A stretch of 64,000 bases of DNA, taken from the NCBI GenBank assembly GCA_020637195.1, contig JACJWK010000002.1:2299-66298 (forward strand). Reading direction: 5' to 3'. This document shows positions 1 to 64,000 of this stretch, in pieces (the first letter of the stretch is position 1; each line of letters opens with the position of its first letter). A model generated the notes under the pieces. That model had not been told where the DNA came from. It ran no database searches and worked only from the letters and a program-made list of their open reading frames with translations. This stretch comes from Microthrixaceae bacterium (lineage in GTDB: Bacteria > Actinomycetota > Acidimicrobiia > Acidimicrobiales > DATDAH01). The position numbers and the translations under genes are program-made.

Positions 1-216
1 CTGGCCCCGGACGCGGCGGCGGACGTGATCGTGGTCGACGGCGACCCCGCCACCGACGTCTCGGTGCTCGGTGACAAGCGGCGCCTCCGCCACGTGTTCT
101 CCCGAGGGCGGGCGGTCGACCTCGACCGGCCGTGGCCCACCCGGGCGCCGCTGCCCGGGGAGAAGGTGGGCACGTGGTCGACCGAGCTGCTCACCTGGGA
201 CCTGGTGCACCCGTGA
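1..216 (+). CDS. amidohydrolase-family protein, C-terminal fragment (5' end outside window)
   Basis: Frame 1 is open from base 1 (LAPDAAADVIVVDGDPATDVSVLGDKRRLRHVFSRGRAV...). This is a typical C-terminal strand of metal-dependent amidohydrolases. Stop TGA 214-216 overlaps the next GTG. Confidence 0.5.
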   Translation: MAPDAAADVIVVDGDPATDVSVLGDKRRLRHVFSRGRAVDLDRPWPTRAPLPGEKVGTWSTELLTWDLVHP

Positions 217-1421
217 CCGGGGCCGGGCCCCGCGTGGTCACCGTCTCGACCTACGCCGAGGCACGCGACGCCTTCCGCCAGAAGCAGCTGCGCCAGGCCC
301 TCTACGACGACGGCGACGTCGTGATGGCCGACGTCCTGGTCAACCTGCACGGCGACGAGCACCGGGCCCGGCGCCGGCTCGAGAACCGGCTGTTCCGGCG
401 CGACACCCAGGTCCGCTACGAGCGGGAGCTGTTCCCGCCCATCGTCGAGGAGACACTCGCCCCCCACGTGGCCGCGGGCCGGGCCGAGCTGGTCAGCCTC
501 AGCCACCAGATGATGATGAACCTGTCGGCGTTCACCGCGGGGGTCGACCGGCCGCTCCGGACGGTCGAGGAGACCCACCGGCTCTACGAGTACCTCATGC
601 GCTTCATCGAGGGCGCCACCCTCGCCCACTACACCGGCGACCGGGAGGCCAAGCGGGCGCAGGTGGCCGCCGCGCTCGCGGCGTTCGACGAGGAGTTCCT
701 GCAGCCCTCGATCGCGCGGCGCCGCCGGGAGCTCGACCGGCTGGCCCGGGGCGAGATCGCCGAGGAGGAGCTGCCGCGCGACGTGCTCACCGTGCTGCTG
801 CGCAACCTGGACGACCTCTCGCTGCCCGACGAGGTGGTCCTGCGGGAGACGTGCTTCTACCTCCTCGCCGGGGCCCACACGTCCGCCACCGCCTTCGTGC
901 GGACCCTGCACCACCTGTTCGAGCTGGAGGCGGCGGACCCGGCCGGCGCCGCCTCGCGGCGCGACCTCGACGCCCTCCAGCGCTGCGTCCACGAGACCGT
1001 CCGGCTCCAGCCCTCCAGCCCGGTCGCGTTGCGGTGGGCGCTGGACGACCTCGAGCTCGCCGACGGTCGCCGGGTCACCCGGGGCGACCAGGTGGTCATC
1101 GACCTGATGGCGGCCAACCGCGACCCGGCCGCGTTCGGCGACGACGTCGAGGGCTTCGATCCCGACCGCGAGCTGCCCCCGGGGGTGGCGCGCTGGGGGC
1201 TCAGCTTCGGCCTGGGCATGCACGCCTGCATCGGCCAGGACCTCGCCGCCGGCGTCGAGCCGGGGCCCGACGGCCCGGGGGCCGACCACCTCTACGGGCT
1301 GGTGCCGGTCGCGGTGCGGGCCGCCCTCGACGCCGGCGCCCGACCCGACCCCGAGCACCCGGCGCGGCTCGACCCCGACTCGGCGCGGGGCTACTGGTCG
1401 GCTTACCCGGTGCTGCTGTAG
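213..1421 (+). CDS. cytochrome P450
   Basis: Heme-thiolate loop FGLGMHACIGQDLA (FxxGxHxCxG) and ExxR motif (ETVR). GTG 213 forms a GTGA overlap with the upstream stop. The ORF track start at 132 is probably too far upstream. Confidence 0.9.
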   Translation: MTGAGPRVVTVSTYAEARDAFRQKQLRQALYDDGDVVMADVLVNLHGDEHRARRRLENRLFRRDTQVRYERELFPPIVEETLAPHVAAGRAELVSLSHQMMMNLSAFTAGVDRPLRTVEETHRLYEYLMRFIEGATLAHYTGDREAKRAQVAAALAAFDEEFLQPSIARRRRELDRLARGEIAEEELPRDVLTVLLRNLDDLSLPDEVVLRETCFYLLAGAHTSATAFVRTLHHLFELEAADPAGAASRRDLDALQRCVHETVRLQPSSPVALRWALDDLELADGRRVTRGDQVVIDLMAANRDPAAFGDDVEGFDPDRELPPGVARWGLSFGLGMHACIGQDLAAGVEPGPDGPGADHLYGLVPVAVRAALDAGARPDPEHPARLDPDSARGYWSAYPVLL

Positions 1422-1439
1422 GGCCCGGCGCGAGCCCGG

Positions 1440-2382
1440 CTACGGCGCGAACGCGGCGTAGTACCCGTCGAGCAGGTGGGGCCGGCTGTCGCCCGGGTCG
1501 GGCATGAAGTCGACCGCCACGTAGTCGCCCGGCGGGAGGTCGAGGTGCACGTACCCCTCGAGTCCGGGCGAGATGGCGCCGAGGCCGCCGAGGGCCTCGA
1601 CCGGGACCGCCGGCGTGGCGTTGACCGCCAGGTCGTCCACGAGGGCGTCGACCTCGTCGGCCGAGGCCGACCGGCCGAGGCGCAGGATCGACAGCTCGTG
1701 GAGGCCCTCGCCGCCGTCGCCCTGGTCGGTGTTGCGCACGCGGTACCAGCCGGCCGGCATGGCGTCCGGGAGGCGGTAGCCGTCCTCGGCCAGCTCGATC
1801 GTGCCGGCGACCGGGTCCGGGTCCTGCTGCGCCGGGGGCGTGCCGCCGTCGCCCCCGCCGACGGTCAGCACCGACGACATGCCCCGCAGGGCGTGGGCCA
1901 CCCCGTCCGGGTCGGGCACGTAGCACATGGCCATGACCGTGCCCGCCGGCAGGTCGACCATCGCGTCGATGGTCTGGCCCGGGCCGATGTAGCTGACCCC
2001 GCCGATCATGTCGACGTACTCGATGGCCGCTGCGCCCGACGAGTCCTGGCCCGCGGCCGCGGCCAGCTCCGCGAGGTCGACGCCCTCCTTGGGTGCGGCG
2101 AACATCACCTGATGGGCCTCGGCGCCGTCGTTGCGGAACGAGACGGTGGTCCACCCGGGCTCGAGGTCGCCCGTGGGAGCCATCTCGAACGCGTACTCGG
2201 TGCCGCTGATGTCGAGGCGCTGCACCGCGGCGGGGACCGGGTCCGCCGGTTCGGCCGAGGTGGGCGGGGCCGCCTCGGCGGGGGCCGCCGCCGGTGTCCC
2301 CGGCCGAGCCGCAGGCGCCGGCGGCGAGCGCGCCGCCGGCCAGCAGGGCGGCCGCCGCCGCCAGGCGACGCGCCGCCCTCAC
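1440..2382 (-). CDS. exported lipoprotein with two tandem cupredoxin-like repeats; reading frame interrupted near 2280
   Basis: The mature part is ORF 1440-2225. Its two ~120-aa halves are internally similar (FRNDGAEAHQV...MCYVPDPDGVAHALRGM vs RNTDQG...GLHEL...DFMPDPGDSRPHLLDGY). A GTG at 2382 (GTGA overlap with the upstream stop) encodes a lipobox signal, VRAARRLAAAAALLAGGALAAGAC, but in another frame. The two frames meet around the G5 run at 2280-2284. Confidence 0.6.
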
Positions 2383-3245
2383 CAGTCCACCTCCGGCGTC
2401 GGCGGGAAGAGGGCGTCGCGCTCGGCCCGCAGCCGCTCGCAGTCCCACGAGCGGTCGACCGGGATCAACAGGATGGGGCTCTTGGCGGGGTCGGGGTACT
2501 GGGTCCACTGGCCGCCGGTCTCGAAGGCCGGGTCGGACGCGCCGATCACGAGCTGCTCGGAGTCGTCGTCGACCGTGCCGGTGAGTGACCCGTCGTCCTG
2601 CCGCTGCGCCTCGTAGGCGAAGATCTCCCGGCGGGCCAGGTAGATCTCGCCGCTGAGCTCGGGGGTCACGGTGATGGTGGCGGTGACCCCGGGGTTGCCG
2701 TCGCCGTCGTCGTCGGCGATGCGCGGGTCGTCCGGGTCGGTGGGCAGCGGGTCGTTCGCGGGGTCCTCCAGGCGGACGCCGATGCCGGTCGGCGTCGCCG
2801 GGCGGGAGACGTGGAGCACGCCGTCCTCCTCGGTCACCGTCACCGCCACCGGGACCGGGCGGATGGCCTGGGTGGCGGCGTCGGAGAACTCGACGCTGAT
2901 CGGCTGGTCGCTGCGGTGCTCGGAGAAGCAGAAGGAGTCGTCCGAGATGATCTCGCCGTCGACGAGGTCGTAGTCGGTGAAGCCGTACGAGATGATCAGG
3001 GTCTTCATGTCGTCCCCCTCGTAGGCGACGACGTCGTAGTGGGCGTAGCGGCCGGGCAGGTCCTCGGCGCCCGCGGGCAGGGCGGCGCCCGTCGTGGTGG
3101 TCGACGCGTCGCCGGTCGCCGACGAGTCGCCGGTCGCCGACGAGTCGCCGTCGTCGCTCCCGCACGCCGGGGCGACGAGGGCCAGCGCGAGCAGCGCCGC
3201 CGCGGTGGCCCGGCGGTGGCGGGGCGATCGTGCGGCGCCGCTCAT
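2379..3245 (-). CDS. exported lipoprotein, unknown function
   Basis: ATG 3245 (ATGA overlap with the stop of the upstream dioxygenase). Signal/lipobox MSGAARSPRHRRATAAALLALALVAPAC. Low-complexity linker (GDSSAT)x2, an acidic DDDGDGNPG stretch, and 2 Cys in the mature part. Confidence 0.7.
   Translation of the reverse strand: MSGAARSPRHRRATAAALLALALVAPACGSDDGDSSATGDSSATGDASTTTTGAALPAGAEDLPGRYAHYDVVAYEGDDMKTLIISYGFTDYDLVDGEIISDDSFCFSEHRSDQPISVEFSDAATQAIRPVPVAVTVTEEDGVLHVSRPATPTGIGVRLEDPANDPLPTDPDDPRIADDDGDGNPGVTATITVTPELSGEIYLARREIFAYEAQRQDDGSLTGTVDDDSEQLVIGASDPAFETGGQWTQYPDPAKSPILLIPVDRSWDCERLRAERDALFPPTPEVDW
3111..3146. repeat. 18-bp tandem duplication (GCCGGTCGCCGACGAGTC x2) inside the lipoprotein linker
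   Basis: Two perfect adjacent copies read directly from the sequence. They encode GDSSAT-GDSSAT on the minus strand. Confidence 0.9.
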
Positions 3246-4696
3246 GCCACGGCCTCCGGGAACCAGTTGGCGTGGAAGCCGAACGGCACGCGCCTCGGCA
3301 GGTGCACCCGAGCCACCGGTCCGGCGGCGAGGTCGCGGGCGTCGAGGACGACGAGGTCGGTGGCGTCGCGGTCGTCGTCGTACACGACGTTGAGCAGCCA
3401 GCCGTCGTCCTCGGCCGAGCCGCCCGGGTCGGCCGCGAAGACGCTCTCGCCGACGTGCCCGTGGGGGCCGGCGCTCCACACCGTCCGCTCGCCGGTGGCG
3501 TCGTCGTACTTGACGACGGCATCGAAGTCGCCGAGGTGCCGGTCGCGCCGGGTGAAGCCGGACAGGTACAGGTGGCGGACCGCCACGCCGTCGTAGGCGG
3601 GGTTGATGCGGTTGAAGTCGCCCTCCATGTCGTCCATGGGCTCCCAGCCGGCGGTGCCGGCGGCCAGGTCCACCCAGAAGCGGGCGGGCCGGGCGAAGTG
3701 GTCCTTGGCCGACCGGTCGCCGAGGGGCGTGGTGTTGTCGATGCCGAAGTCGGGGTCCTGGTAGCGACAGCCGTGGAACTCGATGCGGTCGCCGTCGGCC
3801 CAGCCCGACCAGAAGTGCTGCACGTGGCCGGGCTCGACGTCGAACCAGCGCAGCTCGTCGGCGGTGCCCCGCCGGGGCATCACGCCGATGCGGGCCCCCC
3901 GCTCGGGCATCCAGCGCACCATCGGCCCGTTGCCCAGGTTGGCGATGTCGAACACGAAGGGGGAGTCGAGGAAGACCGCGTGGTGCTCGGTCATCACCAT
4001 GTCGTGCATCATCACCGGTGCGGGCAGGTCGATGTCCACGCTGTGGGACAGGGTGCCGTCGGCGTCGACCACGTGGTAGCGCAGGTACGGCTCGAACAGC
4101 GAGTAGCCGAACATGAGCATCTCGCCGGTGCGGGGGTCGAGGCGGGGGTGCGCGGTCATGGCGCCCCGCAGGCGGCCGCCGAAGTCGTACTCGCCGACCG
4201 TGTCGAGCGAGGGGGTGACCTCGGTGGGGAGGCCACCCTCCCAGAGGGCGAGGCGGCGCCCGCCGTGCTCGATGACGTGGGTGTTGGCCGGGTTCTTGAC
4301 CGGCCCCGCGTCCCCGGTGAGGTCCCGGCTGGGGAAGTCCATCACCTCGCCGAGGCCCGGGTAGATCGCCGCCCCGTGGGCCAGCTCGGCGCCGAGGCCA
4401 CGCGACCGGATCCAGCGGTTGCGGTACGACACGCGCCCGTCGCCCCCGAAGGTGACGGCGTGGAGCATGCCGTCGCCGTCGAGCGCGCTGTAGCGGCCGA
4501 TGGGCTCGAAGGCGGGGTTGGGGCCGTTGCGGACGAAGCTCCCCCGCAGCCCCGCCGGCAGCTCGCCCGACACCGCGCAGTCGGGGGCGTCGAGCTCGTC
4601 GGCCACGGGGAAGCGGTTGCCCCGGAGGTCGGGTTGGTCGTCGGGGTTGGTGACGTGGCCGGTGACGGGCCCCGTGGCGGTGGTCGGGCTGGACAT
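3242..4696 (-). CDS. carotenoid/stilbene cleavage oxygenase family (RPE65/CCO/LSD-like) dioxygenase
   Basis: 484 aa starting at ATG 4696 (MSSPTTATG...). Four-His iron-ligand contexts are present: NTHVIEH, MTAHPRLD, MMHDMVMTE, FGFHANWF. The 926-aa ORF 3242-6022 is this gene plus an upstream wrong-frame extension. Confidence 0.9.
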   Translation of the reverse strand: MSSPTTATGPVTGHVTNPDDQPDLRGNRFPVADELDAPDCAVSGELPAGLRGSFVRNGPNPAFEPIGRYSALDGDGMLHAVTFGGDGRVSYRNRWIRSRGLGAELAHGAAIYPGLGEVMDFPSRDLTGDAGPVKNPANTHVIEHGGRRLALWEGGLPTEVTPSLDTVGEYDFGGRLRGAMTAHPRLDPRTGEMLMFGYSLFEPYLRYHVVDADGTLSHSVDIDLPAPVMMHDMVMTEHHAVFLDSPFVFDIANLGNGPMVRWMPERGARIGVMPRRGTADELRWFDVEPGHVQHFWSGWADGDRIEFHGCRYQDPDFGIDNTTPLGDRSAKDHFARPARFWVDLAAGTAGWEPMDDMEGDFNRINPAYDGVAVRHLYLSGFTRRDRHLGDFDAVVKYDDATGERTVWSAGPHGHVGESVFAADPGGSAEDDGWLLNVVYDDDRDATDLVVLDARDLAAGPVARVHLPRRVPFGFHANWFPEAVA

Positions 4697-4740
4697 GGTC
4701 GGGTGGGGCTCCCTCGGTGGGGCGACAGGGGTGGGCGGGG

Positions 4741-5952
4741 TCAGGCGCGCTCGACGTACCCGTCGAGCGCGGGGGAGACCCGGAGCTCGGCGGGGACCTC
4801 GTCGCCGATGGCGAGGTCGACGGCGCGGTGGAAGTGGTGGATCAGCCGCTCGTGCCAGCCGATCTGGAACGGCCGCGCCCCGCGGGACTCGACCGACCGC
4901 TGGATGCCGCCCATGTTGGCGGTGTCCTGGGCCATCACGGTCTCGAAGAGGGTCATGCGCAGCGTGTTCTCCTCGGGCGTGTCCCCGTCGCCCCAGTCGG
5001 GCGCGAACCACACCAGCTCCAGCTCGGTGGTGCGACGGTCGAGCGGCCACATGCACAGCAGGGGGAACGCCCCGGTGTCGAGCGGCGCCACGATGTTGGG
5101 GAACCACCCGAACGACGTGCTGGTCTCGCGCCAGAGCGCCCCGACCGACGGGTTGTCCGCCGCGGGCGACGGGTCCATCACGCCGAGGAGCTCGGGCTTG
5201 ACCGCGACCGAGAGCCGGCTGTGCCCGTTCGGGAGCATCGCCACGGTCGCGGTGGTGTCGTCGTAGAGCAGCGCGGCGTTGTCGGGGTGCACGGTGCGGA
5301 TGTGGTACACCTCGAGGAAGGCGTCGACCATGGCCTTCCAGTTGGCCGGGACCACGTGGCTCTGCGTGCCGATCTTGCGCAGCGAGGGCCCGTTCACCTC
5401 GAGCATCTGCTCGCACAGCGGGCCGAGGAACTCCACGAGGGGCGCGGCGTCGGGGTCCTCGTTGACGAACACCCAGCCCTCCCACACCTCGCAGCGGACC
5501 GGCACGAGGCCGAGCGCGTCGAGCTCGAGCCCCGCGAAGCTGCGGGCGTCGGGGACCGCCTTGAGGTGGCCGTCGAGCCCGTACGACCAGGAGTGGTACT
5601 GGCAGGTCAGGCGCTTGGCGGTGCCGCAGTCGTCGCGCACGACGGGCGCGCCACGGTGACGGCAGCTGTTGTAGAAGGCCCGGACCTCGCCGTCCTCGCC
5701 CGACACGACGACGATCGGTGCCCCCGACCGCTCGAAGGTGACGTACGCACCGGGCTCGGTCAGCTCGGACGTGTGGGCGGCGTACAGCCACGTCCGCCGC
5801 CACAGGTGCTCGCCCTCGAGGGCGAAGAGCCGCTCGTCGTGGTAGCGGCCGGCCGGGAGGGGCGGGACGGGGACGGCGTCGGGGGGCGGCGCGGTGCGGT
5901 CGCGGTTCTCGACCAGCTCCCGGCGGATCGTGGCTTCGAGGGTGGCGTCCAT
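4741..5952 (-). CDS. Rieske (2Fe-2S) aromatic ring-hydroxylating/demethylating oxygenase, alpha subunit
   Basis: Rieske motif CRHRG...CQYHSW and mononuclear-iron motif NWKAMVDAFLEVYHIRTVH. No beta subunit or reductase is adjacent. Confidence 0.9.
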   Translation of the reverse strand: MDATLEATIRRELVENRDRTAPPPDAVPVPPLPAGRYHDERLFALEGEHLWRRTWLYAAHTSELTEPGAYVTFERSGAPIVVVSGEDGEVRAFYNSCRHRGAPVVRDDCGTAKRLTCQYHSWSYGLDGHLKAVPDARSFAGLELDALGLVPVRCEVWEGWVFVNEDPDAAPLVEFLGPLCEQMLEVNGPSLRKIGTQSHVVPANWKAMVDAFLEVYHIRTVHPDNAALLYDDTTATVAMLPNGHSRLSVAVKPELLGVMDPSPAADNPSVGALWRETSTSFGWFPNIVAPLDTGAFPLLCMWPLDRRTTELELVWFAPDWGDGDTPEENTLRMTLFETVMAQDTANMGGIQRSVESRGARPFQIGWHERLIHHFHRAVDLAIGDEVPAELRVSPALDGYVERA

Positions 5953-6089
5953 GGGTCTCCCTGCGCTGGCGGCTCGGTGGCGCGAACCCCGGGTGGGCGG
6001 CAGCGGGTCCCGGGGCAGCCACGATCGTAGTAAACAGTGTTCACCCCTGCCGCCCGGGAGGCGGCGCCCGCCGGAGAGGAGCGACCGAC

Positions 6090-7802
6090 GTGCCGACGCC
6101 CGACTGCCTGACCACCGCCCCGCACCGGGACTTCGACCTGCGGGTCGTGTCCGGCGCGTGGCCCGCCGACGTGTCCGGCGAGATGCTGTTCTCGGCGCCC
6201 CGGCTGAGCGGCGGGCTGCCCTACGGGATCTTCGACTTCGGCGCGGTCGCGCGCCTGTCGCTGACCCCGGGCACCCACGGCGCCCCCGACGGCCGCTTCG
6301 CCTGGCGGGTCGCCAGCATCGAGACGCCCAGCAAGCGCATCTTCGACGCCGCGCCCGAGGCCTTCACCGCGGGCCCCGTCGGCTACACGTCGCCGTTCGG
6401 TGCCCCCAACGCGACGAACACCGCGCCGCTCCCGTGGGGCGACCGCCTGTTCACCACCTGGGACGCGGGCCGCCCGGTGGAGATCCACCCCGGCACGCTC
6501 GAGTACGTCGCCGAGGTCGGCCACATCGACAGCTGGGGCGGCCCGTCGATGTTCGGCGACACGGTGCTGCCGTTCCTGTTCTCCTCCGCGCACCCCGTCG
6601 CCGACCCCGACCGCGACGGGCTGTGGACCACCAAGCTGGAGCCGGTCATGGAGCCGACCTTCGGCATGCGGCCCTCGGTCGTGTGGTGGGACCGGGACGG
6701 CACCGAGGTGAAGTGGTGGCCGCTCGAGGGCATCGCCTTCGCCGGGTCCACCCACACGGTCAGCCAGACCCGCGACTGGGTCATCCTGTGCGACTCCGGC
6801 AACTTCCGGGCCGACCCCGACGAGATGTTCGGCGGCGAGCGCACCGTCACGGTCGACGACGCCGCTCCCGTGTGGCTCGTGCGCAAGGACGAGCTCCTCG
6901 CCCGCCCGTCGGGCACCCCGGTCACGCCGTCGTGCTTCACCGTCTCGCCCCCCAACGGCCACTTCTACGCCCGCTACGACGACACCGACGGCATCTCGGT
7001 CGTGTGGGAGGGCATGGACCTGATGGACCTGGCCCTGTACGTGCGCCCCGACGACGTCGACGTGCACGGCGCCCCGGTGCCGCCCGCGTCGGTGGGCCTC
7101 TACAACATGGCGATGGCCCCGGAGACCATCGCCGAGGTCGTCTTCGACCCCGAGTCGGGCAAGTTGCTCGACCAGGGCCGCTGCCGGGAGGACTGGACCT
7201 TCAACCTGCAGCTCTCGGCCATGGACTGGAGCACCGAGGGCATGAGCGCCCCGACCCTCCACCACGTCAGCTACCAGGGCTGCCGTCCCGGCCGGGTCAC
7301 TGCGCGGGCGGCCCGGCTGTACGAGGGCCGCATCGACCTCGACGACGTCGCCGAGGAGACGCCGGGCTACCTGGCGACCTTCGAGCGGGGGAGCATGGCG
7401 CTGAAGAGCCGCTGGGAGTACGCCGACACGTCCGACCTCATCACCTCGCCGACCTTCGCCCCGCGGAGCAACGGTGCCGACCCCTCCGCCAGCGCGTACG
7501 CCGGGGGCGAGCCCGGCGGGCACGACGGCTACGTGGTGCAGCCCGTCCTCAGCGACGACGGCTTCCGGGTGGAGCTCTTCGACGCCGCCCAGGTGGGCGC
7601 CGGCCCGATCGCAGTGCTCGAGGGCACCGCGAACGAGTGCGTGCCCCTGCTGTTGCACTCGGCCTGGATGCCGACCGTCGACGAGCTCGCCGACGCCGAC
7701 CGCCTGCGCTTCAGCGACGAGCTGACCGAGGCCCGCCTCGCCGGCCTCGACGACGACCAGCGCCGGGTGGTGGCGGCGGTGGCCGAGGAGCTCGATGGCT
7801 GA
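6090..7802 (+). CDS. divergent carotenoid-oxygenase-family (CCO/LSD-like) protein
   Basis: 570 aa. SD GGAGAGGAG lies 8 nt upstream of GTG 6090. His-containing contexts spaced as in CCOs: FSSAHPVAD, GSTHTVSQT, NGHFYAR, LLLHSAWM. Clearly more divergent than the 3242-4696 product. Confidence 0.75.
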   Translation: MPTPDCLTTAPHRDFDLRVVSGAWPADVSGEMLFSAPRLSGGLPYGIFDFGAVARLSLTPGTHGAPDGRFAWRVASIETPSKRIFDAAPEAFTAGPVGYTSPFGAPNATNTAPLPWGDRLFTTWDAGRPVEIHPGTLEYVAEVGHIDSWGGPSMFGDTVLPFLFSSAHPVADPDRDGLWTTKLEPVMEPTFGMRPSVVWWDRDGTEVKWWPLEGIAFAGSTHTVSQTRDWVILCDSGNFRADPDEMFGGERTVTVDDAAPVWLVRKDELLARPSGTPVTPSCFTVSPPNGHFYARYDDTDGISVVWEGMDLMDLALYVRPDDVDVHGAPVPPASVGLYNMAMAPETIAEVVFDPESGKLLDQGRCREDWTFNLQLSAMDWSTEGMSAPTLHHVSYQGCRPGRVTARAARLYEGRIDLDDVAEETPGYLATFERGSMALKSRWEYADTSDLITSPTFAPRSNGADPSASAYAGGEPGGHDGYVVQPVLSDDGFRVELFDAAQVGAGPIAVLEGTANECVPLLLHSAWMPTVDELADADRLRFSDELTEARLAGLDDDQRRVVAAVAEELDG

Positions 7803-8622
7803 CCACGCCGGTCCGGGCCGCACCGTGCTCGTCACGGGTGCGGGTCGGGGCCTGGGCGCGGCGATCGCCGCCGCCGCGGCGGGCGACGGGTGGACCGTCG
7901 CCGTGCTCGACCGGGACGGCGCCGCCGCCGCGGCCGTCGCCGCCTCCCTCGGGGCGCGGGCGGTCCCGCTGGCGTGCGACACCACCGACGCCCACGCGGT
8001 CGACCAGGCGCTCGACCGGTTGGCCGAGGCCACCGGGCGCGACGCCCCCGAGGGACTGGTGGCCAACGCCGGCGTCGTGCGCTTCGGCCCGCTGCTGGAC
8101 CTGGCGCTCGACGACTGGCGCGCCGTGGTGGACGTGAACCTCACCGGCACCTTCGTCACCGCCCGGGCGGTCGCCCGCCGGATGGTGGCGGCCGACGGGG
8201 CGGGGTCGATCGTCACCGTGACCTCCATGAACGGCGTCGCGCCGGGGCCCAACGCCGGCGCCTACGGCGCCACGAAGGCGGCAGTGGCCCTGCTCACGCA
8301 GCAGATGGCCCTCGAGTGGGGCGGGCGGGGCATCCGGGTGAACGCGGTGGCCCCCGGCCTGATCGACGCCGGGATGTCCGAGCCGATCTACGCCGATCCG
8401 GCGATCCGGCGGCGGCGCTCCGACGCCGTGCCCCTCGGCCGGCTGGGCACCGGGGCGGACGTGGCCGCCGCCGTCCTGTTCCTGTTGTCCGACGCCGCCG
8501 CGTACGTCACCGGCACCGAGCTGCTCGTGGACGGCGGGGTGACCCGGAGCGTGATCGCGGGCCTGCCCCGGCCCGCCGCGGTCGACTCCGTCGGGCCGGG
8601 TGGCGACGGGCCGCCGGGGTGA
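7795..8622 (+). CDS. short-chain dehydrogenase/reductase (SDR)
   Basis: TGAGRGLG cofactor motif and YGATK (YxxxK) catalytic motif. 8-nt overlap with the upstream gene. Confidence 0.9.
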   Translation: MADHAGPGRTVLVTGAGRGLGAAIAAAAAGDGWTVAVLDRDGAAAAAVAASLGARAVPLACDTTDAHAVDQALDRLAEATGRDAPEGLVANAGVVRFGPLLDLALDDWRAVVDVNLTGTFVTARAVARRMVAADGAGSIVTVTSMNGVAPGPNAGAYGATKAAVALLTQQMALEWGGRGIRVNAVAPGLIDAGMSEPIYADPAIRRRRSDAVPLGRLGTGADVAAAVLFLLSDAAAYVTGTELLVDGGVTRSVIAGLPRPAAVDSVGPGGDGPPG

Positions 8623-9335
8623 CCCGCCACCTGCTGCTCGGCGGCGGCCCGCTCCACGACTTCGCCGCCACGACCGCGGTGGTCGAGCGGGTGGCCGAGG
8701 AGCAGGGCCTGCGCACCACCACGGTGACGGAGCCCGACGAGGCCGTGGCCCTGCTCACCGACGCGGCCGCCGGCGGCGCCGAGCCGTTCGGCCTGCTCAC
8801 CGTCGACGCGCTGCGTTGGGCCATGGCGGCACCGGCCTACGCGGCCCAGCGGCACGAGCACGCCTACCGCATCACCGACGCCGCGGCGGCGGCGCTCGAC
8901 CGCCACGTGCGCGCCGGGGGCGGGCTGCTCGCCCTGCACACCGCGGTGATCTGCTTCGACGGCCATCCCCACTGGAAGGCCCTGTGCGGCGCCGCCTGGG
9001 CGTGGGGGACCAGCGCCCACCCGCCGCTCGGTCCCGCCCACGTCCGGCTGACCGCCGACGGCCGTCGCCACCCGGTCACCGCGGGCGTGGGCGACTTCAC
9101 CGTGGACGACGAGGTGTACGGCTTCCTCGACGAGGAGGACGGGCTCACCCCCCTGCTCACCAGCGCGCACGGCGGGCGCGACCACCCCGTGGTCTGGGCC
9201 CGCGAGGTGGGCGCCGGTCGGGTGGTGACCGACGTGCTCGGCCACGGGCCCGCCTCCCTCGAGCACCCCGCCCACCGGCGGCTGCTCGCGCAGGCCATGG
9301 CGTGGGCGCGGCGCGACCGCGCGGCGTCACCGTGA
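8619..9335 (+). CDS. ThuA-like (class-I glutamine-amidotransferase-like fold) protein
   Basis: GTG 8619 in a GTGA overlap with the SDR stop. LLALHTAVICFDGHPHWKALCGAAW...HPVTAGVGDFTVDDEVYGFL resembles the ThuA domain. Confidence 0.65.
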   Translation: MTRHLLLGGGPLHDFAATTAVVERVAEEQGLRTTTVTEPDEAVALLTDAAAGGAEPFGLLTVDALRWAMAAPAYAAQRHEHAYRITDAAAAALDRHVRAGGGLLALHTAVICFDGHPHWKALCGAAWAWGTSAHPPLGPAHVRLTADGRRHPVTAGVGDFTVDDEVYGFLDEEDGLTPLLTSAHGGRDHPVVWAREVGAGRVVTDVLGHGPASLEHPAHRRLLAQAMAWARRDRAASP

Positions 9336-10324
9336 TCGACCTGCACGCCCACGTGGTGCTCGAGTCCGTGCTCGGCGCGGCCGGGCCCCTCGGCCCCGAG
9401 CTCGACGACGGCGATCCTGCGACCGGGCGACCGCCCTGCTTCCGCGTCGGTGACTACACCCTGGTGGGGGTCCGCTACCGCGGCACCCCGTTCATGGACC
9501 TCGACGCCCGCCTGGCGGCGATGGACGCCGCCGGCATCGGGCTCCAGGTGCTCTCGCCCAACCCGCTCACGCTGTTCGCCCGCGCCGAGCCCGACTGGGC
9601 CGACGCGTTCTGTCGCCGCCACAACGACGAGCTGGCCGCCCTCGTGGCGCGGGCGCCCGACCGTCTCCGGGGGTTCGCCCAGGTGCCGATGCAGGACCCC
9701 GTCCGCGCCGTCGCCGAGCTGCGTCGAGCCGTGACCGAGCTGGGTCTCGTGGCGCCCTACCTCGCCACCGACCTCGGTCGGCCGCTCGACGACCCGGCCT
9801 TCGACCCCTTCTGGTCCTGCTGCGTCGACCTCGACGTCCCGGTGCTGTTCCACCCCGTGCCCGACGGGGTCGACGGCCCGCGGCGCGACGAGCGCCTTGC
9901 CCGCTTCGACGCGGACCTGTGGCTCGGCTTCCTCCACGAGGAGAGCCTGGCCGTCGCCACGCTCGTGCTCGGCGGGGTGCTCGACCGCTTCCCGACGCTG
10001 GACGTGTGCATGAGCCACGGCGGCGGCGCCACGTCGTGGCTGGCCGAGCGCATGGAGCACGCGGCCCGGACCCGGCCCTGGAGCCCGCCCGAGCTCGCCG
10101 CCGAGGGCGCGGTGCGCGACCGCCTGCGCCACCTGTGGTGGGACGCCCACGTGGGTGGGCCGCTGGCGCTCGCCGCGCTCGTGGCCGCGTTCGGTGCGGA
10201 CCGCATCGTCGCCGGCACGAACCTCGCGGGGTGGGACGAGGACACCGACCCGGCCCACGGGGACGCGGTGCGGGCGGCGACGCTCGACGCCAACGCCCGC
10301 CGCCTGCTGCGCCTCGACCGCTGA
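9332..10324 (+). CDS. amidohydrolase_2 family protein (ACMSD/LigW-type metal-dependent hydrolase/decarboxylase)
   Basis: GTG 9332 in a GTGA overlap. N-terminal IDLHAHVV (HxH), later FHPV, MSHGGG and GTNLAGWD, consistent with the TIM-barrel amidohydrolase_2 family. Confidence 0.8.
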   Translation: MIDLHAHVVLESVLGAAGPLGPELDDGDPATGRPPCFRVGDYTLVGVRYRGTPFMDLDARLAAMDAAGIGLQVLSPNPLTLFARAEPDWADAFCRRHNDELAALVARAPDRLRGFAQVPMQDPVRAVAELRRAVTELGLVAPYLATDLGRPLDDPAFDPFWSCCVDLDVPVLFHPVPDGVDGPRRDERLARFDADLWLGFLHEESLAVATLVLGGVLDRFPTLDVCMSHGGGATSWLAERMEHAARTRPWSPPELAAEGAVRDRLRHLWWDAHVGGPLALAALVAAFGADRIVAGTNLAGWDEDTDPAHGDAVRAATLDANARRLLRLDR

Positions 10325-10401
10325 TCCGCGGGTGGGCGCCCGGTCGCCCGCCCGAGGCGCTCGTCCCCTTCAGGCTCGGCGCGATCGAACGGCGGGGGGC
10401 G

Positions 10402-10920
10402 TCACGGCACGAAGTTCTCGAACAGCGGGACCGAGAGCCCGCACGCCTCGTCGGCGAAGTCGACGAGGGTCTGACCGGCGGCCGCCTGCTCGTCCTCGGT
10501 GGCGATGTCGTCCAGGCCGGCGAAGGCCTCCGGGTCGTCGAGGTCGTCCGGCCCGAGGTCGGCGATGAACTGCCCGACGTCGGCGATCGTCGCGAACGAA
10601 TCGGCGACGTCGCCCGAGGTGTCGTCGGCCAGGCCGCGGACCAGGTCGACGTCGCCCTGGGTGGGTTGGACCGACGGGTCGATCTCGGCGACGGCGGCGA
10701 GGTCGCCGCACAACGTGTCGCTGCGGTCCTCGTCCGCGGCGACCGTGGTGGCCGGCACGTCGTCCGTGGCCGACGTCTCGTCCGGGAGCTCCGCGTCGAT
10801 GCTGTCGGCGGTGGGGTCACCTTCGTCCACCCCCACGTCACCGCCGCCGTCGTCGCCGCAGGCGGCGATCAGCAGGAGGAGGGACACGACGAGACTCAGC
10901 GGGGTGAGGGTGCGGCGCAC
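10402..10920 (-). CDS. very acidic exported lipoprotein, unknown function
   Basis: GTG 10920. Signal and lipobox MRRTLTPLSLVVSLLLLIAAC. The mature part is about 30% Asp/Glu and has 2 further Cys. Confidence 0.7.
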   Translation of the reverse strand: MRRTLTPLSLVVSLLLLIAACGDDGGGDVGVDEGDPTADSIDAELPDETSATDDVPATTVAADEDRSDTLCGDLAAVAEIDPSVQPTQGDVDLVRGLADDTSGDVADSFATIADVGQFIADLGPDDLDDPEAFAGLDDIATEDEQAAAGQTLVDFADEACGLSVPLFENFVP

Positions 10921-11176
10921 GGTGGTTCCCTTCGTTCGCTCGCTGCGGTCGAACCTACCTCACCGCCCCGACCGAGGGGACTGCCGCAATCGTCTCCGCA
11001 GGCCGGCGGGAGTACCCTCGCCGGTGCTCCCGCCGCTGGGGATGGCGTGCGGCACAGGTGGCGTCGGAGCGGAATCGCGAAAGTTCGGCGGGTGAGCGAC
11101 CGTTGCCCACACGGGACCGTCAACACGAGTGAGTGAGCGTGCGCCGGGCGCACGAGAGGGAACGAGGCTGATCCGA

Positions 11177-13813
11177 ATGCGCCGGTCGACCACCACTTCC
11201 GGGATCGCCGTGGCCCTCGCCGCGCTCCTGGCCATGCCCGCGGCGCTCGCCCAGACCGGGCCGGGGGCCGACCCGGCCACGGAGCCCGCGCCCGCCGCGC
11301 ACGGGATGCAGGCCGTCGAGCAACTCGGTCCCCGGCTGGACGACGTCGCCCGCGACTACGGCATCAGCGAGAAGCGGCTCGAGTCGCTGCTGCTCACCGA
11401 CCCGACGCTGGCGGTCGATCCCGATGGCGAGCTGTTGTACGTCGACGAGCCCGCCCCGGGCGAGGGGGCCGGTCCCGCGCCCGAGGTGGACCCGGGCCCC
11501 GAGCCGGCGCCGCCGACCGACGACGCGGTGTTCGAGCTCCACAGCCTCCCCGGCGCGAGCCACGTGATCTACCTCGACTTCGACGGCAGCACCACCACGG
11601 GCACGAGCTGGAACTCGTCGAGCGGCATCGACCCGATCGTGTCGCCGCCCTACGACCTCGACGGGTCACCGGACTCGTGGTCGGCCACCGAGCTGTCCCG
11701 CATCGGCCTCGTGTGGGCGTACGTCGCCGAGGACTTCGCGCCGTTCGCGGTCGACGTCACCACGGAGGAGCCGCCGGTGGCCGACCTCCGGCGCAGCGGC
11801 GCCGGCGACGCGCGGTGGGGGGTGCGGGTCGTCGTCACCGACGACACCTGGGCGGACTGCGGCTGCGGCGGCCACGCCTACATCGGCTCGTTCGACGACG
11901 CCACCGACGAGCCCGTCTTCGTGTACAACAGCTCGCTCAGCGGGGTCAGCGAGGCCTCGTCCCACGAGGTGGGCCACTCGATGAACCTGGCCCACGACGG
12001 CAAGGGCACGTCGACCTACTACGGGGGCCACGGCTCCGGGACGACGAGCTGGGGCCCCATCATGGGCGCCGCCTACAACCGCTCGGTCACCCAGTGGAGC
12101 CGGGGCGAGTACCTCGACGCGACGAACAACGGCTCGTCGGCCAACTACGGCAACGGCCCCGACGACCTCGCCGTCATCGCCAGCCTCACCAACGGCAACG
12201 GGTTCGGCCTGCGCCCGGACGACCACGGCGACACGACGGCGACGGCGACGCCCTTGAGCGGGCTCACCCCGGTCGCCACCGGCCGCATTGGCACCACCGC
12301 GGACGTCGACGTGTTCCGCTTCACGACGGGGGCCGGGCCGGTCACGGTCCAGGTCGACCCGTTCCTGCCGGTGAAGAACCTGGACGTCCGCGCGCAACTG
12401 CTCGACCAGGGCGGCGGGGTGGTGGCCGTGTCCGACGGCGCCGCCACCCTGTCGGCCGGCTTCACCCAGACGCTGCCCGCCGGGACCTACTACGTGACGG
12501 TGGAGGGCACCGGCGTGGGCGATCCGTTCGCCGCGTCGCCGACGGGCTACACGTCGTACGCCTCGCTCGGCCAGTACGCGCTGTCGGCCACCACGCTGCC
12601 GGTCCCGGCGGGGTCGATCTCGGGGACCGTCACCGACGACGGTTCGGGTGACCCGGTTGCGGGCGCGTGGGTGCTCGCGCTGGACACCGCCACCGGTGCA
12701 CCGGTGGCGGCGACGGCGGACGCGTCCGGCGCGTTCTCGGCGGTGGTGGGCCCCGGCACCCACCACGTGCTCACCCTCGACCCCTCCGGCACGCACGCCG
12801 GCGAGTGGTACGACGACCGGGCCCTCGACGGCGACCCGACGCCGGTGGACGCCGGCGCCTCCGGTCTCGACATCGGCCTGGCGCCCGCCGGCGCCACCGC
12901 GTCGGTGTCGGGGGTGGTCACCGACGCGGCGACGGGCCAGCCCCTGCCCGGCGTGTGGGTGGCCGCCGTGGGTCCCTTCCCGGACTCGGCGGCGCTCGCC
13001 GGCGGCACGCAGACCGATGCGTCCGGCCGATACACCATCAGCGGACTCGAGGCGGGCGACCACCTCCTCGCCTTCATCGACCCCGCTCGGGACCACGCCG
13101 TCGAGTTCCACGACGACGCCGCGGTCCCGAGCGGGGCGACGCTCGTCCCGCTCTCGCCGGGCACGACGGCGACCGCGGACGCGGCGTTGGCGCCGGTGGC
13201 GGCCGGCGCCCCGGGCACGGCACCGCTGACCGGCCGGGTCACCGCGACGGGAACGGGTGCGCCCATCGAGGGGGCCTGGGTGGTCGCCCTCGACAGCACC
13301 GGCACCGTCGCCGACGCCACGGTGACCGACGCAGCCGGCGACTACGCGCTGGCCGTCGTGCCGGGGGGCTACTTCGTCGAGTTCGTCGATCCGACCGCCA
13401 CCCACCGCGGCGAGTGGAACCTCGACCACCCCACCCAGGACCTGGGGGCCGCGGACCAGGTGGTCGTCGGGCCCACCGGCGCCGTCGTCGACGCCGACCT
13501 CGACCCGGCCGGGCCCACCGCGGCGCTGAGCGGCACCGTGACCGGGGTGGGCGGCCTCCCGGTGCCCGGCGCGTGGGTGGTCGTGCTCGACCCGGCCACC
13601 GGCGGCCTGGTGAAGGGCGCGGTCACCGGGCTCGACGGCAGCTACACCGTCGGCGGGTTGCGGACCGGCCCGGTCGTCGTCGCCTTCCTCGACCCCTCCG
13701 GGGTGCACGCGCTCGAGTACCACGACGGCGCGGCCGGCTTCGGTCAGGCCGACCCCGTCGCGCTCGTGGCCGGATCCACCACGGCCGTGTCGGCCACGCT
13801 CGACCCACCCTGA
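11177..13813 (+). CDS. secreted zinc metalloprotease (metzincin-like) with PPC domain and four CarboxypepD_reg-like repeats
   Basis: Signal peptide MRRSTTTSGIAVALAALLAMPAALAQ. Zinc motif HEVGHSMNLAHD. Pre-peptidase C-terminal-like segment (DDHGDTTATATPL...DVDVFRF...YYVTVEG). Four ~100-aa repeats begin near 12610, 12899, 13226 and 13526 (e.g. SGTVTDDGSGDPVAGAWVLALD). Confidence 0.85.
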   Translation: MRRSTTTSGIAVALAALLAMPAALAQTGPGADPATEPAPAAHGMQAVEQLGPRLDDVARDYGISEKRLESLLLTDPTLAVDPDGELLYVDEPAPGEGAGPAPEVDPGPEPAPPTDDAVFELHSLPGASHVIYLDFDGSTTTGTSWNSSSGIDPIVSPPYDLDGSPDSWSATELSRIGLVWAYVAEDFAPFAVDVTTEEPPVADLRRSGAGDARWGVRVVVTDDTWADCGCGGHAYIGSFDDATDEPVFVYNSSLSGVSEASSHEVGHSMNLAHDGKGTSTYYGGHGSGTTSWGPIMGAAYNRSVTQWSRGEYLDATNNGSSANYGNGPDDLAVIASLTNGNGFGLRPDDHGDTTATATPLSGLTPVATGRIGTTADVDVFRFTTGAGPVTVQVDPFLPVKNLDVRAQLLDQGGGVVAVSDGAATLSAGFTQTLPAGTYYVTVEGTGVGDPFAASPTGYTSYASLGQYALSATTLPVPAGSISGTVTDDGSGDPVAGAWVLALDTATGAPVAATADASGAFSAVVGPGTHHVLTLDPSGTHAGEWYDDRALDGDPTPVDAGASGLDIGLAPAGATASVSGVVTDAATGQPLPGVWVAAVGPFPDSAALAGGTQTDASGRYTISGLEAGDHLLAFIDPARDHAVEFHDDAAVPSGATLVPLSPGTTATADAALAPVAAGAPGTAPLTGRVTATGTGAPIEGAWVVALDSTGTVADATVTDAAGDYALAVVPGGYFVEFVDPTATHRGEWNLDHPTQDLGAADQVVVGPTGAVVDADLDPAGPTAALSGTVTGVGGLPVPGAWVVVLDPATGGLVKGAVTGLDGSYTVGGLRTGPVVVAFLDPSGVHALEYHDGAAGFGQADPVALVAGSTTAVSATLDPP

Positions 13814-14376
13814 CCGGGGTCGGCGTGGGCCGGCCGGCCCTCGTCGAGCACGGCGGCGAAGCGCCGGCGCAGCAGCGCCCGGTTGTAGCGCTGGAGCATC
13901 ACGGGGTAGCCGTTCAGCGCCACGTCGAAGATCAGCGTCAGCAGCGCCGCGGTCCACCAGCCGCGCGCCGCGGCGTGGAGGACGACGCCGAGCGTGGCGA
14001 CGAGCAGGAGGGCATGGGCCGCCTCGGCGTCGCGCATCCGCCCCTCGAGGTGGGCGAGCGACGCGGGCGACGGCTCGGCGGGCAGGTGCAGGTCCGGGTT
14101 GAAGCGGGCGAGGGGGCCGCGGCGCAGCAGGCGCTTGACGATGCGCACCCCGAGCCGCTCGTACACCCGGCCGTCGCGCTCGCCGGCGCGGAGCTCGTGG
14201 TAGCGGGCGGGGAGGCGGGGCCGGACGACCCGGCTGATCGTGCCCAGCCAGGTCATGGGGACCCACACCACCAGGAACGCGAACCCGGCGCCGTCGGCGC
14301 CGAGCACGCGGGCGCCGCCCACGAGCACCGCCGCGGCGACGCCCGTCGCGACCGGCACCAGCACTGCCTTGCGCAC
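13744..14376 (-). CDS. integral membrane protein, possibly glycosyl-4,4'-diaponeurosporenoate acyltransferase (CrtO)-like
   Basis: About 4 hydrophobic segments. The C-terminal motif LNGYPVMLQRYNRALL resembles, from memory, the xYPxxxQRYNR signature of that family. The 3' 70 nt overlap the convergent protease gene. Confidence 0.5.
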   Translation of the reverse strand: MRKAVLVPVATGVAAAVLVGGARVLGADGAGFAFLVVWVPMTWLGTISRVVRPRLPARYHELRAGERDGRVYERLGVRIVKRLLRRGPLARFNPDLHLPAEPSPASLAHLEGRMRDAEAAHALLLVATLGVVLHAAARGWWTAALLTLIFDVALNGYPVMLQRYNRALLRRRFAAVLDEGRPAHADPGQGGSSVADTAVVDPATSATGSA

Positions 14377-14498
14377 GGTGCCATCATCGCTGCGCCGAGG
14401 GCGCGCCGACAGGGGCCGAGGGCCCGAACCGTCGGTCGGGGCTCGCGGCCGCCGTGCCAGGATGGCGGGCGGAGACGGCCGGACCGGGAGGTGGCGCC

Positions 14499-14963
14499 GT
14501 GGGCATCGAGGTGGCGCCGATCGGGCACGTGCGGGGCGGGCGGGCCGCGGTCGAGGACGACGGGTGGGACGCCGAGACGTGTCGCATCGAGTTCGACGGC
14601 GGGCTGCTCGAGCCCGAGGCCACCCTCGGCCTCGACGGGTTCTCCCACGTCGAGGTCGTCTTCGTGTTCGACCGTGTCGACCCCACCAGCGTGTGCACCG
14701 GTGCCCGTCACCCCCGGGGGCGCCGGGACTGGCCCCGGGTCGGCATCCTGGCCCAGCGGGCCAAGGACCGGCCCAACCGGATCGGGGTGACGATCTGTCG
14801 CCTGGTCGGCGCCGGGCCCGGCTGGATCGACGTGCGCGGCCTCGACGCCGTCGACGGCACGCCCGTGCTCGACGTGAAGCCGCACCTGACGGGCTTCGCC
14901 CCCCGCGGCGAGGTCCGCGAGCCGGGCTGGGCGGTCGAGCTCATGGCCGGGTACTGGGACTGA
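14499..14963 (+). CDS. trmO: TsaA/YaeB-family tRNA (m6t6A37) methyltransferase TrmO-like
   Basis: GTG 14499, 7 nt after GGGAGG. IGHVRG..., RPNRIGVTICRL and DGTPVLDVKPH are characteristic of the family. Confidence 0.8.
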   Translation: MGIEVAPIGHVRGGRAAVEDDGWDAETCRIEFDGGLLEPEATLGLDGFSHVEVVFVFDRVDPTSVCTGARHPRGRRDWPRVGILAQRAKDRPNRIGVTICRLVGAGPGWIDVRGLDAVDGTPVLDVKPHLTGFAPRGEVREPGWAVELMAGYWD

Positions 14964-14977
14964 CGGGGGCTCCGCCC

Positions 14978-15952
14978 GTGGCCGACCGGGACCTCCCGAC
15001 CTTCGCCGACGTGCGGCGGGCCGCGGACCGCATCGCCCCGCACGCCCGGCGCACGCCGGTGATGACCAGCGCCTCGATCGACGAGCTCGCCGGCTGCCGG
15101 GTGCACTTCAAGGGTGAGCACCTCCAGCGGGCGGGTGCGTTCAAGTTCCGGGGGGCGACGAACGCGGTCCTCGCCCTCGACGACGCCACCGCCGCCCGAG
15201 GGGTGGCGGCGCACTCCTCGGGCAACCACGCCGCCGCGCTGGCCCTGGCGGCCCGCACCCGGGGCGTGCCCTGCCACGTGGTGATGCCGCGGGACGCCCC
15301 TCGAGCGAAGCGGGCGGCCACCGAGGCGTACGGCGCGACGGTCGTGCTGTGCGAGCCCACCCTCGAAGCGCGCGACGCCCGCCTCGCCGAGGTGATCGCC
15401 CGCACGGGAGCGGTCGAGATCCATCCCTACGACCGTCCCGCGGTGATCGCCGGGCAGGGCACCGCCGCCCTCGAGCTGCTCGCGGCGGTGCCCGCCATCG
15501 GCGCGGTGGTGGCCCCGGTCAGCGGAGGCGGCCTCCTGGCCGGCACCGCCATCGCCGCCCACGGCGTCGACCCCGTCGTGACTGTCTACGGCGCCGAGCC
15601 GGTGGCGGTCGACGACGCGGCCCGCTCCCTGGCGGCCGGGCGGCGCACGTCCGAGGGGAACACCACCTCGATCGCCGACGGGCTGCTGGCCGTGCTCAGC
15701 GACCGCACCTTCGCCATCCTGCGGGCCCACGACGTCGGCATCGTCACCGTCACCGAGGACGAGATCGTCGACGCCATGGCCCTGCTGTACGGCCGGCTCA
15801 AGCAGGTGGTCGAGCCCAGCGGGGCCACCGCCCTGGCGGGGCTGCTCGCCCTCGCGCGGGCCGGCGCGGACCTGCCCGACGACGTCGGGGTGATCCTGTC
15901 GGGAGGCAACGTGGACCTCGACCGCCTGCCCTTCTGCGCCGCTCGGCGCTGA
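14978..15952 (+). CDS. PLP-dependent threonine/serine dehydratase (serine racemase-like fold type II)
   Basis: PLP-lysine context GAFKFRGA, HSSGNHA, and glycine loop PVSGGGLLAG. Start at GTG 14978. Confidence 0.85.
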   Translation: MADRDLPTFADVRRAADRIAPHARRTPVMTSASIDELAGCRVHFKGEHLQRAGAFKFRGATNAVLALDDATAARGVAAHSSGNHAAALALAARTRGVPCHVVMPRDAPRAKRAATEAYGATVVLCEPTLEARDARLAEVIARTGAVEIHPYDRPAVIAGQGTAALELLAAVPAIGAVVAPVSGGGLLAGTAIAAHGVDPVVTVYGAEPVAVDDAARSLAAGRRTSEGNTTSIADGLLAVLSDRTFAILRAHDVGIVTVTEDEIVDAMALLYGRLKQVVEPSGATALAGLLALARAGADLPDDVGVILSGGNVDLDRLPFCAARR

Positions 15953-15996
15953 CCGCCCCGTCGAGACCGCGCGTCCGGCGCTCCTAGGCTCGCCCC

Positions 15997-16908
15997 GTGG
16001 CAGTCGGCCGGTTCGCCCCCACGCCGTCGGGCGAGCTGCACCTCGGGAGCCTGCGCACCGCCGCCGCGGCCTGGTTGTTCGCCCGGCACGCCGGCAGCCG
16101 GTTCCTGCTCCGGGTGGAGGACCTCGACCCCACCATCAGCCGGCACGGCTTCGAGGCCGGCCAGCTCGCCGATCTGGAGGCCATCGGGCTCGACTGGGAC
16201 GGGCCCGTCGTGCACCAGTCCGAACGGCGCGACCGGTACGACCGGGCGCTGGCCGAGCTGGTCGACCGGGGCCTCACCTACGAGTGCTACTGCACCCGCC
16301 GGGAGATCCGGGAGGCGAGCACGGCCCCGCACGTCCGTCCGGGCGCGTACCCCGGCACCTGCCGGGAGGCGGGTGCCCGCCGGGTCGCGGCCGCTCGGCG
16401 CGAAGGACGCCCACCGGCCGTGCGCCTGCGGGGCGCCGCCACCGTGGTCTCGATCACCGACGACGTGCACGGGACGGTGGAGGCCGCGGTCGACGACGTC
16501 GTGCTGCGCCGCAACGACGGCGTGGCCGCCTACAACCTCGCGGTGGTGGTGGACGACGCCGACCAGGGCGTCGAGCAGGTGGTCCGGGGCGCCGACCTGC
16601 TGGACGTCACCCCGACCCAGGCCCACCTCTGCGACCTGCTCGGCCTCGACCGGCCCCGCTGGGCCCACGTGCCGCTCGTGGTCGGCCCCGACGGCGCGCG
16701 CCTGGCCAAGCGCCACGGCTCGGTGACCCTGGCCGACCTCGCCCGCGACGGGCTGACCGCGTCGGACGTGGTGCGCTGGATCGGTCGGGGCCTCGGGGCG
16801 GAGGCACCGGCCCCGGGGGTGGCGGCGACCGTCGCCGACCTGCTCGGCGGCTTCGCTCCGGACCGGGTGCCGGCGACGGCGACCGCCGAGCTGCCCCGGC
16901 CGGGCTGA
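15997..16908 (+). CDS. gluQ: glutamyl-Q tRNA(Asp) synthetase
   Basis: GRFAPTPSGELHLGSL (HIGH-like), DDADQGVEQVVRGADLL, LAKRHGS (KMSKS-like). About 300 aa and no anticodon-binding domain, which is typical of GluQRS. Confidence 0.9.
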   Translation: MAVGRFAPTPSGELHLGSLRTAAAAWLFARHAGSRFLLRVEDLDPTISRHGFEAGQLADLEAIGLDWDGPVVHQSERRDRYDRALAELVDRGLTYECYCTRREIREASTAPHVRPGAYPGTCREAGARRVAAARREGRPPAVRLRGAATVVSITDDVHGTVEAAVDDVVLRRNDGVAAYNLAVVVDDADQGVEQVVRGADLLDVTPTQAHLCDLLGLDRPRWAHVPLVVGPDGARLAKRHGSVTLADLARDGLTASDVVRWIGRGLGAEAPAPGVAATVADLLGGFAPDRVPATATAELPRPG

Positions 16909-16963
16909 CCGGCGGTCGGTACGCTGCCGGGGGCGGCGCGACGAGGGGGAGTCGGACCAGGCC

Positions 16964-18658
16964 ATGATCGAACGAGTCGGCAAGGGCGCGCTCTGGGCGT
17001 CGATGGTGCTCGTCGTCGTCGCGGCCGTGCTGGCCGTGGTCATCCACCCCCGGTGGCTGTGGGCCGAGGTCGTCCTCGTGCCGGCCGTCGTCGTCGGCGT
17101 CTGGGACCTGGCCCAGACCCGGCACAGCATCCTGCGCAACTTCCCCGTGATCGGGCACTTCCGGTTCCTGCTCGAGGGTGTCGGACCGGAGCTGCACCAG
17201 TACCTGGTCGAGAGCGACACCGACGGCCGTCCCTTCGACCGCGACACCCGGTCGCTCATCTACCAGCGGGCGAAGAGCGTCCCCGACAAGAAGCCCTTCG
17301 GCACCGAGATCGACGTCTACGCCGCCGGCTACACCTGGCTGGCCCACTCGATCGCTCCCCGGCCCGTCCCCGACGACCCGGTCGCCGCGCTGCGGGTCGT
17401 GGTCGGCGGTGAGCAGTGCGACCAGCCCTACTCGCTGTCGGTGCTCAACATCTCGGCCATGAGCTTCGGGGCACTCGGCGGGCACGCCGTGCGGGCGATG
17501 AACAAGGGCGCGAAGGAGGGTCACTTCGCCCACGACACCGGTGAGGGCGGCATCTCGCGCTACCACCGGGAGCACGGGGGCGACCTCATCTGGCAGATCG
17601 GGACGGGCTACTTCGGGTGCCGGGCGCCGGACGGCACCTTCGACCCGGACCTGTTCGCGCGCACCGCCACCGACCCCCAGGTCAAGATGATCGAGATCAA
17701 GGTGTCGCAGGGCGCCAAGCCCGGGCACGGGGGCATCCTGCCCGCGGCCAAGGTCACCGACGAGATCGCCGAGGCCCGCCACGTCCCCGCCGGTCGGGAC
17801 GTGTTCTCGCCGACCTACCACCAGGCCTTCTCCACCCCCGACGAGATGATCGACTTCGTCGTCACCCTCCGCGAGCTGTCCGAGGGCAAGCCCGTGGGCT
17901 TCAAGATCTGCATCGGCGATCCCCGCGAGTTCATCGCCATCGCCAAGGCGATGCTCGAGCGCGACACCTACCCGGACTTCGTCGTGGTGGACGGCGGCGA
18001 GGGCGGGACGGGGGCCGCGCCCCTCGAGTTCTCCGACCACCTGGGCATGCCGCTGGTGGAGGGGCTCATGCTCGTGCAGAACGTGCTGATCGGCGCCGGG
18101 ATCCGGGACCGGCTGCGGGTCGGGGCCAGCGGCAAGATGGTGACGGCCTCGGCCATCGCCCAGTCGATGGCCCTCGGCGCGGACTGGTGCAACTCGGCGC
18201 GCGCCTTCATGATGGCGGTCGGCTGCATCCAGGCCCAGCAGTGCCACACCAACCGCTGTCCCGTCGGGGTGGCCACCCAGGACGAGCGGCTGCAACGGGC
18301 GCTGGTGGTCGACGACAAGGCCACCCGGGTGCGGCAGTTCCACCACAACACCATCCACGCCCTGGCCGAGATCGTGGCCGCGATGGGCCTCGACCACCCC
18401 GGCCAGCTCGAGCCCGACCACGTGCTGCGGCGCATCGACCAGTCGAAGGTCATGACCTTCGGCGAGCTGCACCCGACGTTGGCGTCGGGGGCCTTCCTCG
18501 ACGGCACCGCGCCGGAGCGCTTCCAGCGGGCCTGGGACAACGCGCGGCGCGACCGCTTCCGGCCCGCGACGGGCCGCTACCACGGTGCCGAGCGCCAGGC
18601 CCCCCTCGCCGGGCCGCCCCGCGGGGCCCGCCTCACCCTGCCCGGCGACGCCGGCTGA
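16964..18658 (+). CDS. FMN-binding glutamate synthase-family protein (GltB domain-2-like), membrane-anchored
   Basis: Two N-terminal hydrophobic helices, then SAMSFGALG, KVSQGAKPGHGGILP, VVVDGGEGGTGAAP and CHTNRCPVGVATQD, all typical of this family. Confidence 0.85.
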   Translation: MIERVGKGALWASMVLVVVAAVLAVVIHPRWLWAEVVLVPAVVVGVWDLAQTRHSILRNFPVIGHFRFLLEGVGPELHQYLVESDTDGRPFDRDTRSLIYQRAKSVPDKKPFGTEIDVYAAGYTWLAHSIAPRPVPDDPVAALRVVVGGEQCDQPYSLSVLNISAMSFGALGGHAVRAMNKGAKEGHFAHDTGEGGISRYHREHGGDLIWQIGTGYFGCRAPDGTFDPDLFARTATDPQVKMIEIKVSQGAKPGHGGILPAAKVTDEIAEARHVPAGRDVFSPTYHQAFSTPDEMIDFVVTLRELSEGKPVGFKICIGDPREFIAIAKAMLERDTYPDFVVVDGGEGGTGAAPLEFSDHLGMPLVEGLMLVQNVLIGAGIRDRLRVGASGKMVTASAIAQSMALGADWCNSARAFMMAVGCIQAQQCHTNRCPVGVATQDERLQRALVVDDKATRVRQFHHNTIHALAEIVAAMGLDHPGQLEPDHVLRRIDQSKVMTFGELHPTLASGAFLDGTAPERFQRAWDNARRDRFRPATGRYHGAERQAPLAGPPRGARLTLPGDAG

Positions 18659-18694
18659 CGCGGCGCCGGCGTGGCCCGCCGGCGCCGCGGCGTC
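18657..18694. terminator. GC-rich hairpin between convergent genes (candidate bidirectional terminator)
   Basis: GACGCGGCGCCGGCG-tggcc-CGCCGGCGCCGCG(gc)GTC, a ~15-bp stem with one 2-nt bulge. It spans the stop codons of both convergent genes and has no U-tract. Confidence 0.4.
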
Positions 18695-19934
18695 AATCGA
18701 ACACGTGGCCGTGCTCGTAGCGCTCGTCGGCGCCGGCGGCCTCGGTGAGCGCGGCGACGTTCGAGCGGGTGAAGAACCCCTCGTAGCCGTGGCAGCGCTC
18801 GACGTACTCGGTGATGAGCAGCGAGTAGCGGCTCGACTTCGAGAAGATCTGCTTCAGGTTGGGGTCGTCCTTGCACTCGCCGACGACGTGCGCGAGGAAC
18901 GCCGTGCCGAGCGCCGCGAGCTGACCGACGACGAAGTCCACGTTCTTCTCGCCCCCGACGTCGCCGTCGGCCACCTCGTACGCCATGTGGTGCATGCGGC
19001 GGCCGAAGTTGCGCACGAAGTCCTCGGTGGGCATGGGCCGACCCTCGAACGAGTTCACGAAGGCGGGCGTGTTGTTGGCGGTGAACACCCGGGCGGGTGA
19101 CACCTTGTCGTCGTGGACCGACGGGCTGCGGGTGACGTTGGTCGAGGAGTTCATCTCGTCGATGTTGTAGGCGCCCCAGAAGTAGTACGGGACCATCGTC
19201 AGGTACTCGAGGATGGCGTCCTCCCGGTCGGCGGCGAGGATGCGTGTGGCCATGTGGTCGAGGCCCTTCACCCGATCGGCGATCCCGTGCTCGGCCTGGA
19301 GCCGGGCCGCTCCGTCGAGCACCTCCCGCTCCGCCGGGGTCAGCGTGAGCCGTTCACCGAGGCCCACCGCGTCGAGGTCGTCGAGGTCGACGTCCACGTA
19401 CCCCACCCGGTTGTAGGTGTAGTCGGACAGGAAGCTGAACAGGAGGTGGTCGGTGGCGTAGAGGGGAGCCTCGGCGTCGTCGGCGTACACGAAGCGGATC
19501 GACTGCGGCTCGAGGGCGGCGCGCACCGCGTCGAGGTCCGTGGCGCGGTAGATCTCGCCGACGTAGCGGGCGTTGGCCTTGGCCGCCGCCAGCGGGTACA
19601 GCCGGTTGAAGCGGGTGCCCTGGTCCTCGTAGGTGGGCGACAGCGGCTCGATCACCACGAGGCGCGGGAACGCCGGATCGGACCGGAGCAGGAACACCTT
19701 GTGGGTGTCGGTGAGCCGGGCCTCGGTGAGGCGGTACGGCCCCATCACCGCCAGCTCCGCCAGGTACGGCACGGCGTCGCCGTGCTCGACCTGGATCACC
19801 ACGCCGGCCATGTGGCCCACCAGGTCGTCGAGCCCGCAGGCGGCCCGACGCTCGTAGATGCGCGGCAGGTACTCCTCGAAGAACCGGGAGTTCTCCTTGT
19901 CCCCCTTGGGCCGGTAGGTGGCGAGGTCGATCAT
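18693..19934 (-). CDS. 4-hydroxyphenylpyruvate dioxygenase-like VOC-superfamily protein
   Basis: Candidate metal ligands are in HPPD-like contexts: GLDHMATRI, RRMHHMAYEV, LKQIFSK...LITEYVERC...GFFTRSNVAALTEAAG (compare the HPPD C-terminus QIFT...E.IQR...GFGxGNFxALFE). Confidence 0.6.
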   Translation of the reverse strand: MIDLATYRPKGDKENSRFFEEYLPRIYERRAACGLDDLVGHMAGVVIQVEHGDAVPYLAELAVMGPYRLTEARLTDTHKVFLLRSDPAFPRLVVIEPLSPTYEDQGTRFNRLYPLAAAKANARYVGEIYRATDLDAVRAALEPQSIRFVYADDAEAPLYATDHLLFSFLSDYTYNRVGYVDVDLDDLDAVGLGERLTLTPAEREVLDGAARLQAEHGIADRVKGLDHMATRILAADREDAILEYLTMVPYYFWGAYNIDEMNSSTNVTRSPSVHDDKVSPARVFTANNTPAFVNSFEGRPMPTEDFVRNFGRRMHHMAYEVADGDVGGEKNVDFVVGQLAALGTAFLAHVVGECKDDPNLKQIFSKSSRYSLLITEYVERCHGYEGFFTRSNVAALTEAAGADERYEHGHVFD

Positions 19935-19994
19935 GGTCCGCTCCTGGACGGTGGGTGGATGGGTCGGGGTCGGCGGGCCCGGCGCGCGGGCCGG

Positions 19995-21281
19995 TCAGGA
20001 GCCGGCGTCGTCCCAGTCGATCCCGTCGGTGGACTCGACGATCGACGGCGCCCGGTTCTTGGTGAAGTAGTCCCACGCCCACGAGACGAAGAGGTCGACC
20101 CGCTCGCGGGTGCCGCTCATCAACAGCGCGTGCACGCCGAGCCAGGCGGTGAAGGCGAGGTGGCCGTGCAGCTCGTGGCGGTGGGCGCCGAGCTCGGCGA
20201 TCGCCGCGTTGCGGCCGATCATTGCCATGATCCCCTTGTCGTGGTACCGGAACGGCTCGGTGTCGCGGCCCGCGGCGTGGCGGCGGATGTTGTGGCCCGC
20301 GTGCGTGCCGGCCTGCAGCGCCACCGACCCCAGCTGCGGGAGCACGGTCCCGTCGTGGTCGGCGATCTGTGCCACGTCGCCGATCGCGTACACGCGGGGG
20401 TGGCCGACGAGGGTGAGGTCGGCGGCGGTGGCGAGCCGTGGCCCGCGGCCCGTGGTCAGCTCGTCGGCGAGGCCCAGGGGCGTGGGGGAGACCCCACCGG
20501 CCCACACCACGCACCGGGTGGGGATCGAGGTGCCGTCGGCGAGCTCGACCCGGTCGGCGTGGACCGCGGCGACGCCCCGACCCAGCCAGAGCTCTACGCC
20601 GCGGTCCTCGAGGACACGGGCGACGTACTCGTGGGCCGACTCGGAGAAGGGGCGCAGCAGGGCCTCGCCGTGGTCCACCACGACCACGCGGGCCGCCGTG
20701 GCGACGTCCAGGTCGTGGAAGCGGGCGGCCAGGACGTCGTCGACGAGGTCGATGAGCGCGCCCGCGGTCTCGACCCCGGTGGGCCCGCCCCCCACGATCA
20801 CGAAGGTGAGGGCGCCCTGCTCGATCACCTCGGGGGTGGTGTCGGCCTCCTCGAACAGCTCGAACACCCGGTCGCGCAGGCGGGTGGCGTCGCGCAGCGC
20901 GTACAGGGGCAGCGCGTGCTCGTCGGCGCCGGGCACCCCGAAGAAGTTCGGGCCGGTCCCCGCCGCCAGCACGAGGTAGTCGCCGGAGAACTCGGCACCC
21001 TCGGCGGTGGACACCGTCCTCGTGGCCGGGTCGACGTGGGTGACGGTGGCCTTCTTGACCGTCACCCGCGGGTGCTTGCGGAACAGGTCGCGGAGCGGGG
21101 TGGCCACGTCGGCGGGGGAGGCCTGCGCGGTGGCCACCTGGTAGAGCAGCGGCTGGAACTGGTGGAAGTTGTTGCGGTCGATCAGCGTGACGTCGACGTC
21201 GTGCTCCGCCAGCGCCTTGGCGCACCCGACGCCGGCGAAGCCCCCGCCCACGATGACCACGGACGGGTTGGGCTCGGCCAC
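19995..21281 (-). CDS. ndh: type II NADH:quinone oxidoreductase (NDH-2)
   Basis: Two Rossmann motifs, VVIVGGGFAGV and FVIVGGGPTGVE. GDVA...P.LG.VALQAG segment. Start at GTG 21281. Confidence 0.9.
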   Translation of the reverse strand: MAEPNPSVVIVGGGFAGVGCAKALAEHDVDVTLIDRNNFHQFQPLLYQVATAQASPADVATPLRDLFRKHPRVTVKKATVTHVDPATRTVSTAEGAEFSGDYLVLAAGTGPNFFGVPGADEHALPLYALRDATRLRDRVFELFEEADTTPEVIEQGALTFVIVGGGPTGVETAGALIDLVDDVLAARFHDLDVATAARVVVVDHGEALLRPFSESAHEYVARVLEDRGVELWLGRGVAAVHADRVELADGTSIPTRCVVWAGGVSPTPLGLADELTTGRGPRLATAADLTLVGHPRVYAIGDVAQIADHDGTVLPQLGSVALQAGTHAGHNIRRHAAGRDTEPFRYHDKGIMAMIGRNAAIAELGAHRHELHGHLAFTAWLGVHALLMSGTRERVDLFVSWAWDYFTKNRAPSIVESTDGIDWDDAGS

Positions 21282-21315
21282 GACCGAAGCTTGGCACGCG
21301 GGGCGAGGGTGCGGG

Positions 21316-22068
21316 TCAGGGCCCGTGCTCGCCAAGGAGCGCGGGCAGCACGGGATCGTGGCCGAAGACGAGCGTCGTGCCGGTCGCCTCCCGGCGGGCG
21401 AAGTCCCGCAGCACGGCGCGCTGGCGATCGAGGTCCCACCCGAACGCCGGCAGCGCCATGGCCTCCAGCGAGGCCCGCAGGTAGCAGGCGTCCGCGGTGA
21501 GCAGGACGTCGCCGGTGTCGAGTCGCACGAGCAGCGACTGGTGGCCCGGGGTGTGCCCGAAGGTGGGCAGGCACACGACCCGACCGTCCCCGAACAGGTC
21601 GTGCTCGCCGTCGACGAGCTCGAGGTCCTGGCCGGTGTCCCAGTCGGCGTGGGCGTAGCCGCTGCCCTCCTCGTCGCGGGCGTGCTCCCACTCGCGGCGC
21701 TGCACGACGATGCGGGCGTCCCCGACGAGCGACGTGCCGCCGGCGTGGTCGAAGTGCAGGTGCGAGCAGACGACCCGGTCGATGGTGGTGGGGTCCACGC
21801 CGACCCCGACGAGGCGGGCGTGGACGTCGTCGTCCTCCGTGTACTCGATGCGGAAGAGGTCGGCGACGCCGCCGAGGTGCCCCCGCGCGTCGTCGCGCAC
21901 GTCAGGGTGCATGCCGGTGTCGAACAGCACGGTGCCGCCGGGGTGGTGGACCACGAAGGCCCACACCTGGAGGTCGAGGTCGCCGGCCATGCCCTCGACG
22001 AAGCCGGCCGCATCGCTGCGCAGCACCCCGCAGCGCAGGGGACGGATCGAGAGGCCCTCGGTGGTCAT
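21316..22068 (-). CDS. MBL-fold hydrolase (N-acyl-homoserine-lactonase-like)
   Basis: HLHFDHAGG (HxHxDH), later GHTPGH and FGHD. Confidence 0.8.
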   Translation of the reverse strand: MTTEGLSIRPLRCGVLRSDAAGFVEGMAGDLDLQVWAFVVHHPGGTVLFDTGMHPDVRDDARGHLGGVADLFRIEYTEDDDVHARLVGVGVDPTTIDRVVCSHLHFDHAGGTSLVGDARIVVQRREWEHARDEEGSGYAHADWDTGQDLELVDGEHDLFGDGRVVCLPTFGHTPGHQSLLVRLDTGDVLLTADACYLRASLEAMALPAFGWDLDRQRAVLRDFARREATGTTLVFGHDPVLPALLGEHGP

Positions 22069-22110
22069 GGCCGGACGGTACCGAATCGGGGTCGAGGCCG
22101 GGGCGGGAGC

Positions 22111-23805
22111 TCAGCCGAACGCGGTCGTGAACGCGGCGGAGAGCGCCGCGGCGGGATCGGCCGGCGGTGCGTCGCTCCGCCAGGCCACGTGCTGGTCCGG
22201 TCGCACGAGCAGCGCCCCGCCGTCACCGAGGGCGGCGAGGGCCCGCCACTCGTCGCTCACCACCGCGTCCTCGCCGAGCCGCACGTGGTGGACCGGCGCG
22301 GCGAGCCGCGTGGCGGCCTCCCCCCAGGCCTCGTGGGCGCCGGCGGTGATCAGGGTGAGTCCCTCCGCGGGGACGAGGTCGAGCGTCGAGCGTCCGTCGG
22401 CCAGCCAGCCGTGGGGCAGGCGGGCCCCCACCTCGCCCCGGGGAGCGAACCGCCGCGGATCGTCGATCGGCGCGGGCGGCTCGCCGTCGCGGGCGAGGGC
22501 CCCGTCGGCGTAGACGTAGCCGAGCTGGAGCCCGAGCATGTCGAAGTGGGTGGCCTGCGCCTGCACGGCGGCGTCGATCGCGGGGCGGCGGGCGGGGTCG
22601 GCGAGCACGGCGGCGAGGTCGCCGCCGGTGGTGCCGGCCTGCACGCCCAGGGCCTCGTAGAGGTGGATCATCTCGAGCGCGTTCGTCGTGCTCTGGTGGC
22701 AGTTGGCCTGCGCGACGGGTCGCCGCTCGGTCTCGTACGTCCCGAGCAGGGCCGGCGACGCCCATCCGTCCTCGACCGCGTGCAGCTTCCACGCCAGGTT
22801 GTGGACGTCGGCGACGCCGGTGTTGAGCCCCATCCCGCCGGTGGGCGGGAAGCGGTGGGCGGCGTCGCCGATCAGGAAGGCCCGGCCCTCGCGCAGGTGC
22901 TCGGCGACCTGGGCGGTCATGTGCCAGGTGCCGGCGCCGACGACGTCGACGGTGGCCTCGTCGTCGCCGATCGCGGCGCGCAGGATCGCGGTGCACCGCT
23001 CGTCGTCGTAGTCCCGCGCGGACTCGGCGTCGGGGTCGAAAGCGACCATGAAGACCCACTCGCGGTCGAGGTCGTGGGCGACGAACGTGCCCTGGGCCTC
23101 GGGGGCCATCACGAAGTGCAGCACCCCGAGGCGATCGGCCACGTAGGGGCGCAGGTTCGCCTTCGCGTGGATCGCCACGAAGCTCTGGATGCGGGCGGGG
23201 CCGTCCATGGGGATGCCGAGCCACTTGCGCACCCCGCTGCCGGCGCCATCGGCGCCCAGCAGGTAGGCGCTGCGCACCGTGGTCTCGGCGCCCGTCGTGC
23301 GATCGCGGACCACCGACGTCACGCCGTCGGCGTCCTGGGTCGCCGAGACCCACTCGGTGCCGTAGCGGAGGTCGACCGCGGGCCCGAGTCCCTGGGCGAG
23401 GAGCGGCTCGAGGCGGTGCTGGCTGATGTTGCGCAGCGGGGTGGGGGTGTGGGCGAGGCACTCGTCGCCCTGACGCTCGAAGGGCAGGCGCCCGATGAGC
23501 TCGCCGCCCAGGTGGGTCACGAAGTTGACGTGGCCGGCGTCGGCGGGGTCCGTGGCGATGGCCGCCAGGGCGTCCCCGTCGACGCCGGCCTGTCGGAGGA
23601 TCTCGAGGGTGCGGGCGTTGACGACGTGCGCCGCCGGGTCGCGCTGGGGGCCGTCCCGACGCTCGACGACCAGGCAGCGCCGGCCGGCGCCCGCGAGCAG
23701 CCGGGCCGCGGTCAGGCCGACCGGGCCCGCGCCCACGATCAGCACCGTCGTGTGGGCCCCGTCGGGGGCGGGCGTTGGGGTCGCGGCGGTGGGCGTGGCG
23801 CTCAT
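22111..23805 (-). CDS. FAD-dependent aromatic monooxygenase (PheA/TfdB-type)
   Basis: VLIVGAGPVGL dinucleotide fold, GDAAHRFPPTGGMGLNTG motif, 564 aa with a thioredoxin-like C-terminal extension. ATG 23805 lies 1 nt from the upstream stop. Confidence 0.85.
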   Translation of the reverse strand: MSATPTAATPTPAPDGAHTTVLIVGAGPVGLTAARLLAGAGRRCLVVERRDGPQRDPAAHVVNARTLEILRQAGVDGDALAAIATDPADAGHVNFVTHLGGELIGRLPFERQGDECLAHTPTPLRNISQHRLEPLLAQGLGPAVDLRYGTEWVSATQDADGVTSVVRDRTTGAETTVRSAYLLGADGAGSGVRKWLGIPMDGPARIQSFVAIHAKANLRPYVADRLGVLHFVMAPEAQGTFVAHDLDREWVFMVAFDPDAESARDYDDERCTAILRAAIGDDEATVDVVGAGTWHMTAQVAEHLREGRAFLIGDAAHRFPPTGGMGLNTGVADVHNLAWKLHAVEDGWASPALLGTYETERRPVAQANCHQSTTNALEMIHLYEALGVQAGTTGGDLAAVLADPARRPAIDAAVQAQATHFDMLGLQLGYVYADGALARDGEPPAPIDDPRRFAPRGEVGARLPHGWLADGRSTLDLVPAEGLTLITAGAHEAWGEAATRLAAPVHHVRLGEDAVVSDEWRALAALGDGGALLVRPDQHVAWRSDAPPADPAAALSAAFTTAFG

Positions 23806-23806
23806 G

Positions 23807-24586
23807 TCAGAGCAGCCCGGTGTAGCTGCCGCCGTCGAGCTGCAGGCTCTGGCCGCTGATGTAGCCCGCCCGGGCGCTGCACAGGAATGCGCAGGCGTCG
23901 CCCACCTCCTCGGGCCGACCGAGGCGGCCGGCGGCGATGGTCGAGGCCATGTGCGCGTACGCCTCCTCGACGGTGATGTCGGCGAGGGAGGCGTGCAGCT
24001 CGGCCATCTGGCGCTGGCGGTCGGTGTCGATGCGCTCGGGCAGCAGCTGGTTGATGGTCACGCCGGCCCGGGCCACGTCCCGGGAGAGGGCCTTGGCCAC
24101 CGAGGTGAGGCCGGTGCGGGCGCCGGTGGACAGGCCCATGGGGGAGAGCGGCGTCTTCACCATGGCCGACGTGATGTTGACGATGCGGCCGAAGCCCCGC
24201 TCGACCATGCCGTCGAGCACGGCCCGGATCATGGCCAGCGGGGCCAGCATGTTGGCGTCCAGGGCCGCGATCCAGGCGTCGCGGTCCCAGTCCGCGAACC
24301 GGCCGGGCGCCGGCCCGCCGTTGTTGGTGACGAGGATGTCGGGCTCGGGGCAGGCCGCCAGCAGCGCCGCCCGGGTCGCCGGGTCGGCGATGTCGCCGGC
24401 CACCGAGCCGATGTCCACGGCGTGGCGCCCGGTGAGGCGAGCGACCGCGGCGGCGAGCGGGTCGGGGTCTCGCCCGTTGAGGACGACGTGCACGCCCTCC
24501 CGGGCCAACGCGTCCGCGCAGGCGAGGCCGAGGCCACGGCTGGAGGCGCAGACGATGGCGTGGCGGCCGGCGATGCCCAGGTCCAC
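23807..24586 (-). CDS. short-chain dehydrogenase/reductase (SDR)
   Basis: GTG 24586. CASSRGLG cofactor loop and NITS...(S/Y)...K pattern. The upstream part of ORF 23807-24781 is wrong-frame-like. Confidence 0.8.
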   Translation of the reverse strand: MDLGIAGRHAIVCASSRGLGLACADALAREGVHVVLNGRDPDPLAAAVARLTGRHAVDIGSVAGDIADPATRAALLAACPEPDILVTNNGGPAPGRFADWDRDAWIAALDANMLAPLAMIRAVLDGMVERGFGRIVNITSAMVKTPLSPMGLSTGARTGLTSVAKALSRDVARAGVTINQLLPERIDTDRQRQMAELHASLADITVEEAYAHMASTIAAGRLGRPEEVGDACAFLCSARAGYISGQSLQLDGGSYTGLL

Positions 24587-24597
24587 GTCGGCCGCCC

Positions 24598-25158
24598 TCA
24601 GGCCCCGGTCGCGAGCCCGAGCCGCGCCGCCAGGTCCGCCCGCCACTCGTCGACGGGCTGGAACCCGGGGAGCGACTCGAGCTCGGCGCGCGTCGCGGCC
24701 TCGATCTCCTCGTCCGTGGTCGAGAGATCGAGGGCGCCTCCCGCGGGCTGGGCCACGTGGAACGGCGTGTCCACGAAGCACTCGAGCCCGTTGCCCTCGG
24801 GGTCGGTGAAGTAGAGCGACCAGGCGTTGCCGTGCGAGACGGGGATCACCGTGTCGACCTCGGCGGCCGCCAGCCGCTCACCGACGGCCCGGAGGTCGTC
24901 GAGCGTGCCGGTGCGGAAGGCCAGGTGGTCGGCCAGCAGGAACGCCCGTGGCGGCGGGTCCGGGGTCGCCACCAGCACGATCTGGTGGTGGGCGGTCGGG
25001 TCCTGGGAGAGGAAGGCCATCTCCCCCATCCCGGGCGCGGGCTCGCCGCGATCGGTCACGACGAAGCCGAGGACCTCGGTGTAGAAGGCGACCATCGGGT
25101 CGAGGTCGCGCACCGCGAGGGTGGCGTGGCCGAGGGTCAGTCGCGTGGGGGCGGTCAT
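24598..25158 (-). CDS. VOC/glyoxalase-family (extradiol-dioxygenase-like) protein
   Basis: ATG 25158. LGHATLAVRDLDPMVAFYTEVLGF... and HLAF...SLYFTDPEGNGLE are typical VOC beta-alpha-beta-beta-beta modules. Confidence 0.8.
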   Translation of the reverse strand: MTAPTRLTLGHATLAVRDLDPMVAFYTEVLGFVVTDRGEPAPGMGEMAFLSQDPTAHHQIVLVATPDPPPRAFLLADHLAFRTGTLDDLRAVGERLAAAEVDTVIPVSHGNAWSLYFTDPEGNGLECFVDTPFHVAQPAGGALDLSTTDEEIEAATRAELESLPGFQPVDEWRADLAARLGLATGA

Positions 25159-25161
25159 GAC

Positions 25162-25193
25162 TGACACTCTGTCCAATATTGGACAGAGTGTCA
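25162..25193. promoter_or_regulatory. 32-bp perfect palindrome, putative TetR operator embedded in divergent promoters
   Basis: TGACACTCTGTCCAAT|ATTGGACAGAGTGTCA read directly from the sequence. It lies in the 55-bp gap between ATG 25158 (-) and GTG 25214 (+). Confidence 0.7.
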
Positions 25194-25213
25194 ACAAGCG
25201 GTAGGATGCGGGG

Positions 25214-25864
25214 GTGGCGTCGGTCGAGGCGCCCCGCACCCGGGGGCACAAGAAGAAGGCCCGCACCCGCCGCCAGCTGCTCGACGCGGCGGTGGTGGCG
25301 CTCGCCGAGGAGGGCGAGGGGTTCGGCGTCGTGGACGTCGTGGCGCGTGCCGGGGTGTCGCATGGCACCTTCTACAACTACTTCGCCGACCGCGACGCGC
25401 TGGTGGCCGCGCTCGTCCCCGTGCTGGTGGAGGCGTTCGCGGCCCAGGCCGCGGCCGAGGTCGACGAGGACGACCCGGCCGCCCGGTTCGCGGTCATCTC
25501 CGCGCGGGCCCTCGCGGTGGCCGCGGCCGCCCCCGATCTCGTGCGGGCGTCGCTGCGGCTCGACGCGGTCCAGCGGGCCCTGCTGGTCGACGGTCCGCTC
25601 GCCTACCTCCGCGACGACCTCGTCGCCGGGCACGCCCGCGGCCGCTTCGACGGGCCGCCGGACGACGGCACGGTCGACGTCGTGCTGGGGGCCCTGTTGC
25701 TGGCGGCCCGCCGCATCGTCGACGGCGAAGCCGGCCTCGACCACCGGCGGGTCGTCATCCGGCGGCTCCTGGTCGCCCTCGGGGTCGAGACCGGCGAGGC
25801 CGGTGAGCTCGCCGACCGTGCGGTCGCCCGTTCGACGCCACCGACGCCGCAACCGGCCGGCTGA
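25214..25864 (+). CDS. TetR-family transcriptional regulator
   Basis: N-terminal HTH ...RRQLLDAAVVALAEEGEGFGVVDVVARAGVSHGTFYNYFADRDAL. TAGGAT box 6 nt before GTG 25214, so it is probably leaderless. Confidence 0.9.
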   Translation: MASVEAPRTRGHKKKARTRRQLLDAAVVALAEEGEGFGVVDVVARAGVSHGTFYNYFADRDALVAALVPVLVEAFAAQAAAEVDEDDPAARFAVISARALAVAAAAPDLVRASLRLDAVQRALLVDGPLAYLRDDLVAGHARGRFDGPPDDGTVDVVLGALLLAARRIVDGEAGLDHRRVVIRRLLVALGVETGEAGELADRAVARSTPPTPQPAG

Positions 25865-25944
25865 GCGCTCGCGGCCCCGTCGCCGTCACCTTCGCGGTCG
25901 TCGTGGGTAGGAACCGGGTTCCGCCACCGAGAGGAGACAGATCG

Positions 25945-26112
25945 ATGCCGAACGCCGATGACATGAAGGGTCGGGCCAAGGAAGCCGCCGGCGACCTCAC
26001 CGATGACGACGACCTCAAGCGCGAGGGCAAGGCCGACCAGGTGACCGGCAAGGTCAAGGACGCGGTCGACTCGGCGCGTGACAAGGTCAAGGACGTCCTG
26101 CACAAGGACTGA
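25945..26112 (+). CDS. CsbD-family general stress protein
   Basis: 55 aa MPNADDMKGRAKEAAGDLTDDDDLKREGKADQVTGKVKDAVDSARDKVKD. SD GAGGAG lies 8 nt upstream of ATG 25945. Confidence 0.8.
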   Translation: MPNADDMKGRAKEAAGDLTDDDDLKREGKADQVTGKVKDAVDSARDKVKDVLHKD

Positions 26113-26120
26113 CCCCCGTC

Positions 26121-26151
26121 GGCGGGACCGGCCGACCGGGCCGGTCCCGCC
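26121..26151. terminator. perfect 13-bp-stem hairpin between convergent genes (bidirectional terminator candidate)
   Basis: GGCGGGACCGGCC-gaccg-GGCCGGTCCCGCC, 9 nt after the csbD stop and 18 nt before the stop of the convergent SDR. Confidence 0.55.
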
Positions 26152-26168
26152 CCCGAGGGCGGCCGCCG

Positions 26169-26981
26169 TCAGGCGACGACGGCGCCGCCGTCCAGGGCGA
26201 TGACCTCGCCCACCACGTACGCGCCGGCGCGCGAGGCCAGGAAGATGGCGAGGCCGGCGACGTCCTCGGGCGTGCCGACGCGACCGCGCGGCACCGAGCG
26301 GCCGACCGCCTCCCAGTCGGTGCCCTCCACGTCGCCACCGGTGCCGACGCCGGTGCTGAGCATCCAGGTCGGGAACGGGCCGGGAGCGATGGCGTTGGCG
26401 ACGACGTTGCGCTTGGTGAGCCGGTTGCCCAGCTGGCGGGTCAGCGCGTGCAGCGCCGCCTTCGACGCGCCGTACGACCAGGTGTCGAAGGTCGGCGTGC
26501 GGATCCCGTCGATCGAGCCGATGTTGATGATGCGGGCGGGGTCGTCGGCGGTCCCCGCGGCCTCGAGCTTGGGCAGCAGGCGCTGGGTCAGGAAGAACAC
26601 GCCCTTGACGTTGGTGTCCATCACCTTGTCCCACCCGATCTCGGGGAACTCCTCGATCGATGCGCCCCACGAGGCGCCGGCGTTGTTGACGAGCACGTCG
26701 AGGCGGGCGACGTCGGCCAGGGCCCCGACGAGGGCGTCGATGCCCTCGAGCGTGGAGAGGTCCGCCGGGATCGACACGCAGGTGCCGCCGTAGGTGTCGG
26801 CCAGCCGGGCGGCGGTGGCGTCGCAGGCGTCGGCCTTGCGGGAGCTGATGTAGACGGTGGCACCGTTGGCGAGGAAGCCGGCGGCGATCATCTCGCCGAT
26901 GCCGCGCGAGCCACCGGTGACCAGCACGGTCTTGCCGGCGACGGAGAAGAGGCTCGGGACGGAGAGGTCGGTGTCGGGCAT
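26169..26981 (-). CDS. short-chain dehydrogenase/reductase (RhlG-like)
   Basis: VTGGSRGIG, NNAG, YGASKAAL motifs. Confidence 0.9.
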   Translation of the reverse strand: MPDTDLSVPSLFSVAGKTVLVTGGSRGIGEMIAAGFLANGATVYISSRKADACDATAARLADTYGGTCVSIPADLSTLEGIDALVGALADVARLDVLVNNAGASWGASIEEFPEIGWDKVMDTNVKGVFFLTQRLLPKLEAAGTADDPARIINIGSIDGIRTPTFDTWSYGASKAALHALTRQLGNRLTKRNVVANAIAPGPFPTWMLSTGVGTGGDVEGTDWEAVGRSVPRGRVGTPEDVAGLAIFLASRAGAYVVGEVIALDGGAVVA

Positions 26982-27056
26982 GGGTCCTCGCTGGGGTCGA
27001 TCGGGGCGGCTGCCCGGCGACGATAGGGGACCGGCGCCGGCGGGGGCGCCCCGGAG

Positions 27057-28802
27057 CTAGTGGCGGCGGACGCCGTCCATCCAGGTCTCGAGCACCTCGA
27101 TCTCGGCGAGGTCGCCCGGGTCGACGGTGCGCGGATCGCCGCCCAGCACGACGAGGTCGGCCCGCTTGCCCACCTCGAGCGTGCCGATCTCGTGGTCGCT
27201 GTGGCACTGCCAGGCCGCGTCGGCGGTGACGGCCCGGAGGGCGGACTCGACCGGCACCCGCTCGCCCGGGGTGAGGACGGTCCCGGGCTCGCGCCAGAGC
27301 TCGCGGGTGACCGCGTTGTGGACGCAGCGCAGCGGCCCCATGGCGGTGACCATCTCGTCGGAGTGGACCGTCCAGCGGATCCCGGCCGCCGAGCAGGACG
27401 CGGTGCGGTCGAGCAGGTCGGCCCGCTCGGAACCCAGGATCTCGTCGCGGAACGCCTGGCCCCAGTAGTGGACGTGGCCGATGAGGAACGACGGCGAGAC
27501 GCCGAGCTCGGCGATGCGGGCGATCTGGTCGTCGTGGAGCAGCGAGCAGTGCTCGATGCGGTGGCGCCGATCGGGGCCGCCGGCGTCGACCGCCCCGGCG
27601 AGGGCGGCCAGGGTGTCGTCGATGGCCTGGTCGCCGTTGGCGTGGATCACGACCTGCCAACCCTGGGCGGCACGGTGCCGGGCCCGGGCCGCCAGCTCGG
27701 CGGGCTCGACGTAGGGCAGGCCCCGGTCGGTCGAGCCCAGGTACGGCGTGCGCTGGTGCCCCGTCCGGCCCTGGTTGGACCCGTCGGAGATGATCTTCCA
27801 GCCCGTGGCCCGGATGCGGTCGTCGCCGTCGCCCGGCGCCAGCCCGACGAGGTCCCAGGCGTCGGCGCGGTTGTCGAGGGCCGAGTAGCGGAGCCGGGTG
27901 GCCAGGCCGTCGTCGTCGGCCATGGCCCGGTAGAGGTCGGCGTCCTCGGGACCGAGCACCATCCCGGTGCCCTGGTCGCAGATGGTGGTGATCCCCACCG
28001 ACGCGGCCCGGCGGGCCACCGCCCGTCCCTCGGCGACCAGGTCGGTCGCGAGCATCCGGGGGTCGTGGGTGGCGACGCTGAGCATGGCGGCCTGGCCCAC
28101 GAGCACGCCGTTGGGCGTGCCGTCGGCGTACCGCCCGTAGGGCGAGTGCTCGGGGTCGGGCGTGTCCCGGTCGACGCCGGCGACTCGCAGCGCCGCCGAG
28201 TTCGCGTACGCGAAGTGCAGCGAGGCGTTCAGCACCAGCACCGGGACCTCGGTGGACGCCCGGTCGAGCAGGTCGGTGGTGAGCTCGGACGGACCGGCCT
28301 GGAGCGACGGGTCGAACTGGCGGGCGGTCAGCCAACCGCCGCGGGGCACGTCGGCCGCGAGCCCGGCCAGGTGCTCGATGACCGAGTCGACCGTGGGGAA
28401 GCGGGCCGCGCCCACGTCGTGCCAGCCCCCGAGCAGGGCGGTCGGGACGAGGTGGGCGTGGGGCTCGATGAACCCGGGGAGCACCACGGCGCCGTCGGCG
28501 TCGACGACCCGGGCGTCGCGGCCGGCGGCGGCCGCCACCTCGTCCCCGTCGCCGACCGCCACGATGCGGCCGTCGCGGAACGCGATCGCGCCGGCGACCG
28601 TCGACGCCGGGTCCATGGTCAGGACCGTCGCGCCCCGCACGACGGTGGCTCGGCCGTCGTGGGCGCGGTGGGTCGGGACCGGGGGGAGTGCGGTGGGGCG
28701 CGGCGCGAGGGCGCCGAGGCCGGCGACGAACGGGCCGCCGCAGCCGCAGGAGGCGGGCGGCGAGCCCGGGTGGTGGGGGCGGACGGCGGTCGCTCGGGCC
28801 AC
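27057..28802 (-). CDS. amidohydrolase family 3 (YtcJ-like) metal-dependent hydrolase
   Basis: VLPGFIEPHAHL (HxH), VVIHANGD, HRIEHCS, WTVHSDEM, ADLVVLGGDP. Start is uncertain: GTG 28802 or GTG 28640 (VRGATVLTMDP). Confidence 0.8.
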   Translation of the reverse strand: MARATAVRPHHPGSPPASCGCGGPFVAGLGALAPRPTALPPVPTHRAHDGRATVVRGATVLTMDPASTVAGAIAFRDGRIVAVGDGDEVAAAAGRDARVVDADGAVVLPGFIEPHAHLVPTALLGGWHDVGAARFPTVDSVIEHLAGLAADVPRGGWLTARQFDPSLQAGPSELTTDLLDRASTEVPVLVLNASLHFAYANSAALRVAGVDRDTPDPEHSPYGRYADGTPNGVLVGQAAMLSVATHDPRMLATDLVAEGRAVARRAASVGITTICDQGTGMVLGPEDADLYRAMADDDGLATRLRYSALDNRADAWDLVGLAPGDGDDRIRATGWKIISDGSNQGRTGHQRTPYLGSTDRGLPYVEPAELAARARHRAAQGWQVVIHANGDQAIDDTLAALAGAVDAGGPDRRHRIEHCSLLHDDQIARIAELGVSPSFLIGHVHYWGQAFRDEILGSERADLLDRTASCSAAGIRWTVHSDEMVTAMGPLRCVHNAVTRELWREPGTVLTPGERVPVESALRAVTADAAWQCHSDHEIGTLEVGKRADLVVLGGDPRTVDPGDLAEIEVLETWMDGVRRH

Positions 28803-28837
28803 CCGCGGACGGTAGCCCGCGGCGCGGCCGGCGTCGC

Positions 28838-30016
28838 CTACGCGGCGCCGAGGAGCAGCGCGGAGGTGGGCACCCCGGTGCCGCCGGTGACGAGGACGTG
28901 CTCGGCGCCGTCGACCTGGTTGACCGACGTGCCCCGCACCTGGCGGACGCCCTCCGCGATGCCGTTCATCCCGTGCAGGTAGCCCTCGCCGAGTTGGCCG
29001 CCGTGGGTGTTGACGGGGAGGCGGCCGCCGAGCTCGATGTTGCCGTCGGCGATGAAGTCCTTCGCCTCACCGCGGGCGCAGAAGCCGAACTCCTCGAGCT
29101 GCGGGAGCACGAACGGGGTGAAGTGGTCGTAGACGACCGCGGTCTGGACGTCGTCGGGGCCGAGCCCCGACGTCTCCCAGATCTGGCGGGCGCACACGCC
29201 CATCTCGGGCAGGCCGGTGATCTCGTCCCGGAAGAACGAGCGCATCATCTGCTGGTCCTCGGCCATACCCTGCGCGGCGCCCTCGATCACGACCGGGGGC
29301 CGGCGCAGGTCGCGGGCCCGCTCGAGCGACGTGACGAGGATGGCCTGGCCCCCGTCGGTCTCCTGGCAGCAGTCGAGCAGGTGCAGGGGCTCGACGATCC
29401 AGCGGCTGTTCTGGTGGTCCTCGAGGGTGATGGGCTGCTCGTAGAACCAGGCCCGGGGGTTGGTGGCGGCGTGGCGCCGGTCGGCCACCGCCACCCGGCC
29501 GAAGTCCTCGGAGGTGACGCCGAACTCGTGCATCATGCGGGTGGCGAACATGGCGATCCACGAGGCCGGGGTGAGCAGGCCGAACGGCGAGGTCCACGCG
29601 TAGGCGACCTCCTCGGCCGTGTGCCCGGGCACCCGGTCCTGGACACCCGTGCCGAAGCGGTGCCCGCTGCGCTCGTTGAACGCCCGGTAGCACAGGACGT
29701 AGTCGGCCACGCCCTCGTGGACCGCCATCGCCGCCAGCTGGACCGTGCCGCACGGGGCGCCGCCGCCGAAGTGGACCCGGCTGAAGTGGGTGAGCTCCTT
29801 GATGCCGAGGCTGCGCATGACGTCGCTCTCGGGGTTGGTGTCCATGGTGAACGTCGACAGGCCGCTGACCTGCTCGGGGGCCACGCCGGCGTCGTCCAGC
29901 GCGGCCACGCACGCCTCGAGGGCGAGCCGGAGCTCGCTGCGGCCCGACCGCTTGGAGAACTCGGTGGCGCCGATGCCGGCGATGGCCGTGCGTCCGGCGT
30001 AGGCGTGGGCGGTCAT
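28838..30016 (-). CDS. thiolase-fold lipid-transfer-protein-like enzyme (SCP-x/Ltp type)
   Basis: 392 aa with thiolase-like N- and C-terminal halves (IAGIGATEF..., ...HGGQLGEGYLHGMNGIAE...). ATGA overlap (30013-30016) with the upstream hotdog fusion gene. Confidence 0.8.
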   Translation of the reverse strand: MTAHAYAGRTAIAGIGATEFSKRSGRSELRLALEACVAALDDAGVAPEQVSGLSTFTMDTNPESDVMRSLGIKELTHFSRVHFGGGAPCGTVQLAAMAVHEGVADYVLCYRAFNERSGHRFGTGVQDRVPGHTAEEVAYAWTSPFGLLTPASWIAMFATRMMHEFGVTSEDFGRVAVADRRHAATNPRAWFYEQPITLEDHQNSRWIVEPLHLLDCCQETDGGQAILVTSLERARDLRRPPVVIEGAAQGMAEDQQMMRSFFRDEITGLPEMGVCARQIWETSGLGPDDVQTAVVYDHFTPFVLPQLEEFGFCARGEAKDFIADGNIELGGRLPVNTHGGQLGEGYLHGMNGIAEGVRQVRGTSVNQVDGAEHVLVTGGTGVPTSALLLGAA

Positions 30017-31473
30017 CGGGAGGCCTCCTGGGTCGGGGTCGACGCGGTGGGCAGCGTGAGCTCCACCGTGCCGGTGACGTGGGCCCCGAGGCCGTTGGCG
30101 CCCTGGAGGGCGACGACCACCGCACCCGTGGCCGGGTCGACGGACTGCACCGAGCCGGAGAAGGCCAGGATGTCGCCGGGGTGGTTGGGGGCGCCGAGGC
30201 GGACCCGCAGCGCCCGCACGACCGCGTCGGGACCGGCCCAGTCGGTGACGTAGCGCTCGGTCAGCCCGAGGGTGGTGTTGATGTTCATGAAGACGTCCGG
30301 CGAGCCCGCCCGGACGGCGGCGTCCCGGTCGTGGTGCACGTCGGTGAAGTCCCGGGTGGCGAGGGCGCCCGCCACGATCAGCGTCGTGGTGACCGGGACC
30401 GCGAACAGCGGCAGGGCGTCGCCCTCGGCGACGTCCGCCGCGGCGAGCGTGGCCTCCCGGCGGGGCGGTGTGGCGGGGCGGAACTGCGGGAGCGTGATCG
30501 GGCCGCGGGCGTCGGTCTCACCCTCCACCTGGGCCGGGTGGCTGTCGAGCCAGCACACCTCGAGGGGCATGCCCACCGAGAGCTGCTCCCGGGTGACCCC
30601 CACGACGTTGGACACCAGCCGGGCGCCCTCCTCGAGCTCGACGAGGCCGACCAGCACCGGGTAGCGGAACCCGCGCACCTGGGGGTACCGGGGGACGGCG
30701 AACGAGTAGAGGTGCCCGCGACCGGACGCGACGATCCAGCCCTGGTCGAAGCTGCCGCAGTCGGGGCAGCGCGGCGTGGGCGGGTTGTGCAGGGCCTGGC
30801 AGCCCCGGCACTGCTGGATGCGCAGCTCGTGGCGGCGGGCCCCCTCCCAGAAGAACTCGTTGTCGAGGTTGATGGCGGGACGCGGCCGCAGCGCGGGGTC
30901 CGGGTCGGGGGGTGGGGGCGCGCCCTCGCCGGGCCCGGGCGCGGGCCGACCGGTGCCGGGCTTGAACTTCAGGACCCGGAACAACAGGTCACCGACGTGC
31001 TCGCCGTCGGCCGTCGAGTAGCGGTGGCGGGTGGTGACGAAGTGCCCGACGCCGAGACCCGTGGCCTTCTCCTCGGAGACGGCGTCGAGGATCTCGACGT
31101 TGGACAGCAGCTCGCCCGGCCGGACGTAGCGCCGCAGCTCGAGCTCGGAGTTCACCGCCACCACCGAGGTGAACCCCGCCGCCTCGAGCAGCGCCAGCGC
31201 CCGGCCCCGCGGGCTGTCGGCGCTGCGGGCGTGCTTCAGCCCGCCCCGGTCCCAGATGTCGAGCGTGGCCGGTGGGGCGACCAGGCCGCCGTGGACCGAC
31301 GCCGCGGCCGCGTCGGGGTCGACGTACACGGGATGGTCGTCTCCCATGGCGTCGCACCAGTGCGCGACGAGGGTCTCGTCCACCGGGTGCCGCGGCGTGG
31401 TGGGCGGGCCCTCGGTGCCGACGAGGGCCCGGAGCGCGGCCAGCAGGTCGTCGGGCTCGGTCGTGTCGGTCAC
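30013..31473 (-). CDS. hotdog(MaoC N-terminal-like)-DUF35(Zn-ribbon+OB-fold)-hotdog(MaoC-like) fusion protein
   Basis: N-terminal segment HPVDETLVAHWCDAMGDDHPVYVD...HFVTTRHRY. Middle segment CRGCQALHNPPTPRCPDCGS plus an OB-like LYSFAVPRYP...LVGLVELEEGARLVSNV. C-terminal segment ATRDFTDVHHDRDAAVRAG...GDILAFSGSV. Confidence 0.8.
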   Translation of the reverse strand: MTDTTEPDDLLAALRALVGTEGPPTTPRHPVDETLVAHWCDAMGDDHPVYVDPDAAAASVHGGLVAPPATLDIWDRGGLKHARSADSPRGRALALLEAAGFTSVVAVNSELELRRYVRPGELLSNVEILDAVSEEKATGLGVGHFVTTRHRYSTADGEHVGDLLFRVLKFKPGTGRPAPGPGEGAPPPPDPDPALRPRPAINLDNEFFWEGARRHELRIQQCRGCQALHNPPTPRCPDCGSFDQGWIVASGRGHLYSFAVPRYPQVRGFRYPVLVGLVELEEGARLVSNVVGVTREQLSVGMPLEVCWLDSHPAQVEGETDARGPITLPQFRPATPPRREATLAAADVAEGDALPLFAVPVTTTLIVAGALATRDFTDVHHDRDAAVRAGSPDVFMNINTTLGLTERYVTDWAGPDAVVRALRVRLGAPNHPGDILAFSGSVQSVDPATGAVVVALQGANGLGAHVTGTVELTLPTASTPTQEASR

Positions 31474-31576
31474 GGGGCTCCTCGTGGTCGGACGGGCGGG
31501 CTCTCGATCCTGTCACGGCCGCGCCCCCCGGATCGCGGTCCGGGCACCGCCGACCGCGACTCGGTACGGTGCCGGA

Positions 31577-32557
31577 ATGGCCCGCGCTGCCGGGGGCGAG
31601 TCGAGGGCGGGCGTGCCCCTCACGAACCTGGACCAGCCGCTGTTCGACGGGGCCGACGCCACCAAGCGCGACCTCGTCGACTACCTCGACGGCGTCCGCG
31701 GGCGCCTGCTGCCCGTCCTCGCCGAGCGGCCGTTGTCGGTCGTGCGGGTGCACCGGGGCCAGGACGCCTTCATGCAGAAGAACGTCCCGAGGGGCACGCC
31801 GGAGTGGGTGCGGACGGTGGGCCTCTGGGCCGAGACCTCGAAGCGGGAGGTCCACTACGCCGTGTGCGACGACCGCCGGACCCTCGTGTGGCTCGGGAAC
31901 CAGCGCGCGGTCGAGCTGCACCCGTCGATGGGCCGCCTCCCCCACCTCGACCGGCCGACCCACCTGGTCGTCGACCTCGACCCGCCCGAGGGCGACGGCT
32001 TCCGCGCCGCGGCGGCGGTCGCCCACCTGGTGCGGCGGGTGCTGGACGACGCCGGCCTCGCCGGCGCGGTCAAGACCAGCGGTGCCAAGGGCCTGCACGT
32101 CTTCGTCCCCGTGTCGTCGTCGGTCGACGGCGCGTCCGCGGCCGCCGCGACCCGGGCCCTCGCGGCGCGGGTCGAGCGCCTCGACCCCTCGCTCGCCACC
32201 ACGGCCTTCGTGAAGGACGAGCGCGGGGGCAAGGTGTTCGTCGACGCCACCCGCGGCGCGGGCTCCACGGTGGTCGCGGCGTACAGCCCCCGCCTGCGGC
32301 CGGGCGTGCCGGTGTCGTTCCCGGTGGCGTGGGGCGATCTCGACGACGTGGCGCCCGGTGACTTCACGATCCACGGCGCGCTCGACCGGCTGGGCGACCG
32401 CGACCCCTGGTCCGAGGCGATGCCCGAGCCCCAGGCGCTGCCCGACGACCTCGTCGTCGAGGGGAGCGAGATCCCCGCCCCGCGCGTGGCGGCCCTGCAC
32501 GAGGGCCGGCGGCGGGCGCGCCGCGCCCGGGACGGCGGCGGGTCGGCCCGCCCCTAG
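31577..32557 (+). CDS. stand-alone NHEJ polymerase/primase domain (LigD PolDom-like)
   Basis: TNLDQPLF...KRDLVDYL, HLVVDLDP, KTSGAKGLHVFVP, YSPRLRPGVPVSFPVAW. There is no ligase or nuclease domain in the ORF. TACGGT box 6 nt before ATG 31577. Confidence 0.85.
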   Translation: MARAAGGESRAGVPLTNLDQPLFDGADATKRDLVDYLDGVRGRLLPVLAERPLSVVRVHRGQDAFMQKNVPRGTPEWVRTVGLWAETSKREVHYAVCDDRRTLVWLGNQRAVELHPSMGRLPHLDRPTHLVVDLDPPEGDGFRAAAAVAHLVRRVLDDAGLAGAVKTSGAKGLHVFVPVSSSVDGASAAAATRALAARVERLDPSLATTAFVKDERGGKVFVDATRGAGSTVVAAYSPRLRPGVPVSFPVAWGDLDDVAPGDFTIHGALDRLGDRDPWSEAMPEPQALPDDLVVEGSEIPAPRVAALHEGRRRARRARDGGGSARP

Positions 32558-32603
32558 GCTGCGGACCGACCGGTCACGGACCGGGTGCGAGAGGAGCGAA
32601 CAC

Positions 32604-34499
32604 ATGAGCGACGAGCGCGGCGCCACGGAGGCCACCCGGCGGTCCATCGACGAGGCGTCCGCCTCGTTGCCTTGGGAGGACCGCCAGGACTTCGAGGACG
32701 CCACCCGCGGCTTCGTGGGTCGGTCCGACGAGCGTCAGGTCCGGGCCGCCGACGGCCGGGTCGTGTGGGACCTCGACGCCTACGACTTCCTGCGCGACGC
32801 GGACGCGCCCGACACCGCCCACCCCAGCCTGTGGCGCCAGGGCCAGCTCCTCGTCGAGGACGGCCTGTACGAGGTCGTGCCCGGCATCTACCAGCTGCGC
32901 GGCTTCGACCTCTCGGTGATGAGCGTGATCGAGGGTGAGACCGGCGTCATCGTGATCGACCCCCTCATCAGCACCGAGACCGCCGCGGCCGCGTTCGCGC
33001 TCTACCAGGCCCACCGCGGCCCGCGTCCGGTGACGGGGATGATCTACACGCACTCCCACGTGGACCACTTCGGTGGGGTGAAGGGCATCATCACCGAGGA
33101 GCAGGTGACGTCGGGCGAGGTGCCGGTCGTCGCCCCCGAGGGCTTCCTCCACCACGCCATCGCCGAGAACGTCTTCGCGGGTACCGCCATGGCGCGGCGG
33201 GCGGCCTTCATGTACGGCGCCGCGCTCGAGCGCGGCCCCGCCGCCCAGATCGGCGCCGGCCTGGGCCAGACGACGTCGACCGGGTCGGTGTCGCTGATCC
33301 CGCCGACGGTGCACATCGCCGAGACCGGCACCCGGCTCACCATCGACGGGGTCGAGATCGAGTTCCAGGTGACGCCGGGCACCGAGGCCCCGGCGGAGAT
33401 GAACTTCTACTTCCCCCAGCACCGGGCCCTGTGCACCGCCGAGAACACGTCGCACACGCTGCACAACATCCTCACCATCCGGGGCGCACTCGTCCGCGAC
33501 GCCCACGCCTGGGCCCACTACCTGACCGAGACCATCGACCGCTGGGGCGACGAGCTCGACGTGGTCTTCGCGTCCCACCACTGGCCCACCTGGGGCCGGG
33601 AGCGGGCGGTCGAGTTCCTGGCCATGCAGCGCGACCTCTACCTGTACCTGCACGACCAGACCCTGCGCCTGTTGAACACGGGGCTGACGGGCGCCGAGAT
33701 CGCCGAGGTGCTGGAGCTGCCGCCCGCGCTCGCCCAGCAGTGGCACACCCACGGCTACTACGGCTCGGTGAGCCACAACGTGAAGGCGGTGTACCAGCGC
33801 TACATGGGGTGGTACGACGCCAACCCCGCCAACCTCTGGCCCCATCCCCCGGAAGCCTCCGCGGCGCGCTACGTCGAGGCGATGGGCGGTCGCGACGGCG
33901 CGCTCGCCGTCGCCCGGCGGGCCTGGGACGACGGCGACTACCGGTGGTGCGCCGAGGTGGGCAAGCACCTCGTGTTCGCCGACGACGGCGACACCGAGGC
34001 CCGTGAGCTGCTGGCCGCCGCCCTCGAGCAACTCGGCTTCGGGGCCGAGTGCGGCACGTGGCGCAACGCGTACCTCGTCGGTGCCGCCGAGCTGCGGCAC
34101 GGCAACACGGGCACGCCCATCAGCACGGCCGGCACCGACGTCCTCGACGCCCTCACCGTGGACCAGGTGTTCGACGGCATCGCCGTCCGCATCGACGGCC
34201 CGGCCGCGTGGGACGACCACCTCCGGATCGCGTGGCGCATCACCGACGAGGGCACCGTGCACCTCACCGAGCTGCGCAACGGCGCACTCCACCATCGCGA
34301 GGTCGCCGAGGTGCCCGACGGCGTCACCACGTTCTCGCTCGCCCGGCTGGTGCTCGTGGGGCTGGTGACCCGCCAGATCGACGCCGCCACGGCGATCGGC
34401 GACGGCTCGATCACCTTCGAGGGCGACCCGTCGGTGCTCGCCCGCCTCGTCGGCTACGTGGCCTCGGGAAGCCCCGCCTTCGACATCGTCACGCCCTGA
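32604..34499 (+). CDS. MBL-fold alkyl/aryl-sulfatase (SdsA1/BDS1-type)
   Basis: YTHSHVDHFGG zinc motif, a dimerisation region and an SCP2-like C-terminus. SD GAGGAG lies 7 nt before ATG 32604. Confidence 0.85.
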   Translation: MSDERGATEATRRSIDEASASLPWEDRQDFEDATRGFVGRSDERQVRAADGRVVWDLDAYDFLRDADAPDTAHPSLWRQGQLLVEDGLYEVVPGIYQLRGFDLSVMSVIEGETGVIVIDPLISTETAAAAFALYQAHRGPRPVTGMIYTHSHVDHFGGVKGIITEEQVTSGEVPVVAPEGFLHHAIAENVFAGTAMARRAAFMYGAALERGPAAQIGAGLGQTTSTGSVSLIPPTVHIAETGTRLTIDGVEIEFQVTPGTEAPAEMNFYFPQHRALCTAENTSHTLHNILTIRGALVRDAHAWAHYLTETIDRWGDELDVVFASHHWPTWGRERAVEFLAMQRDLYLYLHDQTLRLLNTGLTGAEIAEVLELPPALAQQWHTHGYYGSVSHNVKAVYQRYMGWYDANPANLWPHPPEASAARYVEAMGGRDGALAVARRAWDDGDYRWCAEVGKHLVFADDGDTEARELLAAALEQLGFGAECGTWRNAYLVGAAELRHGNTGTPISTAGTDVLDALTVDQVFDGIAVRIDGPAAWDDHLRIAWRITDEGTVHLTELRNGALHHREVAEVPDGVTTFSLARLVLVGLVTRQIDAATAIGDGSITFEGDPSVLARLVGYVASGSPAFDIVTP

Positions 34500-34596
34500 C
34501 CCGCGCGGCGCCGGTGCGGCGGGGCCGTGTCACGAGGCGGTACCAGACGCGGCCGGGCGGGGCGGGGACGGTCGGCGGACGTCTACCTTCGCCCGC

Positions 34597-35634
34597 ATGG
34601 ACGAGCACGCCACCAGCACCGACGCGACCGGGGGCGGGACCGCCCCGGCCCGGATGCAGGCCCTCCACCAGGGCGCGTACGGGCCGCCCGAGGTCCTCTC
34701 GGTCACGGAGGTCGACCGGCCCGAGGCGGGACCGGGTCAGGTCCTCGTGCGGGTGCGCGCCGCCGGGCTGGACCGCGGCACGTGGCACCTGGTGGCCGGG
34801 CTGCCGTACCTCATCCGGCCCATCGAGGGATGGCGACGGCCGCGCCACGAGATCCTCGGGCTCGACCTGTCGGGGGAGGTCGTCGCCGTGGGGGAGGGCG
34901 TCGACGGCCTGCGCCCGGGAACGGAGGTGTACGGGACGGCGCGCGGTGCGCTGGCCGAGTACGTCGTCGCGGACCCCGCCCGCCTGGCCCCCAAGCCGGC
35001 GGGGATCTCGTTCGAGGCCGCCGCCGCCGTGCCGGTCTCGGCGCTGACCGCCCTCCAGGCCCTGCGGGACCAGGCCGACGTGGTGGCGGGGCAGCGGGTG
35101 CTGATCCTGGGTGCCTCGGGCGGCGTGGGCTCGTACGCGGTCCAGCTCGCGAAGGCCCTGGGCGCCCACGTCACCGGGGTGTGCAGTGCCGCCAAGGCGG
35201 AGCTCGTGGCCGGCCTCGGCGCCGACGAGGTGATCGACTACCGCACCACCGATCCCGTGGACGGCTCGACGCGCTACGACGCGATCCTCGACATCGGCGG
35301 CAACCGGCCCCTCCGGGCGCTGCGGCGTGCCCTGACCCCTCGCGGCACCCTGGTCATCGTCGGCGGCGAAGGGGGCGGCCGCCTGCTCGGTGGGACCGAG
35401 CGCCTGCTGCGCGCCCTGCTCTGGTCGCCCCTGCTGCGCCAGCGCATGCGCACGTTCATCTCCTCCGAGAACCGCGCCGACCTCGAGGCGCTGTCGGCCC
35501 ACCTCGAGTCGGGCGCGGTCGTCCCCGCGGTCGAGCGGGTGGTGGCGCTCGGGGACGTGGCCGCCGAGCTGGCGCGCCTGGAGCGGGGCGAGGTCAGGGG
35601 CAAGGTCGTCGTCGCCGTCGGCGCGGCCGGCTGA
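34597..35634 (+). CDS. zinc-type alcohol dehydrogenase / NADPH:quinone reductase family protein
   Basis: PEVL...VLVRVRAAGL, ILGASGGVGSYAVQLAK. TACCTT box 7 nt before ATG 34597; an alternative start is ATG 34654. Confidence 0.85.
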   Translation: MDEHATSTDATGGGTAPARMQALHQGAYGPPEVLSVTEVDRPEAGPGQVLVRVRAAGLDRGTWHLVAGLPYLIRPIEGWRRPRHEILGLDLSGEVVAVGEGVDGLRPGTEVYGTARGALAEYVVADPARLAPKPAGISFEAAAAVPVSALTALQALRDQADVVAGQRVLILGASGGVGSYAVQLAKALGAHVTGVCSAAKAELVAGLGADEVIDYRTTDPVDGSTRYDAILDIGGNRPLRALRRALTPRGTLVIVGGEGGGRLLGGTERLLRALLWSPLLRQRMRTFISSENRADLEALSAHLESGAVVPAVERVVALGDVAAELARLERGEVRGKVVVAVGAAG

Positions 35635-35646
35635 CCGGGGCGGGCG

Positions 35647-36240
35647 TCAGCGGAGCCCCTGCTGGAGCCGCCGGAAGCCCGCCGAGGCCTCGGTGGCGAG
35701 ATCGCTCCCGTCCGGTTCGTCGACCCAGTGGCGGAACACGGCGAGCACGGTCCCCATGACCGCGGTGGCGGTCTGGCGGGCGACGGGCGCGTCGGGCCGG
35801 ACGCCGAGGCGGCGGGCGAAGTCCACGGTGAGGCGATCGGCGGCCTCGTCGAACACCTGGACGACGCCGGCCCGCAAGGGCGCGCTGGTGCGCAGCCGGC
35901 GCAGCTCCTCGGCGGCGCCGGGGGCGGGGGCGAGGCCGTGCTCGTCCGCGGCGGCGACGACCGCGAGGCAGGCGACGATCGGGGCCTCGTCCGCCGGGCG
36001 CCCCTCGACGGCATCGAGGGCGAGCGCGATCGCATCGGTGACGGGGGCGAGGGCCACGGCCACCTTGGAGGGGTAGTAGCGGAAGAACGTGGGTTCGCTC
36101 ACCTCGGCGGCCGCGGCGATCTGGGCGACGGTGGTGGTGTCGTAGCCCTGGGCGGCGAACAGCGCGCGGGCGCGCTCGCGCAGCAGCAGGCGGGTCAGGG
36201 CCTTCTTGCGCTCCCGCAGGCCCGGGCGGTCCTCGGTCAT
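35647..36240 (-). CDS. TetR-family transcriptional regulator
   Basis: ATG 36240. HTH ...ARALFAAQGYDTTTVAQIAAAAEVSEPTFFRYYPSK. TACGGT box 7 nt upstream of the ATG. Confidence 0.85.
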   Translation of the reverse strand: MTEDRPGLRERKKALTRLLLRERARALFAAQGYDTTTVAQIAAAAEVSEPTFFRYYPSKVAVALAPVTDAIALALDAVEGRPADEAPIVACLAVVAAADEHGLAPAPGAAEELRRLRTSAPLRAGVVQVFDEAADRLTVDFARRLGVRPDAPVARQTATAVMGTVLAVFRHWVDEPDGSDLATEASAGFRRLQQGLR

Positions 36241-36263
36241 GCACGCCACCGTAGCGCAGGTCC

Positions 36264-36279
36264 GACACGAAATTGTGTC
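36264..36279. promoter_or_regulatory. candidate TetR operator GACAC-GAAATT-GTGTC in an AT-rich divergent promoter region
   Basis: An inverted 5-mer pair read from the sequence. A second small dyad, GTAAG-TCA-CTTAC, lies at 36290-36302. Both are in the 82-bp gap between divergent starts. Confidence 0.35.
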
Positions 36280-36322
36280 ACTCATACTTGTAAGTCACTT
36301 ACGTTATTGGTACGGTGCCCCC

Positions 36323-37054
36323 GTGACCACCAGGCCCGGGACCCTCGACGCAGGCGGGACCGTCGACGCGGCGTCACCCGCGATCGAGGCGGTGGAGCTG
36401 CGCCGCGAGTACGGCCAGGGGGCGACCGCGGTCGTCGCGGTCGACGGCGTGTCGTTCACCGTCGCCGCCGGGGCGATGGTCTGCATCATGGGCAAGAGCG
36501 GCTCGGGCAAGTCGACGCTGCTCCGCCAGCTCGGGCTGATCGACGTGCCCACGTCGGGCACCCTGCGGCTCGAGGGCGCCGACGTGGCGGCACTCGACGA
36601 ACGGCGCCGCTCGGCGCTGCGCCTCGACCGGCTCGGGTACGTGTTCCAGGAGTACGCGTTGCTCCCGGAGCTGACCGCGGCCGAGAACGTGGCCCTCCCC
36701 GCCCTGATGCGCGGCGCACGGCGTTGGTCGGCGCGGGCCCGTGCCGACGACCTCCTCGCCCTCGTCGACCTCGGCGACCGCGCCGACCACCGCCCCAACG
36801 AGATGTCCGGAGGCCAGCAGCAGCGGGTGGCCATCGCCCGGGCGCTCGTCAACCGCCCGGGGATCCTCTTCGCCGACGAGCCCACCGGCAACCTCGACTC
36901 GCGGGCCACCGAGACCGTCATGGAGGCGCTCGTGCGCATGAACCAGGAGCTCGGGGTGACGATCGTCTTCGTGTCGCACGACCCCGACCACCGCGACTAC
37001 GCGTCCGACCTCGTGTACCTGCGCGACGGCCGCCTCGTGGAGCCGTACTTCTGA
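36323..37054 (+). CDS. ABC transporter ATP-binding protein (MacB/LolD-like)
   Basis: Walker A GKSGSGKST, signature MSGGQQQRV, Walker B ILFADEPT. TACGGT box 6 nt before GTG 36323. Confidence 0.9.
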   Translation: MTTRPGTLDAGGTVDAASPAIEAVELRREYGQGATAVVAVDGVSFTVAAGAMVCIMGKSGSGKSTLLRQLGLIDVPTSGTLRLEGADVAALDERRRSALRLDRLGYVFQEYALLPELTAAENVALPALMRGARRWSARARADDLLALVDLGDRADHRPNEMSGGQQQRVAIARALVNRPGILFADEPTGNLDSRATETVMEALVRMNQELGVTIVFVSHDPDHRDYASDLVYLRDGRLVEPYF

Positions 37055-38328
37055 TGGGTGCGCCCGCCGCCCTCCGGCCCGACGGCATCGACGCCGGCCC
37101 GGTCGCGGAGGTGGCCGTCGCCCCTCCGGTCCGGTGGCGGTCGGGCCGCACCGCGCTGTTCCTCGGGACCCGCTCGATCACCCGGGGCAACCTCGGCGTG
37201 CTGGCCCTGACCGTGGCGATGATGGCCCTCGTCTACGCCCAGCTGCTCTTCATCCCGGCCCTCATCCAGGGGGCGATCGAGGGCATCGAGGGCGAGTTGC
37301 GCTCGACGGTCACCGGCGACCTCGTGGTCACCCCGACCGGCGAGGACCTGGTCCTCGAGGACGCCGCGGGCGTGACGGACGCGCTGCGCTCGGTCCCCGG
37401 GGTCGAGGCGGCCACCGCCGCGATGCTCGCGGGCAACCAGGTGTCGTCGGGCACCCGCACCAACTCCTGGCCGGTGCTGGCCGTCGACCCCGATGGCTAC
37501 GGCCGGGTGTTCGCCACGCCGGAGCACCTGGTCGAGGGTCGCTTCCTCGAGCCCGGCGACCGGGACCGCGTCGTGCTCGGCATCGGCATCGCCGGCGCGG
37601 ACCGGGAGGGCCTCCAGGCATCGCTGCGCTCGGTGCACGCCGGTGACGTCGTCACCCTCACCCTCGTCGACGGCTCCCGCCACGAGTACGAGGTGGTCGG
37701 CATCTACGAGGACGAGCTGGTTCAGGCCAACGCCCGGGCGTTCGTGACCGCCGGCGACGCCACCGCCAAGGTGCCCGCGCTGGCCGGGCGGGCCACGTCG
37801 GTCGCGGTGCGCGCGGACGGCACCGACGTCGCGACCGTGGCGGCGGCGGTGGCCGACCGGGTCGACGGCGTCCGCGTCGACACCTGGGAGGAACTGGGCG
37901 GCAGCCTCGACGAGCAGGTGGCGTCGTTCCGGCTCATCGGCCGCATCCTCGGCGGCGTGTCGCTCTTCGTCGCCGCCATCACGGTCTTCATCGTCACCTA
38001 CGTCGATCTCGCCGCGAAGCGGCGCACCATCGGCATCGAGCGGGCCATCGGCATCACGCCCCGGGCGGTGGTCGGCAGCTACGCCCTGCGGGCCGTCGTG
38101 TTCGGGCTGTCCGGTGTGTCCCTGGGCGCGGCCCTCGTGCTGCTCGGCGTGGTGCCGTTCTTCGAGCGCCACCCGCTGTCGTTCCCCACCGGGCCCGTCT
38201 CGCTGTCGGTCACGGGCGAGGTGCTGCGCCGGAACGCGGCGGTCATGCTGGCGGTGGCGGTCGTCGGTGCGCTGCTGCCGGCCTGGCGGGCCGTGCGCAC
38301 CCGCCTGTTCGACGCGATCTGGGGCTGA
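37054..38328 (+). CDS. ABC transporter permease (FtsX/MacB-type)
   Basis: ATG 37054 overlaps the stop by 1 nt (TGATG). An N-terminal TM helix, a large periplasmic loop and a C-terminal FtsX-like 3-TM bundle (...RRTIGIERAIGITPR...). Confidence 0.85.
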   Translation: MGAPAALRPDGIDAGPVAEVAVAPPVRWRSGRTALFLGTRSITRGNLGVLALTVAMMALVYAQLLFIPALIQGAIEGIEGELRSTVTGDLVVTPTGEDLVLEDAAGVTDALRSVPGVEAATAAMLAGNQVSSGTRTNSWPVLAVDPDGYGRVFATPEHLVEGRFLEPGDRDRVVLGIGIAGADREGLQASLRSVHAGDVVTLTLVDGSRHEYEVVGIYEDELVQANARAFVTAGDATAKVPALAGRATSVAVRADGTDVATVAAAVADRVDGVRVDTWEELGGSLDEQVASFRLIGRILGGVSLFVAAITVFIVTYVDLAAKRRTIGIERAIGITPRAVVGSYALRAVVFGLSGVSLGAALVLLGVVPFFERHPLSFPTGPVSLSVTGEVLRRNAAVMLAVAVVGALLPAWRAVRTRLFDAIWG

Positions 38329-38365
38329 GCGCCCGGGCCCGCCCGCGCCCCGGCGCGGTGCCACC

Positions 38366-38833
38366 ATGGGTGGGACGACCGAGGAGGACGCGCGTGGGCA
38401 CGGGCAGACGGGTGAGGGGCGACCGGGCGGTGCGACGGTGATCGACGACGCCACCGTCGCGCGGCTGGGCCGCCACTGGGAGCAGGGCTGGAACGGACCC
38501 GACCTCGAGGTGATCATGGCGCCGTTCGCCGAGGACGTCGTGTTCAGCTCGCCGTTCGTGCCCCGGATGACGGGCGATCCCGAGGACGACACGATCGTGG
38601 GGCGGGTGATGCTGCGGGCGTACCTGACCGCGGCGCTCGAGCGCGCGTCGGACGTCCGCTACACCCTCCACGCCGCCTACGCGGGCACCGACACCGTGGT
38701 GCTCGTGTACACCTGCCACCTCCCGGGCGGTGTGGACCAGCCCGGCGCCGACCTGATGCGGGTCGACGCCGCGGGCCGGGTGGTCGAGTGGCGCTGCCAC
38801 TACGGCACCGACCCCACCGGCTGGCGGCCGTAG
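38366..38833 (+). CDS. SnoaL-like/NTF2-fold protein
   Basis: About 155 aa. WEQGWNGPDLEVIMAPFAEDVVF...VVEWRCHY fits the NTF2-like pattern. Start is uncertain. Confidence 0.5.
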   Translation: MGGTTEEDARGHGQTGEGRPGGATVIDDATVARLGRHWEQGWNGPDLEVIMAPFAEDVVFSSPFVPRMTGDPEDDTIVGRVMLRAYLTAALERASDVRYTLHAAYAGTDTVVLVYTCHLPGGVDQPGADLMRVDAAGRVVEWRCHYGTDPTGWRP

Positions 38834-38857
38834 CGCCGGCGGCACCGACGGGCCGCG

Positions 38858-40441
38858 TCAGCCGATCAGGGAGTCGTGGCCCTCCCAGTAGCGCGCCCGG
38901 AGGCGGCGCTTGTAGAGCTTGCCGTTCGGGTCCCGGGGCAGCTCGTCCACGAGGTCGACCGACCTCGGGCACTTGTAGTCGGCGAGCTCCGCGCGGCAGT
39001 GGGCGAGCAGCTCCCCCTCGACCTCGGGGCCCGCCGCCGACGGGTCGGCGAGCTGCACGACCGCCTTCACGACCTCGCCCCGGTCGGGGTCGGGCACGCC
39101 GATGACGGCCACGTCGAGCACGGCCGGGTGGGCGGCGAGGACGTTCTCGGCCTCCTGGGGATAGATGTTGACCCCGCCGGAGATGATCATGTGGGCCTGG
39201 CGGTCGGTGAGGTACAAGAAGCCGTCGTCGTCGAGGCGGCCGATGTCGCCGAGCGTGCGCCAGCCCCGCTCGTTGGCGATCGACGCGGTCTTCTCGGGGT
39301 CGCCGTGGTACTCGAAGGGCCGCCCCCCGGCGAAGTAGACGACGCCGGTCTCACCCGTCGGAACCTCCTCGCCGTCGGGGCCGACGATGTGGCAGGCCTC
39401 CCGGGGCCGGCCCACCGATCCCGGGTGCGCGAGCCACTCCTCGGGGCCGATGGCGGTGCTTCCGATGTCCTCGGTGCCGGCGTAGTACTCGTGGATGATC
39501 GGTCCCCACCAGTCGAGCATCTGGCGCTTGACCGGGACGGGGCACGGTGCCGCCGCGTGCGACACGTGCCGGAGGCTCGACACGTCGTAGCGGTCGCGCA
39601 CCTCGGGCGGCAGGCGCAGGAGTCGCACGAACATGGTCGGGACGAACTGGGCGTGGGTCACCCGGTGGCGCTCGATCAGGGCGAGGCAGTCCTCGGGATC
39701 GAAGCGCTCCATGACCACCACGGCGGCCCCCAGGCGGTGCATCGACTGGGAGAAGACCAGCGGGGCCGAGTGGTACAGCGGTGCGGGGCACAGGTACACG
39801 GAGTCCGCGCCGACGCCCATGGCGGCGATGCCCATCGTGATCTGCACGGGCGCCGCCGTCGGGTCGCCGAGAGGGGTGCCGGGCCGGGGCTTGCGCACGC
39901 CCTTGGGGCGGCCCGTGGTGCCGGAGGAGTAGAGCATCTCCCGCCCCTCCTGCTCGTCCTCGAGGGGGCCGGGGGCGGTGGCGGCGAGCACGTCGTCGTA
40001 CGCCTCGAAGCCCTGGAGGGGCCCGGTGGTGGCGATGCGGACGGGGACCCGGTCGAGGTCCAGGCCCTCGACCACGTCGGCGAGGGCCTCGCCCGTCACG
40101 AGGGCGGTGGCCCCGCAGTCGTCGAGGACGTACTGCACCTCGGCGGTGGTGAGGTGGCGGTTGACGGCGGTGTAGTGCAGCCCCGAGCGCTGGGCCGCCC
40201 AGGCGACCTCGAGGTAGGCCCGCTCGTTGGGCAGCAGGATCGCGATCGAGTCGCCGACGGCGAGACCTCGCTCGCGGAGGGCCCGGGCGAGCCGGATCGA
40301 GCGGTCCTCCAGCTGCGCGTACGTCGTCACCTCGCCGGTACCGCCCATCACGATGGCGGCCGCGTCGGGGGTACGCGTCGCGTGGCTCGCCGGTGAGAGC
40401 GCCCCGCCGTCCCCCTCGGTCGTCGGCCCCCGGCTGGGCAA
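38858..40441 (-). CDS. acyl-CoA synthetase (AMP-forming, ANL superfamily)
   Basis: YSSGTTGRPKGV, YYAGTE, GDIGRLDDDGFLYLTDR, PRDPNGK. Start is uncertain: TTG 40441 or a later ATG. Confidence 0.85.
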   Translation of the reverse strand: MPSRGPTTEGDGGALSPASHATRTPDAAAIVMGGTGEVTTYAQLEDRSIRLARALRERGLAVGDSIAILLPNERAYLEVAWAAQRSGLHYTAVNRHLTTAEVQYVLDDCGATALVTGEALADVVEGLDLDRVPVRIATTGPLQGFEAYDDVLAATAPGPLEDEQEGREMLYSSGTTGRPKGVRKPRPGTPLGDPTAAPVQITMGIAAMGVGADSVYLCPAPLYHSAPLVFSQSMHRLGAAVVVMERFDPEDCLALIERHRVTHAQFVPTMFVRLLRLPPEVRDRYDVSSLRHVSHAAAPCPVPVKRQMLDWWGPIIHEYYAGTEDIGSTAIGPEEWLAHPGSVGRPREACHIVGPDGEEVPTGETGVVYFAGGRPFEYHGDPEKTASIANERGWRTLGDIGRLDDDGFLYLTDRQAHMIISGGVNIYPQEAENVLAAHPAVLDVAVIGVPDPDRGEVVKAVVQLADPSAAGPEVEGELLAHCRAELADYKCPRSVDLVDELPRDPNGKLYKRRLRARYWEGHDSLIG

Positions 40442-40455
40442 CTGGCCGGTCCCGG

Positions 40456-40683
40456 TCAGCCGGGGTAGCAGGCGCACCCGCCGCCGCACGGGCCCGCGGG
40501 CGGGCCGGCGCTGGGCGAGGGGCCCGCGGCGGTGGCCGAGCCGACCGAGGCGAACACGCTCAGCAGGCGGGTGGTGTCGTCGTGGCCGGCAGGGCACGGC
40601 GCGGGCTCGTCCGCGGCGGCCATGGCCCGGCGGAGCTCGAACGTGTCCCCGCAGGCGCGGCAGCGGTACTCGTAGGTCGGCAT
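40456..40683 (-). CDS. FmdB-family zinc-ribbon protein
   Basis: MPTYEYRCRACGDTFE...CPAGH..., with a Gly/Cys-rich tail GPCGGGCACYPG. 75 aa. Confidence 0.8.
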   Translation of the reverse strand: MPTYEYRCRACGDTFELRRAMAAADEPAPCPAGHDDTTRLLSVFASVGSATAAGPSPSAGPPAGPCGGGCACYPG

Positions 40684-40783
40684 CGGCCGCGATGCTACCG
40701 GCGACCCACACCCGCCACCGGTTCGGCCGGGCCCGACCGGCGGTGCGAGACTCGCCCGACGCGCACGGACGGAGGAAGGCCGG

Positions 40784-41545
40784 ATGGGAGCTCGCTTCGA
40801 GGGCAAGGTGGCGCTGGTCACGGGGGCCGGGTCGGGGATCGGCCGGGCGGTCACCCTGCGCCTGCTCGACGAGGGCGCGTCGGTGCTCGCCGTCGACGTC
40901 GACCCCGCCGGCCTCGAGGACACCGCCGGCTTCGGCGCCCTGGCCGAGGGTGCGGGCGAGCTGGCCACCGCGGTCGCGGACCTGCGTGACCCCGACACGT
41001 GCGTGTCGACGGTCCACACCGCCGTCGGGCGCTTCGGTCGACTCGACGTGCTCGGCAACGTGGCCGGCGTCCTCGTCGCATCGCATGCGACCGACCTCAC
41101 CCGCGAGCAGTACCGGACGGTCATGGCGGTCAACCTCGACGCGCCCTTCTTCCTGTCGCAGGCGGCCATCCCGCACCTGCTCCAGTCCGAGGGCAACATC
41201 GTCAACATCGCGTCGAACGCCGGGCTGCAGGGCGTGCCCTACGTCGTGGCCTACTGCATGAGCAAGGGCGGCCTCGTGCAGCTCACCCGGGCCCTCGCCA
41301 CCGAGTACCTGAAGACGCCGCTGCGGGTGAACGCCATCGCGCCGGCGGGCACCCGCACCAACATCGCCGCCACCGCAGCCTTCCCCGCAGACCTCGACGC
41401 CGAGCTGGCCGGGCGCATGGTGGGTCACCGGGGGATGACCGAGCCGGAGGAGGTCGCGGCGCTGTTCGCCTACCTGGCGTCGGACGAGGCCCGGTCGGTC
41501 ACCGGCGCGGTCTACACCATCGACAACGGCCTCACCGCGAGCTGA
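40784..41545 (+). CDS. short-chain dehydrogenase/reductase (SDR)
   Basis: VTGAGSGIG and YCMSKGG (YxxxK). Confidence 0.9.
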   Translation: MGARFEGKVALVTGAGSGIGRAVTLRLLDEGASVLAVDVDPAGLEDTAGFGALAEGAGELATAVADLRDPDTCVSTVHTAVGRFGRLDVLGNVAGVLVASHATDLTREQYRTVMAVNLDAPFFLSQAAIPHLLQSEGNIVNIASNAGLQGVPYVVAYCMSKGGLVQLTRALATEYLKTPLRVNAIAPAGTRTNIAATAAFPADLDAELAGRMVGHRGMTEPEEVAALFAYLASDEARSVTGAVYTIDNGLTAS

Positions 41546-41547
41546 CC

Positions 41548-42471
41548 GTGAAGATCGTCGTGGTCGGGACCGGGGCCATGGGCTCGGTCTACGCCGGGCT
41601 GCTCGCCGCGGCCGGCAACGAGGTGTGGGCCGTCGACCGGTGGGTGGAGCACACCGACGCCATCGCCTCGTCGGGCCTGCGGGTGTCGGGCGCCAGCGGC
41701 GACCGGGTCGTCGAGGGCCTCGCGACGGGCGGCCGGCCCGCCGACGCCGGGTCGGCCGACCTGTGGCTGGTCGCCACCAAGGCCGCCGACGTCGACGCCG
41801 CGGCGGCCGAGATCGCCCCGCAGTTGCGCCCGGACGACCTCGTCGTCGCCTTCCAGAACGGGCTCGGCGCCGGCGAGCGCGTGGCCCGCCACGTTCCCGC
41901 CGACCAGGTGCTGATCGGCATCGCCGAGGGCTTCGGCTCGTCGATCCCCGAGCCGGGTCACGTCCACCACGAGGGCATGCGGCTGATCCGGCTGGGCGAG
42001 CTCCACGGCGGGCTCACCGACCGGCTCCTGGCGGTGGAGGCGGTGTGGCGCGAGGCGGGCTTCGAGGTGAAGGCCTACGAGGACCTCACCCTCATGATCT
42101 GGGAGAAGTTCCTCTGCAACGTCACCCTGAGCGCTCCCACCGCGGTCTTCGACATGACCGTCGGCGAGCTCATGGCCGACGAGGCGGCGTGGGCGGTCGC
42201 CCTCGGCTGCACCGCGGAGGCGTACCGCGCCGGTGTCGCCGCGGGAGTGGCGTTCCCCTTCGACGACCCCGTCCGCTACGTCAGCGAGTTCGCCGCCACC
42301 ATCCCCGACGCCAGCCCGTCGATGCGCCTCGACCACCGGGCCGGGCGCCGCTCCGAGGTCGACGTCATCAACGGCGCCGTGGTCGACCTGAGCCGGGAGC
42401 TCGGCCTCGAGGCGCCGTACAACCAGACGCTGTGCGCCGTCCTGCGCCGGCGCGAGGCGGCGTTCGGCTGA
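41548..42471 (+). CDS. panE: 2-dehydropantoate 2-reductase (ApbA/PanE family)
   Basis: IVVVGTGAMGS, ...WEKFLCN..., SMRLDHRAGRRSEVDVINGAVV. Confidence 0.8.
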   Translation: MKIVVVGTGAMGSVYAGLLAAAGNEVWAVDRWVEHTDAIASSGLRVSGASGDRVVEGLATGGRPADAGSADLWLVATKAADVDAAAAEIAPQLRPDDLVVAFQNGLGAGERVARHVPADQVLIGIAEGFGSSIPEPGHVHHEGMRLIRLGELHGGLTDRLLAVEAVWREAGFEVKAYEDLTLMIWEKFLCNVTLSAPTAVFDMTVGELMADEAAWAVALGCTAEAYRAGVAAGVAFPFDDPVRYVSEFAATIPDASPSMRLDHRAGRRSEVDVINGAVVDLSRELGLEAPYNQTLCAVLRRREAAFG

Positions 42472-42568
42472 GCGACGCCACGGCCCGATGAGCCTCGGGC
42501 TCGTGCTCCGTCGGAGCAGCGTGAGCACCCGAGCGCCGACCCGGCCGCGCTCCCTACCCTGGGACGCG

Positions 42569-43567
42569 ATGGCCCTCCCCGAGACCGACACCACGCTGGA
42601 CCTCGAGCCGTTCCGCCGCGAGCTGACCGGCTACTGCTACCGGATGCTGGGGTCGGGCTCGGAGGCCGAGGACGCCGTCCAGGAGACGATGGTGCGCGCC
42701 TGGCGCAACGCCGATCGCTTCGAGGGGCGTTCCAGCCTGCGGACCTGGGTGTACCGCATCGCCACCAACGTGTGCATCGACATGAGCCGCCAGGTGCAGC
42801 GCCGCGCCCGGCCGATGGAGCTCGGGCCGTCGTCGCCGCCCGACGAGCGGCTGCTCGGGCCGCCCACGCCCGAGGCGATGTGGGTGACGCCGATGGCGGA
42901 CGACCGCGTCGCGCCGGAGACATCGGACCCGGCCGACGTGGCCCACCACCGCGAGACGATCCGCCTGGCCTTCGTCACCGCGCTCCAGCACCTCCCCGCC
43001 AAGCAGCGGGCCGCCCTGATCCTCTGCGAGGTCCTGCGCTGGCCGGCGGCCGAGGCCGCGGAGCTGCTCGAGACGACCGTGGCGTCGGTCAACAGCGCAC
43101 TGCAGCGGGCGCGGGCGACCATGGCGTCGCTGCCCGACCCGTCCGCCCACCCCGTCGACCTCGGCGACGTCGACGCCGCCCTGCTCGCGCGCTACGTCGA
43201 CGCCTTCGAGCGCTACGACATCGAGACGCTGGTGACCCTGCTGCACGAGGACGCCATCCAGTCGATGCCCCCGTTCGAGCTCTGGCTCCAGGGGGCCCGC
43301 GACATCGGCGCCTGGATGGTCGAGCCGGGGCCGAGCGGGTGCCGGGGCTCGCGCCTGGTGGCGACCCGGGCCAACGGGTGCCCCGCGTTCGGCCAGTACC
43401 GCCCCGACCCCGCCGGCGGGTGGGCGCCGTGGGCCATCCAGGTGCTGCACGTGTCAGGCGGGCGGATCGCCGAGATGAGCTTCTTCCTCGACCTGCTCGA
43501 CCCCGGCCGGGTGTTCCCCGAGTTCGGGCTGCCCGCCCACCTCGACGCATCGCCACTCGACGGATAG
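42569..43567 (+). CDS. ECF sigma factor with SnoaL-like C-terminal domain (SigJ/SigG-type)
   Basis: Region 2 DAVQETMVRAWRNADRF...WVYRIATNVCID. Region 4 LPAKQRAALILCEVLRWPAAEAAELL. C-terminal NTF2-like extension. Confidence 0.85.
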   Translation: MALPETDTTLDLEPFRRELTGYCYRMLGSGSEAEDAVQETMVRAWRNADRFEGRSSLRTWVYRIATNVCIDMSRQVQRRARPMELGPSSPPDERLLGPPTPEAMWVTPMADDRVAPETSDPADVAHHRETIRLAFVTALQHLPAKQRAALILCEVLRWPAAEAAELLETTVASVNSALQRARATMASLPDPSAHPVDLGDVDAALLARYVDAFERYDIETLVTLLHEDAIQSMPPFELWLQGARDIGAWMVEPGPSGCRGSRLVATRANGCPAFGQYRPDPAGGWAPWAIQVLHVSGGRIAEMSFFLDLLDPGRVFPEFGLPAHLDASPLDG

Positions 43568-43816
43568 GGACAGGCCCGCCAGCTCCACGAGCTCGCGGAG
43601 CTCGGGCCGCGCCTCCTCGACCATCAAGCGGGCGCCGCGGCGTCGAGCCACCAGCGCCAGCCGGGCCACGACGTCGACCGCGTCGAGGTCGGGTGGGCCG
43701 AAGCCGCGCAGCGTGCGTCGTGCCACCACGCGCCCGTCGGGCGTCACCACCCGCAGGCGGCACCAGGGTCGGGGTGCGGCCACGAGAGAGGGACGGCGCC
43801 CACCGCCGTCGCTCAT
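43454..43816 (-). CDS. small STAS-like (anti-sigma-antagonist-like) protein, tentative
   Basis: ATG 43816, 6 nt after GAGGTG. ...PPDLDAVDVVARLALVARRRGARLMVEEARPELRELVELAGL... resembles small actinobacterial STAS-domain proteins (from memory). The 3' 114 nt run antisense through the end of the sigma gene. Confidence 0.4.
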   Translation of the reverse strand: MSDGGGRRPSLVAAPRPWCRLRVVTPDGRVVARRTLRGFGPPDLDAVDVVARLALVARRRGARLMVEEARPELRELVELAGLSLSVEWRCVEVGGQPELGEHPAGVEQVEEEAHLGDPPA

Positions 43817-43846
43817 CGGTGACACCTCGGGTCCTACGGTGGCCCG

Positions 43847-44575
43847 GTGGCCGAGCGCGACCTCTACCTGCACGAGGTGATCGACATCGTCGGGCAGGGC
43901 CAGTACGAGTACATGGCCCACGCCGCCCGCGAGCCGACGAACGCGATGCCCGACATGCTCACGCTCCAGGGCACGTTCTTCGTGTGCGCCGTCGGCGGTG
44001 GGCGCTGGCCCCAGGTCGTCAACCTCTGGGACGTGGGCGAGGCCGGCTGGGACGGCTGGGCCGCCAACGTCGACCGCCTCAACCTGAAGCGGCGCGCGGC
44101 CTTCTACGGGGACTGGTGGGACGAGGCCGCCCAGTGGCGCACCGGCGGACTCGACCGGCTGTGCGGCGGCGTGGCGGGCAGCCCGACGACCGCGTCGCTC
44201 GCCGCCGCCGGGGTGCGGGGCACGCTGTTCGTGCACCAGCTGCTGACGGTGCGCCCGGGCGCGGCCCTCGACTACCTCGACGCCGTCGTCGCCGAGCAGG
44301 TGCCCGTGTGGCGTGACCACGGCCACGAGCCGACCGGGATCTACGAGGTGCTCTCCAACCAGCACGAGGTCGTGGTGGTCTGGGCGACCTCGATCGCGGC
44401 GCAGACCGGGTTGCGGCGGTCCCGTGACGCGCCCGGGGGCTCCTGTCCGGCCAGGCGGGTGCGCCTGAGGGCGACGAGCGCCTCGTGGCCTGGGAGCGCA
44501 CCGCCGCCGAGTACGTCACCGGCGGCGACACTCCACCCCATGACCCCATGCCCGGCACCGCTCCATAGCCCCTGA
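43847..44575 (+). CDS. hypothetical protein (possibly NIPSNAP/dimeric alpha-beta-barrel-like); 3' end appears frame-disturbed
   Basis: TACGGT box 6 nt before GTG 43847. The sequence is protein-like up to about aa 190 (...VVVVWATS...). After that the called frame becomes Arg/Ser/Pro-rich, while another frame reads ...GDERLVAWERTAAEYVTGG... Confidence 0.5.
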   Translation: MAERDLYLHEVIDIVGQGQYEYMAHAAREPTNAMPDMLTLQGTFFVCAVGGGRWPQVVNLWDVGEAGWDGWAANVDRLNLKRRAAFYGDWWDEAAQWRTGGLDRLCGGVAGSPTTASLAAAGVRGTLFVHQLLTVRPGAALDYLDAVVAEQVPVWRDHGHEPTGIYEVLSNQHEVVVVWATSIAAQTGLRRSRDAPGGSCPARRVRLRATSASWPGSAPPPSTSPAATLHPMTPCPAPLHSP

Positions 44576-44626
44576 CGACTGGGAAGAGGCCGACCTCGCC
44601 GACTGGCTCGGGTGAGGCAGCGGACA

Positions 44627-44674
44627 CGTTCTGGCTCCCCGATTTCGGTGCCAGGGCACCGAAATCGGAGCCAG
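44627..44674. repeat. palindromic element copy 1 (core GATTTCGGTGCC-AG-GGCACCGAAATC at 44641-44666)
   Basis: Read directly from the sequence. The 26-nt core is identical to 54446-54471. Outer arms CTGGCTCC/GGAGCCAG extend the stem. Confidence 0.9.
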
Positions 44675-44799
44675 TCCGGTGGACGGTGACGGATCGGTCG
44701 GGCCGGTTCCGGCCGACGGCACCGCAGGCGCCGCCGACGAGCAGGGGCTGGCGGTCGGCGTCGTCCTGGGGCCGTGGTTGCGCGCGCCGGTGCCGGTCG

Positions 44800-45474
44800 C
44801 CGGAGGCCGCCGACCGCGCCGGCGTGGCAGCAGTACCGGACGATGTAGGCCTTGCGGACCGTGCCGGTGGTGTTGACCCGGGTGGCGTGGGGCTGGTTGA
44901 CGAGAACACCACGACGTCGCCGGCGCTCGTGGGCACGTCGACCGCGGTGTCGTGGTCACCCCAGCACTCGAAGCCGATCGGCGTGTCGGCGTGGGCGAGG
45001 GGCCGCTGTCGCGGTGGGCGCCGGCGGCATGACCGACACGCAGCCGTTCTCGGGGTGGCGTCGGTGAGCGACACCCAGAAGGTCAGGTACGCCTGGGGCC
45101 TCGATGAACGTGTAGCTGTCCTGGTGCCACAGCACCGGCTCGGCGCCGTGGGGCACCTTGTAGACGGCCTGCTCCCAGTAGAGGCGCACGTCGTCGCCCA
45201 TGAGGTCCCGGCAGACCCCGGCGAGGACCGGGCTGCGGCAGAACGCCTTGGCGGCCCCGGAGCGCAGCACGACGTGCGGCGCGACCACCTGGGTGTCGAG
45301 CCCGGCGACCGAGAGGCGCCCGCCCTCCACCTGCTCGAGCAGCCCGGCGACGAGCTCGACCGCCTCGTCGCACGCCGCCTCGACCGGGGCCAGCTCGTCG
45401 GGGGTGAAGGCGCCCCGCAGCACGAAGAAGCCGTCCCGGTCGAACTGCCGGCGCTGCTCGTCGGTGATCGTCAT
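44800..45474 (-). pseudogene. phytanoyl-CoA dioxygenase (PhyH)-family Fe(II)/2OG oxygenase, multiply frameshifted
   Basis: ATG 45474 (MTITDEQRRQFDRDGFFVLRG...WHQDSYTF). The rest is readable only by hopping between all three frames: YLTFWVSLTDATP / ENGCVSVMP / GAHRDSGP / LAHADTPIGFECWGDHDTAVDVPTSAGDVVVFSS / ...HATRVNTTGTVRKAYIVRY. The 3' end is undefined. Confidence 0.75.
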
Positions 45475-45789
45475 CGGCGCCCGGTCGGGCAGCGCCCACG
45501 TGAACCCGTCGTTCCACCGATGGGGCGCTCGCTCCCGGGCCACGCGGTCACCGTAGCGACCCGGCGGCGGTGCTCATGGGTGCGGATGGTCGGCCTGCCG
45601 ACGGTGACGACCTGAGCACCAGCGCCGCTGGGCGGCGACCCTGGCCAAGGTCATGATGTGGGGGTACGTTGCGCTGACCGGCGTCGATCGTCGAACCTTC
45701 GATCGCCGCACGGCTCGAAGCCCGGTGCTTCCGCGAGGCCCCCGACCCGGGAGGCCCGCTCGTCCGACCTGACGAGAAGGAGGCACGAC

Positions 45790-46164
45790 GTGCCCAGCAT
45801 CGACGACCTGTCCCTGCCCGGCGACCCCGACTTCCCGGCCGAGGCGTTCTCGGTCGGCTGCGACGGCGACCTGGTCGAGCGGCGCTGGCTCGGCGGCGAG
45901 CCGTACTACGTCCACCACATGGACGTGCCGCCGTCCGACATCACGGTGCACCGGGGCATCCCGTGCACGACGCCGATCCGCGCCGTGATCGACATCGCCT
46001 GCGACACCGAGCCCGACCACCTCGACGCCGTCATCGGCGACTGCCTGGGGAGGGGGCTGTTCACCGTCGAGGAGGCCTGGCACCGCCTCGGCCAGCCCGA
46101 CATGGCCCAGCGCCACGGCGCCGAGATCGTCCGCCAGGCCCTCCGTCGGCTCGGCCTCGGTTGA
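45790..46164 (+). CDS. AbiEi-antitoxin-like/DUF559-associated N-terminal domain fragment protein
   Basis: Strong SD AAGGAGG 6 nt before GTG 45790. ...ITVHRGIPCTTPIRAVIDIACDTEPDHLDAVIGDCLGRGLFTVEEAW... resembles the middle of AbiEi-type/DUF559-linked proteins, but only about 124 aa are present. Confidence 0.45.
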   Translation: MPSIDDLSLPGDPDFPAEAFSVGCDGDLVERRWLGGEPYYVHHMDVPPSDITVHRGIPCTTPIRAVIDIACDTEPDHLDAVIGDCLGRGLFTVEEAWHRLGQPDMAQRHGAEIVRQALRRLGLG

Positions 46165-46397
46165 TATTCGAGTGGCTTCCGATGCCGGACGAGGTGTGGT
46201 CGCGGGCCCTCGAGCTGCAGCGCGCCGTCAGCGCACGGGGCCGGCTCCGGTCGGCGCGCCTCCCGGACCTGCTGATCGCCGCGACCGCCGAGCGCCACGG
46301 CGTGACGGTGCTGCACTACGACGCGGACTTCGACCTGCTCGCCGAGGTGTCCGACCTTCGGGCCGAGTGGGTCGTTCCCGCCGGCTCGGTGCCGTGA
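46161..46397 (+). pseudogene. N-terminally truncated PIN-domain VapC toxin remnant
   Basis: ...DEVWSRALELQRAVSARGRLRSARLPDLLIAATAERHGVTVLHYDADFDLLAEV...WVVPAGS is the C-terminal about 60% of a VapC. The N-terminal acidic-residue strand and any VapB partner are missing. Confidence 0.6.
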
Positions 46398-46489
46398 GCA
46401 CCACGAAGGCCGCCGCCGCGATGAGTTCCGCCGCCACCCGCCGTCGCACCCACCGACGCAACCGTCCGCGATGAACGAGGAGCACGACC

Positions 46490-47275
46490 GTGCCGCACCG
46501 TGAGCACGCCCCGGCCGGGGCGCCCTGCTGGACCGACCTCTGGACCTCCGACGTGGCGGGCAGCCGCCGCTTCTACTCCGAGCTGTTCGGGTGGGAGGCC
46601 GCCGAGCCGAGCGAGGAGTTCGGCGGGTACTTCATGTTCCTGCGCGACGGCGTGCCCGTCGCCGGCGGGATGGGGCCGATGGGGGACATGCCCGCCGGCG
46701 ACGTGTGGACGATCTACCTGGCCACGCCGGACATCGCCACCGCGGCCACCACCGCCGAGGGCGCCGGCGCCAGCCTGTTCATGCAGCCCGAGCCCGTCGC
46801 CGACCTCGGCAGCCAGCTGCAGATGGCCGACCCGCAGGGTGCCACCGTCGGCGCCTGGCAGGAGGGCACCTTCCCCGGCTTCACCGTGCTCGACGAGCCC
46901 GGCGCCCCGAGCTGGTGCGAGCTGCACACCCGTGACTTCCAGGGCTCGCTCGAGTTCTACCGCACGGTGTTCGGCTGGGAGACCCAGATGGTCGGCGACA
47001 CCGACGAGTTCCGCTACGCCGTCGTGCTGGCCGAGGCGGGCAGCGAGGAGCAGGTCGGGGGGATCATGGACGCCGGCGCCTGGCTGCCCGAGGGCGTCGA
47101 CGCGGTCTGGTCGATCTACTTCCTGGTGGAGGACGCCCAGGTGGCCGCCGACCGGGTCGTCGAGCTGGGTGGCTCGGTGATCGACCCGCCCGCCGAGACC
47201 CCGTACGGCGTGCTCGCGACGGTCGCCGACCCCGCCGGCGCCGTGTTCAAGCTGCGCACGGCGCCGAATGAGTAA
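46490..47275 (+). CDS. two-domain VOC/glyoxalase-family protein
   Basis: SD GAGGAG 7 nt before GTG 46490. A duplicated module (FYSELFGWE... and FYRTVFGWE...). Ends in the rare stop TAA. Confidence 0.8.
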   Translation: MPHREHAPAGAPCWTDLWTSDVAGSRRFYSELFGWEAAEPSEEFGGYFMFLRDGVPVAGGMGPMGDMPAGDVWTIYLATPDIATAATTAEGAGASLFMQPEPVADLGSQLQMADPQGATVGAWQEGTFPGFTVLDEPGAPSWCELHTRDFQGSLEFYRTVFGWETQMVGDTDEFRYAVVLAEAGSEEQVGGIMDAGAWLPEGVDAVWSIYFLVEDAQVAADRVVELGGSVIDPPAETPYGVLATVADPAGAVFKLRTAPNE

Positions 47276-47285
47276 GGATCTCCCC

Positions 47286-47314
47286 TTGACAGAGTAAGGA
47301 TTAATCCTTACTCT
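47286..47314 (+). promoter_or_regulatory. promoter (TTGACA-17 nt-TACTCT) with embedded 24-bp perfect palindromic operator AGAGTAAGGATT|AATCCTTACTCT
   Basis: Read directly: -35 at 47286-47291, -10 at 47309-47314, palindrome at 47291-47314. GTG 47321 lies 6 nt after the -10, so the TetR mRNA is probably leaderless. Confidence 0.6.
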
Positions 47315-47320
47315 GGCCCC

Positions 47321-48843
<1,523 letters not shown>

Positions 48844-48888
48844 GCGCCCCTCGGGAATCCTCGCCGGCGCCGACCGGTTGGGGCCGGC

Positions 48889-49326
48889 ATGGGATACACG
48901 GATGCCCCCGAGGGCTGGTGGAAGTCGTTCATCACCGAGCGGCGGCCCGCGCCGACCGGCAAGCTCGCCGTGGTGCGGGCGGACGGGAGCCCGCACGTGG
49001 CCCCGGTGTGGGTGGACGTCGACGGCGACGACGTGGTGTTCATGACCGCGGCGGACACCCTGAAGGGCAAGGCGATCCGGCGCGACCCCCGGGTGGCCCT
49101 GTGCTTCGACGACGAGCGGCCGCCGTTCAGCTTCGTGACGATCCGGGGCACGGCCACGACGAGCACCGACCCCGACGAGCTCCTCCACTGGGGCACGCGC
49201 ATCGCCGGGCGGTACATGGGCGCGGAGCAGGCCGAGGCCTACGGGCGGCGCAACGCCGTCCCGCCGGAGATGGTGGTGCGGGTCACCGTCGACCGGGTCG
49301 TCGCCAAGGTGGACGTGGCCGACTGA
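48889..49326 (+). CDS. pyridoxamine 5'-phosphate oxidase-fold (PPOX-class, probably F420-dependent) protein
   Basis: About 145 aa. ...GKLAVVRADGSPHVAPVWVDVDGDDVVFMTAADTLKGKAIRRDPRVALCFDDE... is a typical split-barrel pattern. Confidence 0.7.
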   Translation: MGYTDAPEGWWKSFITERRPAPTGKLAVVRADGSPHVAPVWVDVDGDDVVFMTAADTLKGKAIRRDPRVALCFDDERPPFSFVTIRGTATTSTDPDELLHWGTRIAGRYMGAEQAEAYGRRNAVPPEMVVRVTVDRVVAKVDVAD

Positions 49327-49365
49327 CGCGGCTCGACCCGTCCGCGAGGGGGTAGGAGCGCCACC

Positions 49366-50865
49366 GTGGCCACCGGCACGGTCGAACCGACCGGCGACCT
49401 GCTCGTGCTCGGCTCGGCCCGGGGGAGGATCGCCCTCGCGGCCTCGGTGGCGGCGAGCGCCTCGTCGATGCTCGACGGCACCGTCGTCAACGTCGCGCTG
49501 CCCGCCCTCGGCGACGAGCTCGGCGCCGACGTGGTCGGGCTCCAGTGGGTGATCACCGGCTACCTGCTCACCCTCGCGTCGTTCATCCTCCTCGGCGGCG
49601 CGCTCGGCGACCACCTGGGGCGGCGTCGGGTGTTCGTCGTGGGCGCCGTGTGGTTCGGACTGGCCTCGCTGCTCTGCGGCGTTGCGCCCACCCTGCCGGT
49701 GCTCCTCGTGGCCCGCATCCTCCAGGGGGTCGGCGCCGCGCTGTTGACGCCCACGTCGCTCGCGCTCCTCCAGGCGGGGTTCCGCTCCGGCGACCGCGCG
49801 GCCGCGGTCGGGGCCTGGTCGGGCCTCGGGGGCCTGGCCGGCGCCGTCGGCCCCTTCGTCGGCGGCTGGCTCGTGGACGGCCCCGGCTGGCGCTGGGCGT
49901 TCCTCGTGAACCTCCCGCTGCTCGCCGTGGCCGTCGTGGCGTCACGCGTGTTCCCCGAGAGCCGCGACCCCGACGCCGACCCCCGCTTCGACGTGATGGG
50001 CTCGGCCCTCGCCGTCCTGGCGCTCGCCCCGCTGACGTGGGCGCTGACGCAGGGACCCGAGCGCGGGTGGACCGACCCGCTCGTCCTCGCGGCGGCCGTC
50101 GTCGCGGTGCTCGCCGCCGCAGGCTTCGTCGTGCGCCAGCGGCGGGCGCCGGCCCCGCTGGTCCCCCGCGTCGTGTTCGCCCGCCGCGAGTTCACCGTCC
50201 TCAACGTGGTCACGTTCCTGCTCTACGGCGCGCTCGGCGTGGAGTTCTTCCTCGTGGTCGTGCAGCTCCAGGTCAGCGCCGGCTGGACCGCGCTCTCCGC
50301 CGGCACCGCGTTGCTGCCGGCCACCGTGCTCATGCTCGTGGGCTCGGCCCGCTCCGGGCGACTTGCCGCCCGCATCGGCCCCCGACCCCAGCTCGTCGCC
50401 GGTCCGCTGCTGGTGGCCGCCGGTCTCGTGCTGCTGGCCCGGATCGACGCGGACGCCCGGTGGCTCACCGACGTCGCACCCGGGGCGGTCCTGTTCGGCC
50501 TCGGCCTGGTGACGTTCGTGGCGCCCCTCACCGCCTCGGTGATGGGCAGCGTCGACGAGGCGCTCGTCAGCACCGCGAGCGGTGTGAACAACGCCGTGGC
50601 CCGCACCGGGGGCCTGCTCGCGGTGGCCGTCGTGCCCGGGGTCGCCGGCCTGGCGGTGACCGCCGGCCCCGCCGAGGTCACCGCGGCGTACGTGACCGCG
50701 ATGCACCTCACGGCCGGGCTCGCCGTCGCCGCGGCGGTCGTGAGCGCGGTGGGCCTGCGACGCACCCGGGTGGCGGCCTCGTCCCGTGAGCAGGTGTGCC
50801 CGGTCGACGGCGCGCCGCTCCAGCCCGACCCCCGACGCTGCCCGGCGGCGGCGGCCGCCGATTGA
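49366..50865 (+). CDS. MFS transporter (DHA2/EmrB-like, about 14 TMS)
   Basis: LDGTVVNVALP, GALGDHLGRRRVF (motif A-like), and repeated hydrophobic segments over 499 aa. Confidence 0.85.
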   Translation: MATGTVEPTGDLLVLGSARGRIALAASVAASASSMLDGTVVNVALPALGDELGADVVGLQWVITGYLLTLASFILLGGALGDHLGRRRVFVVGAVWFGLASLLCGVAPTLPVLLVARILQGVGAALLTPTSLALLQAGFRSGDRAAAVGAWSGLGGLAGAVGPFVGGWLVDGPGWRWAFLVNLPLLAVAVVASRVFPESRDPDADPRFDVMGSALAVLALAPLTWALTQGPERGWTDPLVLAAAVVAVLAAAGFVVRQRRAPAPLVPRVVFARREFTVLNVVTFLLYGALGVEFFLVVVQLQVSAGWTALSAGTALLPATVLMLVGSARSGRLAARIGPRPQLVAGPLLVAAGLVLLARIDADARWLTDVAPGAVLFGLGLVTFVAPLTASVMGSVDEALVSTASGVNNAVARTGGLLAVAVVPGVAGLAVTAGPAEVTAAYVTAMHLTAGLAVAAAVVSAVGLRRTRVAASSREQVCPVDGAPLQPDPRRCPAAAAAD

Positions 50866-50887
50866 CCGCGGGCGCCCGGCGGCCCGC

Positions 50888-51328
50888 TCAGGTGCGGCGG
50901 GCGACGAACATCGGGATCCGGCGCTCGGTGGCGTCCTGGTAGGTCTGGTAGTCGGAGTAGGCCGCGACGGCGCGGTCCCACCAGGCGGCCCGCTCGTCGC
51001 CGTCGACCTCCTCGGCCACCGCGTCGATCACCTCGGCGCCGTCCTGCACCGTGACGTGGGGGTCGGCCTTCACGTTGTGGTACCAGCCGGGGTTGGAGGG
51101 GGCGCCGCCGACCGAGGCGATCAGCGCGTACTCGCCCCCGTGCTCGACCCGCATCAGCGGGGTCTTGCGCAGCTTGCCGCTCTTGTGGCCCCGGTTGGTC
51201 ATGACGATGATCGGCAGCCCGGTGTCGGCGAAGGTGTTGGCCCGCTCGCCGCCGGACGCCTCGAACTCCTCGACCTGCTCGCGGACCCAGTCCCAGCTGC
51301 TCGGCTCGTACTCACCTTCGAGGGGCAT
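50888..51328 (-). CDS. deazaflavin (F420H2)-dependent nitroreductase-family protein (Ddn-like)
   Basis: ...IIVMTNRGHKSGKLRKTPLMRVEHGGEYALIASVGGAPSNPGWYHNV... Probable start ATG 51328; the track start 51337 is a TTG. Confidence 0.8.
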   Translation of the reverse strand: MPLEGEYEPSSWDWVREQVEEFEASGGERANTFADTGLPIIVMTNRGHKSGKLRKTPLMRVEHGGEYALIASVGGAPSNPGWYHNVKADPHVTVQDGAEVIDAVAEEVDGDERAAWWDRAVAAYSDYQTYQDATERRIPMFVARRT

Positions 51329-51344
51329 GGCCCGCAAGCTACCC

Positions 51345-52988
51345 CTACTTCCGGGCCAGGCGCTCGGCCACCTCGAGGCGCTTCTCGAGCTGGCGCACCG
51401 TGGCCTCCGAGATCCGTCCCACGCCCGACAGGCGGTTGAGCTCGGCGTTCACCTGCGCGTGGGTCTGGCCGGTGCGGCGCACCAGCACCGCGACGATCTC
51501 GGCGTTGCGCTCGCGGAGCCGACGCTTCTGCTGGCTGCGGGTGCGGGCCGTCGCCGCGTCGTCGTCGCCCAGCGCGGCCCGCGCGTCGGCCAGGAACCGC
51601 CGGTCACCGGCCAGTGGCGGCGGCGGGCCGAGGTCGATCAGGAGGCTGTCGTCGTCGCCGACGTCGAGATCGTCGTCGACGTCGTCGCCGCTCTCGAACG
51701 GAGCGTGCGTCTGGTGCTCGGTGGCCACCGCCGACAGCGCGGCGAACAGCGACATCTGCTCCTCGACGCCCGGGTCGAGGGCGGCCGGGTCGCGCTCGGG
51801 GCGATCGACCGCGCGCTTGGCCAGGCTGTGGCGGCGCTGGTCGGCGATCTGGAACGCCCGGGCCCGCAGGCGCGGGTCGTCGGGGATGAACAGGTACGCC
51901 TTCTGGTCCACGACGCCCGGCGTCCACCGCACGAAGCGCCCGACCGCCTGGCGGAAGAACAGCTCGGTGGTCGTGGTGGTGGCGTACACGCCCACCCGCA
52001 GCCGGGGGATGTCGACGCCCTCGGACACCATGCGCACCGCCACGAGCCAGGGGGCGGTGCCCGCGGCGAACCGGGCGATCGCCGCGGACGCGTCGGGGTC
52101 GTCGGAGGTGACCACCACCGCCGGGCGATCGAAGCGTCGTTGCAGGAGGTCGGCGACGCCCCGGGCGTGGTCCTGGTCGATGGCGATCACGAGGCCGGCG
52201 GCGTCGGGTTGGCGCTCGCGCACGGCGTCGAGCTGGGCCACGGCCTGGCGCAGCACGGTGGGGAGCCACTCACCCTCGAGGGAGAGCGCGGTGCGGAGGC
52301 GCTGGCTGGCGCGCGTCTGGTCGAGCGCGTCGTCGAAGGTGGCCTCGTGGATCGCACCGTCGGGTGCCGTCCACTCCATGTGGCCGCCGGTGCGGGGGAA
52401 GTAGACGGGGCGCACCACCCGGCGGTCGGCCAGGGCCTCGCTGTAGCCGTACTCGAAGTCGGGCACGGCCTCGTCGGCCACGTAGGTGACGAACGGGATC
52501 GCCCGGGTGTCGCTGCGGAACGGCGTGCCCGAGATGCACAGCCGGCGGGGCGCGCGCTCGAAGGCGGCGCGGATCGAGTCGCCCCACGCCCGGTCGTCGC
52601 CGGCGTGGTGGATCTCGTCGAACACCACGAAGGCCCGCTCGGCGAGCCCCGACAGCACCGCGGCGCTGCTCGCCACCTGCTGGTAGGTGGTCACGATGCC
52701 GTGCATGTCCGCCGGCAGGCGCCCGTCGGTGGCCGCCCAGGCCGGGTCGAGGTGGATGCCGAACGGCGCGGCGGCCCGCTCCCACTGGACCTTCAGGTGG
52801 GCGGTGGGCGCCACCACGACGACGCGGCGCTCGGGGTGCTCGGCGAGGACGTGGCGCGCCGCGGTGAGCGCGAAGGTGGTCTTGCCCGCTCCCGGCGTGG
52901 CCACGGTGAGGAAGTCGGCGGCCTCGCTGGCCCGGAACTTCTCGAAGGCCACCTTCTGCCAGGGCCGCAGGCGGATGCGGCGGATCAT
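51345..52988 (-). CDS. SF2 DEAD/DEAH-box (res-subunit-like) helicase with acidic linker and basic helical tail
   Basis: Walker A ATPGAGKT, DEIH box VFDEIHHAG, SGTPFR, VRMVSEGVDIP, FRQAVGRFVR. The C-terminus has DDVDDDLDVGDDD followed by a Lys/Arg-rich helical segment. Confidence 0.85.
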   Translation of the reverse strand: MIRRIRLRPWQKVAFEKFRASEAADFLTVATPGAGKTTFALTAARHVLAEHPERRVVVVAPTAHLKVQWERAAAPFGIHLDPAWAATDGRLPADMHGIVTTYQQVASSAAVLSGLAERAFVVFDEIHHAGDDRAWGDSIRAAFERAPRRLCISGTPFRSDTRAIPFVTYVADEAVPDFEYGYSEALADRRVVRPVYFPRTGGHMEWTAPDGAIHEATFDDALDQTRASQRLRTALSLEGEWLPTVLRQAVAQLDAVRERQPDAAGLVIAIDQDHARGVADLLQRRFDRPAVVVTSDDPDASAAIARFAAGTAPWLVAVRMVSEGVDIPRLRVGVYATTTTTELFFRQAVGRFVRWTPGVVDQKAYLFIPDDPRLRARAFQIADQRRHSLAKRAVDRPERDPAALDPGVEEQMSLFAALSAVATEHQTHAPFESGDDVDDDLDVGDDDSLLIDLGPPPPLAGDRRFLADARAALGDDDAATARTRSQQKRRLRERNAEIVAVLVRRTGQTHAQVNAELNRLSGVGRISEATVRQLEKRLEVAERLARK

Positions 52989-55012
52989 GCGGCGTCGGCG
53001 GCGGGCTCGGTTCCGGCGGGGAGGGCGGGCGGAGCAAGTCGCTCAAGGTAGCGGCGGGTCGGGCCCGATCGGGACATGCCCGAGAGACACCGACCTTCCG
53101 CTCGGCGGGGCTCGGCATGGGTCAGGGGCGTCGCCGGCGGCGAGGGCGTCGGTGAGGCCGCTGGCCCGGGCGACGGGCGGGCGACGGCGGCCCGCACCGC
53201 GTCCTCGGTGCCGAGCACGGTGAGCCGGTGCTGCGCCCTCGTGACCGCGGTGTAGAGCAGCTCGCGGGTCAGCACCGGCGACGGCGGCCGGGGAGGCGCA
53301 CGACGACGTGGCCGAACTGCGAGCCCTGCGCCTTGTGGATGGTGATGGCGTACAGGAGTCGACCGCGGCCAGCCGCGTGGGCCGGACGAGCAGCGGCTCG
53401 CCCCGGCGCTCAGGCACGGCCTGGAGGCGCCCGCCGCCGACGTCGACGACCACCCCGGTGTCGCCGTTGAACACGCCGAGGCGTAGTCGTTCTCGGTCAC
53501 GATCAGCGGCCGGCCCGGGTACCAGGCGCCGGCGCCGTAGCCCGGGATCGTCGAGCGCAGCCAGCGCTCGATCGCCAGCCGCCACCTGGCGGCACCGGCC
53601 GGCCTGCGGCGGTGGGCGCAGAGCACCTGGACCTCGCTCAGGGCGGTGAGCGCACCCGGCGTCACCGGCCGAGGCGGCGGCGCGACCACCGAGCGGGCGG
53701 TGTCGACCGCACCGCACGGCGCGGAGCTCCGGGGCGGTGGTGGGGTCGGCGTCCGCCGACCTCCGCCACGTGACGTCGTCGCCGGCGGTCGCAGGGCGTC
53801 GACCACCGCGTCGGCGTCCCCCGACTCGATCGCGGCGGCGACGGTGGCGATGCCCCCGCCGAAGCGGTGCACGCGGCGCAGCTCGACGATGCCGGGCAGC
53901 GGCGACGCCACGATGTCGCCGAGGACGGCACCCGCCTCGACCGGGCGAGCTGGCGAGGTCGCCGACGAGGACCAGGCGGGCGGTGGGGCGCACCGCGTCG
54001 AGCAGGCGGGCCATGAGCGAGAGCCCGACCATCGAGCACTCGTCGACGATCACCACGTTGTGCGGGAGCTGGTTCGCCCGGTCGTGGCGGAAGCGGCTGC
54101 GGTGGTCGGGCCGCCATCCGAGCAGGCGGTGCAGCGTGGAGGTGGGCGTCGCCAACAGCGCGCCCGGACGGCCTCGCCGGTGTCAGGCGGCGGGCCTCCG
54201 CCTGCACCGCCTCGCCCAGGCGGGCGGCGCCTTGCCCGTCGGCGGCCAGTGCCACCCGGGGTGGTGGCTGACCGAGGGCGGCGGCCTGCTCGTGGAGCAG
54301 CGCCAGCAGGCGCGACCGTCGTGGTCTTGCCGGTGCCGGCCCGCCGGCGACCACCGAGAAGCGGCGCTCGACCGCGGTCGCCGCCGCGACCCGCTGCCGG
54401 TCGTCCTCCCCGCCCGAGATCGGCGTCCACCCTCCAACGGCTCCCGATTTCGGTGCCAGGGCACCGAAATCAGGGCCAGAACGGACGAGGAAGAGGCGGT
54501 CAGGCCGTCAGCCAGCGCAGCAGTGTCGACGGTGGGGCGGCCCGCCGGCGGGCGAGCAGGTCGGCGGTGATGGCCCGCTCGTGGCGCCAGTAGCGGTCGA
54601 GGTACAGGCGCGTGCGGCGAGGCGCAGCGGGCGGTCGTGGGCCCGCCGCCGCCCACCGCGGTGAGCGGGTGGGTGGCCCGCGGCGACCCAGGCGTCGGGG
54701 TCGGGCCAGGCGAGGGCGGCGACGTCGACGGCGACCTCCTCGTCCTCGGGGGCGATGGTGGTCGGCGCGGTGGCCAGGTCGGCGAAGACGTGGCCGGGCG
54801 CACGGCCCGCACGGCGAGCGCCGCGGCGGGCGACCTGTCCGTCGGGGTCCGAGCGCCGCCGGCAGGTCGGTGAGCGCCAGCGACGCGCACGTCGGCGGCG
54901 GCGAGGACGGTGGCGTCGCCCAGGGCCTGCGGAGCCCGGCGCCCACGGTGGGTCGCCGCCCGGCGTGGAGGTCGACGCCGCCGGCCGGCGTCGGCGGGGT
55001 CGCGGCGGTCAC
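52985..55012 (-). pseudogene. recD: RecD (exodeoxyribonuclease V alpha) gene, multiply frameshifted
   Basis: GTG 55012 forms a GTGA overlap with the recB stop. Motifs are scattered over three frames: RLYLDRYW, VVAGGP/GTGKTTTV/RLLALL, TLHRLLG, VVIVDECSMV, LVLVGD, VQVLCAHR, RLGVFNGDTGVV, YAITIHKAQGSQF, LLYTAVTRAQHRL. The 3' end could be 52985 or 53043. Confidence 0.8.
54439..54483. repeat. palindromic element copy 2 (core at 54446-54471), inside recD
   Basis: Identical 26-nt core GATTTCGGTGCC-AG-GGCACCGAAATC. The right outer arm AGGGCCAGAACG mirrors the left arm CGTTCTGGCTCC of copy 1. Confidence 0.9.
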
Positions 55013-58000
55013 AGGGCGCCCCGGTCGAGAGGTCGGAGAGGTCGGTGACGAAGGCCACCGGCGGCTGCCAGGTGAACACCCGGCGGGGCGCCGCCGACCC
55101 GCGGGGTGTCGGGGCCCACCATGCCCCGCAGGAACAGGTACGCCACGCCGCCGAGGTGGCGGCCCGGGTCGTACGCGGGGAGGCGCCACCGCAGGAACCG
55201 GTGCAGGCCACGCGTAGAGCGCCGCCTGCAGCGGTAGTGGGCGTCGGCCATGGCGGCGAGCGCCTCGGGACGGTAGTGGGCGGTCAAGCCGACCTCGCCG
55301 TGGGGCACCAGGTGGTTGGTCTTGTAGTCGACCACCACGTGGCGGGCGTCGCCCCCGGGCCCGTCGGCGAGGCGGGCGACGAGGTCGATCGAGCCGGAGA
55401 GGAAGCCTCGGACCTCGGCGGTGAGCAGCGGGTCGCAGAGGCGCTCGTGGTAGCCGGCCAGCGGGTCGCCGGCGGGCAGGCCCGCGAACACGTCGGCGAC
55501 GGCGGCCATGGTGACGAGCCGGTCGTGGGGCGGTCGCCGCCGGCGAGGGGCAGGTCGAAGGCGAGCTCGTCGAGTCGGTCGTGGCGGGTGAGGTCGCACA
55601 GGCGCGTCGTCCCAGGCCTCGCCCACGGCGTCCGCAGCGCCTGGGCGACGCCCGCGACCAGCGGGCTCGTGGCCCTCGACCAACCGTGGCGCACCGGCCT
55701 CGGTCGCCGCGACCAGCTCGGCGTCGAGGTCGGCGGCGGCGAAGTCGATCTGCTCCGAGCACCTCGTGCACGAGGGTGCCGACGCAGGCGCCGCGGGGAC
55801 GTCGGCGAGCGGTAGGCGCAGGGCCTCGGCGTCGGCGGCGGCGCCCTGACTCGAGCCAGGGCTCGTCGACCGTGGCCGCCTCCTCGCGCTCGGCGTCGGC
55901 GGCCGCCACTGGTGCCCTCGCCGCCCAGGTCACGCCCCAGGTCGACGTCGAGGCGGGGGCCGGTCTCGTGGGCCTCCCGCGTGAGGCCGCTGTAGGACGT
56001 CCGCACCCAGCAGCGGTCGAAGCCGCGATCGAAGCGGGCCACGGACAGGGCCGCCGCGTCGAGCGCCGGAGGGTCGTAGCGCTCGCCCGTCGCCCCCGTG
56101 GCCTCGACGGTGGGCAGCAGCCGGGCGGTGAGCTCGACGGTGATCTCGTCCTCGGTGGGCACGTGGTCGAGGCACCGGGCGACCGCTCCGGTGGCCGGGT
56201 CGGCGGCGAGCAGCACCCGGGCCAGCGGTGAGCGGTCGCTGTCGGAGGCGCTCGCCCACCAGGCGACCACGCGGTGGCGGGCCCGGGTCAGGGCCACGTA
56301 GAGCAGGCGCAGCTCCTCCTGGTCGCGCTCGTCCTCGGCGCGGTCGAGTTGCCAGCGGCGCAGGTCGCCGCCGCCGCCGACGCTGAGCGCCCGGTGGCCG
56401 TCGGTGTCGTGGAAGGTGCACACGTCGTCGTCGTCCTGGCGGCGGGCGTCCCAGAGGCTGGGCAGGAGCACGATCGGGAACTCGAGGCCCTTCGCGCTGT
56501 GGATCGTGTGCACGGCGACCGCGTCGGCATCGGTCTCCAGGCGCCGCCGGGCCGACTCGGCGCCGGACTCGGCGCCCGGCTCGGCGGCCGCGGCGCGCTG
56601 CTCCGCCACCCAGCCCGAGAGCGCGGTCAGCGACGACGGATGGTCGGCCTGGCGGGCGTGCAGCAGCTCGGCCAGGTGGCGCAGGTCGCTCAACAGGCGG
56701 TCGCCGCCGACCGTGCCCAGCAGCCGCTCGCTGAGGCGCGTGCCGGCTTCGACGCGTCGCAGCACGCCGGCCACCGTGTGGGCCCGCGCCGTGGCGGCCC
56801 AGTCGTGCAGGAGGGCGTCGAGCGCCTCCCAGTCGGCCTCGCGGGCGGCTGCCAGGCGCGCGGCGTCCCAGCCCACGAAGGGGCCGATGGCCACCGCGCG
56901 CACCCGGGCGGGGCGGGCCGGCTGCTCCAGCGCGTCGAGCAGCTCGCCCCAGTGGCGGGCGGCGTCGGTGCGCCACACGCTGCCGGCGCCGTGGACGACC
57001 GCGGGCACCCCGACGCCGTGCAGCGCGTCGCGGGACACGGTGGCCTCGTGGTGCGTGCGGGTCAGCACGGCCAGGTCGCCCGGCCCCACCGGTCGGCCGT
57101 CGAGGGTGCTCCCGCTGTTGAGCAGGCGCACGGCCTCGGCCGCGAGGTCCTCGGCGAGGAAGGCCCGCACGGCGCCCTTCGCGGCGACCCGGGTCCTCTT
57201 GGTCAGGGCGAACCGCCCGCTGTCGTTGCGGGCCACCTTGACGAGCAGCGGCGGCCCGGCGGCGGGACCGTCGAGGCCGGGGCCCTCGGCCCCGGGCCGG
57301 GCCTGGACCGGTCGGTGGCGGATGGCTTCGTCGCCGAGCTGGGCACCGGCGAGCACGGCGTCGAGCGCGGTCAGCAGCGGCCGGTCGGCCCGCCAACTCG
57401 TCGACAGGCCGCTCCGGTGGTCGGCGCGCCGGGTGGCGGCGAGGTAGGCGTGCACGTCGCCGCCGCGGAAGGCGTAGATCGCCTGCTTGGGATCGCCGAC
57501 GAGCACGAGCCGGCAGGGCGGCTCCCCGAAGGCCCGCTCGAGGATCCGCCACTGGATGGTGTCGGTGTCCTGGAACTCGTCGACCACCGCCATCGAGAAG
57601 CGGGCCCGCAGGCGCTCGGCCACGATGTCGCCGCGGCGACCCTCGGCCAGGCTGGCGTCGAGGCGGTCGAGCAGGTCGTCGTAGGTGAGGAGCCGACCCT
57701 CGCGCTTCTGGTCGGCGATGCGGGCCCGCACGGCGCGGGCGAAGGCGCGCCGCTGGCGATCGACGGGGTGGTCGTCCACGGGGGCGATGGCGCAGTCGGG
57801 GTGCTCGACCACCGCCCGGGCGATGGCGGCGGCCGTGCCCGGCTCGAAGTGGATCTCGTCGCCGGCCAGGACCCGGCGCACGTAGAGGTCGCGGACGGCG
57901 TCGTCGACGAGGTCCCGCACGTCCTCGACGAGCTCGACGTCGCGCTCGGCGTCGCCGGCCACTCCGAGCCCGGCCAGCACCTGCTGGCAGAAGCCGTGGG

Positions 58001-58373
58001 TGGTGGCGATCGTCGCGGCGTCGAAGTCGGACAGGGCCACCCGCAGGTTGCGCCGGCGGACCGCGCGCTCGTCCTCGGTGCCCCGGCCCAGGTGGGCGAG
58101 CAGGGGGTCGAGGCCGGTCTCCACCGGCGGCGCGCCGGGCGCCAGCGCCTCCGCGGCCTGGGCCAGGCGCTGCCACACCCGCTCGCGCAGCTCGCCGGTG
58201 GCCTTGCGGGTGAACGTGACGACGAGCAGCTCGTCGAGGGGACGCCCCTCGGCGACCTCGGCCACCACGAGGGACGCCACCGCGTGGGTCTTGCCCGTGC
58301 CGGCGCTGGCCTCGAGCACGGTGACGCCCTCGGCCACGGGCGTCGTCGGGTCGAACTCCACCATCGCGGTCAC
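55009..58373 (-). pseudogene. recB: RecB (exodeoxyribonuclease V beta); helicase part intact, C-terminal nuclease part multiply frameshifted
   Basis: GTG 58373 (GTGA overlap with the recC stop). One frame is intact down to about 55925: LEASAGTGKTH, VVDEFQDTD, LVGDPKQAIYAFRG, TIHSAKGLEFP, LLYVALTRAR. The nuclease motifs are readable only by frame hopping: GTLVHEVL, GSIDLV...VVVDYKTN, HYPLQAALYA. The GTG-to-TGA span is 3365 nt, not a multiple of 3. Confidence 0.85.
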
Positions 58374-61300
58374 GACGCCGCCCACCGCCGGTGGGCGTCC
58401 AGCGCCGGCGTCCACACCTCGCGGGCGAGCACGGCGAACCGGGGATCGGTGATCACGTCGTCGAAGGGCCGCACGCCGCCGTACAGGAGCACGTGCTCGG
58501 CGTCGTGGCCCTCGCCGGGGCGGTGGAAGTCGCCGTCCCACTCCCTGGCCGCGGCCGCGCCCGGGTCCTCGTCGCCCTCTCGCTGGCGGGTGAGCCAGGC
58601 GTGGGACGTCTTCGAGGCGAGCGGGACCGGGCCACAGAGGACCTCGTCGCGCAGGGCCACGAGCGCGGCCAGGTGGCCGACGGCCTGCTCGGCGGTGATG
58701 GGTGGGAGCCCGAACCGGCGCGACCTCCCGCCCCAGCGGGCCACCAGCACCGAGGTCAGGCCGCCGTCGGTGGCGGCGCTCGCGGCCAGGTGGCGCACCC
58801 ACGTCGCCAGCTGCCGCTTCGCCGACATCGAGGAGAACGTGACCGGGCGGATGGTGGCGGCTCCGGCGAACACGTCGGCGACGGTGCCCACCAGGTGTCG
58901 GCCGTCGGGGAGCGCCACGTCGACCTCGATCGAACCCGGTCGCCCGTCGGCGACCTCGCGGGCGCTGTCGGCGAGGCGCTCGGCCTTCTGCCGGGCATCG
59001 GCCAGGACCCGCTCGCCGAGCAACCCGGGCGGCAGCTGGCCGCGGGCACGCTCGGCCGCGACCACGACGTCCGGGTCGGCGCCGGCGAGCAGGGCGTCGA
59101 GGAGGCGCCGGCCCACCTGCCACCGGCTCAGGCCGTCGAGCTCGAGCGCGAGGGCGTCGGCGTGGCGGTCGTCGTCGTCGAAGAGGCCGAGCCCGAGCCG
59201 CTGGCGCAGGAAGGCCCGGGCCGGGTGGTCGACGGCGGCCACGAGCGCCGCGAGCTCGATGACGCCCTCGTCCACCACGGGCGGCAGTGGGACGTGGGGG
59301 TCGAGGAAGGGTGCCGGCGGCGCGGGCGGTCGGGCGGCGGCCTCGGCGCCGGCGAGGAGGCGGTCGTCGAAGCTCCACGGGCCGTCGGTGCCGAGCGCGC
59401 CCGGCTCGAAGCTGCGTCGGTCCGCGGGCTGCAGCGGATGGTGGCGGACGACCTGGTGGCGGGCCAGGCGGCCGTCGGCGGTGACGGCGGTGTCGTCGAG
59501 CACGTCGAGCAGCTCGTTGACCGGCACCGCCGGCGGCAGGGGCTCGTTGGTGCGCGGGTCGTGCCCGTCGTAGGTGACGACGAGGTGGTCGCCGGCGGCG
59601 AGGACGGCGTCGAGCAGCAGCTGGCGGTCCTCGGCGCGGCGGTCGTGGTCGCCGGGGTGGCGGGCGGCCACGAGCAGGTCGTCGCCGTCGGGTGCGCCGC
59701 CGCGGGGGAAGGCACCGTCGTCGAGGCCGACGAGGCACACGACCCGGTGGGGCACCGAGCGCATCGGCACGAGGGTGCACATGGTCATCTCGCCCGTGCG
59801 GAAGGCGGCGCGGCTGGGGCGACCCTTCAGGCGGTCGGCCAGCAGGTCCCGGAGCTCGGCCAGGCGCAGCGGCGTGGCGCGGGAGCCGTCACCGTCGTCG
59901 CCGCCGGCCTCCTGGACGACCTCGGCGAGGAGCTGGTCGAGCTGGCTGCGCTGCCACGCGTCCTCCCAGCGGGTGTCCAGGAGCTGGTCGGCGGCGGCGT
60001 CCAGCGCGTGGACCCAGGCGGCGACGGGCCGGGGGTCGCGAAGCGAGCGCACCGCGCCGCCGAGGCGGCCGACGAGCTCGGCGAAGCGGCCGGCCAGGTC
60101 GATGTCGCCCGAGTCGACGTCGTCGAGGGGGAGCACGCCGCCCACGAGGCGCAGCTCGTCCTCGGACATGGCCACGCCCAGGAGCACCCGCCGCAGCCCG
60201 GCGGCCCAGGTGCCGGTGTCGACCGCCGCGAGGTCGTAGGGGGCGCGGTGGTCGCCGTCGAGGCCCCAGCGGGTGCCGGTCTGGTCGACCCAGCGGGCCA
60301 GGCGCTCGAGGTCGTCCTCGTCGAAGCCGAAGCGCTGGCGCACCGGGGGCAGGGCGGCGAACGCGAGCACCTGGGTGGCGGTGAGGCGGGCGTCGACCAG
60401 CGCGAGCAGCTCGGCCACGGCGCCGAGGACCGGGTTGGTCTGGCGGAGCGAGCGGTCGGCCAGCCGGTGGGGGATGGCGCGGGGGTGGTCGGGCTCGTCG
60501 TCGAAGGCCGCCCGGAGGAGCGGTGCCAGGTCGTCGATGTCCGGGCACATGACCACCACGTCGCGCGGCTCGAGGGTGGGGTCGTCGGCGAGGAGGTGGG
60601 TGATCGCGTCGCGGAGCACCTCGGCCTGGCGGGCCCGTCCGTGGCAGGCGTGCACCTGGACCGACCGGTCACCGGGGTCGAGCCGTGCCCGGTCGTCCGG
60701 GTCGGTGGGGGGCGGCTCGTCGGCCCGGATGGCGGCCTGGAGGCGGCGCAGCAGGGTGGGCCTCGCCGGGTCGTCGTCGGGGAGCGGGTGGTGGCGGTCC
60801 TCGGTGGTGGCGTGCGGCGCCACGGCCAGCCGGCGCCGCAGGACGACGCCCATCTCGTGGCTGTCGCGCCCCCAGGCCCGCAGCAGGGGGTGGCGCAGCG
60901 CGACCTGGTCGCCGGTGCCCCAGCTCGCCGGCGACGGGTGCAGGGCCAGCACGTGGACGTCGCGGTGCGCCGCGAGCGCCTCGAGCACGTCGAGGTAGCT
61001 GGCGGGCAGTCGGGTGAGCCCGAACAGGAACAGGCGCTCGGGGAGGTCGCCGGCGAGGTCGCGGTCGGCGGCCAGCGCCGCGCAGCCGGCGGCGGTGCGC
61101 TCGGCCGGGCTGGGCTGGTCGACCGCGGCCCGGAGGCGCCGCCACAGCTCGGCCTGCCAGGCCACGTGGGGGTCGAGCGCCTGTCCGTCGCCGTCTTCGT
61201 CCCTGCCCTGGTGCCAGGCCCGGACCATGGCCGGTCGGTGCACGGCGTAGCGGTCGTAGAGGTCGGCGAGGTGGCGGACCGCGGCGAAGCGGCGGTCCCG

Positions 61301-61705
61301 GCGGGCCAGGTCGTCCTCGGCGCCGGCGCCGGCGCCGAGGTGGCCGGCGAGGACGAAGAGCCAGTCCTCGTCGAGGCAGGCGTCGACCACGTCGAGCAGC
61401 GGCCAGGCCAGGCGCTCGGGGCGCCACGGGTCGGTGTCGGGGTCGACGCCGGTGACCGTGGCGAGGGCGGACTGCACGAGGCGGCCGGGGAAGGGGAACT
61501 CCAGGTTCGCGCACACGCCGTCGGCCCGGCCGGGGCTGGTGCCCAGGTGGGCGGACAGGCGGTGGGCCAGCCACCGCTCGACGCCCCGGGAGTGGACGGC
61601 GACGACCTCGCGGGTGAACGGGTCGGCCGGCGGGACGGCCAGCTCGGCGGCCAGGACCTCGGCGAGCACATCGGCGCGCTCCGCTCGGTGGAGGACGAGG
61701 GTCAT
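58370..61705 (-). CDS. recC: RecC (exodeoxyribonuclease V gamma)
   Basis: Uninterrupted 1111 codons from ATG 61705 (MTLVLHRAERADVLAEVLAAEL...FTREVVAVHSRGVERWL). It is first in a recC-recB-recD order, as in other actinobacteria. Confidence 0.85.
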   Translation of the reverse strand: MTLVLHRAERADVLAEVLAAELAVPPADPFTREVVAVHSRGVERWLAHRLSAHLGTSPGRADGVCANLEFPFPGRLVQSALATVTGVDPDTDPWRPERLAWPLLDVVDACLDEDWLFVLAGHLGAGAGAEDDLARRDRRFAAVRHLADLYDRYAVHRPAMVRAWHQGRDEDGDGQALDPHVAWQAELWRRLRAAVDQPSPAERTAAGCAALAADRDLAGDLPERLFLFGLTRLPASYLDVLEALAAHRDVHVLALHPSPASWGTGDQVALRHPLLRAWGRDSHEMGVVLRRRLAVAPHATTEDRHHPLPDDDPARPTLLRRLQAAIRADEPPPTDPDDRARLDPGDRSVQVHACHGRARQAEVLRDAITHLLADDPTLEPRDVVVMCPDIDDLAPLLRAAFDDEPDHPRAIPHRLADRSLRQTNPVLGAVAELLALVDARLTATQVLAFAALPPVRQRFGFDEDDLERLARWVDQTGTRWGLDGDHRAPYDLAAVDTGTWAAGLRRVLLGVAMSEDELRLVGGVLPLDDVDSGDIDLAGRFAELVGRLGGAVRSLRDPRPVAAWVHALDAAADQLLDTRWEDAWQRSQLDQLLAEVVQEAGGDDGDGSRATPLRLAELRDLLADRLKGRPSRAAFRTGEMTMCTLVPMRSVPHRVVCLVGLDDGAFPRGGAPDGDDLLVAARHPGDHDRRAEDRQLLLDAVLAAGDHLVVTYDGHDPRTNEPLPPAVPVNELLDVLDDTAVTADGRLARHQVVRHHPLQPADRRSFEPGALGTDGPWSFDDRLLAGAEAAARPPAPPAPFLDPHVPLPPVVDEGVIELAALVAAVDHPARAFLRQRLGLGLFDDDDRHADALALELDGLSRWQVGRRLLDALLAGADPDVVVAAERARGQLPPGLLGERVLADARQKAERLADSAREVADGRPGSIEVDVALPDGRHLVGTVADVFAGAATIRPVTFSSMSAKRQLATWVRHLAASAATDGGLTSVLVARWGGRSRRFGLPPITAEQAVGHLAALVALRDEVLCGPVPLASKTSHAWLTRQREGDEDPGAAAAREWDGDFHRPGEGHDAEHVLLYGGVRPFDDVITDPRFAVLAREVWTPALDAHRRWAAS

Positions 61706-61802
61706 CCTCCGGTCACCGGGCCAGGGGTCGCGACGGGCATCACCGGGGACGGTACGCCACCGCCGTGACGCCCATGACGTGGCGGGGAGGTAGAACGTCG
61801 GC

Positions 61803-62300
61803 GTGGGCCTGCTGGGCGGCGAGACGCCGCGGGAGACGACGATCGCCTGGGCGTTCGTGGTGGTGCAGGCGGCGCTGATCCTCGCCGTGCTGCTCCTGCC
61901 CGCCGGCGACGCCTGGGCGCTCTCGCCCGCCGCCGACACCGTGGCGACGCTGCTCGAGTGGGTCGGCATGCTGATCCTGGTCGCCGGCCTGGTGAACCTG
62001 GGCCGCTCGCTCACCGCCCTGCCCACGCCCGTGCCCCACGGCGAGCTGAAGGTGGGTGGCCTGTACCGGCTGGTCCGCCACCCGATCTACACGGGCGTGA
62101 TGGCCCTGGTCCTCGGTGCCGGGGCCCGCTCGGGCAACCCGTGGGCCGCGCTCGCCGCCGGCGGCCTCGTGGCCTGGTTCGCGGCCAAGGCCCGCTGGGA
62201 GGAGGGGCGCCTGCGGGCCCGGTACCCCGGCTACGACGAGTACGCCGCGGCCACGCCCCGCTTCGTCCCCGGCTGGCCCTTCGGCGCGGACCGCACCTGA
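61803..62300 (+). CDS. isoprenylcysteine carboxyl methyltransferase (ICMT/PEMT)-family membrane protein
   Basis: About 4 TM helices. GLYRLVRHPIYTGVMALVLG and ...EEGRLRARYPGYDEYAAATPRFVP. Confidence 0.75.
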   Translation: MGLLGGETPRETTIAWAFVVVQAALILAVLLLPAGDAWALSPAADTVATLLEWVGMLILVAGLVNLGRSLTALPTPVPHGELKVGGLYRLVRHPIYTGVMALVLGAGARSGNPWAALAAGGLVAWFAAKARWEEGRLRARYPGYDEYAAATPRFVPGWPFGADRT

Positions 62301-62310
62301 CCGCCGCCGA

Positions 62311-63837
62311 TCAGCCAGCGAGGGGGAAGGTGGCCGCCACGAGCGAGAGCGGCGGGATGTGGAGCTCGGCGCTGCCCGCCGTGCACGAGAGCCCGGCGAA
62401 GGGCGCCGCCTCCACGACGTGCGGGTCGTCCCACGTGTTGCGGGCGCGCGGGTGCGGGCCGGTGAGCACCTCGCACGGGCCGATGCGGTCGAGGGATCGG
62501 CCCGCCAGGCCAACCTCGAGTGGGGCGGTCGCGGTGAGGTTGCGGTTCACCGCGAAGACGTGCAGGGCCTCGGGGCCGAGCACCGCGGCGAGGTCCACCT
62601 CCGGGACCGTGCCGAACCGCCGGGTCTCGTAGGCGGGGCCGACCGCGGTGACCCGCAGCGAGTCCCCCGCCCGGCGGCTGCTGAACATCCGGAAGGTGTG
62701 GAAGATCGACTGCACGAGCAGGTCGTCGCCCTTCGTGAGCAGCGGCGCGATGACGTTGACCATCTGGGCGAGGTTGGCCACGCGGACGACGTCGGCATGG
62801 CGCAGGAAGCTGGTGAGGAAGCCGGCCGCCACGAGGGCGTCCTCCAGGTTGAAGACCTCCTCGATGAGGTGCGGGGCGCGACCGCCGAAGCGGGCGGGCA
62901 GGGCCATGCGGGCGAGGGTCTGCGGCGCGGTCTTGTACCAGACGTTCCACTCGTCGAAGCTGATCCGCGCGGCCCGATCGAGGCCGTGGCGGGCGCGGGC
63001 CTCCTCGCACAGCCGGGCGCTCTCCTCGATCTGGGCGTCCACACCGACCCCGAAGCCGAGGTACTCGCGCGGGCGACGCCCGAAGTTGCGGGCGTAGCGG
63101 TGCAGGCTGAGGTAGTCGAGTCCCTCGCCGAACTCGTCGAGGACGGTCAGCGACCACGCGGGGTGGCTGGGCAGGTTGGGGTCGGACGACCCGCAGGCCA
63201 CCACCTCGATGTCGGGTGACACCTCCCGCATGGCGGCGGCGGCCTCGCGGGCCCGGCGGGTGTACTCGGACGCATCGGTGTGGCCGAGCTGCCACGGGCC
63301 GTCCATCTCGTTGCCCAGGCACCACAGGTCGACCCCGTACGCCGCGGCCCGGCCGTTGCGGCCCCGCCAGTCGCCGGCGTGCGTGCCGGCGGGCTCGTTG
63401 ACGTAGCCGACGAGGTCGCGGGCGTCGTCGGCGGTGCCGGTCCCGAGGTTGACCGCCATCATCGGGGTCCACCCCATGCGCTCGCAGAGGGGGAGGAACT
63501 CGTCGGTGCCGAACTGGTTGCTCTCGGTGCAGCGCCACGCCCGGTCCAGGCGCTCGGGTCGCTGGTCGCGGGGGCCGACGCCGTCGCGCCAGTCGTAGCC
63601 CGAGACGAAATTGCCGCCGGGGTAGCGCACGGCGGTGAACGACAGCTCTCGGAGGGCGTCGAGCACGTCGGTACGGCACCCGTGCTCGTCGGCGTGGGCG
63701 CTCGTGGGCTCGTACACGCCCTCGTAGACGCAGCGCCCCATGTGCTCGAGCAGGCCGCCGAACACGCGGGGGTCGACGTCGGCGACCACGTCGCCGGCGT
63801 CGAGCTCGAGCGTCGTCGGAGTGAGGGTCGCTCCCAT
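62311..63837 (-). CDS. abfA: alpha-L-arabinofuranosidase (GH51)
   Basis: VRYPGGNFVSGYDW, CLGNEMDGPWQ (acid/base Glu), SFDEWNVW (nucleophile Glu). ATG 63837. Confidence 0.85.
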   Translation of the reverse strand: MGATLTPTTLELDAGDVVADVDPRVFGGLLEHMGRCVYEGVYEPTSAHADEHGCRTDVLDALRELSFTAVRYPGGNFVSGYDWRDGVGPRDQRPERLDRAWRCTESNQFGTDEFLPLCERMGWTPMMAVNLGTGTADDARDLVGYVNEPAGTHAGDWRGRNGRAAAYGVDLWCLGNEMDGPWQLGHTDASEYTRRAREAAAAMREVSPDIEVVACGSSDPNLPSHPAWSLTVLDEFGEGLDYLSLHRYARNFGRRPREYLGFGVGVDAQIEESARLCEEARARHGLDRAARISFDEWNVWYKTAPQTLARMALPARFGGRAPHLIEEVFNLEDALVAAGFLTSFLRHADVVRVANLAQMVNVIAPLLTKGDDLLVQSIFHTFRMFSSRRAGDSLRVTAVGPAYETRRFGTVPEVDLAAVLGPEALHVFAVNRNLTATAPLEVGLAGRSLDRIGPCEVLTGPHPRARNTWDDPHVVEAAPFAGLSCTAGSAELHIPPLSLVAATFPLAG

Positions 63838-63884
63838 CCCGCCGACGGTAGCGGCGCCACCGCGAGGGGTCGGGCCCCTCGCAC

Positions 63885-64000
63885 TCACTCGGGTTGGCGT
63901 GGTGGTGACTCGGCGCCGACGAGGCCGCGCAGCACCCCGGCCACGTTGGTGCCGAGGGCCTCGACCGCGTAGCCGCCCTCGAGCACGACGAGGGTCGGCA
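63885..64000 (-). CDS. histone-deacetylase/acetoin-utilisation (arginase-deacetylase) family protein, C-terminal fragment
   Basis: ...PTLVVLEGGYAVEALGTNVAGVLRGL... followed by stop at 63885-63887. The 5' part lies outside the window. Confidence 0.45.
   Translation of the reverse strand, partial: PTLVVLEGGYAVEALGTNVAGVLRGLVGAESPPRQPE

Follow-up and report, generated by a model that had tools for sequence, protein, structure and literature searches.

A palindrome that can fold into a hairpin is unexpected inside an open reading frame, and one that lies within recD raises the questions of what it is, how it came to be there and why the gene tolerates it. We addressed them for a 64,000-nt stretch of a Microthrixaceae genome (the window), in which two copies of such a palindrome are found, one of them inside recD.

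The recD palindrome and its reading frame

The minus strand of the window carries an intact recC (58373..61705, 87% identical to the orthologue in locus L075), recB (55029..58367), which is intact down to approximately position 55900 and frameshifted in its C-terminal nuclease part, and recD (53119..55012), coding for the exodeoxyribonuclease V alpha subunit. The same recC-recB-recD order is found in loci L075-L082. The window DNA aligns to residues 1-649 of the RecD orthologue P0001, covering RecD_N and the SF1 helicase, with 86% amino acid identity and all helicase motifs kept once approximately 28 frameshifts are bridged. P0001 itself scores 468.8 bits against the RecD model TIGR01447 (cut-off 310).

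The palindrome inside recD, referred to as copy 2, occupies positions 54439-54478. On the plus strand it consists of a left arm, GGCTCCCGATTTCGGTGCC (54439-54457), a centre, AG (54458-54459), and a right arm, GGCACCGAAATCAGGGCCA (54460-54478). The sequence-only reading had reported here a palindrome with a 20-bp stem, sharing its sequence with a copy elsewhere in the window. The near-perfect palindrome, its location in recD and the core common with copy 1 were all confirmed. The hairpin stands as well, but not its clean 20-bp stem. Compared with the family consensus, the first T of the TGGC end is absent and one arm has CCTG for CCCG; complementarity between the arms is 93% over their inner 15 nt, while the outer part contains one mismatch and one missing base, so that the stem amounts to about 18 bp. 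The RNA of the recD strand is predicted to fold with -42.3 kcal/mol (z = -5.4). The tetranucleotide GAAC on the right flank (54479..54482; GTTC on the recD strand) is the family-typical direct repeat resembling a target-site duplication (TSD); its partner on the left, CAAC (54435..54438; GTTG on the recD strand), is imperfect. The 26-nt core GATTTCGGTGCCAGGGCACCGAAATC has exactly two exact sites in the window, 44641-44666 and 54446-54471, compared to none in 100 shuffles of the window and a chance expectation of 0.

Copy 1 (44632..44673, flanked by GTTC at 44628-44631 and GTCC at 44674-44677) is situated at the 3′ end of a PhyH-like dioxygenase gene (44727..45543, minus strand). The 3′ half of this gene is frameshifted and its reading frame enters the palindrome, as it does in the related ORF P0125. 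As claimed earlier, the minus strand of copy 1 reads GSDFGALAPKSG. Copy 2 had likewise been described as readable in the recD frame. One minus-strand frame indeed runs through it and yields RLFLVRSGPDFGALAPKSGAVGGWTPISGGEDDRQRVAAATAVERRFSVVAGGP, in the linker that joins the N-terminal domain to Walker A; this frame is, however, open only locally, at approximately 54330-54507, the RLYLDRYWRHE sequence upstream and GTGKTTT downstream being in other frames, and recD as a whole needs the approximately 28 repairs.

These lesions belong to an indel-dense patch of about 2.9 kb (53000..55950) centred on copy 2. Relative to L075, the patch contains 59 indels of a length not divisible by three, nearly all of them 1-2-nt deletions; outside it only a few were found, near gene boundaries. 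If recD and the 3′ end of recB were a true pseudogene, with the palindrome one lesion among many, this would account for the frameshifts in recD, for further ones in the recB C-terminus and for the in-frame stops past the shifts. However, the amino acid identity of the repaired frame is on par with that of the intact neighbours (87-92%), every helicase motif is kept and GC3 is at least 0.9 inside each recD fragment. Natural decay would bring substitutions and indels of varied sizes, whereas 27 of the 28 recD events are 1-2-nt deletions. The lesions also end abruptly at 53000 and 55950, a second patch of this kind surrounds copy 1, and the element sits in intact recD genes of other genomes. We consider a pseudogene improbable; most likely, the broken frame reflects local sequence errors and not gene decay. 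In high-GC MAGs, the repeat family is a likely source of local errors in assembly and consensus, and of ORF calls that extend too far.

The repeat family and the RecD linker

Positions 54439-54478 of the window are a copy of a dispersed Acidimicrobiales palindromic repeat that is usually located after genes and here lies inside recD. Of the 74 loci in the family sample, only one does not come from five Acidimicrobiales MAGs; the loci have in common a consensus of about 42 bp and fall into several sub-types. The consensus, TGGCTCCCGATTTCGGTGCC-NN-GGCACCGAAATCGGGAGCCA, is made of two 20-nt inverted arms with TGGC...GCCA ends and a 2-nt centre. Exact-core copies number approximately 27, 33, 9 and 7 in four of the MAGs. 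The 4-nt flanks are for the most part direct repeats (GTTC/GTTC in 26 cases, GAAC/GAAC in 22, GAAC/GTTC in none), with the exception of the Iamiaceae sub-type, which is always flanked by GTTC...GAAC. We describe these flanks as TSD-like, since a tetranucleotide-targeted single-strand mechanism would produce the same appearance. Most copies (65 of 78) are located 10-45 nt (median 20) past the stop codon of a high-GC3 ORF, and 20 of 78 lie between convergent gene ends. Apart from recD, a coding-sequence location was found for one of the 78 sampled copies; a second in-frame copy is present in the KS-AT linker of a polyketide synthase. No account of this family in Acidimicrobiia was found in the literature. 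A profile of the encoded peptide, whose 15 residues give a search of low power, retrieved three tiny ORFs from a set of 5.8 billion proteins and four more from a representative library, the latter running over extragenic copies.

The sequence-only reading had proposed an in-frame insertion into a tolerant linker and suggested that RecD orthologues and the borders of the element be examined. We aligned 60 RecD orthologues at the protein level and compared the DNA of eight. Fifteen residues, VLAPDFGA[L/R]APKSGA, and the corresponding 45 nt are present in P0001, P0002, P0005 and P0008, and a diverged form of the insert was found in P0013, P0014 and P0016; in these seven related lineages the palindrome occupies the same linker site of an intact RecD ORF and is translated. 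The insert is absent from P0003, P0004, P0006, P0007, P0009-P0012 and P0015, all of them nearest relatives, and from all more distant RecDs. At the linker, the 45 nt are the entire difference between P0008 and P0006. In P0007, 31 residues are missing, those of the element among them, and P0010 retains a 'PAVL' remnant. The linker of P0004 is empty, yet its genome (CAZYPY01) has about 33 copies elsewhere. Orthologues with the same residues but no palindrome were sought among the aligned RecDs and none was found, and the element is flanked by the TSD-like 4-nt direct repeats. The proposal is thereby supported: the presence or absence of about 15 residues among close orthologues indicates that the recD palindrome is an insertion. 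A tryptic peptide across the recD insert would span ...VLAPDFGALAPK.

The linker, described earlier as variable, varies in length and is predicted to be disordered. In an AlphaFold (AF2) model of P0001 (mean pLDDT 86), residues 1-13 and 185-209 are the only ones with a pLDDT under 50. The second of these stretches contains the element-encoded residues V185-A199 and is the only internal loop predicted to be disordered; the insertion site maps between residues 147 and 154 of E. coli RecD. The model thus places the 15 extra residues in a predicted disordered loop that follows the N-terminal domain and precedes helicase motif I.

Arrival, mobilisation and maintenance of the element

We consider it likely that the whole situation is explained by insertion at GTTC, a linker that tolerated it, an old shared insertion with later losses and, in the window, frame errors. 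The element would have entered recD by inserting, in a transposition-like manner, into a GTTC target. None of its three frames contains a stop codon, and a linker tolerant of extra disordered residues would have further favoured its survival. The idea that being in frame is a property of the element itself did not hold: the element and its duplication amount to 46 nt (42 + 4), so a simple insertion would frameshift recD, and a small indel nearby presumably restored the frame. The insertion appears to be old enough to be common to the window, P0001 and P0002, and in other lineages it has probably been lost again through in-frame deletions that differ in size. At this linker, each of three RecD clades has a sub-type of its own, a pattern that fits either repeated insertion or homogenisation.

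A target-motif hotspot in the recD linker is doubtful. Scored with a weight matrix derived from 33 sites with perfect duplications, the unoccupied linker of P0006 came no higher than 18th-41st within its 22-kb locus, and P0004 gave nothing. In the family, the upstream flank is rich in C and the downstream one in G. The idea that the element inserts into the loops of GC hairpins or terminators already in place was not supported: in-register complementarity of the flanks was 3.57 out of 10, not above that of permuted pairs (4.00 +/- 0.17).

Neither an autonomous partner or transposase with matching ends (TGGCNCCNGAT termini) nor further solo arms were found in approximately 0.6 Mb of related loci. 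An IS1182/IS5-like transposase adjoins recD in L076; only TTCTGG is common to it and the element ends. Genes flanked by two copies code for an SDR, an acyl-CoA dehydrogenase, an Fpg/Nei glycosylase and a DUF559 protein.

A 2.8-kb IS21-family element of locus L016 was first taken as the parent, in which case the palindrome would be a MITE consisting of terminal repeats only. The element (2504-5331) is bounded by the same 20-nt arms, TGGCTCCTGATTTCGGTGCT...AGCACCGAAATCAGGAGCCA, with GAAC on both sides, and encodes IstA and IstB. Its assignment to IS21 is based on IstB (212.5 bits, cut-off 200), with a full-length IstA scoring 140.7 bits, below the cut-off of 160, and on Pfam domains rve, Mu-transpos_C_2 and IstB_IS21. 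However, related IS copies in L091 and L092 (IstA 81-83% identical) end with TGTCGGCGGCC.../TGTCAACGGCC... and have no arms, and the L091 copy has a duplication of its own, TACAC. In L016, the TGTC...GACA ends are located 24 nt inside the arms, with a 6-bp duplication, CTGGAG, on either side; removal of the IS together with one CTGGAG leaves a 42-bp palindrome, which agrees at 49 of 50 nt with the orthologous copy in L033, where no IS interrupts it. From the internal ends, the duplication and the rebuilt palindrome it follows that the L016 IS21 is nested within a palindrome copy. It was rejected as the parent, and an IS21 origin of the repeat is highly improbable.

Alternatively, the element could be of the REP/REPIN type and be moved as single-stranded DNA by a RAYT or an IS200/IS605-type tyrosine transposase, with GTTC as the cleavage or target tetranucleotide. 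In its size, its palindromy, its conservation between species and its place outside genes, downstream of them, the element is REP-like (PMC3733652), insertion 3′ of a tetranucleotide would yield the same GTTC...GTTC pattern, and in sub-type 1b each arm has a small palindrome of its own, CACCG-GATTT-CGGTG. Against this, a GTAG or CGTC tag is absent from both element ends, and in the sampled loci none of the copies was seen to have a Y1-transposase gene beside it. We regard this route as unlikely.

However the element arrived, its sequence has been preserved. The recD copies are identical at 50 of 50 positions between genomes whose recD genes are 86-91% identical (72-81% at third codon positions) and whose flanks share about 50% identity. 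Throughout clade C the outer stem does not vary, two compensated base-pair flips distinguish the P0013 copy from its P0014 orthologue, and a stable hairpin is predicted in every orthologue. Double changes occur at 7 of 23 stem pairs, 91% of cells are paired, and none of 500 shuffles reached the covariation score. The palindrome is maintained by something beyond passive carriage.

Each of these observations, together with the three sub-types in one linker, could mean that the recD copy is kept for a function: a hairpin of about -50 kcal/mol in the last gene of recCBD could attenuate or tune RecD synthesis, or the association of the repeat with recBCD could have adaptive value, either to the repeat or to the host. 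There is also a published precedent, since REPs that lie within genes cluster in recBCD and uvr genes (PMC3733652). However, window copy 1 and its intergenic orthologue (L075 19978-20021) display the same conservation and sub-type switching. Since intergenic copies are equally conserved, the maintaining force looks like a property of the family and not of recD. In addition, about half of the close relatives lost the element with recD intact, and the covariation could stem from independent insertions of different sub-types. The family had no match in Rfam, and no intrinsic terminator was found at the recD copy, the hairpin not being followed by a T-run or U-tract (0 sites in a scan of 54200-54700). 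A function in recD is rather unlikely on balance. More doubtful is the broader proposal that repeats are in recD not by accident, reflecting an interaction, common to several phyla, of hairpin-forming selfish repeats with an enzyme that processes DNA ends and hairpins. It would draw on the three sub-types at one linker in three Acidimicrobiales clades, where compensated changes keep them perfectly palindromic as the linker around them decays, and on the like behaviour of unrelated REPs in recBCD and uvr genes of Proteobacteria. If it were true, the repeat might tune RecD dosage or activity for itself or for the host, or RecBCD genes might, as targets, be favoured or protected.

Comparison with known palindromic repeats

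The Rickettsia palindromic elements (RPEs), of about 100-150 bp, are read in frame inside genes, with 44 of them inside ORFs in R. conorii (Ogata et al. 2000, 2002, reviewed in PMC10969869). Like RPEs, the Acidimicrobiales element is a dispersed palindrome in coding genes that adds an in-frame peptide without destroying the protein and is present in some orthologues and absent from others. Unlike the alphaproteobacterial RPEs, it is 42 bp long, overwhelmingly extragenic, unrelated in sequence, has TSD-like flanks and resides in a high-GC host. It belongs to none of RPE-1 to RPE-10 and is RPE-like in action only.

Bacterial MITEs (Correia, Nezha, ERIC) are small, with terminal inverted repeats and short direct flanks, and sometimes form in-frame ORF fusions (PMC10969869). 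The element resembles them in being short, non-coding, multi-copy and made of inverted repeats with short direct flanks. It differs in consisting of two 20-nt arms and a 2-nt centre only, which makes it shorter than a typical MITE. Inverted repeats, TSD-like flanks and many copies were all found for the family; a matching autonomous IS was not, in the approximately 0.6 Mb of loci.

REPINs form one long hairpin from two inverted half-sites and make up long-lived resident families. The long hairpin from inverted halves, the copies conserved at orthologous sites between species and the behaviour of a long-lived resident are common features; the Acidimicrobiales family, however, is devoid of a tetranucleotide tag and no associated tyrosine transposase was seen.

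REPs carry a GTAG or CGTC tag, are in many cases linked to RAYT transposases and are mostly located downstream of ORFs, with an intragenic minority that is notable in recBCD and uvr genes (Di Nocera et al. 2013, PMC3733652); in recB of Xanthomonas, roughly one and the same position is taken by different REPs (PMC3733652). That shared site parallels the three sub-types at one recD linker. The Acidimicrobiales family, in a different phylum, agrees in its extragenic location downstream of ORFs and departs in its TGGC...GCCA ends, found in place of the GTAG/CGTC tag, its GTTC/GAAC direct flanks and the lack of a RAYT seen. Palindromic selfish repeats in repair genes are thus already known elsewhere in bacteria, and the Acidimicrobiales recD adds another case. 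It is a clear instance of a translated palindrome from a third, distant phylum and in an essential-type gene, and it is accompanied by filled and empty sites, by traces of loss and by a structural rationale. The case repeats in Actinomycetota the published recBCD pattern of palindromic repeats at recurring sites, and the family offers many natural presence/absence pairs for distinguishing chance, target preference and function.

An in-frame palindrome in the recD linker

The palindrome at 54439-54483, inside recD on the minus strand, is real. As described in the sequence-only reading, two arms (54439-54457 and 54460-54478) flank a 2-nt centre, with 93% complementarity over their inner 15 nt, and the quoted peptide is present in one minus-strand frame. 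A second exemplar, copy 1, has the identical 26-nt core at 44641-44666, where none is expected by chance; folding of both window copies was well above that of shuffled sequence (z about -5). Copy 1, which with its flanks occupies 44628-44677, lies at the 3' end of a PhyH-like gene. The ORFs of this gene and of its relative P0125 both read on across the element, and once more the frame is the one giving ...LAPDFGALAPKSGA, while the orthologous copy in the related locus L075 (19974-20025) is located 19 nt past the stop codon.

A search with the repaired RecD returned 7999 homologues, the best of which (77-79% identical) came from Acidimicrobiales MAGs. In an alignment of 60 RecDs the linker between the N-terminal domain and helicase motif I, from RLFP to DDxQR, was highly variable in length. 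The element residues were found at this site in orthologues P0001 and P0002 (VLAPDFGARAPKSGA), P0005 and P0008 (VLAPDFGALAPKSGA) and P0013, P0014 and P0016 (VLAPDS..AVESGA or VLAPDLPAIAVQSGA) and were absent from all remaining RecDs in the alignment. The DNA of each carrier contained the full palindrome with GTTC flanks at the recD linker. No palindrome was present there in the DNA of P0004 and P0006, and the source MAG of P0004 has about 33 copies elsewhere and an empty recD site. The proposal that a palindromic element inserted in frame into the recD linker is thus supported by its presence in carriers and absence from relatives. In the RecD tree, carriers are found in three clades with empty relatives in each. 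The window recD clusters with P0001 and P0002 and has flanks in common with them; its copy is therefore orthologous to theirs. Removal of exactly 45 nt from P0008 yields P0006, P0007 is missing 31 residues that include the element, and P0010 retains 'PAVL' at the left junction. These sequence patterns point to secondary loss by deletion.

The consensus element, read directly, contains no stop in any of three frames, and therefore read-through never terminates within it. In the frame used in recD it encodes a small, polar, Pro/Gly/Ala-rich peptide. The linker had been called tolerant, which agrees with what AlphaFold predicts for P0001 (mean pLDDT 86.4, pTM 0.86): pLDDT is below 50 only in residues 1-13 and 185-209, and the element encodes V185-A199 of the latter segment. 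On E. coli RecD the site maps between residues 147 and 154, with six residues there versus 31 in P0001. The element together with its duplication amounts to 46 nt, so insertion shifts the recD reading frame; an open frame after insertion would presume a compensating change. A second in-frame copy, the sole coding-sequence copy found among 78 sampled genome copies, lies in related locus L034 (about 1011-1060), where a polyketide-synthase-like ORF of 1369 residues carries it in the linker joining the KS and AT domains (...TQTVPAPDFGARAPKSGASSEEP...).

The repeat family and its genomic surroundings

One genome per species was scanned for 20 specified core bases, which identified 74 loci, 73 of them from five Acidimicrobiales MAGs (about 27, 33, 9, 7 and 1 copies). 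Another Actinomycetota MAG contains a different, longer palindrome (L052, 3546-3607; GATCAGCGCTCGGACTTTTCGGTGCCCTGGCACCGAAAAGTCCGAGCGCTGATC) that overlaps with the family in a 22-nt centre only. Alignment of copies by eye gave the consensus TGGCTCCCGATTTCGGTGCC-NN-GGCACCGAAATCGGGAGCCA. Sub-type 1a has arms ...GGCTCCCGAT..., and sub-type 1b has ...GGCACCGGAT..., a change made in both arms with pairing preserved. In type 2 the outer 11 nt are unchanged and the inner part, still palindromic, differs (TCGACCGCT..AGCGGTCGA), and an asymmetric sub-type occurs in an Iamiaceae MAG. Yet another sub-type (TGGCGCCCGATC.TGT.G...) has the family's outer ends and a barely palindromic inner part; it is found in L004 (1181-1232) and, as two copies 72 nt apart, in L003 (7771-7894). 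Rfam contained no match for the palindrome.

Target-site duplication had been named as a check at the element borders, and in most copies the 4 bases beyond the TG...CA ends are indeed direct repeats (GTTC/GTTC 26, GAAC/GAAC 22, GAAC/GTTC 0); GTTC/GAAC pairs are nearly all of the Iamiaceae type. Such flanks would fit a 4-bp target duplication at GTTC, and single-strand insertion adjacent to the tetranucleotide would give the identical pattern. In 83 copies from L001-L082, upstream flanks are rich in C and downstream ones in G whatever the GTTC/GAAC orientation, with specific complementarity between the two flanks not above that of permuted pairs. Most copies (65 of 78) lie 10-45 nt (median 20) past the stop of an ORF with high GC3, 20 of these between two convergent gene ends; no U-tract was found after the hairpin.

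The palindrome was considered as a MITE of an IS21-family element because a 2.8-kb IstA/IstB element in related locus L016 is bounded by its arms. Related IS copies overturned this proposal. Their termini are TGTCGGCGGCC.../TGTCAACGGCC..., and in the L016 element they occur 24 nt inside the arms, flanked by a 6-bp duplication, CTGGAG. The IS (2504-5331, a site also represented by L083-L090), which encodes IstA and IstB and has ends TGTC...GACA, splits a palindrome copy exactly at its centre; its removal restores a 42-bp palindrome, and 49 of 50 nt then agree with the orthologous copy in L033 (2503-2550), which has no interruption. The IS21 element was therefore inserted into the palindrome. 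No further solo arms were found in the loci examined.

A gene for a DUF559 protein (Vsr-like endonuclease fold) lies between palindrome copies in L016 (5319-6233) and, orthologously, in L033 (about 1600-2514), between copies in a different context in L012 (about 375-1268), and next to one adjoining copy in L061 (6136-7022). This arrangement resembles RAYT genes flanked by REPs. SDR, ACAD and Fpg/Nei genes are likewise bracketed by copies, and DUF559 as a candidate mobiliser is only a lead. In a Microthrixaceae MAG (L076, 11997-13514), an IS1182/IS5-like transposase gene (DUF772, DDE_Tnp_1_6) separates recD from the DEAD-box helicase gene; its ends, TTCTGGTCACGGAAACGG...CCGTTTCCGTGACCAGAA, have only TTCTGG in common with the palindrome.

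Stem conservation, and frameshifts in the window's recD

P0001 and P0002 have recD copies of the element that agree at 50 of 50 nt, and so do P0005 and P0008. Between the recD genes of these two pairs, identity is 86% and 91% (72% and 81% for third positions), and the linker next to the copies is about half identical. P0013 (L093) and P0014 (L081) have the insertion site and flanks in common, and their outer stems differ by two compensated flips, T:A to A:T and C:G to G:C, at position 5 and position 8 in each arm, which is exactly the 1a/1b difference. In the seven recD copies taken together, pairing holds for 91% of stem cells, double changes occur in 7 of 23 pairs, and the covariation score was reached by no shuffle; such covariation would also arise if different sub-types had inserted independently. 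An orthologous site outside genes shows the same switch of sub-type, window copy 1 being 1a-like and the L075 copy 1b. The force that keeps the palindromes perfect thus appears to work family-wide and not on the recD copy alone. Conversion, intra-hairpin correction or re-insertion could account for the P0013/P0014 flips; perfect palindromes in general may owe their upkeep to gene conversion, to correction inside the hairpin, to re-insertion or to selection.

The window (G+C 73-78%) consists mostly of long intact genes, as judged by GC3 periodicity. The region 53000-55950 stands apart, since its coding phase changes every 100-300 nt. Frameshift-aware alignment of P0001, the closest intact RecD, with window DNA required 28 frameshifts, 27 of them 1-2-nt deletions in the window. 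Aligned codons are 86% identical and all helicase motifs are kept; for the intact neighbours (recC, the DEAD-box helicase and an F420-dependent enzyme), identity to that relative is 87-92%. Nucleotide alignment with L075 (84.5% identity across 11 kb) revealed 59 non-3n indels within 53000-55950 and few elsewhere, close to gene boundaries. A second, smaller patch surrounds copy 1 at 44430-45116. Both patches of 1-2-nt indels are sharply bounded and each is centred on one palindrome copy. Because the indels are many and tiny, come with no extra substitutions and have such bounds and centres, the patches look like local consensus error rather than decay, probably a consensus or gap-fill error with the repeat or very high G+C as its trigger.

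Comparison with known repeats

A literature search found no description of the Acidimicrobiales palindrome. Rickettsia RPEs are typified by their occurrence as in-frame palindromic repeats within genes (review PMC10969869). REPs were reported by Di Nocera et al. to lie mostly downstream of ORFs, with the intragenic minority clustering in genes for replication and repair, recBCD among them; in Xanthomonas recB, different REPs occupy about the same site (PMC3733652). The recD case would gain in interest if the association of repeats with recBCD turned out to be non-random. The Acidimicrobiales element has three of the four features by which MITEs are recognized. It falls outside both RPEs and REPs as these are defined by sequence, but behaves in the same way as they do.

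Follow-up and report, generated by a model that had tools for sequence, protein, structure and literature searches.

Two indel-rich tracts, one across the 3' end of recB and recD, are very probably poor consensus patches of an actinobacterial assembly

In the 64,000-nucleotide stretch analysed here (the window), the 3' end of recB and the whole of recD are broken by small insertions and deletions (indels), and a smaller twin of this tract lies at 44424-45116. Judged from comparison with other assemblies, both tracts are very probably poor consensus patches of the assembly and not the DNA of the organism, and the lesions within them are almost certainly not biological. The locus itself consists of an ordinary recC-recB-recD operon of the actinobacterial (Acidimicrobiales) type, with a DEAD/ResIII helicase gene downstream. 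Two observations argue for an artefact: L082, a public Acidimicrobiales MAG contig from another sample (NCBI GCA_020439545.1), which aligns to window positions 58959-54446, carries an intact, near-identical allele, and nearly all its differences from the window are small indels, which set in at a sharp boundary at 55927.

An ordinary recC-recB-recD locus with scrambled frames

The features are listed below. L083 is an 87%-identical relative, P0001 is an intact RecB of 1127 aa, and L081 and L145 are near-identical contigs.

58370-61705, minus strand: recC, intact, no frameshift; aligned to L083 RecC
55928-58373, minus strand: 5' part of recB (codons 1-815), UvrD-type helicase, intact; compared with P0001 and L082
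55009-55927, minus strand: 3' part of recB, PD-(D/E)XK nuclease domain, broken; compared with L082
53122-55012, minus strand: recD, broken; frameshift-aware alignment to L083 RecD
52989-53121, minus strand: recD-helicase intergenic region, with blocks conserved in L083
51345-52988, minus strand: DEAD/ResIII-type helicase, intact; compared with L081 and L083
53172-55927, no strand: indel-saturated tract 2, which may reach left to 52997
54434-54479, no strand: palindrome copy 2 (core 54446-54471), REP-like, in frame in the recD linker, encoding APDFGALAPKSGA
44424-45116, no strand: indel-rich tract 1, with palindrome copy 1 and the 3' half of a PhyH-like gene; compared with L081 and L145

Each intact gene occupies a single minus-strand frame in the GC3 frame plot and the 7-state Viterbi map (recC 58387-61713, 5' part of recB 55910-58386, helicase 51337-52989). 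Window recC is 87% identical to L083 RecC across all 1118 aa, with no frameshift (61705-58373), and its final 590 nt differ from L082 by one substitution; Pfam RecC_N (PF04257) and RecC_C (PF17946) are found both in L083 RecC and in the L082 fragment. The protein from recB codons 1-814 is 100% identical to P0001 (domains PF00580, PF13361 and PF12705), and the DNA of this 5' part has three substitutions and no indel relative to L082. The exact 547-aa product of the helicase gene is encoded on L081, without any indel in the DNA, and its alignment to L083 is likewise free of frameshifts (52988-51351). Gene order and domains are those of a RecBCD operon, with RecC encoded upstream of recB, a RecB in which a UvrD-type SF1A helicase is fused to a C-terminal PD-(D/E)XK nuclease, and a frame-corrected RecD that is an SF1B helicase with RecD_N, Walker A and helicase motifs. 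Among genome contigs, the nearest match to the RecB helicase part is only 47% identical, so the lineage has no close cultured or representative genome there. An Rfam search of 52800-56100 returned one sub-threshold match (nhaA-I, E = 0.19) and none in the intergenic region.

Between 52990 and 55910 the frame map falls into approximately 16 short segments in differing frames. Frameshift-aware alignment of the L083 proteins to the window, from which the frameshift counts are taken, places 12 frameshifts in RecB, all at or below 55907 and within the last 900 nt, and at least 27 frame-shifting indels (26 deletions and 1 insertion) in RecD between 54924 and 53172, for a total of 39 frame-shifting events in 2.76 kb. 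The 3' part of recB has two 3-nt deletions in addition. A sequence-only reading of the window had described a scrambled RecB nuclease domain and recD next to a clean recC, RecB helicase part and downstream helicase, and the frame map and the L083 alignment both bear this out. That reading was right that shifts are many, but its counts of at least 9 in recB and at least 8 in recD were too low. Its individual examples hold: to read the Walker A motif, the frame must be corrected at 54335 and 54313; HYPLQAALYAVALHRF calls for three 1-nt losses (approximately 55234, 55210 and 55207); YAITIHKAQGSQF, noted in a third frame near 53300, sits in a frame island of its own (53356-53285); and recB does span 3365 nt, 19 nt less than the 3384 nt of the intact allele. 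The end it proposed for recD, at 52985, has to be moved, given that homology to L083 puts the TGA stop at 53124-53122 and that 53121-52989 is conserved intergenic sequence.

GC3 remains 0.9-1.0 within each frame segment. Frame-corrected recB keeps GSIDLV..VVDYKTN, HYPLQAALYAVALHRFLRWR and the HYPLQAALYAVALHRF motif, and frame-corrected RecD is identical to the 649-aa L083 RecD (PF21185, PF13604 and PF13538) at 530 of 643 residues (82%), with Walker A GGPGTGKTTT, DECSMV, VGDPRQL and TIHKAQGSQF all present. Once the frames are corrected, no catalytic motif is missing. Identity to L083 is then 82-84% for RecD and RecB, compared to 87-90% for the intact RecC and helicase. The misframed RecB product is on record in no other assembly. 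Programmed frameshifting or recoding was considered and ruled out, as 39 shifts in both directions are incompatible with it. The G+C content of tract 2 does not exceed that of the clean recC and 5' part of recB, so GC-driven loss of coverage alone fails to explain where the tract lies.

Near-identical contigs and the edges of the tracts

Over window positions 58959-55928 (3032 nt), L082 differs by 4 substitutions and no indel. The first difference of the tract falls at 55927, and in the 1482 nt from there to 54446 the window has 25 deletions (12 of 1 nt, 10 of 2 nt and 3 of 3 nt), 2 insertions and approximately 14 true substitutions. Indel events thus outnumber true substitutions by about 2:1, all are of 3 nt or less, and there is no large deletion. 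Within the 3' part of recB the comparison gives 12 deletions and 2 insertions (net -19 nt), together with C>T changes at CCG. L082 itself has an intact recB (1127 aa) and intact first 196 codons of recD, of which the initial 566 nt were compared directly; comparison with the recBCD genes of relatives, which the earlier reading, undecided between real lesions and an artefact, had proposed as a check, therefore comes down on the side of an artefact. L082 is the sole independent assembly of recB that is near-identical, and the lesions do not recur in it. Outside the tracts, L081 and L145, contigs from the same population, have 10 substitutions relative to window positions 45117-52996 and 13 relative to 32488-44423, respectively, both without indels; with the L082 stretch added, the 22.8 kb of flanks differ at 27 positions by substitution and nowhere by an indel (0.12% divergence). 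In comparison with near-identical contigs, indels number 27 in 1482 nt of the tract versus 0 in 22,848 nt of flanks (Fisher p = 1.2e-33). As in consensus error, the differences are mainly small indels, set in abruptly and leave intact open reading frames when reverted. We found no feature to match the right edge at 55927.

The near-identical reference spans the right half of tract 2 (55927-54446), and 54445-53172 was judged from 86-90%-identical relatives. For the 3' two-thirds of recD, the searched collections held no near-identical match: a 427-aa query reached no more than 88-90% identity, and a 171-aa query no more than 93% protein identity, with contigs L150 and L151 just 86-90% identical in DNA. 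Compared to these two contigs, 1-nt deletions near 53480, 53355, 53290 and 53175 are present only in the window. At the left edge, the final frameshift is at 53172, and near-identity to L081 without indels resumes at 52996.

Substitutions at CpG in the L082 comparison are asymmetric, with ten C>T versus one G>A and every C>T in CCG on the gene strand (binomial p = 0.006). Such an asymmetry would follow from a patch built on one or a few reads of a single orientation. Tract 1 is of the same kind: between 45116 and 44614, the window and L081 differ by 7 insertions, 6 deletions and many substitutions, leaving 8 net frameshifts in an open reading frame that is intact in L081.

Could these instead be the marks of recent pseudogenisation, in which the RecB nuclease domain and recD decayed in one strain while sisters such as L082 stayed intact? 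That L082 stems from a different sample and assembly counts against an artefact, as the strains could in principle differ here; among the C>T changes in recB, five alter the amino acid (R>C, R>W and P>L), as relaxed selection would permit, and L081 reveals structural polymorphism in the population just upstream of the helicase. Like genuine pseudogenes under the deletional bias of reductive genomes, the tract combines multiple frameshifts and an excess of deletions with loss of a DNA-repair function. In real gene decay, however, substitutions far exceed indels, deletion sizes range widely, and all functionally linked genes decay. Here, at least 27 indels in 1.5 kb would have to arise while the flanks diverged by 0.12%, with indels outpacing substitutions and halting at a sharp edge, so that neither the spectrum nor the amount of change matches flank divergence. 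Substitutions amount to only about 1%, no deletion exceeds 3 nt, and codon bias is intact. The partner genes recC and the helicase part of recB, which would be equally useless by then, show no relaxed constraint and no lesion (at most 4 substitutions relative to L082), and a second, unrelated gene by the other palindrome copy is equally damaged. We consider genuine decay very unlikely.

A dispersed palindrome and the ends of independent contigs

Both tracts contain a copy of a palindrome of approximately 44 nt, with 21-nt arms and a 2-nt loop; the core of copy 1 is at 44641-44666. Perfect 21-nt arms (CTGGCTCCCGATTTCGGTGCC / GGCACCGAAATCGGGAGCCAG) occur at the same position of recD in L083, L084 and L089, and the window's copy 2 has arms that bear errors of the tract type. 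When compared with L086 and distant RecDs, recD carries the element as an insertion before the Walker A motif. The recD genes of L083, L084 and L089 are intact despite the palindrome, as is the start of recD in L082. The L081 copy lies in the tail of an open frame in which codon bias has faded. Besides the two copies in the window, 55 metagenome stretches contain exact cores, some with two or three per contig. An origin from a sequencing adapter or linker was rejected, given that relatives translate the element in frame and that it also occurs dispersed through unrelated metagenomes. By these comparisons, the palindrome is a native dispersed repeat that is harmless elsewhere.

The sequence-only reading had the tracts bracketing the palindrome copies, and both cores do lie within tracts; damage inflicted by the palindrome on its surroundings is unsupported as biology. 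A survey of the kind that it called for, made on other assemblies, went against such an effect, with 44 copies there at a background frame-switch density of 0-2.0 per kb, compared to 5.0 per kb here.

The corresponding mechanism would be a palindrome-centred hypermutation, in which the 44-nt hairpin is repeatedly cleaved or stalls replication and resection of approximately 1.5 kb to either side is followed by error-prone filling (DinB-type -1 frameshifts, single-strand deamination) that leaves small deletions and C>T changes all around. Were it true, breakage at the palindrome would have destroyed the very RecBCD genes that normally process such breaks, with a smaller zone at copy 1. It would suit the presence of both window palindromes within indel-rich tracts, the predominance of deletions, the strand bias of C>T, and the near symmetry of tract 2 about its palindrome (approximately 1469 nt to the right and 1286-1462 nt to the left), which we treat as coincidence. 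Against it stand the intact recD genes that harbour the element, the intact L081 open reading frame beside another copy, and the 44 copies at background density. Tract 1, moreover, is asymmetric (approximately 230 versus 460 nt), and its insertions are as numerous as its deletions. Two-sided resection would predict that the C>T bias turns into G>A beyond the palindrome, which it does not, although this is a weak test, made on a consensus of three relatives with counts at background level (3 CpG C>T versus 2 G>A). Finally, a mutation density of 2-4% beside flanks diverged by 0.12% is, to our knowledge, far beyond any described repair-associated mutagenesis. We regard hypermutation of this kind as very improbable.

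Of the independent short-read contigs, L145 stops at 44423, L081 at 44614, and L082 at 54446, exactly at the palindrome core. Because such contigs stop at or near both copies, the association with the palindrome is better explained by assembly. We infer that the cause lies in sequencing or assembly, with technology, coverage and failed polishing as candidates. Most likely, a high-quality (short-read or well-covered) assembly of the population broke both at the copies of the dispersed 44-nt palindromic repeat and at a structural polymorphism close by. Uncorrected or very-low-coverage sequence of long-read type, largely from one strand, would then have bridged the gaps, and this bridging sequence would carry the indels of 1-3 nt, mostly deletions, every 50-70 nt or so, along with strand-specific C>T miscalls. 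A foldback chimeric read was rejected, since what makes up the left half of the tract is true 3' sequence of recD rather than an inverted copy of the right half.

A variant of the artefact is that strains differing in structure, for example by an inserted or replaced segment between palindrome and helicase, were collapsed into a consensus that follows a minority path supported by a few conflicting reads. In its favour, L081 diverges completely at 52996 and has 82 nt of unrelated sequence where the end of recD is expected, the relative L086 carries an IS element at the same intergenic position, and no near-identical contig for the 3' two-thirds of recD turned up in collections where the flanks are well represented. 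The 82 nt have no match elsewhere in the window, as a deletion junction would, nor in the L086 IS. Collapse alone fails to account for the right edge, which L082 crosses unbroken, and we think it very unlikely to be the answer. For both tracts, the bridging of assembly gaps by poor consensus remains our preferred explanation.

Relation to known systems and consequences

The tracts resemble frameshift tracts that escaped polishing in long-read or hybrid (meta)genome assemblies, in which small indels dominate, residues are preserved across split frames, and bounds are sharp and located at repeats or contig joins. Here the errors are confined to two patches and the rest is clean (no indel in the 22.8 kb compared), unlike errors spread genome-wide. 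Indel-driven frameshifts are described as a failure mode of inadequately polished long-read (meta)genome assemblies (bioRxiv 10.1101/2021.08.23.457338; PMC9262707).

The locus shares with the RecBCD (exonuclease V) of Actinomycetota, including mycobacteria, the recC-recB-recD order, the RecB composed of a UvrD-type helicase and a PD-(D/E)XK nuclease, and the SF1B RecD with RecD_N; identities are 36-47% in cultured actinobacteria and 83-90% in metagenomes. What sets the present lineage apart is the in-frame palindromic-repeat insertion in the RecD linker before Walker A. With its length of approximately 44 nt and many copies in related metagenome contigs, the palindrome is akin to REP/MITE-like repeats. 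Most described REPs are intergenic, whereas the recD copy is not extragenic but translated in frame within intact recD genes of several relatives.

Genes within 44424-45116 and 53172-55927 should carry a quality flag and should not be called pseudogenes, and such patches will turn up in any genome-wide scan of the assembly that looks for clusters of pseudogenes or for decay linked to the palindrome. Taken at face value, the window would describe an actinobacterium without RecBCD nuclease and RecD, and a mutagenic palindrome, and both would be wrong. The comparisons show instead a population that, by its predicted genes, encodes a normal RecBCD.

Reading frames in recB and recD

The window has a G+C content of approximately 75%, which gives long spurious open reading frames in every frame. 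Coding frames were therefore judged by third-position G+C, using a sliding GC3 plot and a 7-state Viterbi frame map. Nearly the whole window consists of long single-frame segments, those at the recBCD locus among them. Positions 52990-55910 break up into approximately 16 short segments in differing frames (tract 2), and a smaller disturbed zone is seen at approximately 44414-45100 (tract 1).

To map the shifts, 15 distant RecB/RecD homologues (approximately 45% identity) were first aligned by tblastn and by frameshift-aware protein-to-DNA alignment, with consistent shift positions. Final counts come from aligning to the window the proteins of a closer relative, L083, an 82-kb metagenome contig with an intact syntenic recC-recB-recD-helicase cluster (RecB identity 87%).

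Coding segments of the recBCD locus and frameshifts relative to L083 proteins
58387-61713, minus strand: recC, one single-frame segment (GC3/Viterbi)
55910-58386, minus strand: first part of recB, one single-frame segment (GC3/Viterbi)
51337-52989, minus strand: helicase gene, one single-frame segment (GC3/Viterbi)
61705-58373: RecC, 0 frameshifts
At or below 55907: RecB, all 12 frameshifts
54924-53172: RecD, 27 frameshifts
52988-51351: helicase, 0 frameshifts

The frame scrambling proposed in the sequence-only reading is thus borne out by the frameshift-aware alignment to L083, and is denser than estimated there; its three examples (the Walker A motif, HYPLQAALYAVALHRF and YAITIHKAQGSQF) were all recovered. 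After frame correction all catalytic motifs are present; identity to the L083 proteins is then 84% for RecB and 82% for RecD, compared to 87% and 90% for the intact RecC and helicase. The end of recD had been misplaced at 52985: the stop is the TGA at 53124-53122, followed by an intergenic region (53121-52989) conserved with L083. On the minus strand, this region shares well-conserved blocks with L083 15414-15556, an 87% relative: GGTCGGTG[T/C]CTCTCGGG(G)CATGTCCCG ... CCGCTACCTTGAGCGACTTGCTCC. It may serve to regulate the helicase, and it has no match in Rfam.

Comparison with near-identical contigs

Searching proteins with the intact helicase part of RecB brought up P0001. This RecB is full-length (1127 aa), comes from an NCBI Acidimicrobiales metagenome-assembled genome and is 100% identical across the 814 query residues. 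Its 4553-bp contig, L082 (GCA_020439545.1, JAGQSM010000379.1), holds the 3' end of recC, recB in intact form and recD codons 1-196, and aligns to window 58959-54446. From 58959 to 55928 (3032 nt), the two differ by 4 substitutions and no indels. In the remaining 1482 nt of the alignment, from 55927 on, the window has 25 deletion events (12 of 1 nt, 10 of 2 nt and 3 of 3 nt), 2 insertions and approximately 14 genuine substitutions. Ten differences in the tract are C>T; each falls in a CCG (giving CTG) of the gene strand, whereas G>A occurs at CpG only once (binomial p = 0.006). This pattern could be a context-specific miscall or a damage signature of the underlying read(s). The ten lie in 55927-54472, 5 being non-synonymous in recB and 5 synonymous in recD. 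The near-identical reference reaches no further than the right half of tract 2. Over 54445-53172, the best-matching public relatives have 86-90% DNA identity; compared with them, the window alone carries 1-nt deletions in recD, and the helicase next to it has none.

Two further contigs served as population controls. L081 (a short-read scaffold, SAMN08389203) differs from window 45117-52996 by 10 substitutions, and L145 (SAMN08389204) from 32488-44423 by 13, both without indels. Natural variation in the population thus amounts to approximately 0.12% substitutions, most of them G/C exchanges at third positions that form small clusters, and 0 indels in 22.8 kb. Indel events number 27 in 1482 nt of the tract versus 0 in 22,848 nt of flanks (Fisher p = 1.2e-33). 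Tight clusters of G/C exchanges at third codon positions, with spacings that are multiples of 3 nt, occur at 41455-41512, 44316-44389, 46828-46933 and 56505-56529; against an otherwise 99.9% identical background they look like short recombination tracts or microdiversity.

L081 also reaches 500 nt into tract 1 (45116-44614), with 7 insertions, 6 deletions and many substitutions relative to the window. A PhyH-like ORF, uninterrupted in L081, can be read through in the window only after 8 frame corrections. Between the two tracts lies a PIN-domain (VapC-like) gene (46160-46400). The small ORFs beside it find matches in the VapB/VapC region of L083, and the locus is an ordinary toxin-antitoxin pair.

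Could recD and the 3' part of recB be true pseudogenes? We consider this very unlikely. The window strain and those of L082, L081 and L145 are only approximately 0.1% diverged in the flanks, so that neutral decay would yield well under 1 indel per 1.5 kb, not 27, while an imported old pseudogene allele would carry far more substitutions than indels, the reverse of what is seen. The longest indel is 3 nt, and each frame piece keeps its codon bias. Loss of RecD and the nuclease would make recC and the RecB helicase part just as dispensable, yet both are lesion-free. Moreover, matching damage affects an unrelated gene located at the second copy of the palindrome, and the misframed RecB product is unrecorded in any other assembly in the collections searched.

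The palindrome and its genomic distribution

Each tract contains one copy of a palindromic repeat, GATTTCGGTGCCNNGGCACCGAAATC.

Palindrome copies (core GATTTCGGTGCC-NN-GGCACCGAAATC)
54434-54479: copy 2, full extent; core 54446-54471
44629-44679: copy 1, full extent; core 44641-44666
L083 14016-14065: copy in a relative
L089, approximately 6583-6632: copy in a relative
L090-L144: copies in metagenome stretches

Copies in relatives are perfect palindromes of approximately 44 nt with 21-nt arms and a 2-nt loop. Among copies the loop reads CT or, in the opposite orientation, AG; in the relative L084 it is AA. The intact recD genes of L083, L084 and L089 hold the palindrome at one common position, and L082 has it at its very end. 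It is translated in frame as APDFGA(L/R)APKSGA and, in the protein alignment, adds approximately 25 codons to the linker that precedes Walker A, an insertion missing in the relative L086 and in distant RecDs. An exact-match scan of metagenome contigs returned 55 stretches with the palindrome, several with 2-3 copies, which makes it a REP-like repeat dispersed in this actinobacterial lineage.

That the palindrome damages neighbouring DNA, as the sequence-only reading implied, is not borne out across other assemblies. Around the 44 copies with enough context (1.5 kb each side), frame-switch density is 0-2.0 per kb, the background of each locus, compared to 5.0 per kb at copy 2 of the window. Copies free of indel-rich surroundings are the outcome that the sequence-only reading itself had named as making the association coincidental. 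A comparison with the consensus of three relatives, looking for a reversal of the C>T bias across the palindrome, gave 3 CpG C>T and 2 CpG G>A, counts at background level. Tract 2 is nearly symmetric around its palindrome; since tract 1 is asymmetric, we regard this as coincidence. Palindrome-centred hypermutation is extremely unlikely.

Contig breaks and the origin of the tracts

Ends of independent short-read contigs of this population at the tracts
44423: end of L145
44614: end of L081, slightly past palindrome copy 1
54446: end of L082, exactly in the core of palindrome copy 2
52996: other end of L081, switching to 82 nt of unrelated sequence

The window runs across every one of these breaks, and it is the sequence spanning them that is rich in indels. 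L081 is otherwise 99.9% identical to the window across 7.9 kb; its positions 1-82 diverge from window 52997-53078, starting exactly 8 nt upstream of the helicase ATG, and have no match among the sequences compared in this analysis. This suggests either that some of the population carries a structural variant (a recD-side insertion or replacement) or that the contig end is chimeric. The 90%-identical relative L086 has an IS element (7997-9514; DDE_Tnp_1/DUF772 transposase, 505 aa) between recD and the helicase, the intergenic position where L081 departs from the window. No coinciding feature was identified at the right edge of tract 2 (55927), and its G+C is not above that of clean neighbouring genes.

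From these comparisons, the frame lesions very likely represent a local assembly or consensus artefact, and we hold slightly more firmly to an artefact when a collapsed-strain variant, by itself very unlikely, is included. We infer a sequencing or assembly cause, namely contig breaks followed by unpolished bridging. Accurate contigs would have broken at the dispersed repeat and at a structural polymorphism, and the gaps would then have been filled by long-read-type sequence, mostly of one strand, that was uncorrected or had hardly any coverage, or polishing would have failed there. Sharp tract edges, small indels and C>T changes specific to one strand would all follow from such a course, which is the simplest account of why palindromes lie within the tracts. 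Frameshifts from small indels are described as a well-documented weakness of inadequately polished long-read (meta)genome assemblies in bioRxiv 10.1101/2021.08.23.457338 and PMC9262707.

Contigs with 99.5-100% identity to parts of the window come from GCA_020439545.1 and from SPIRE WANG18-1 samples SAMN08389203, SAMN08389204, SAMN08389211 and SAMN08389247. In the species-representative genome collection the best RecB match is 47%, and the source genome appears to be missing from it. The source is an uncultured Acidimicrobiales-type population present in several samples. The tracts are very probably not a real biological feature, and the underlying locus is an ordinary RecBCD operon.
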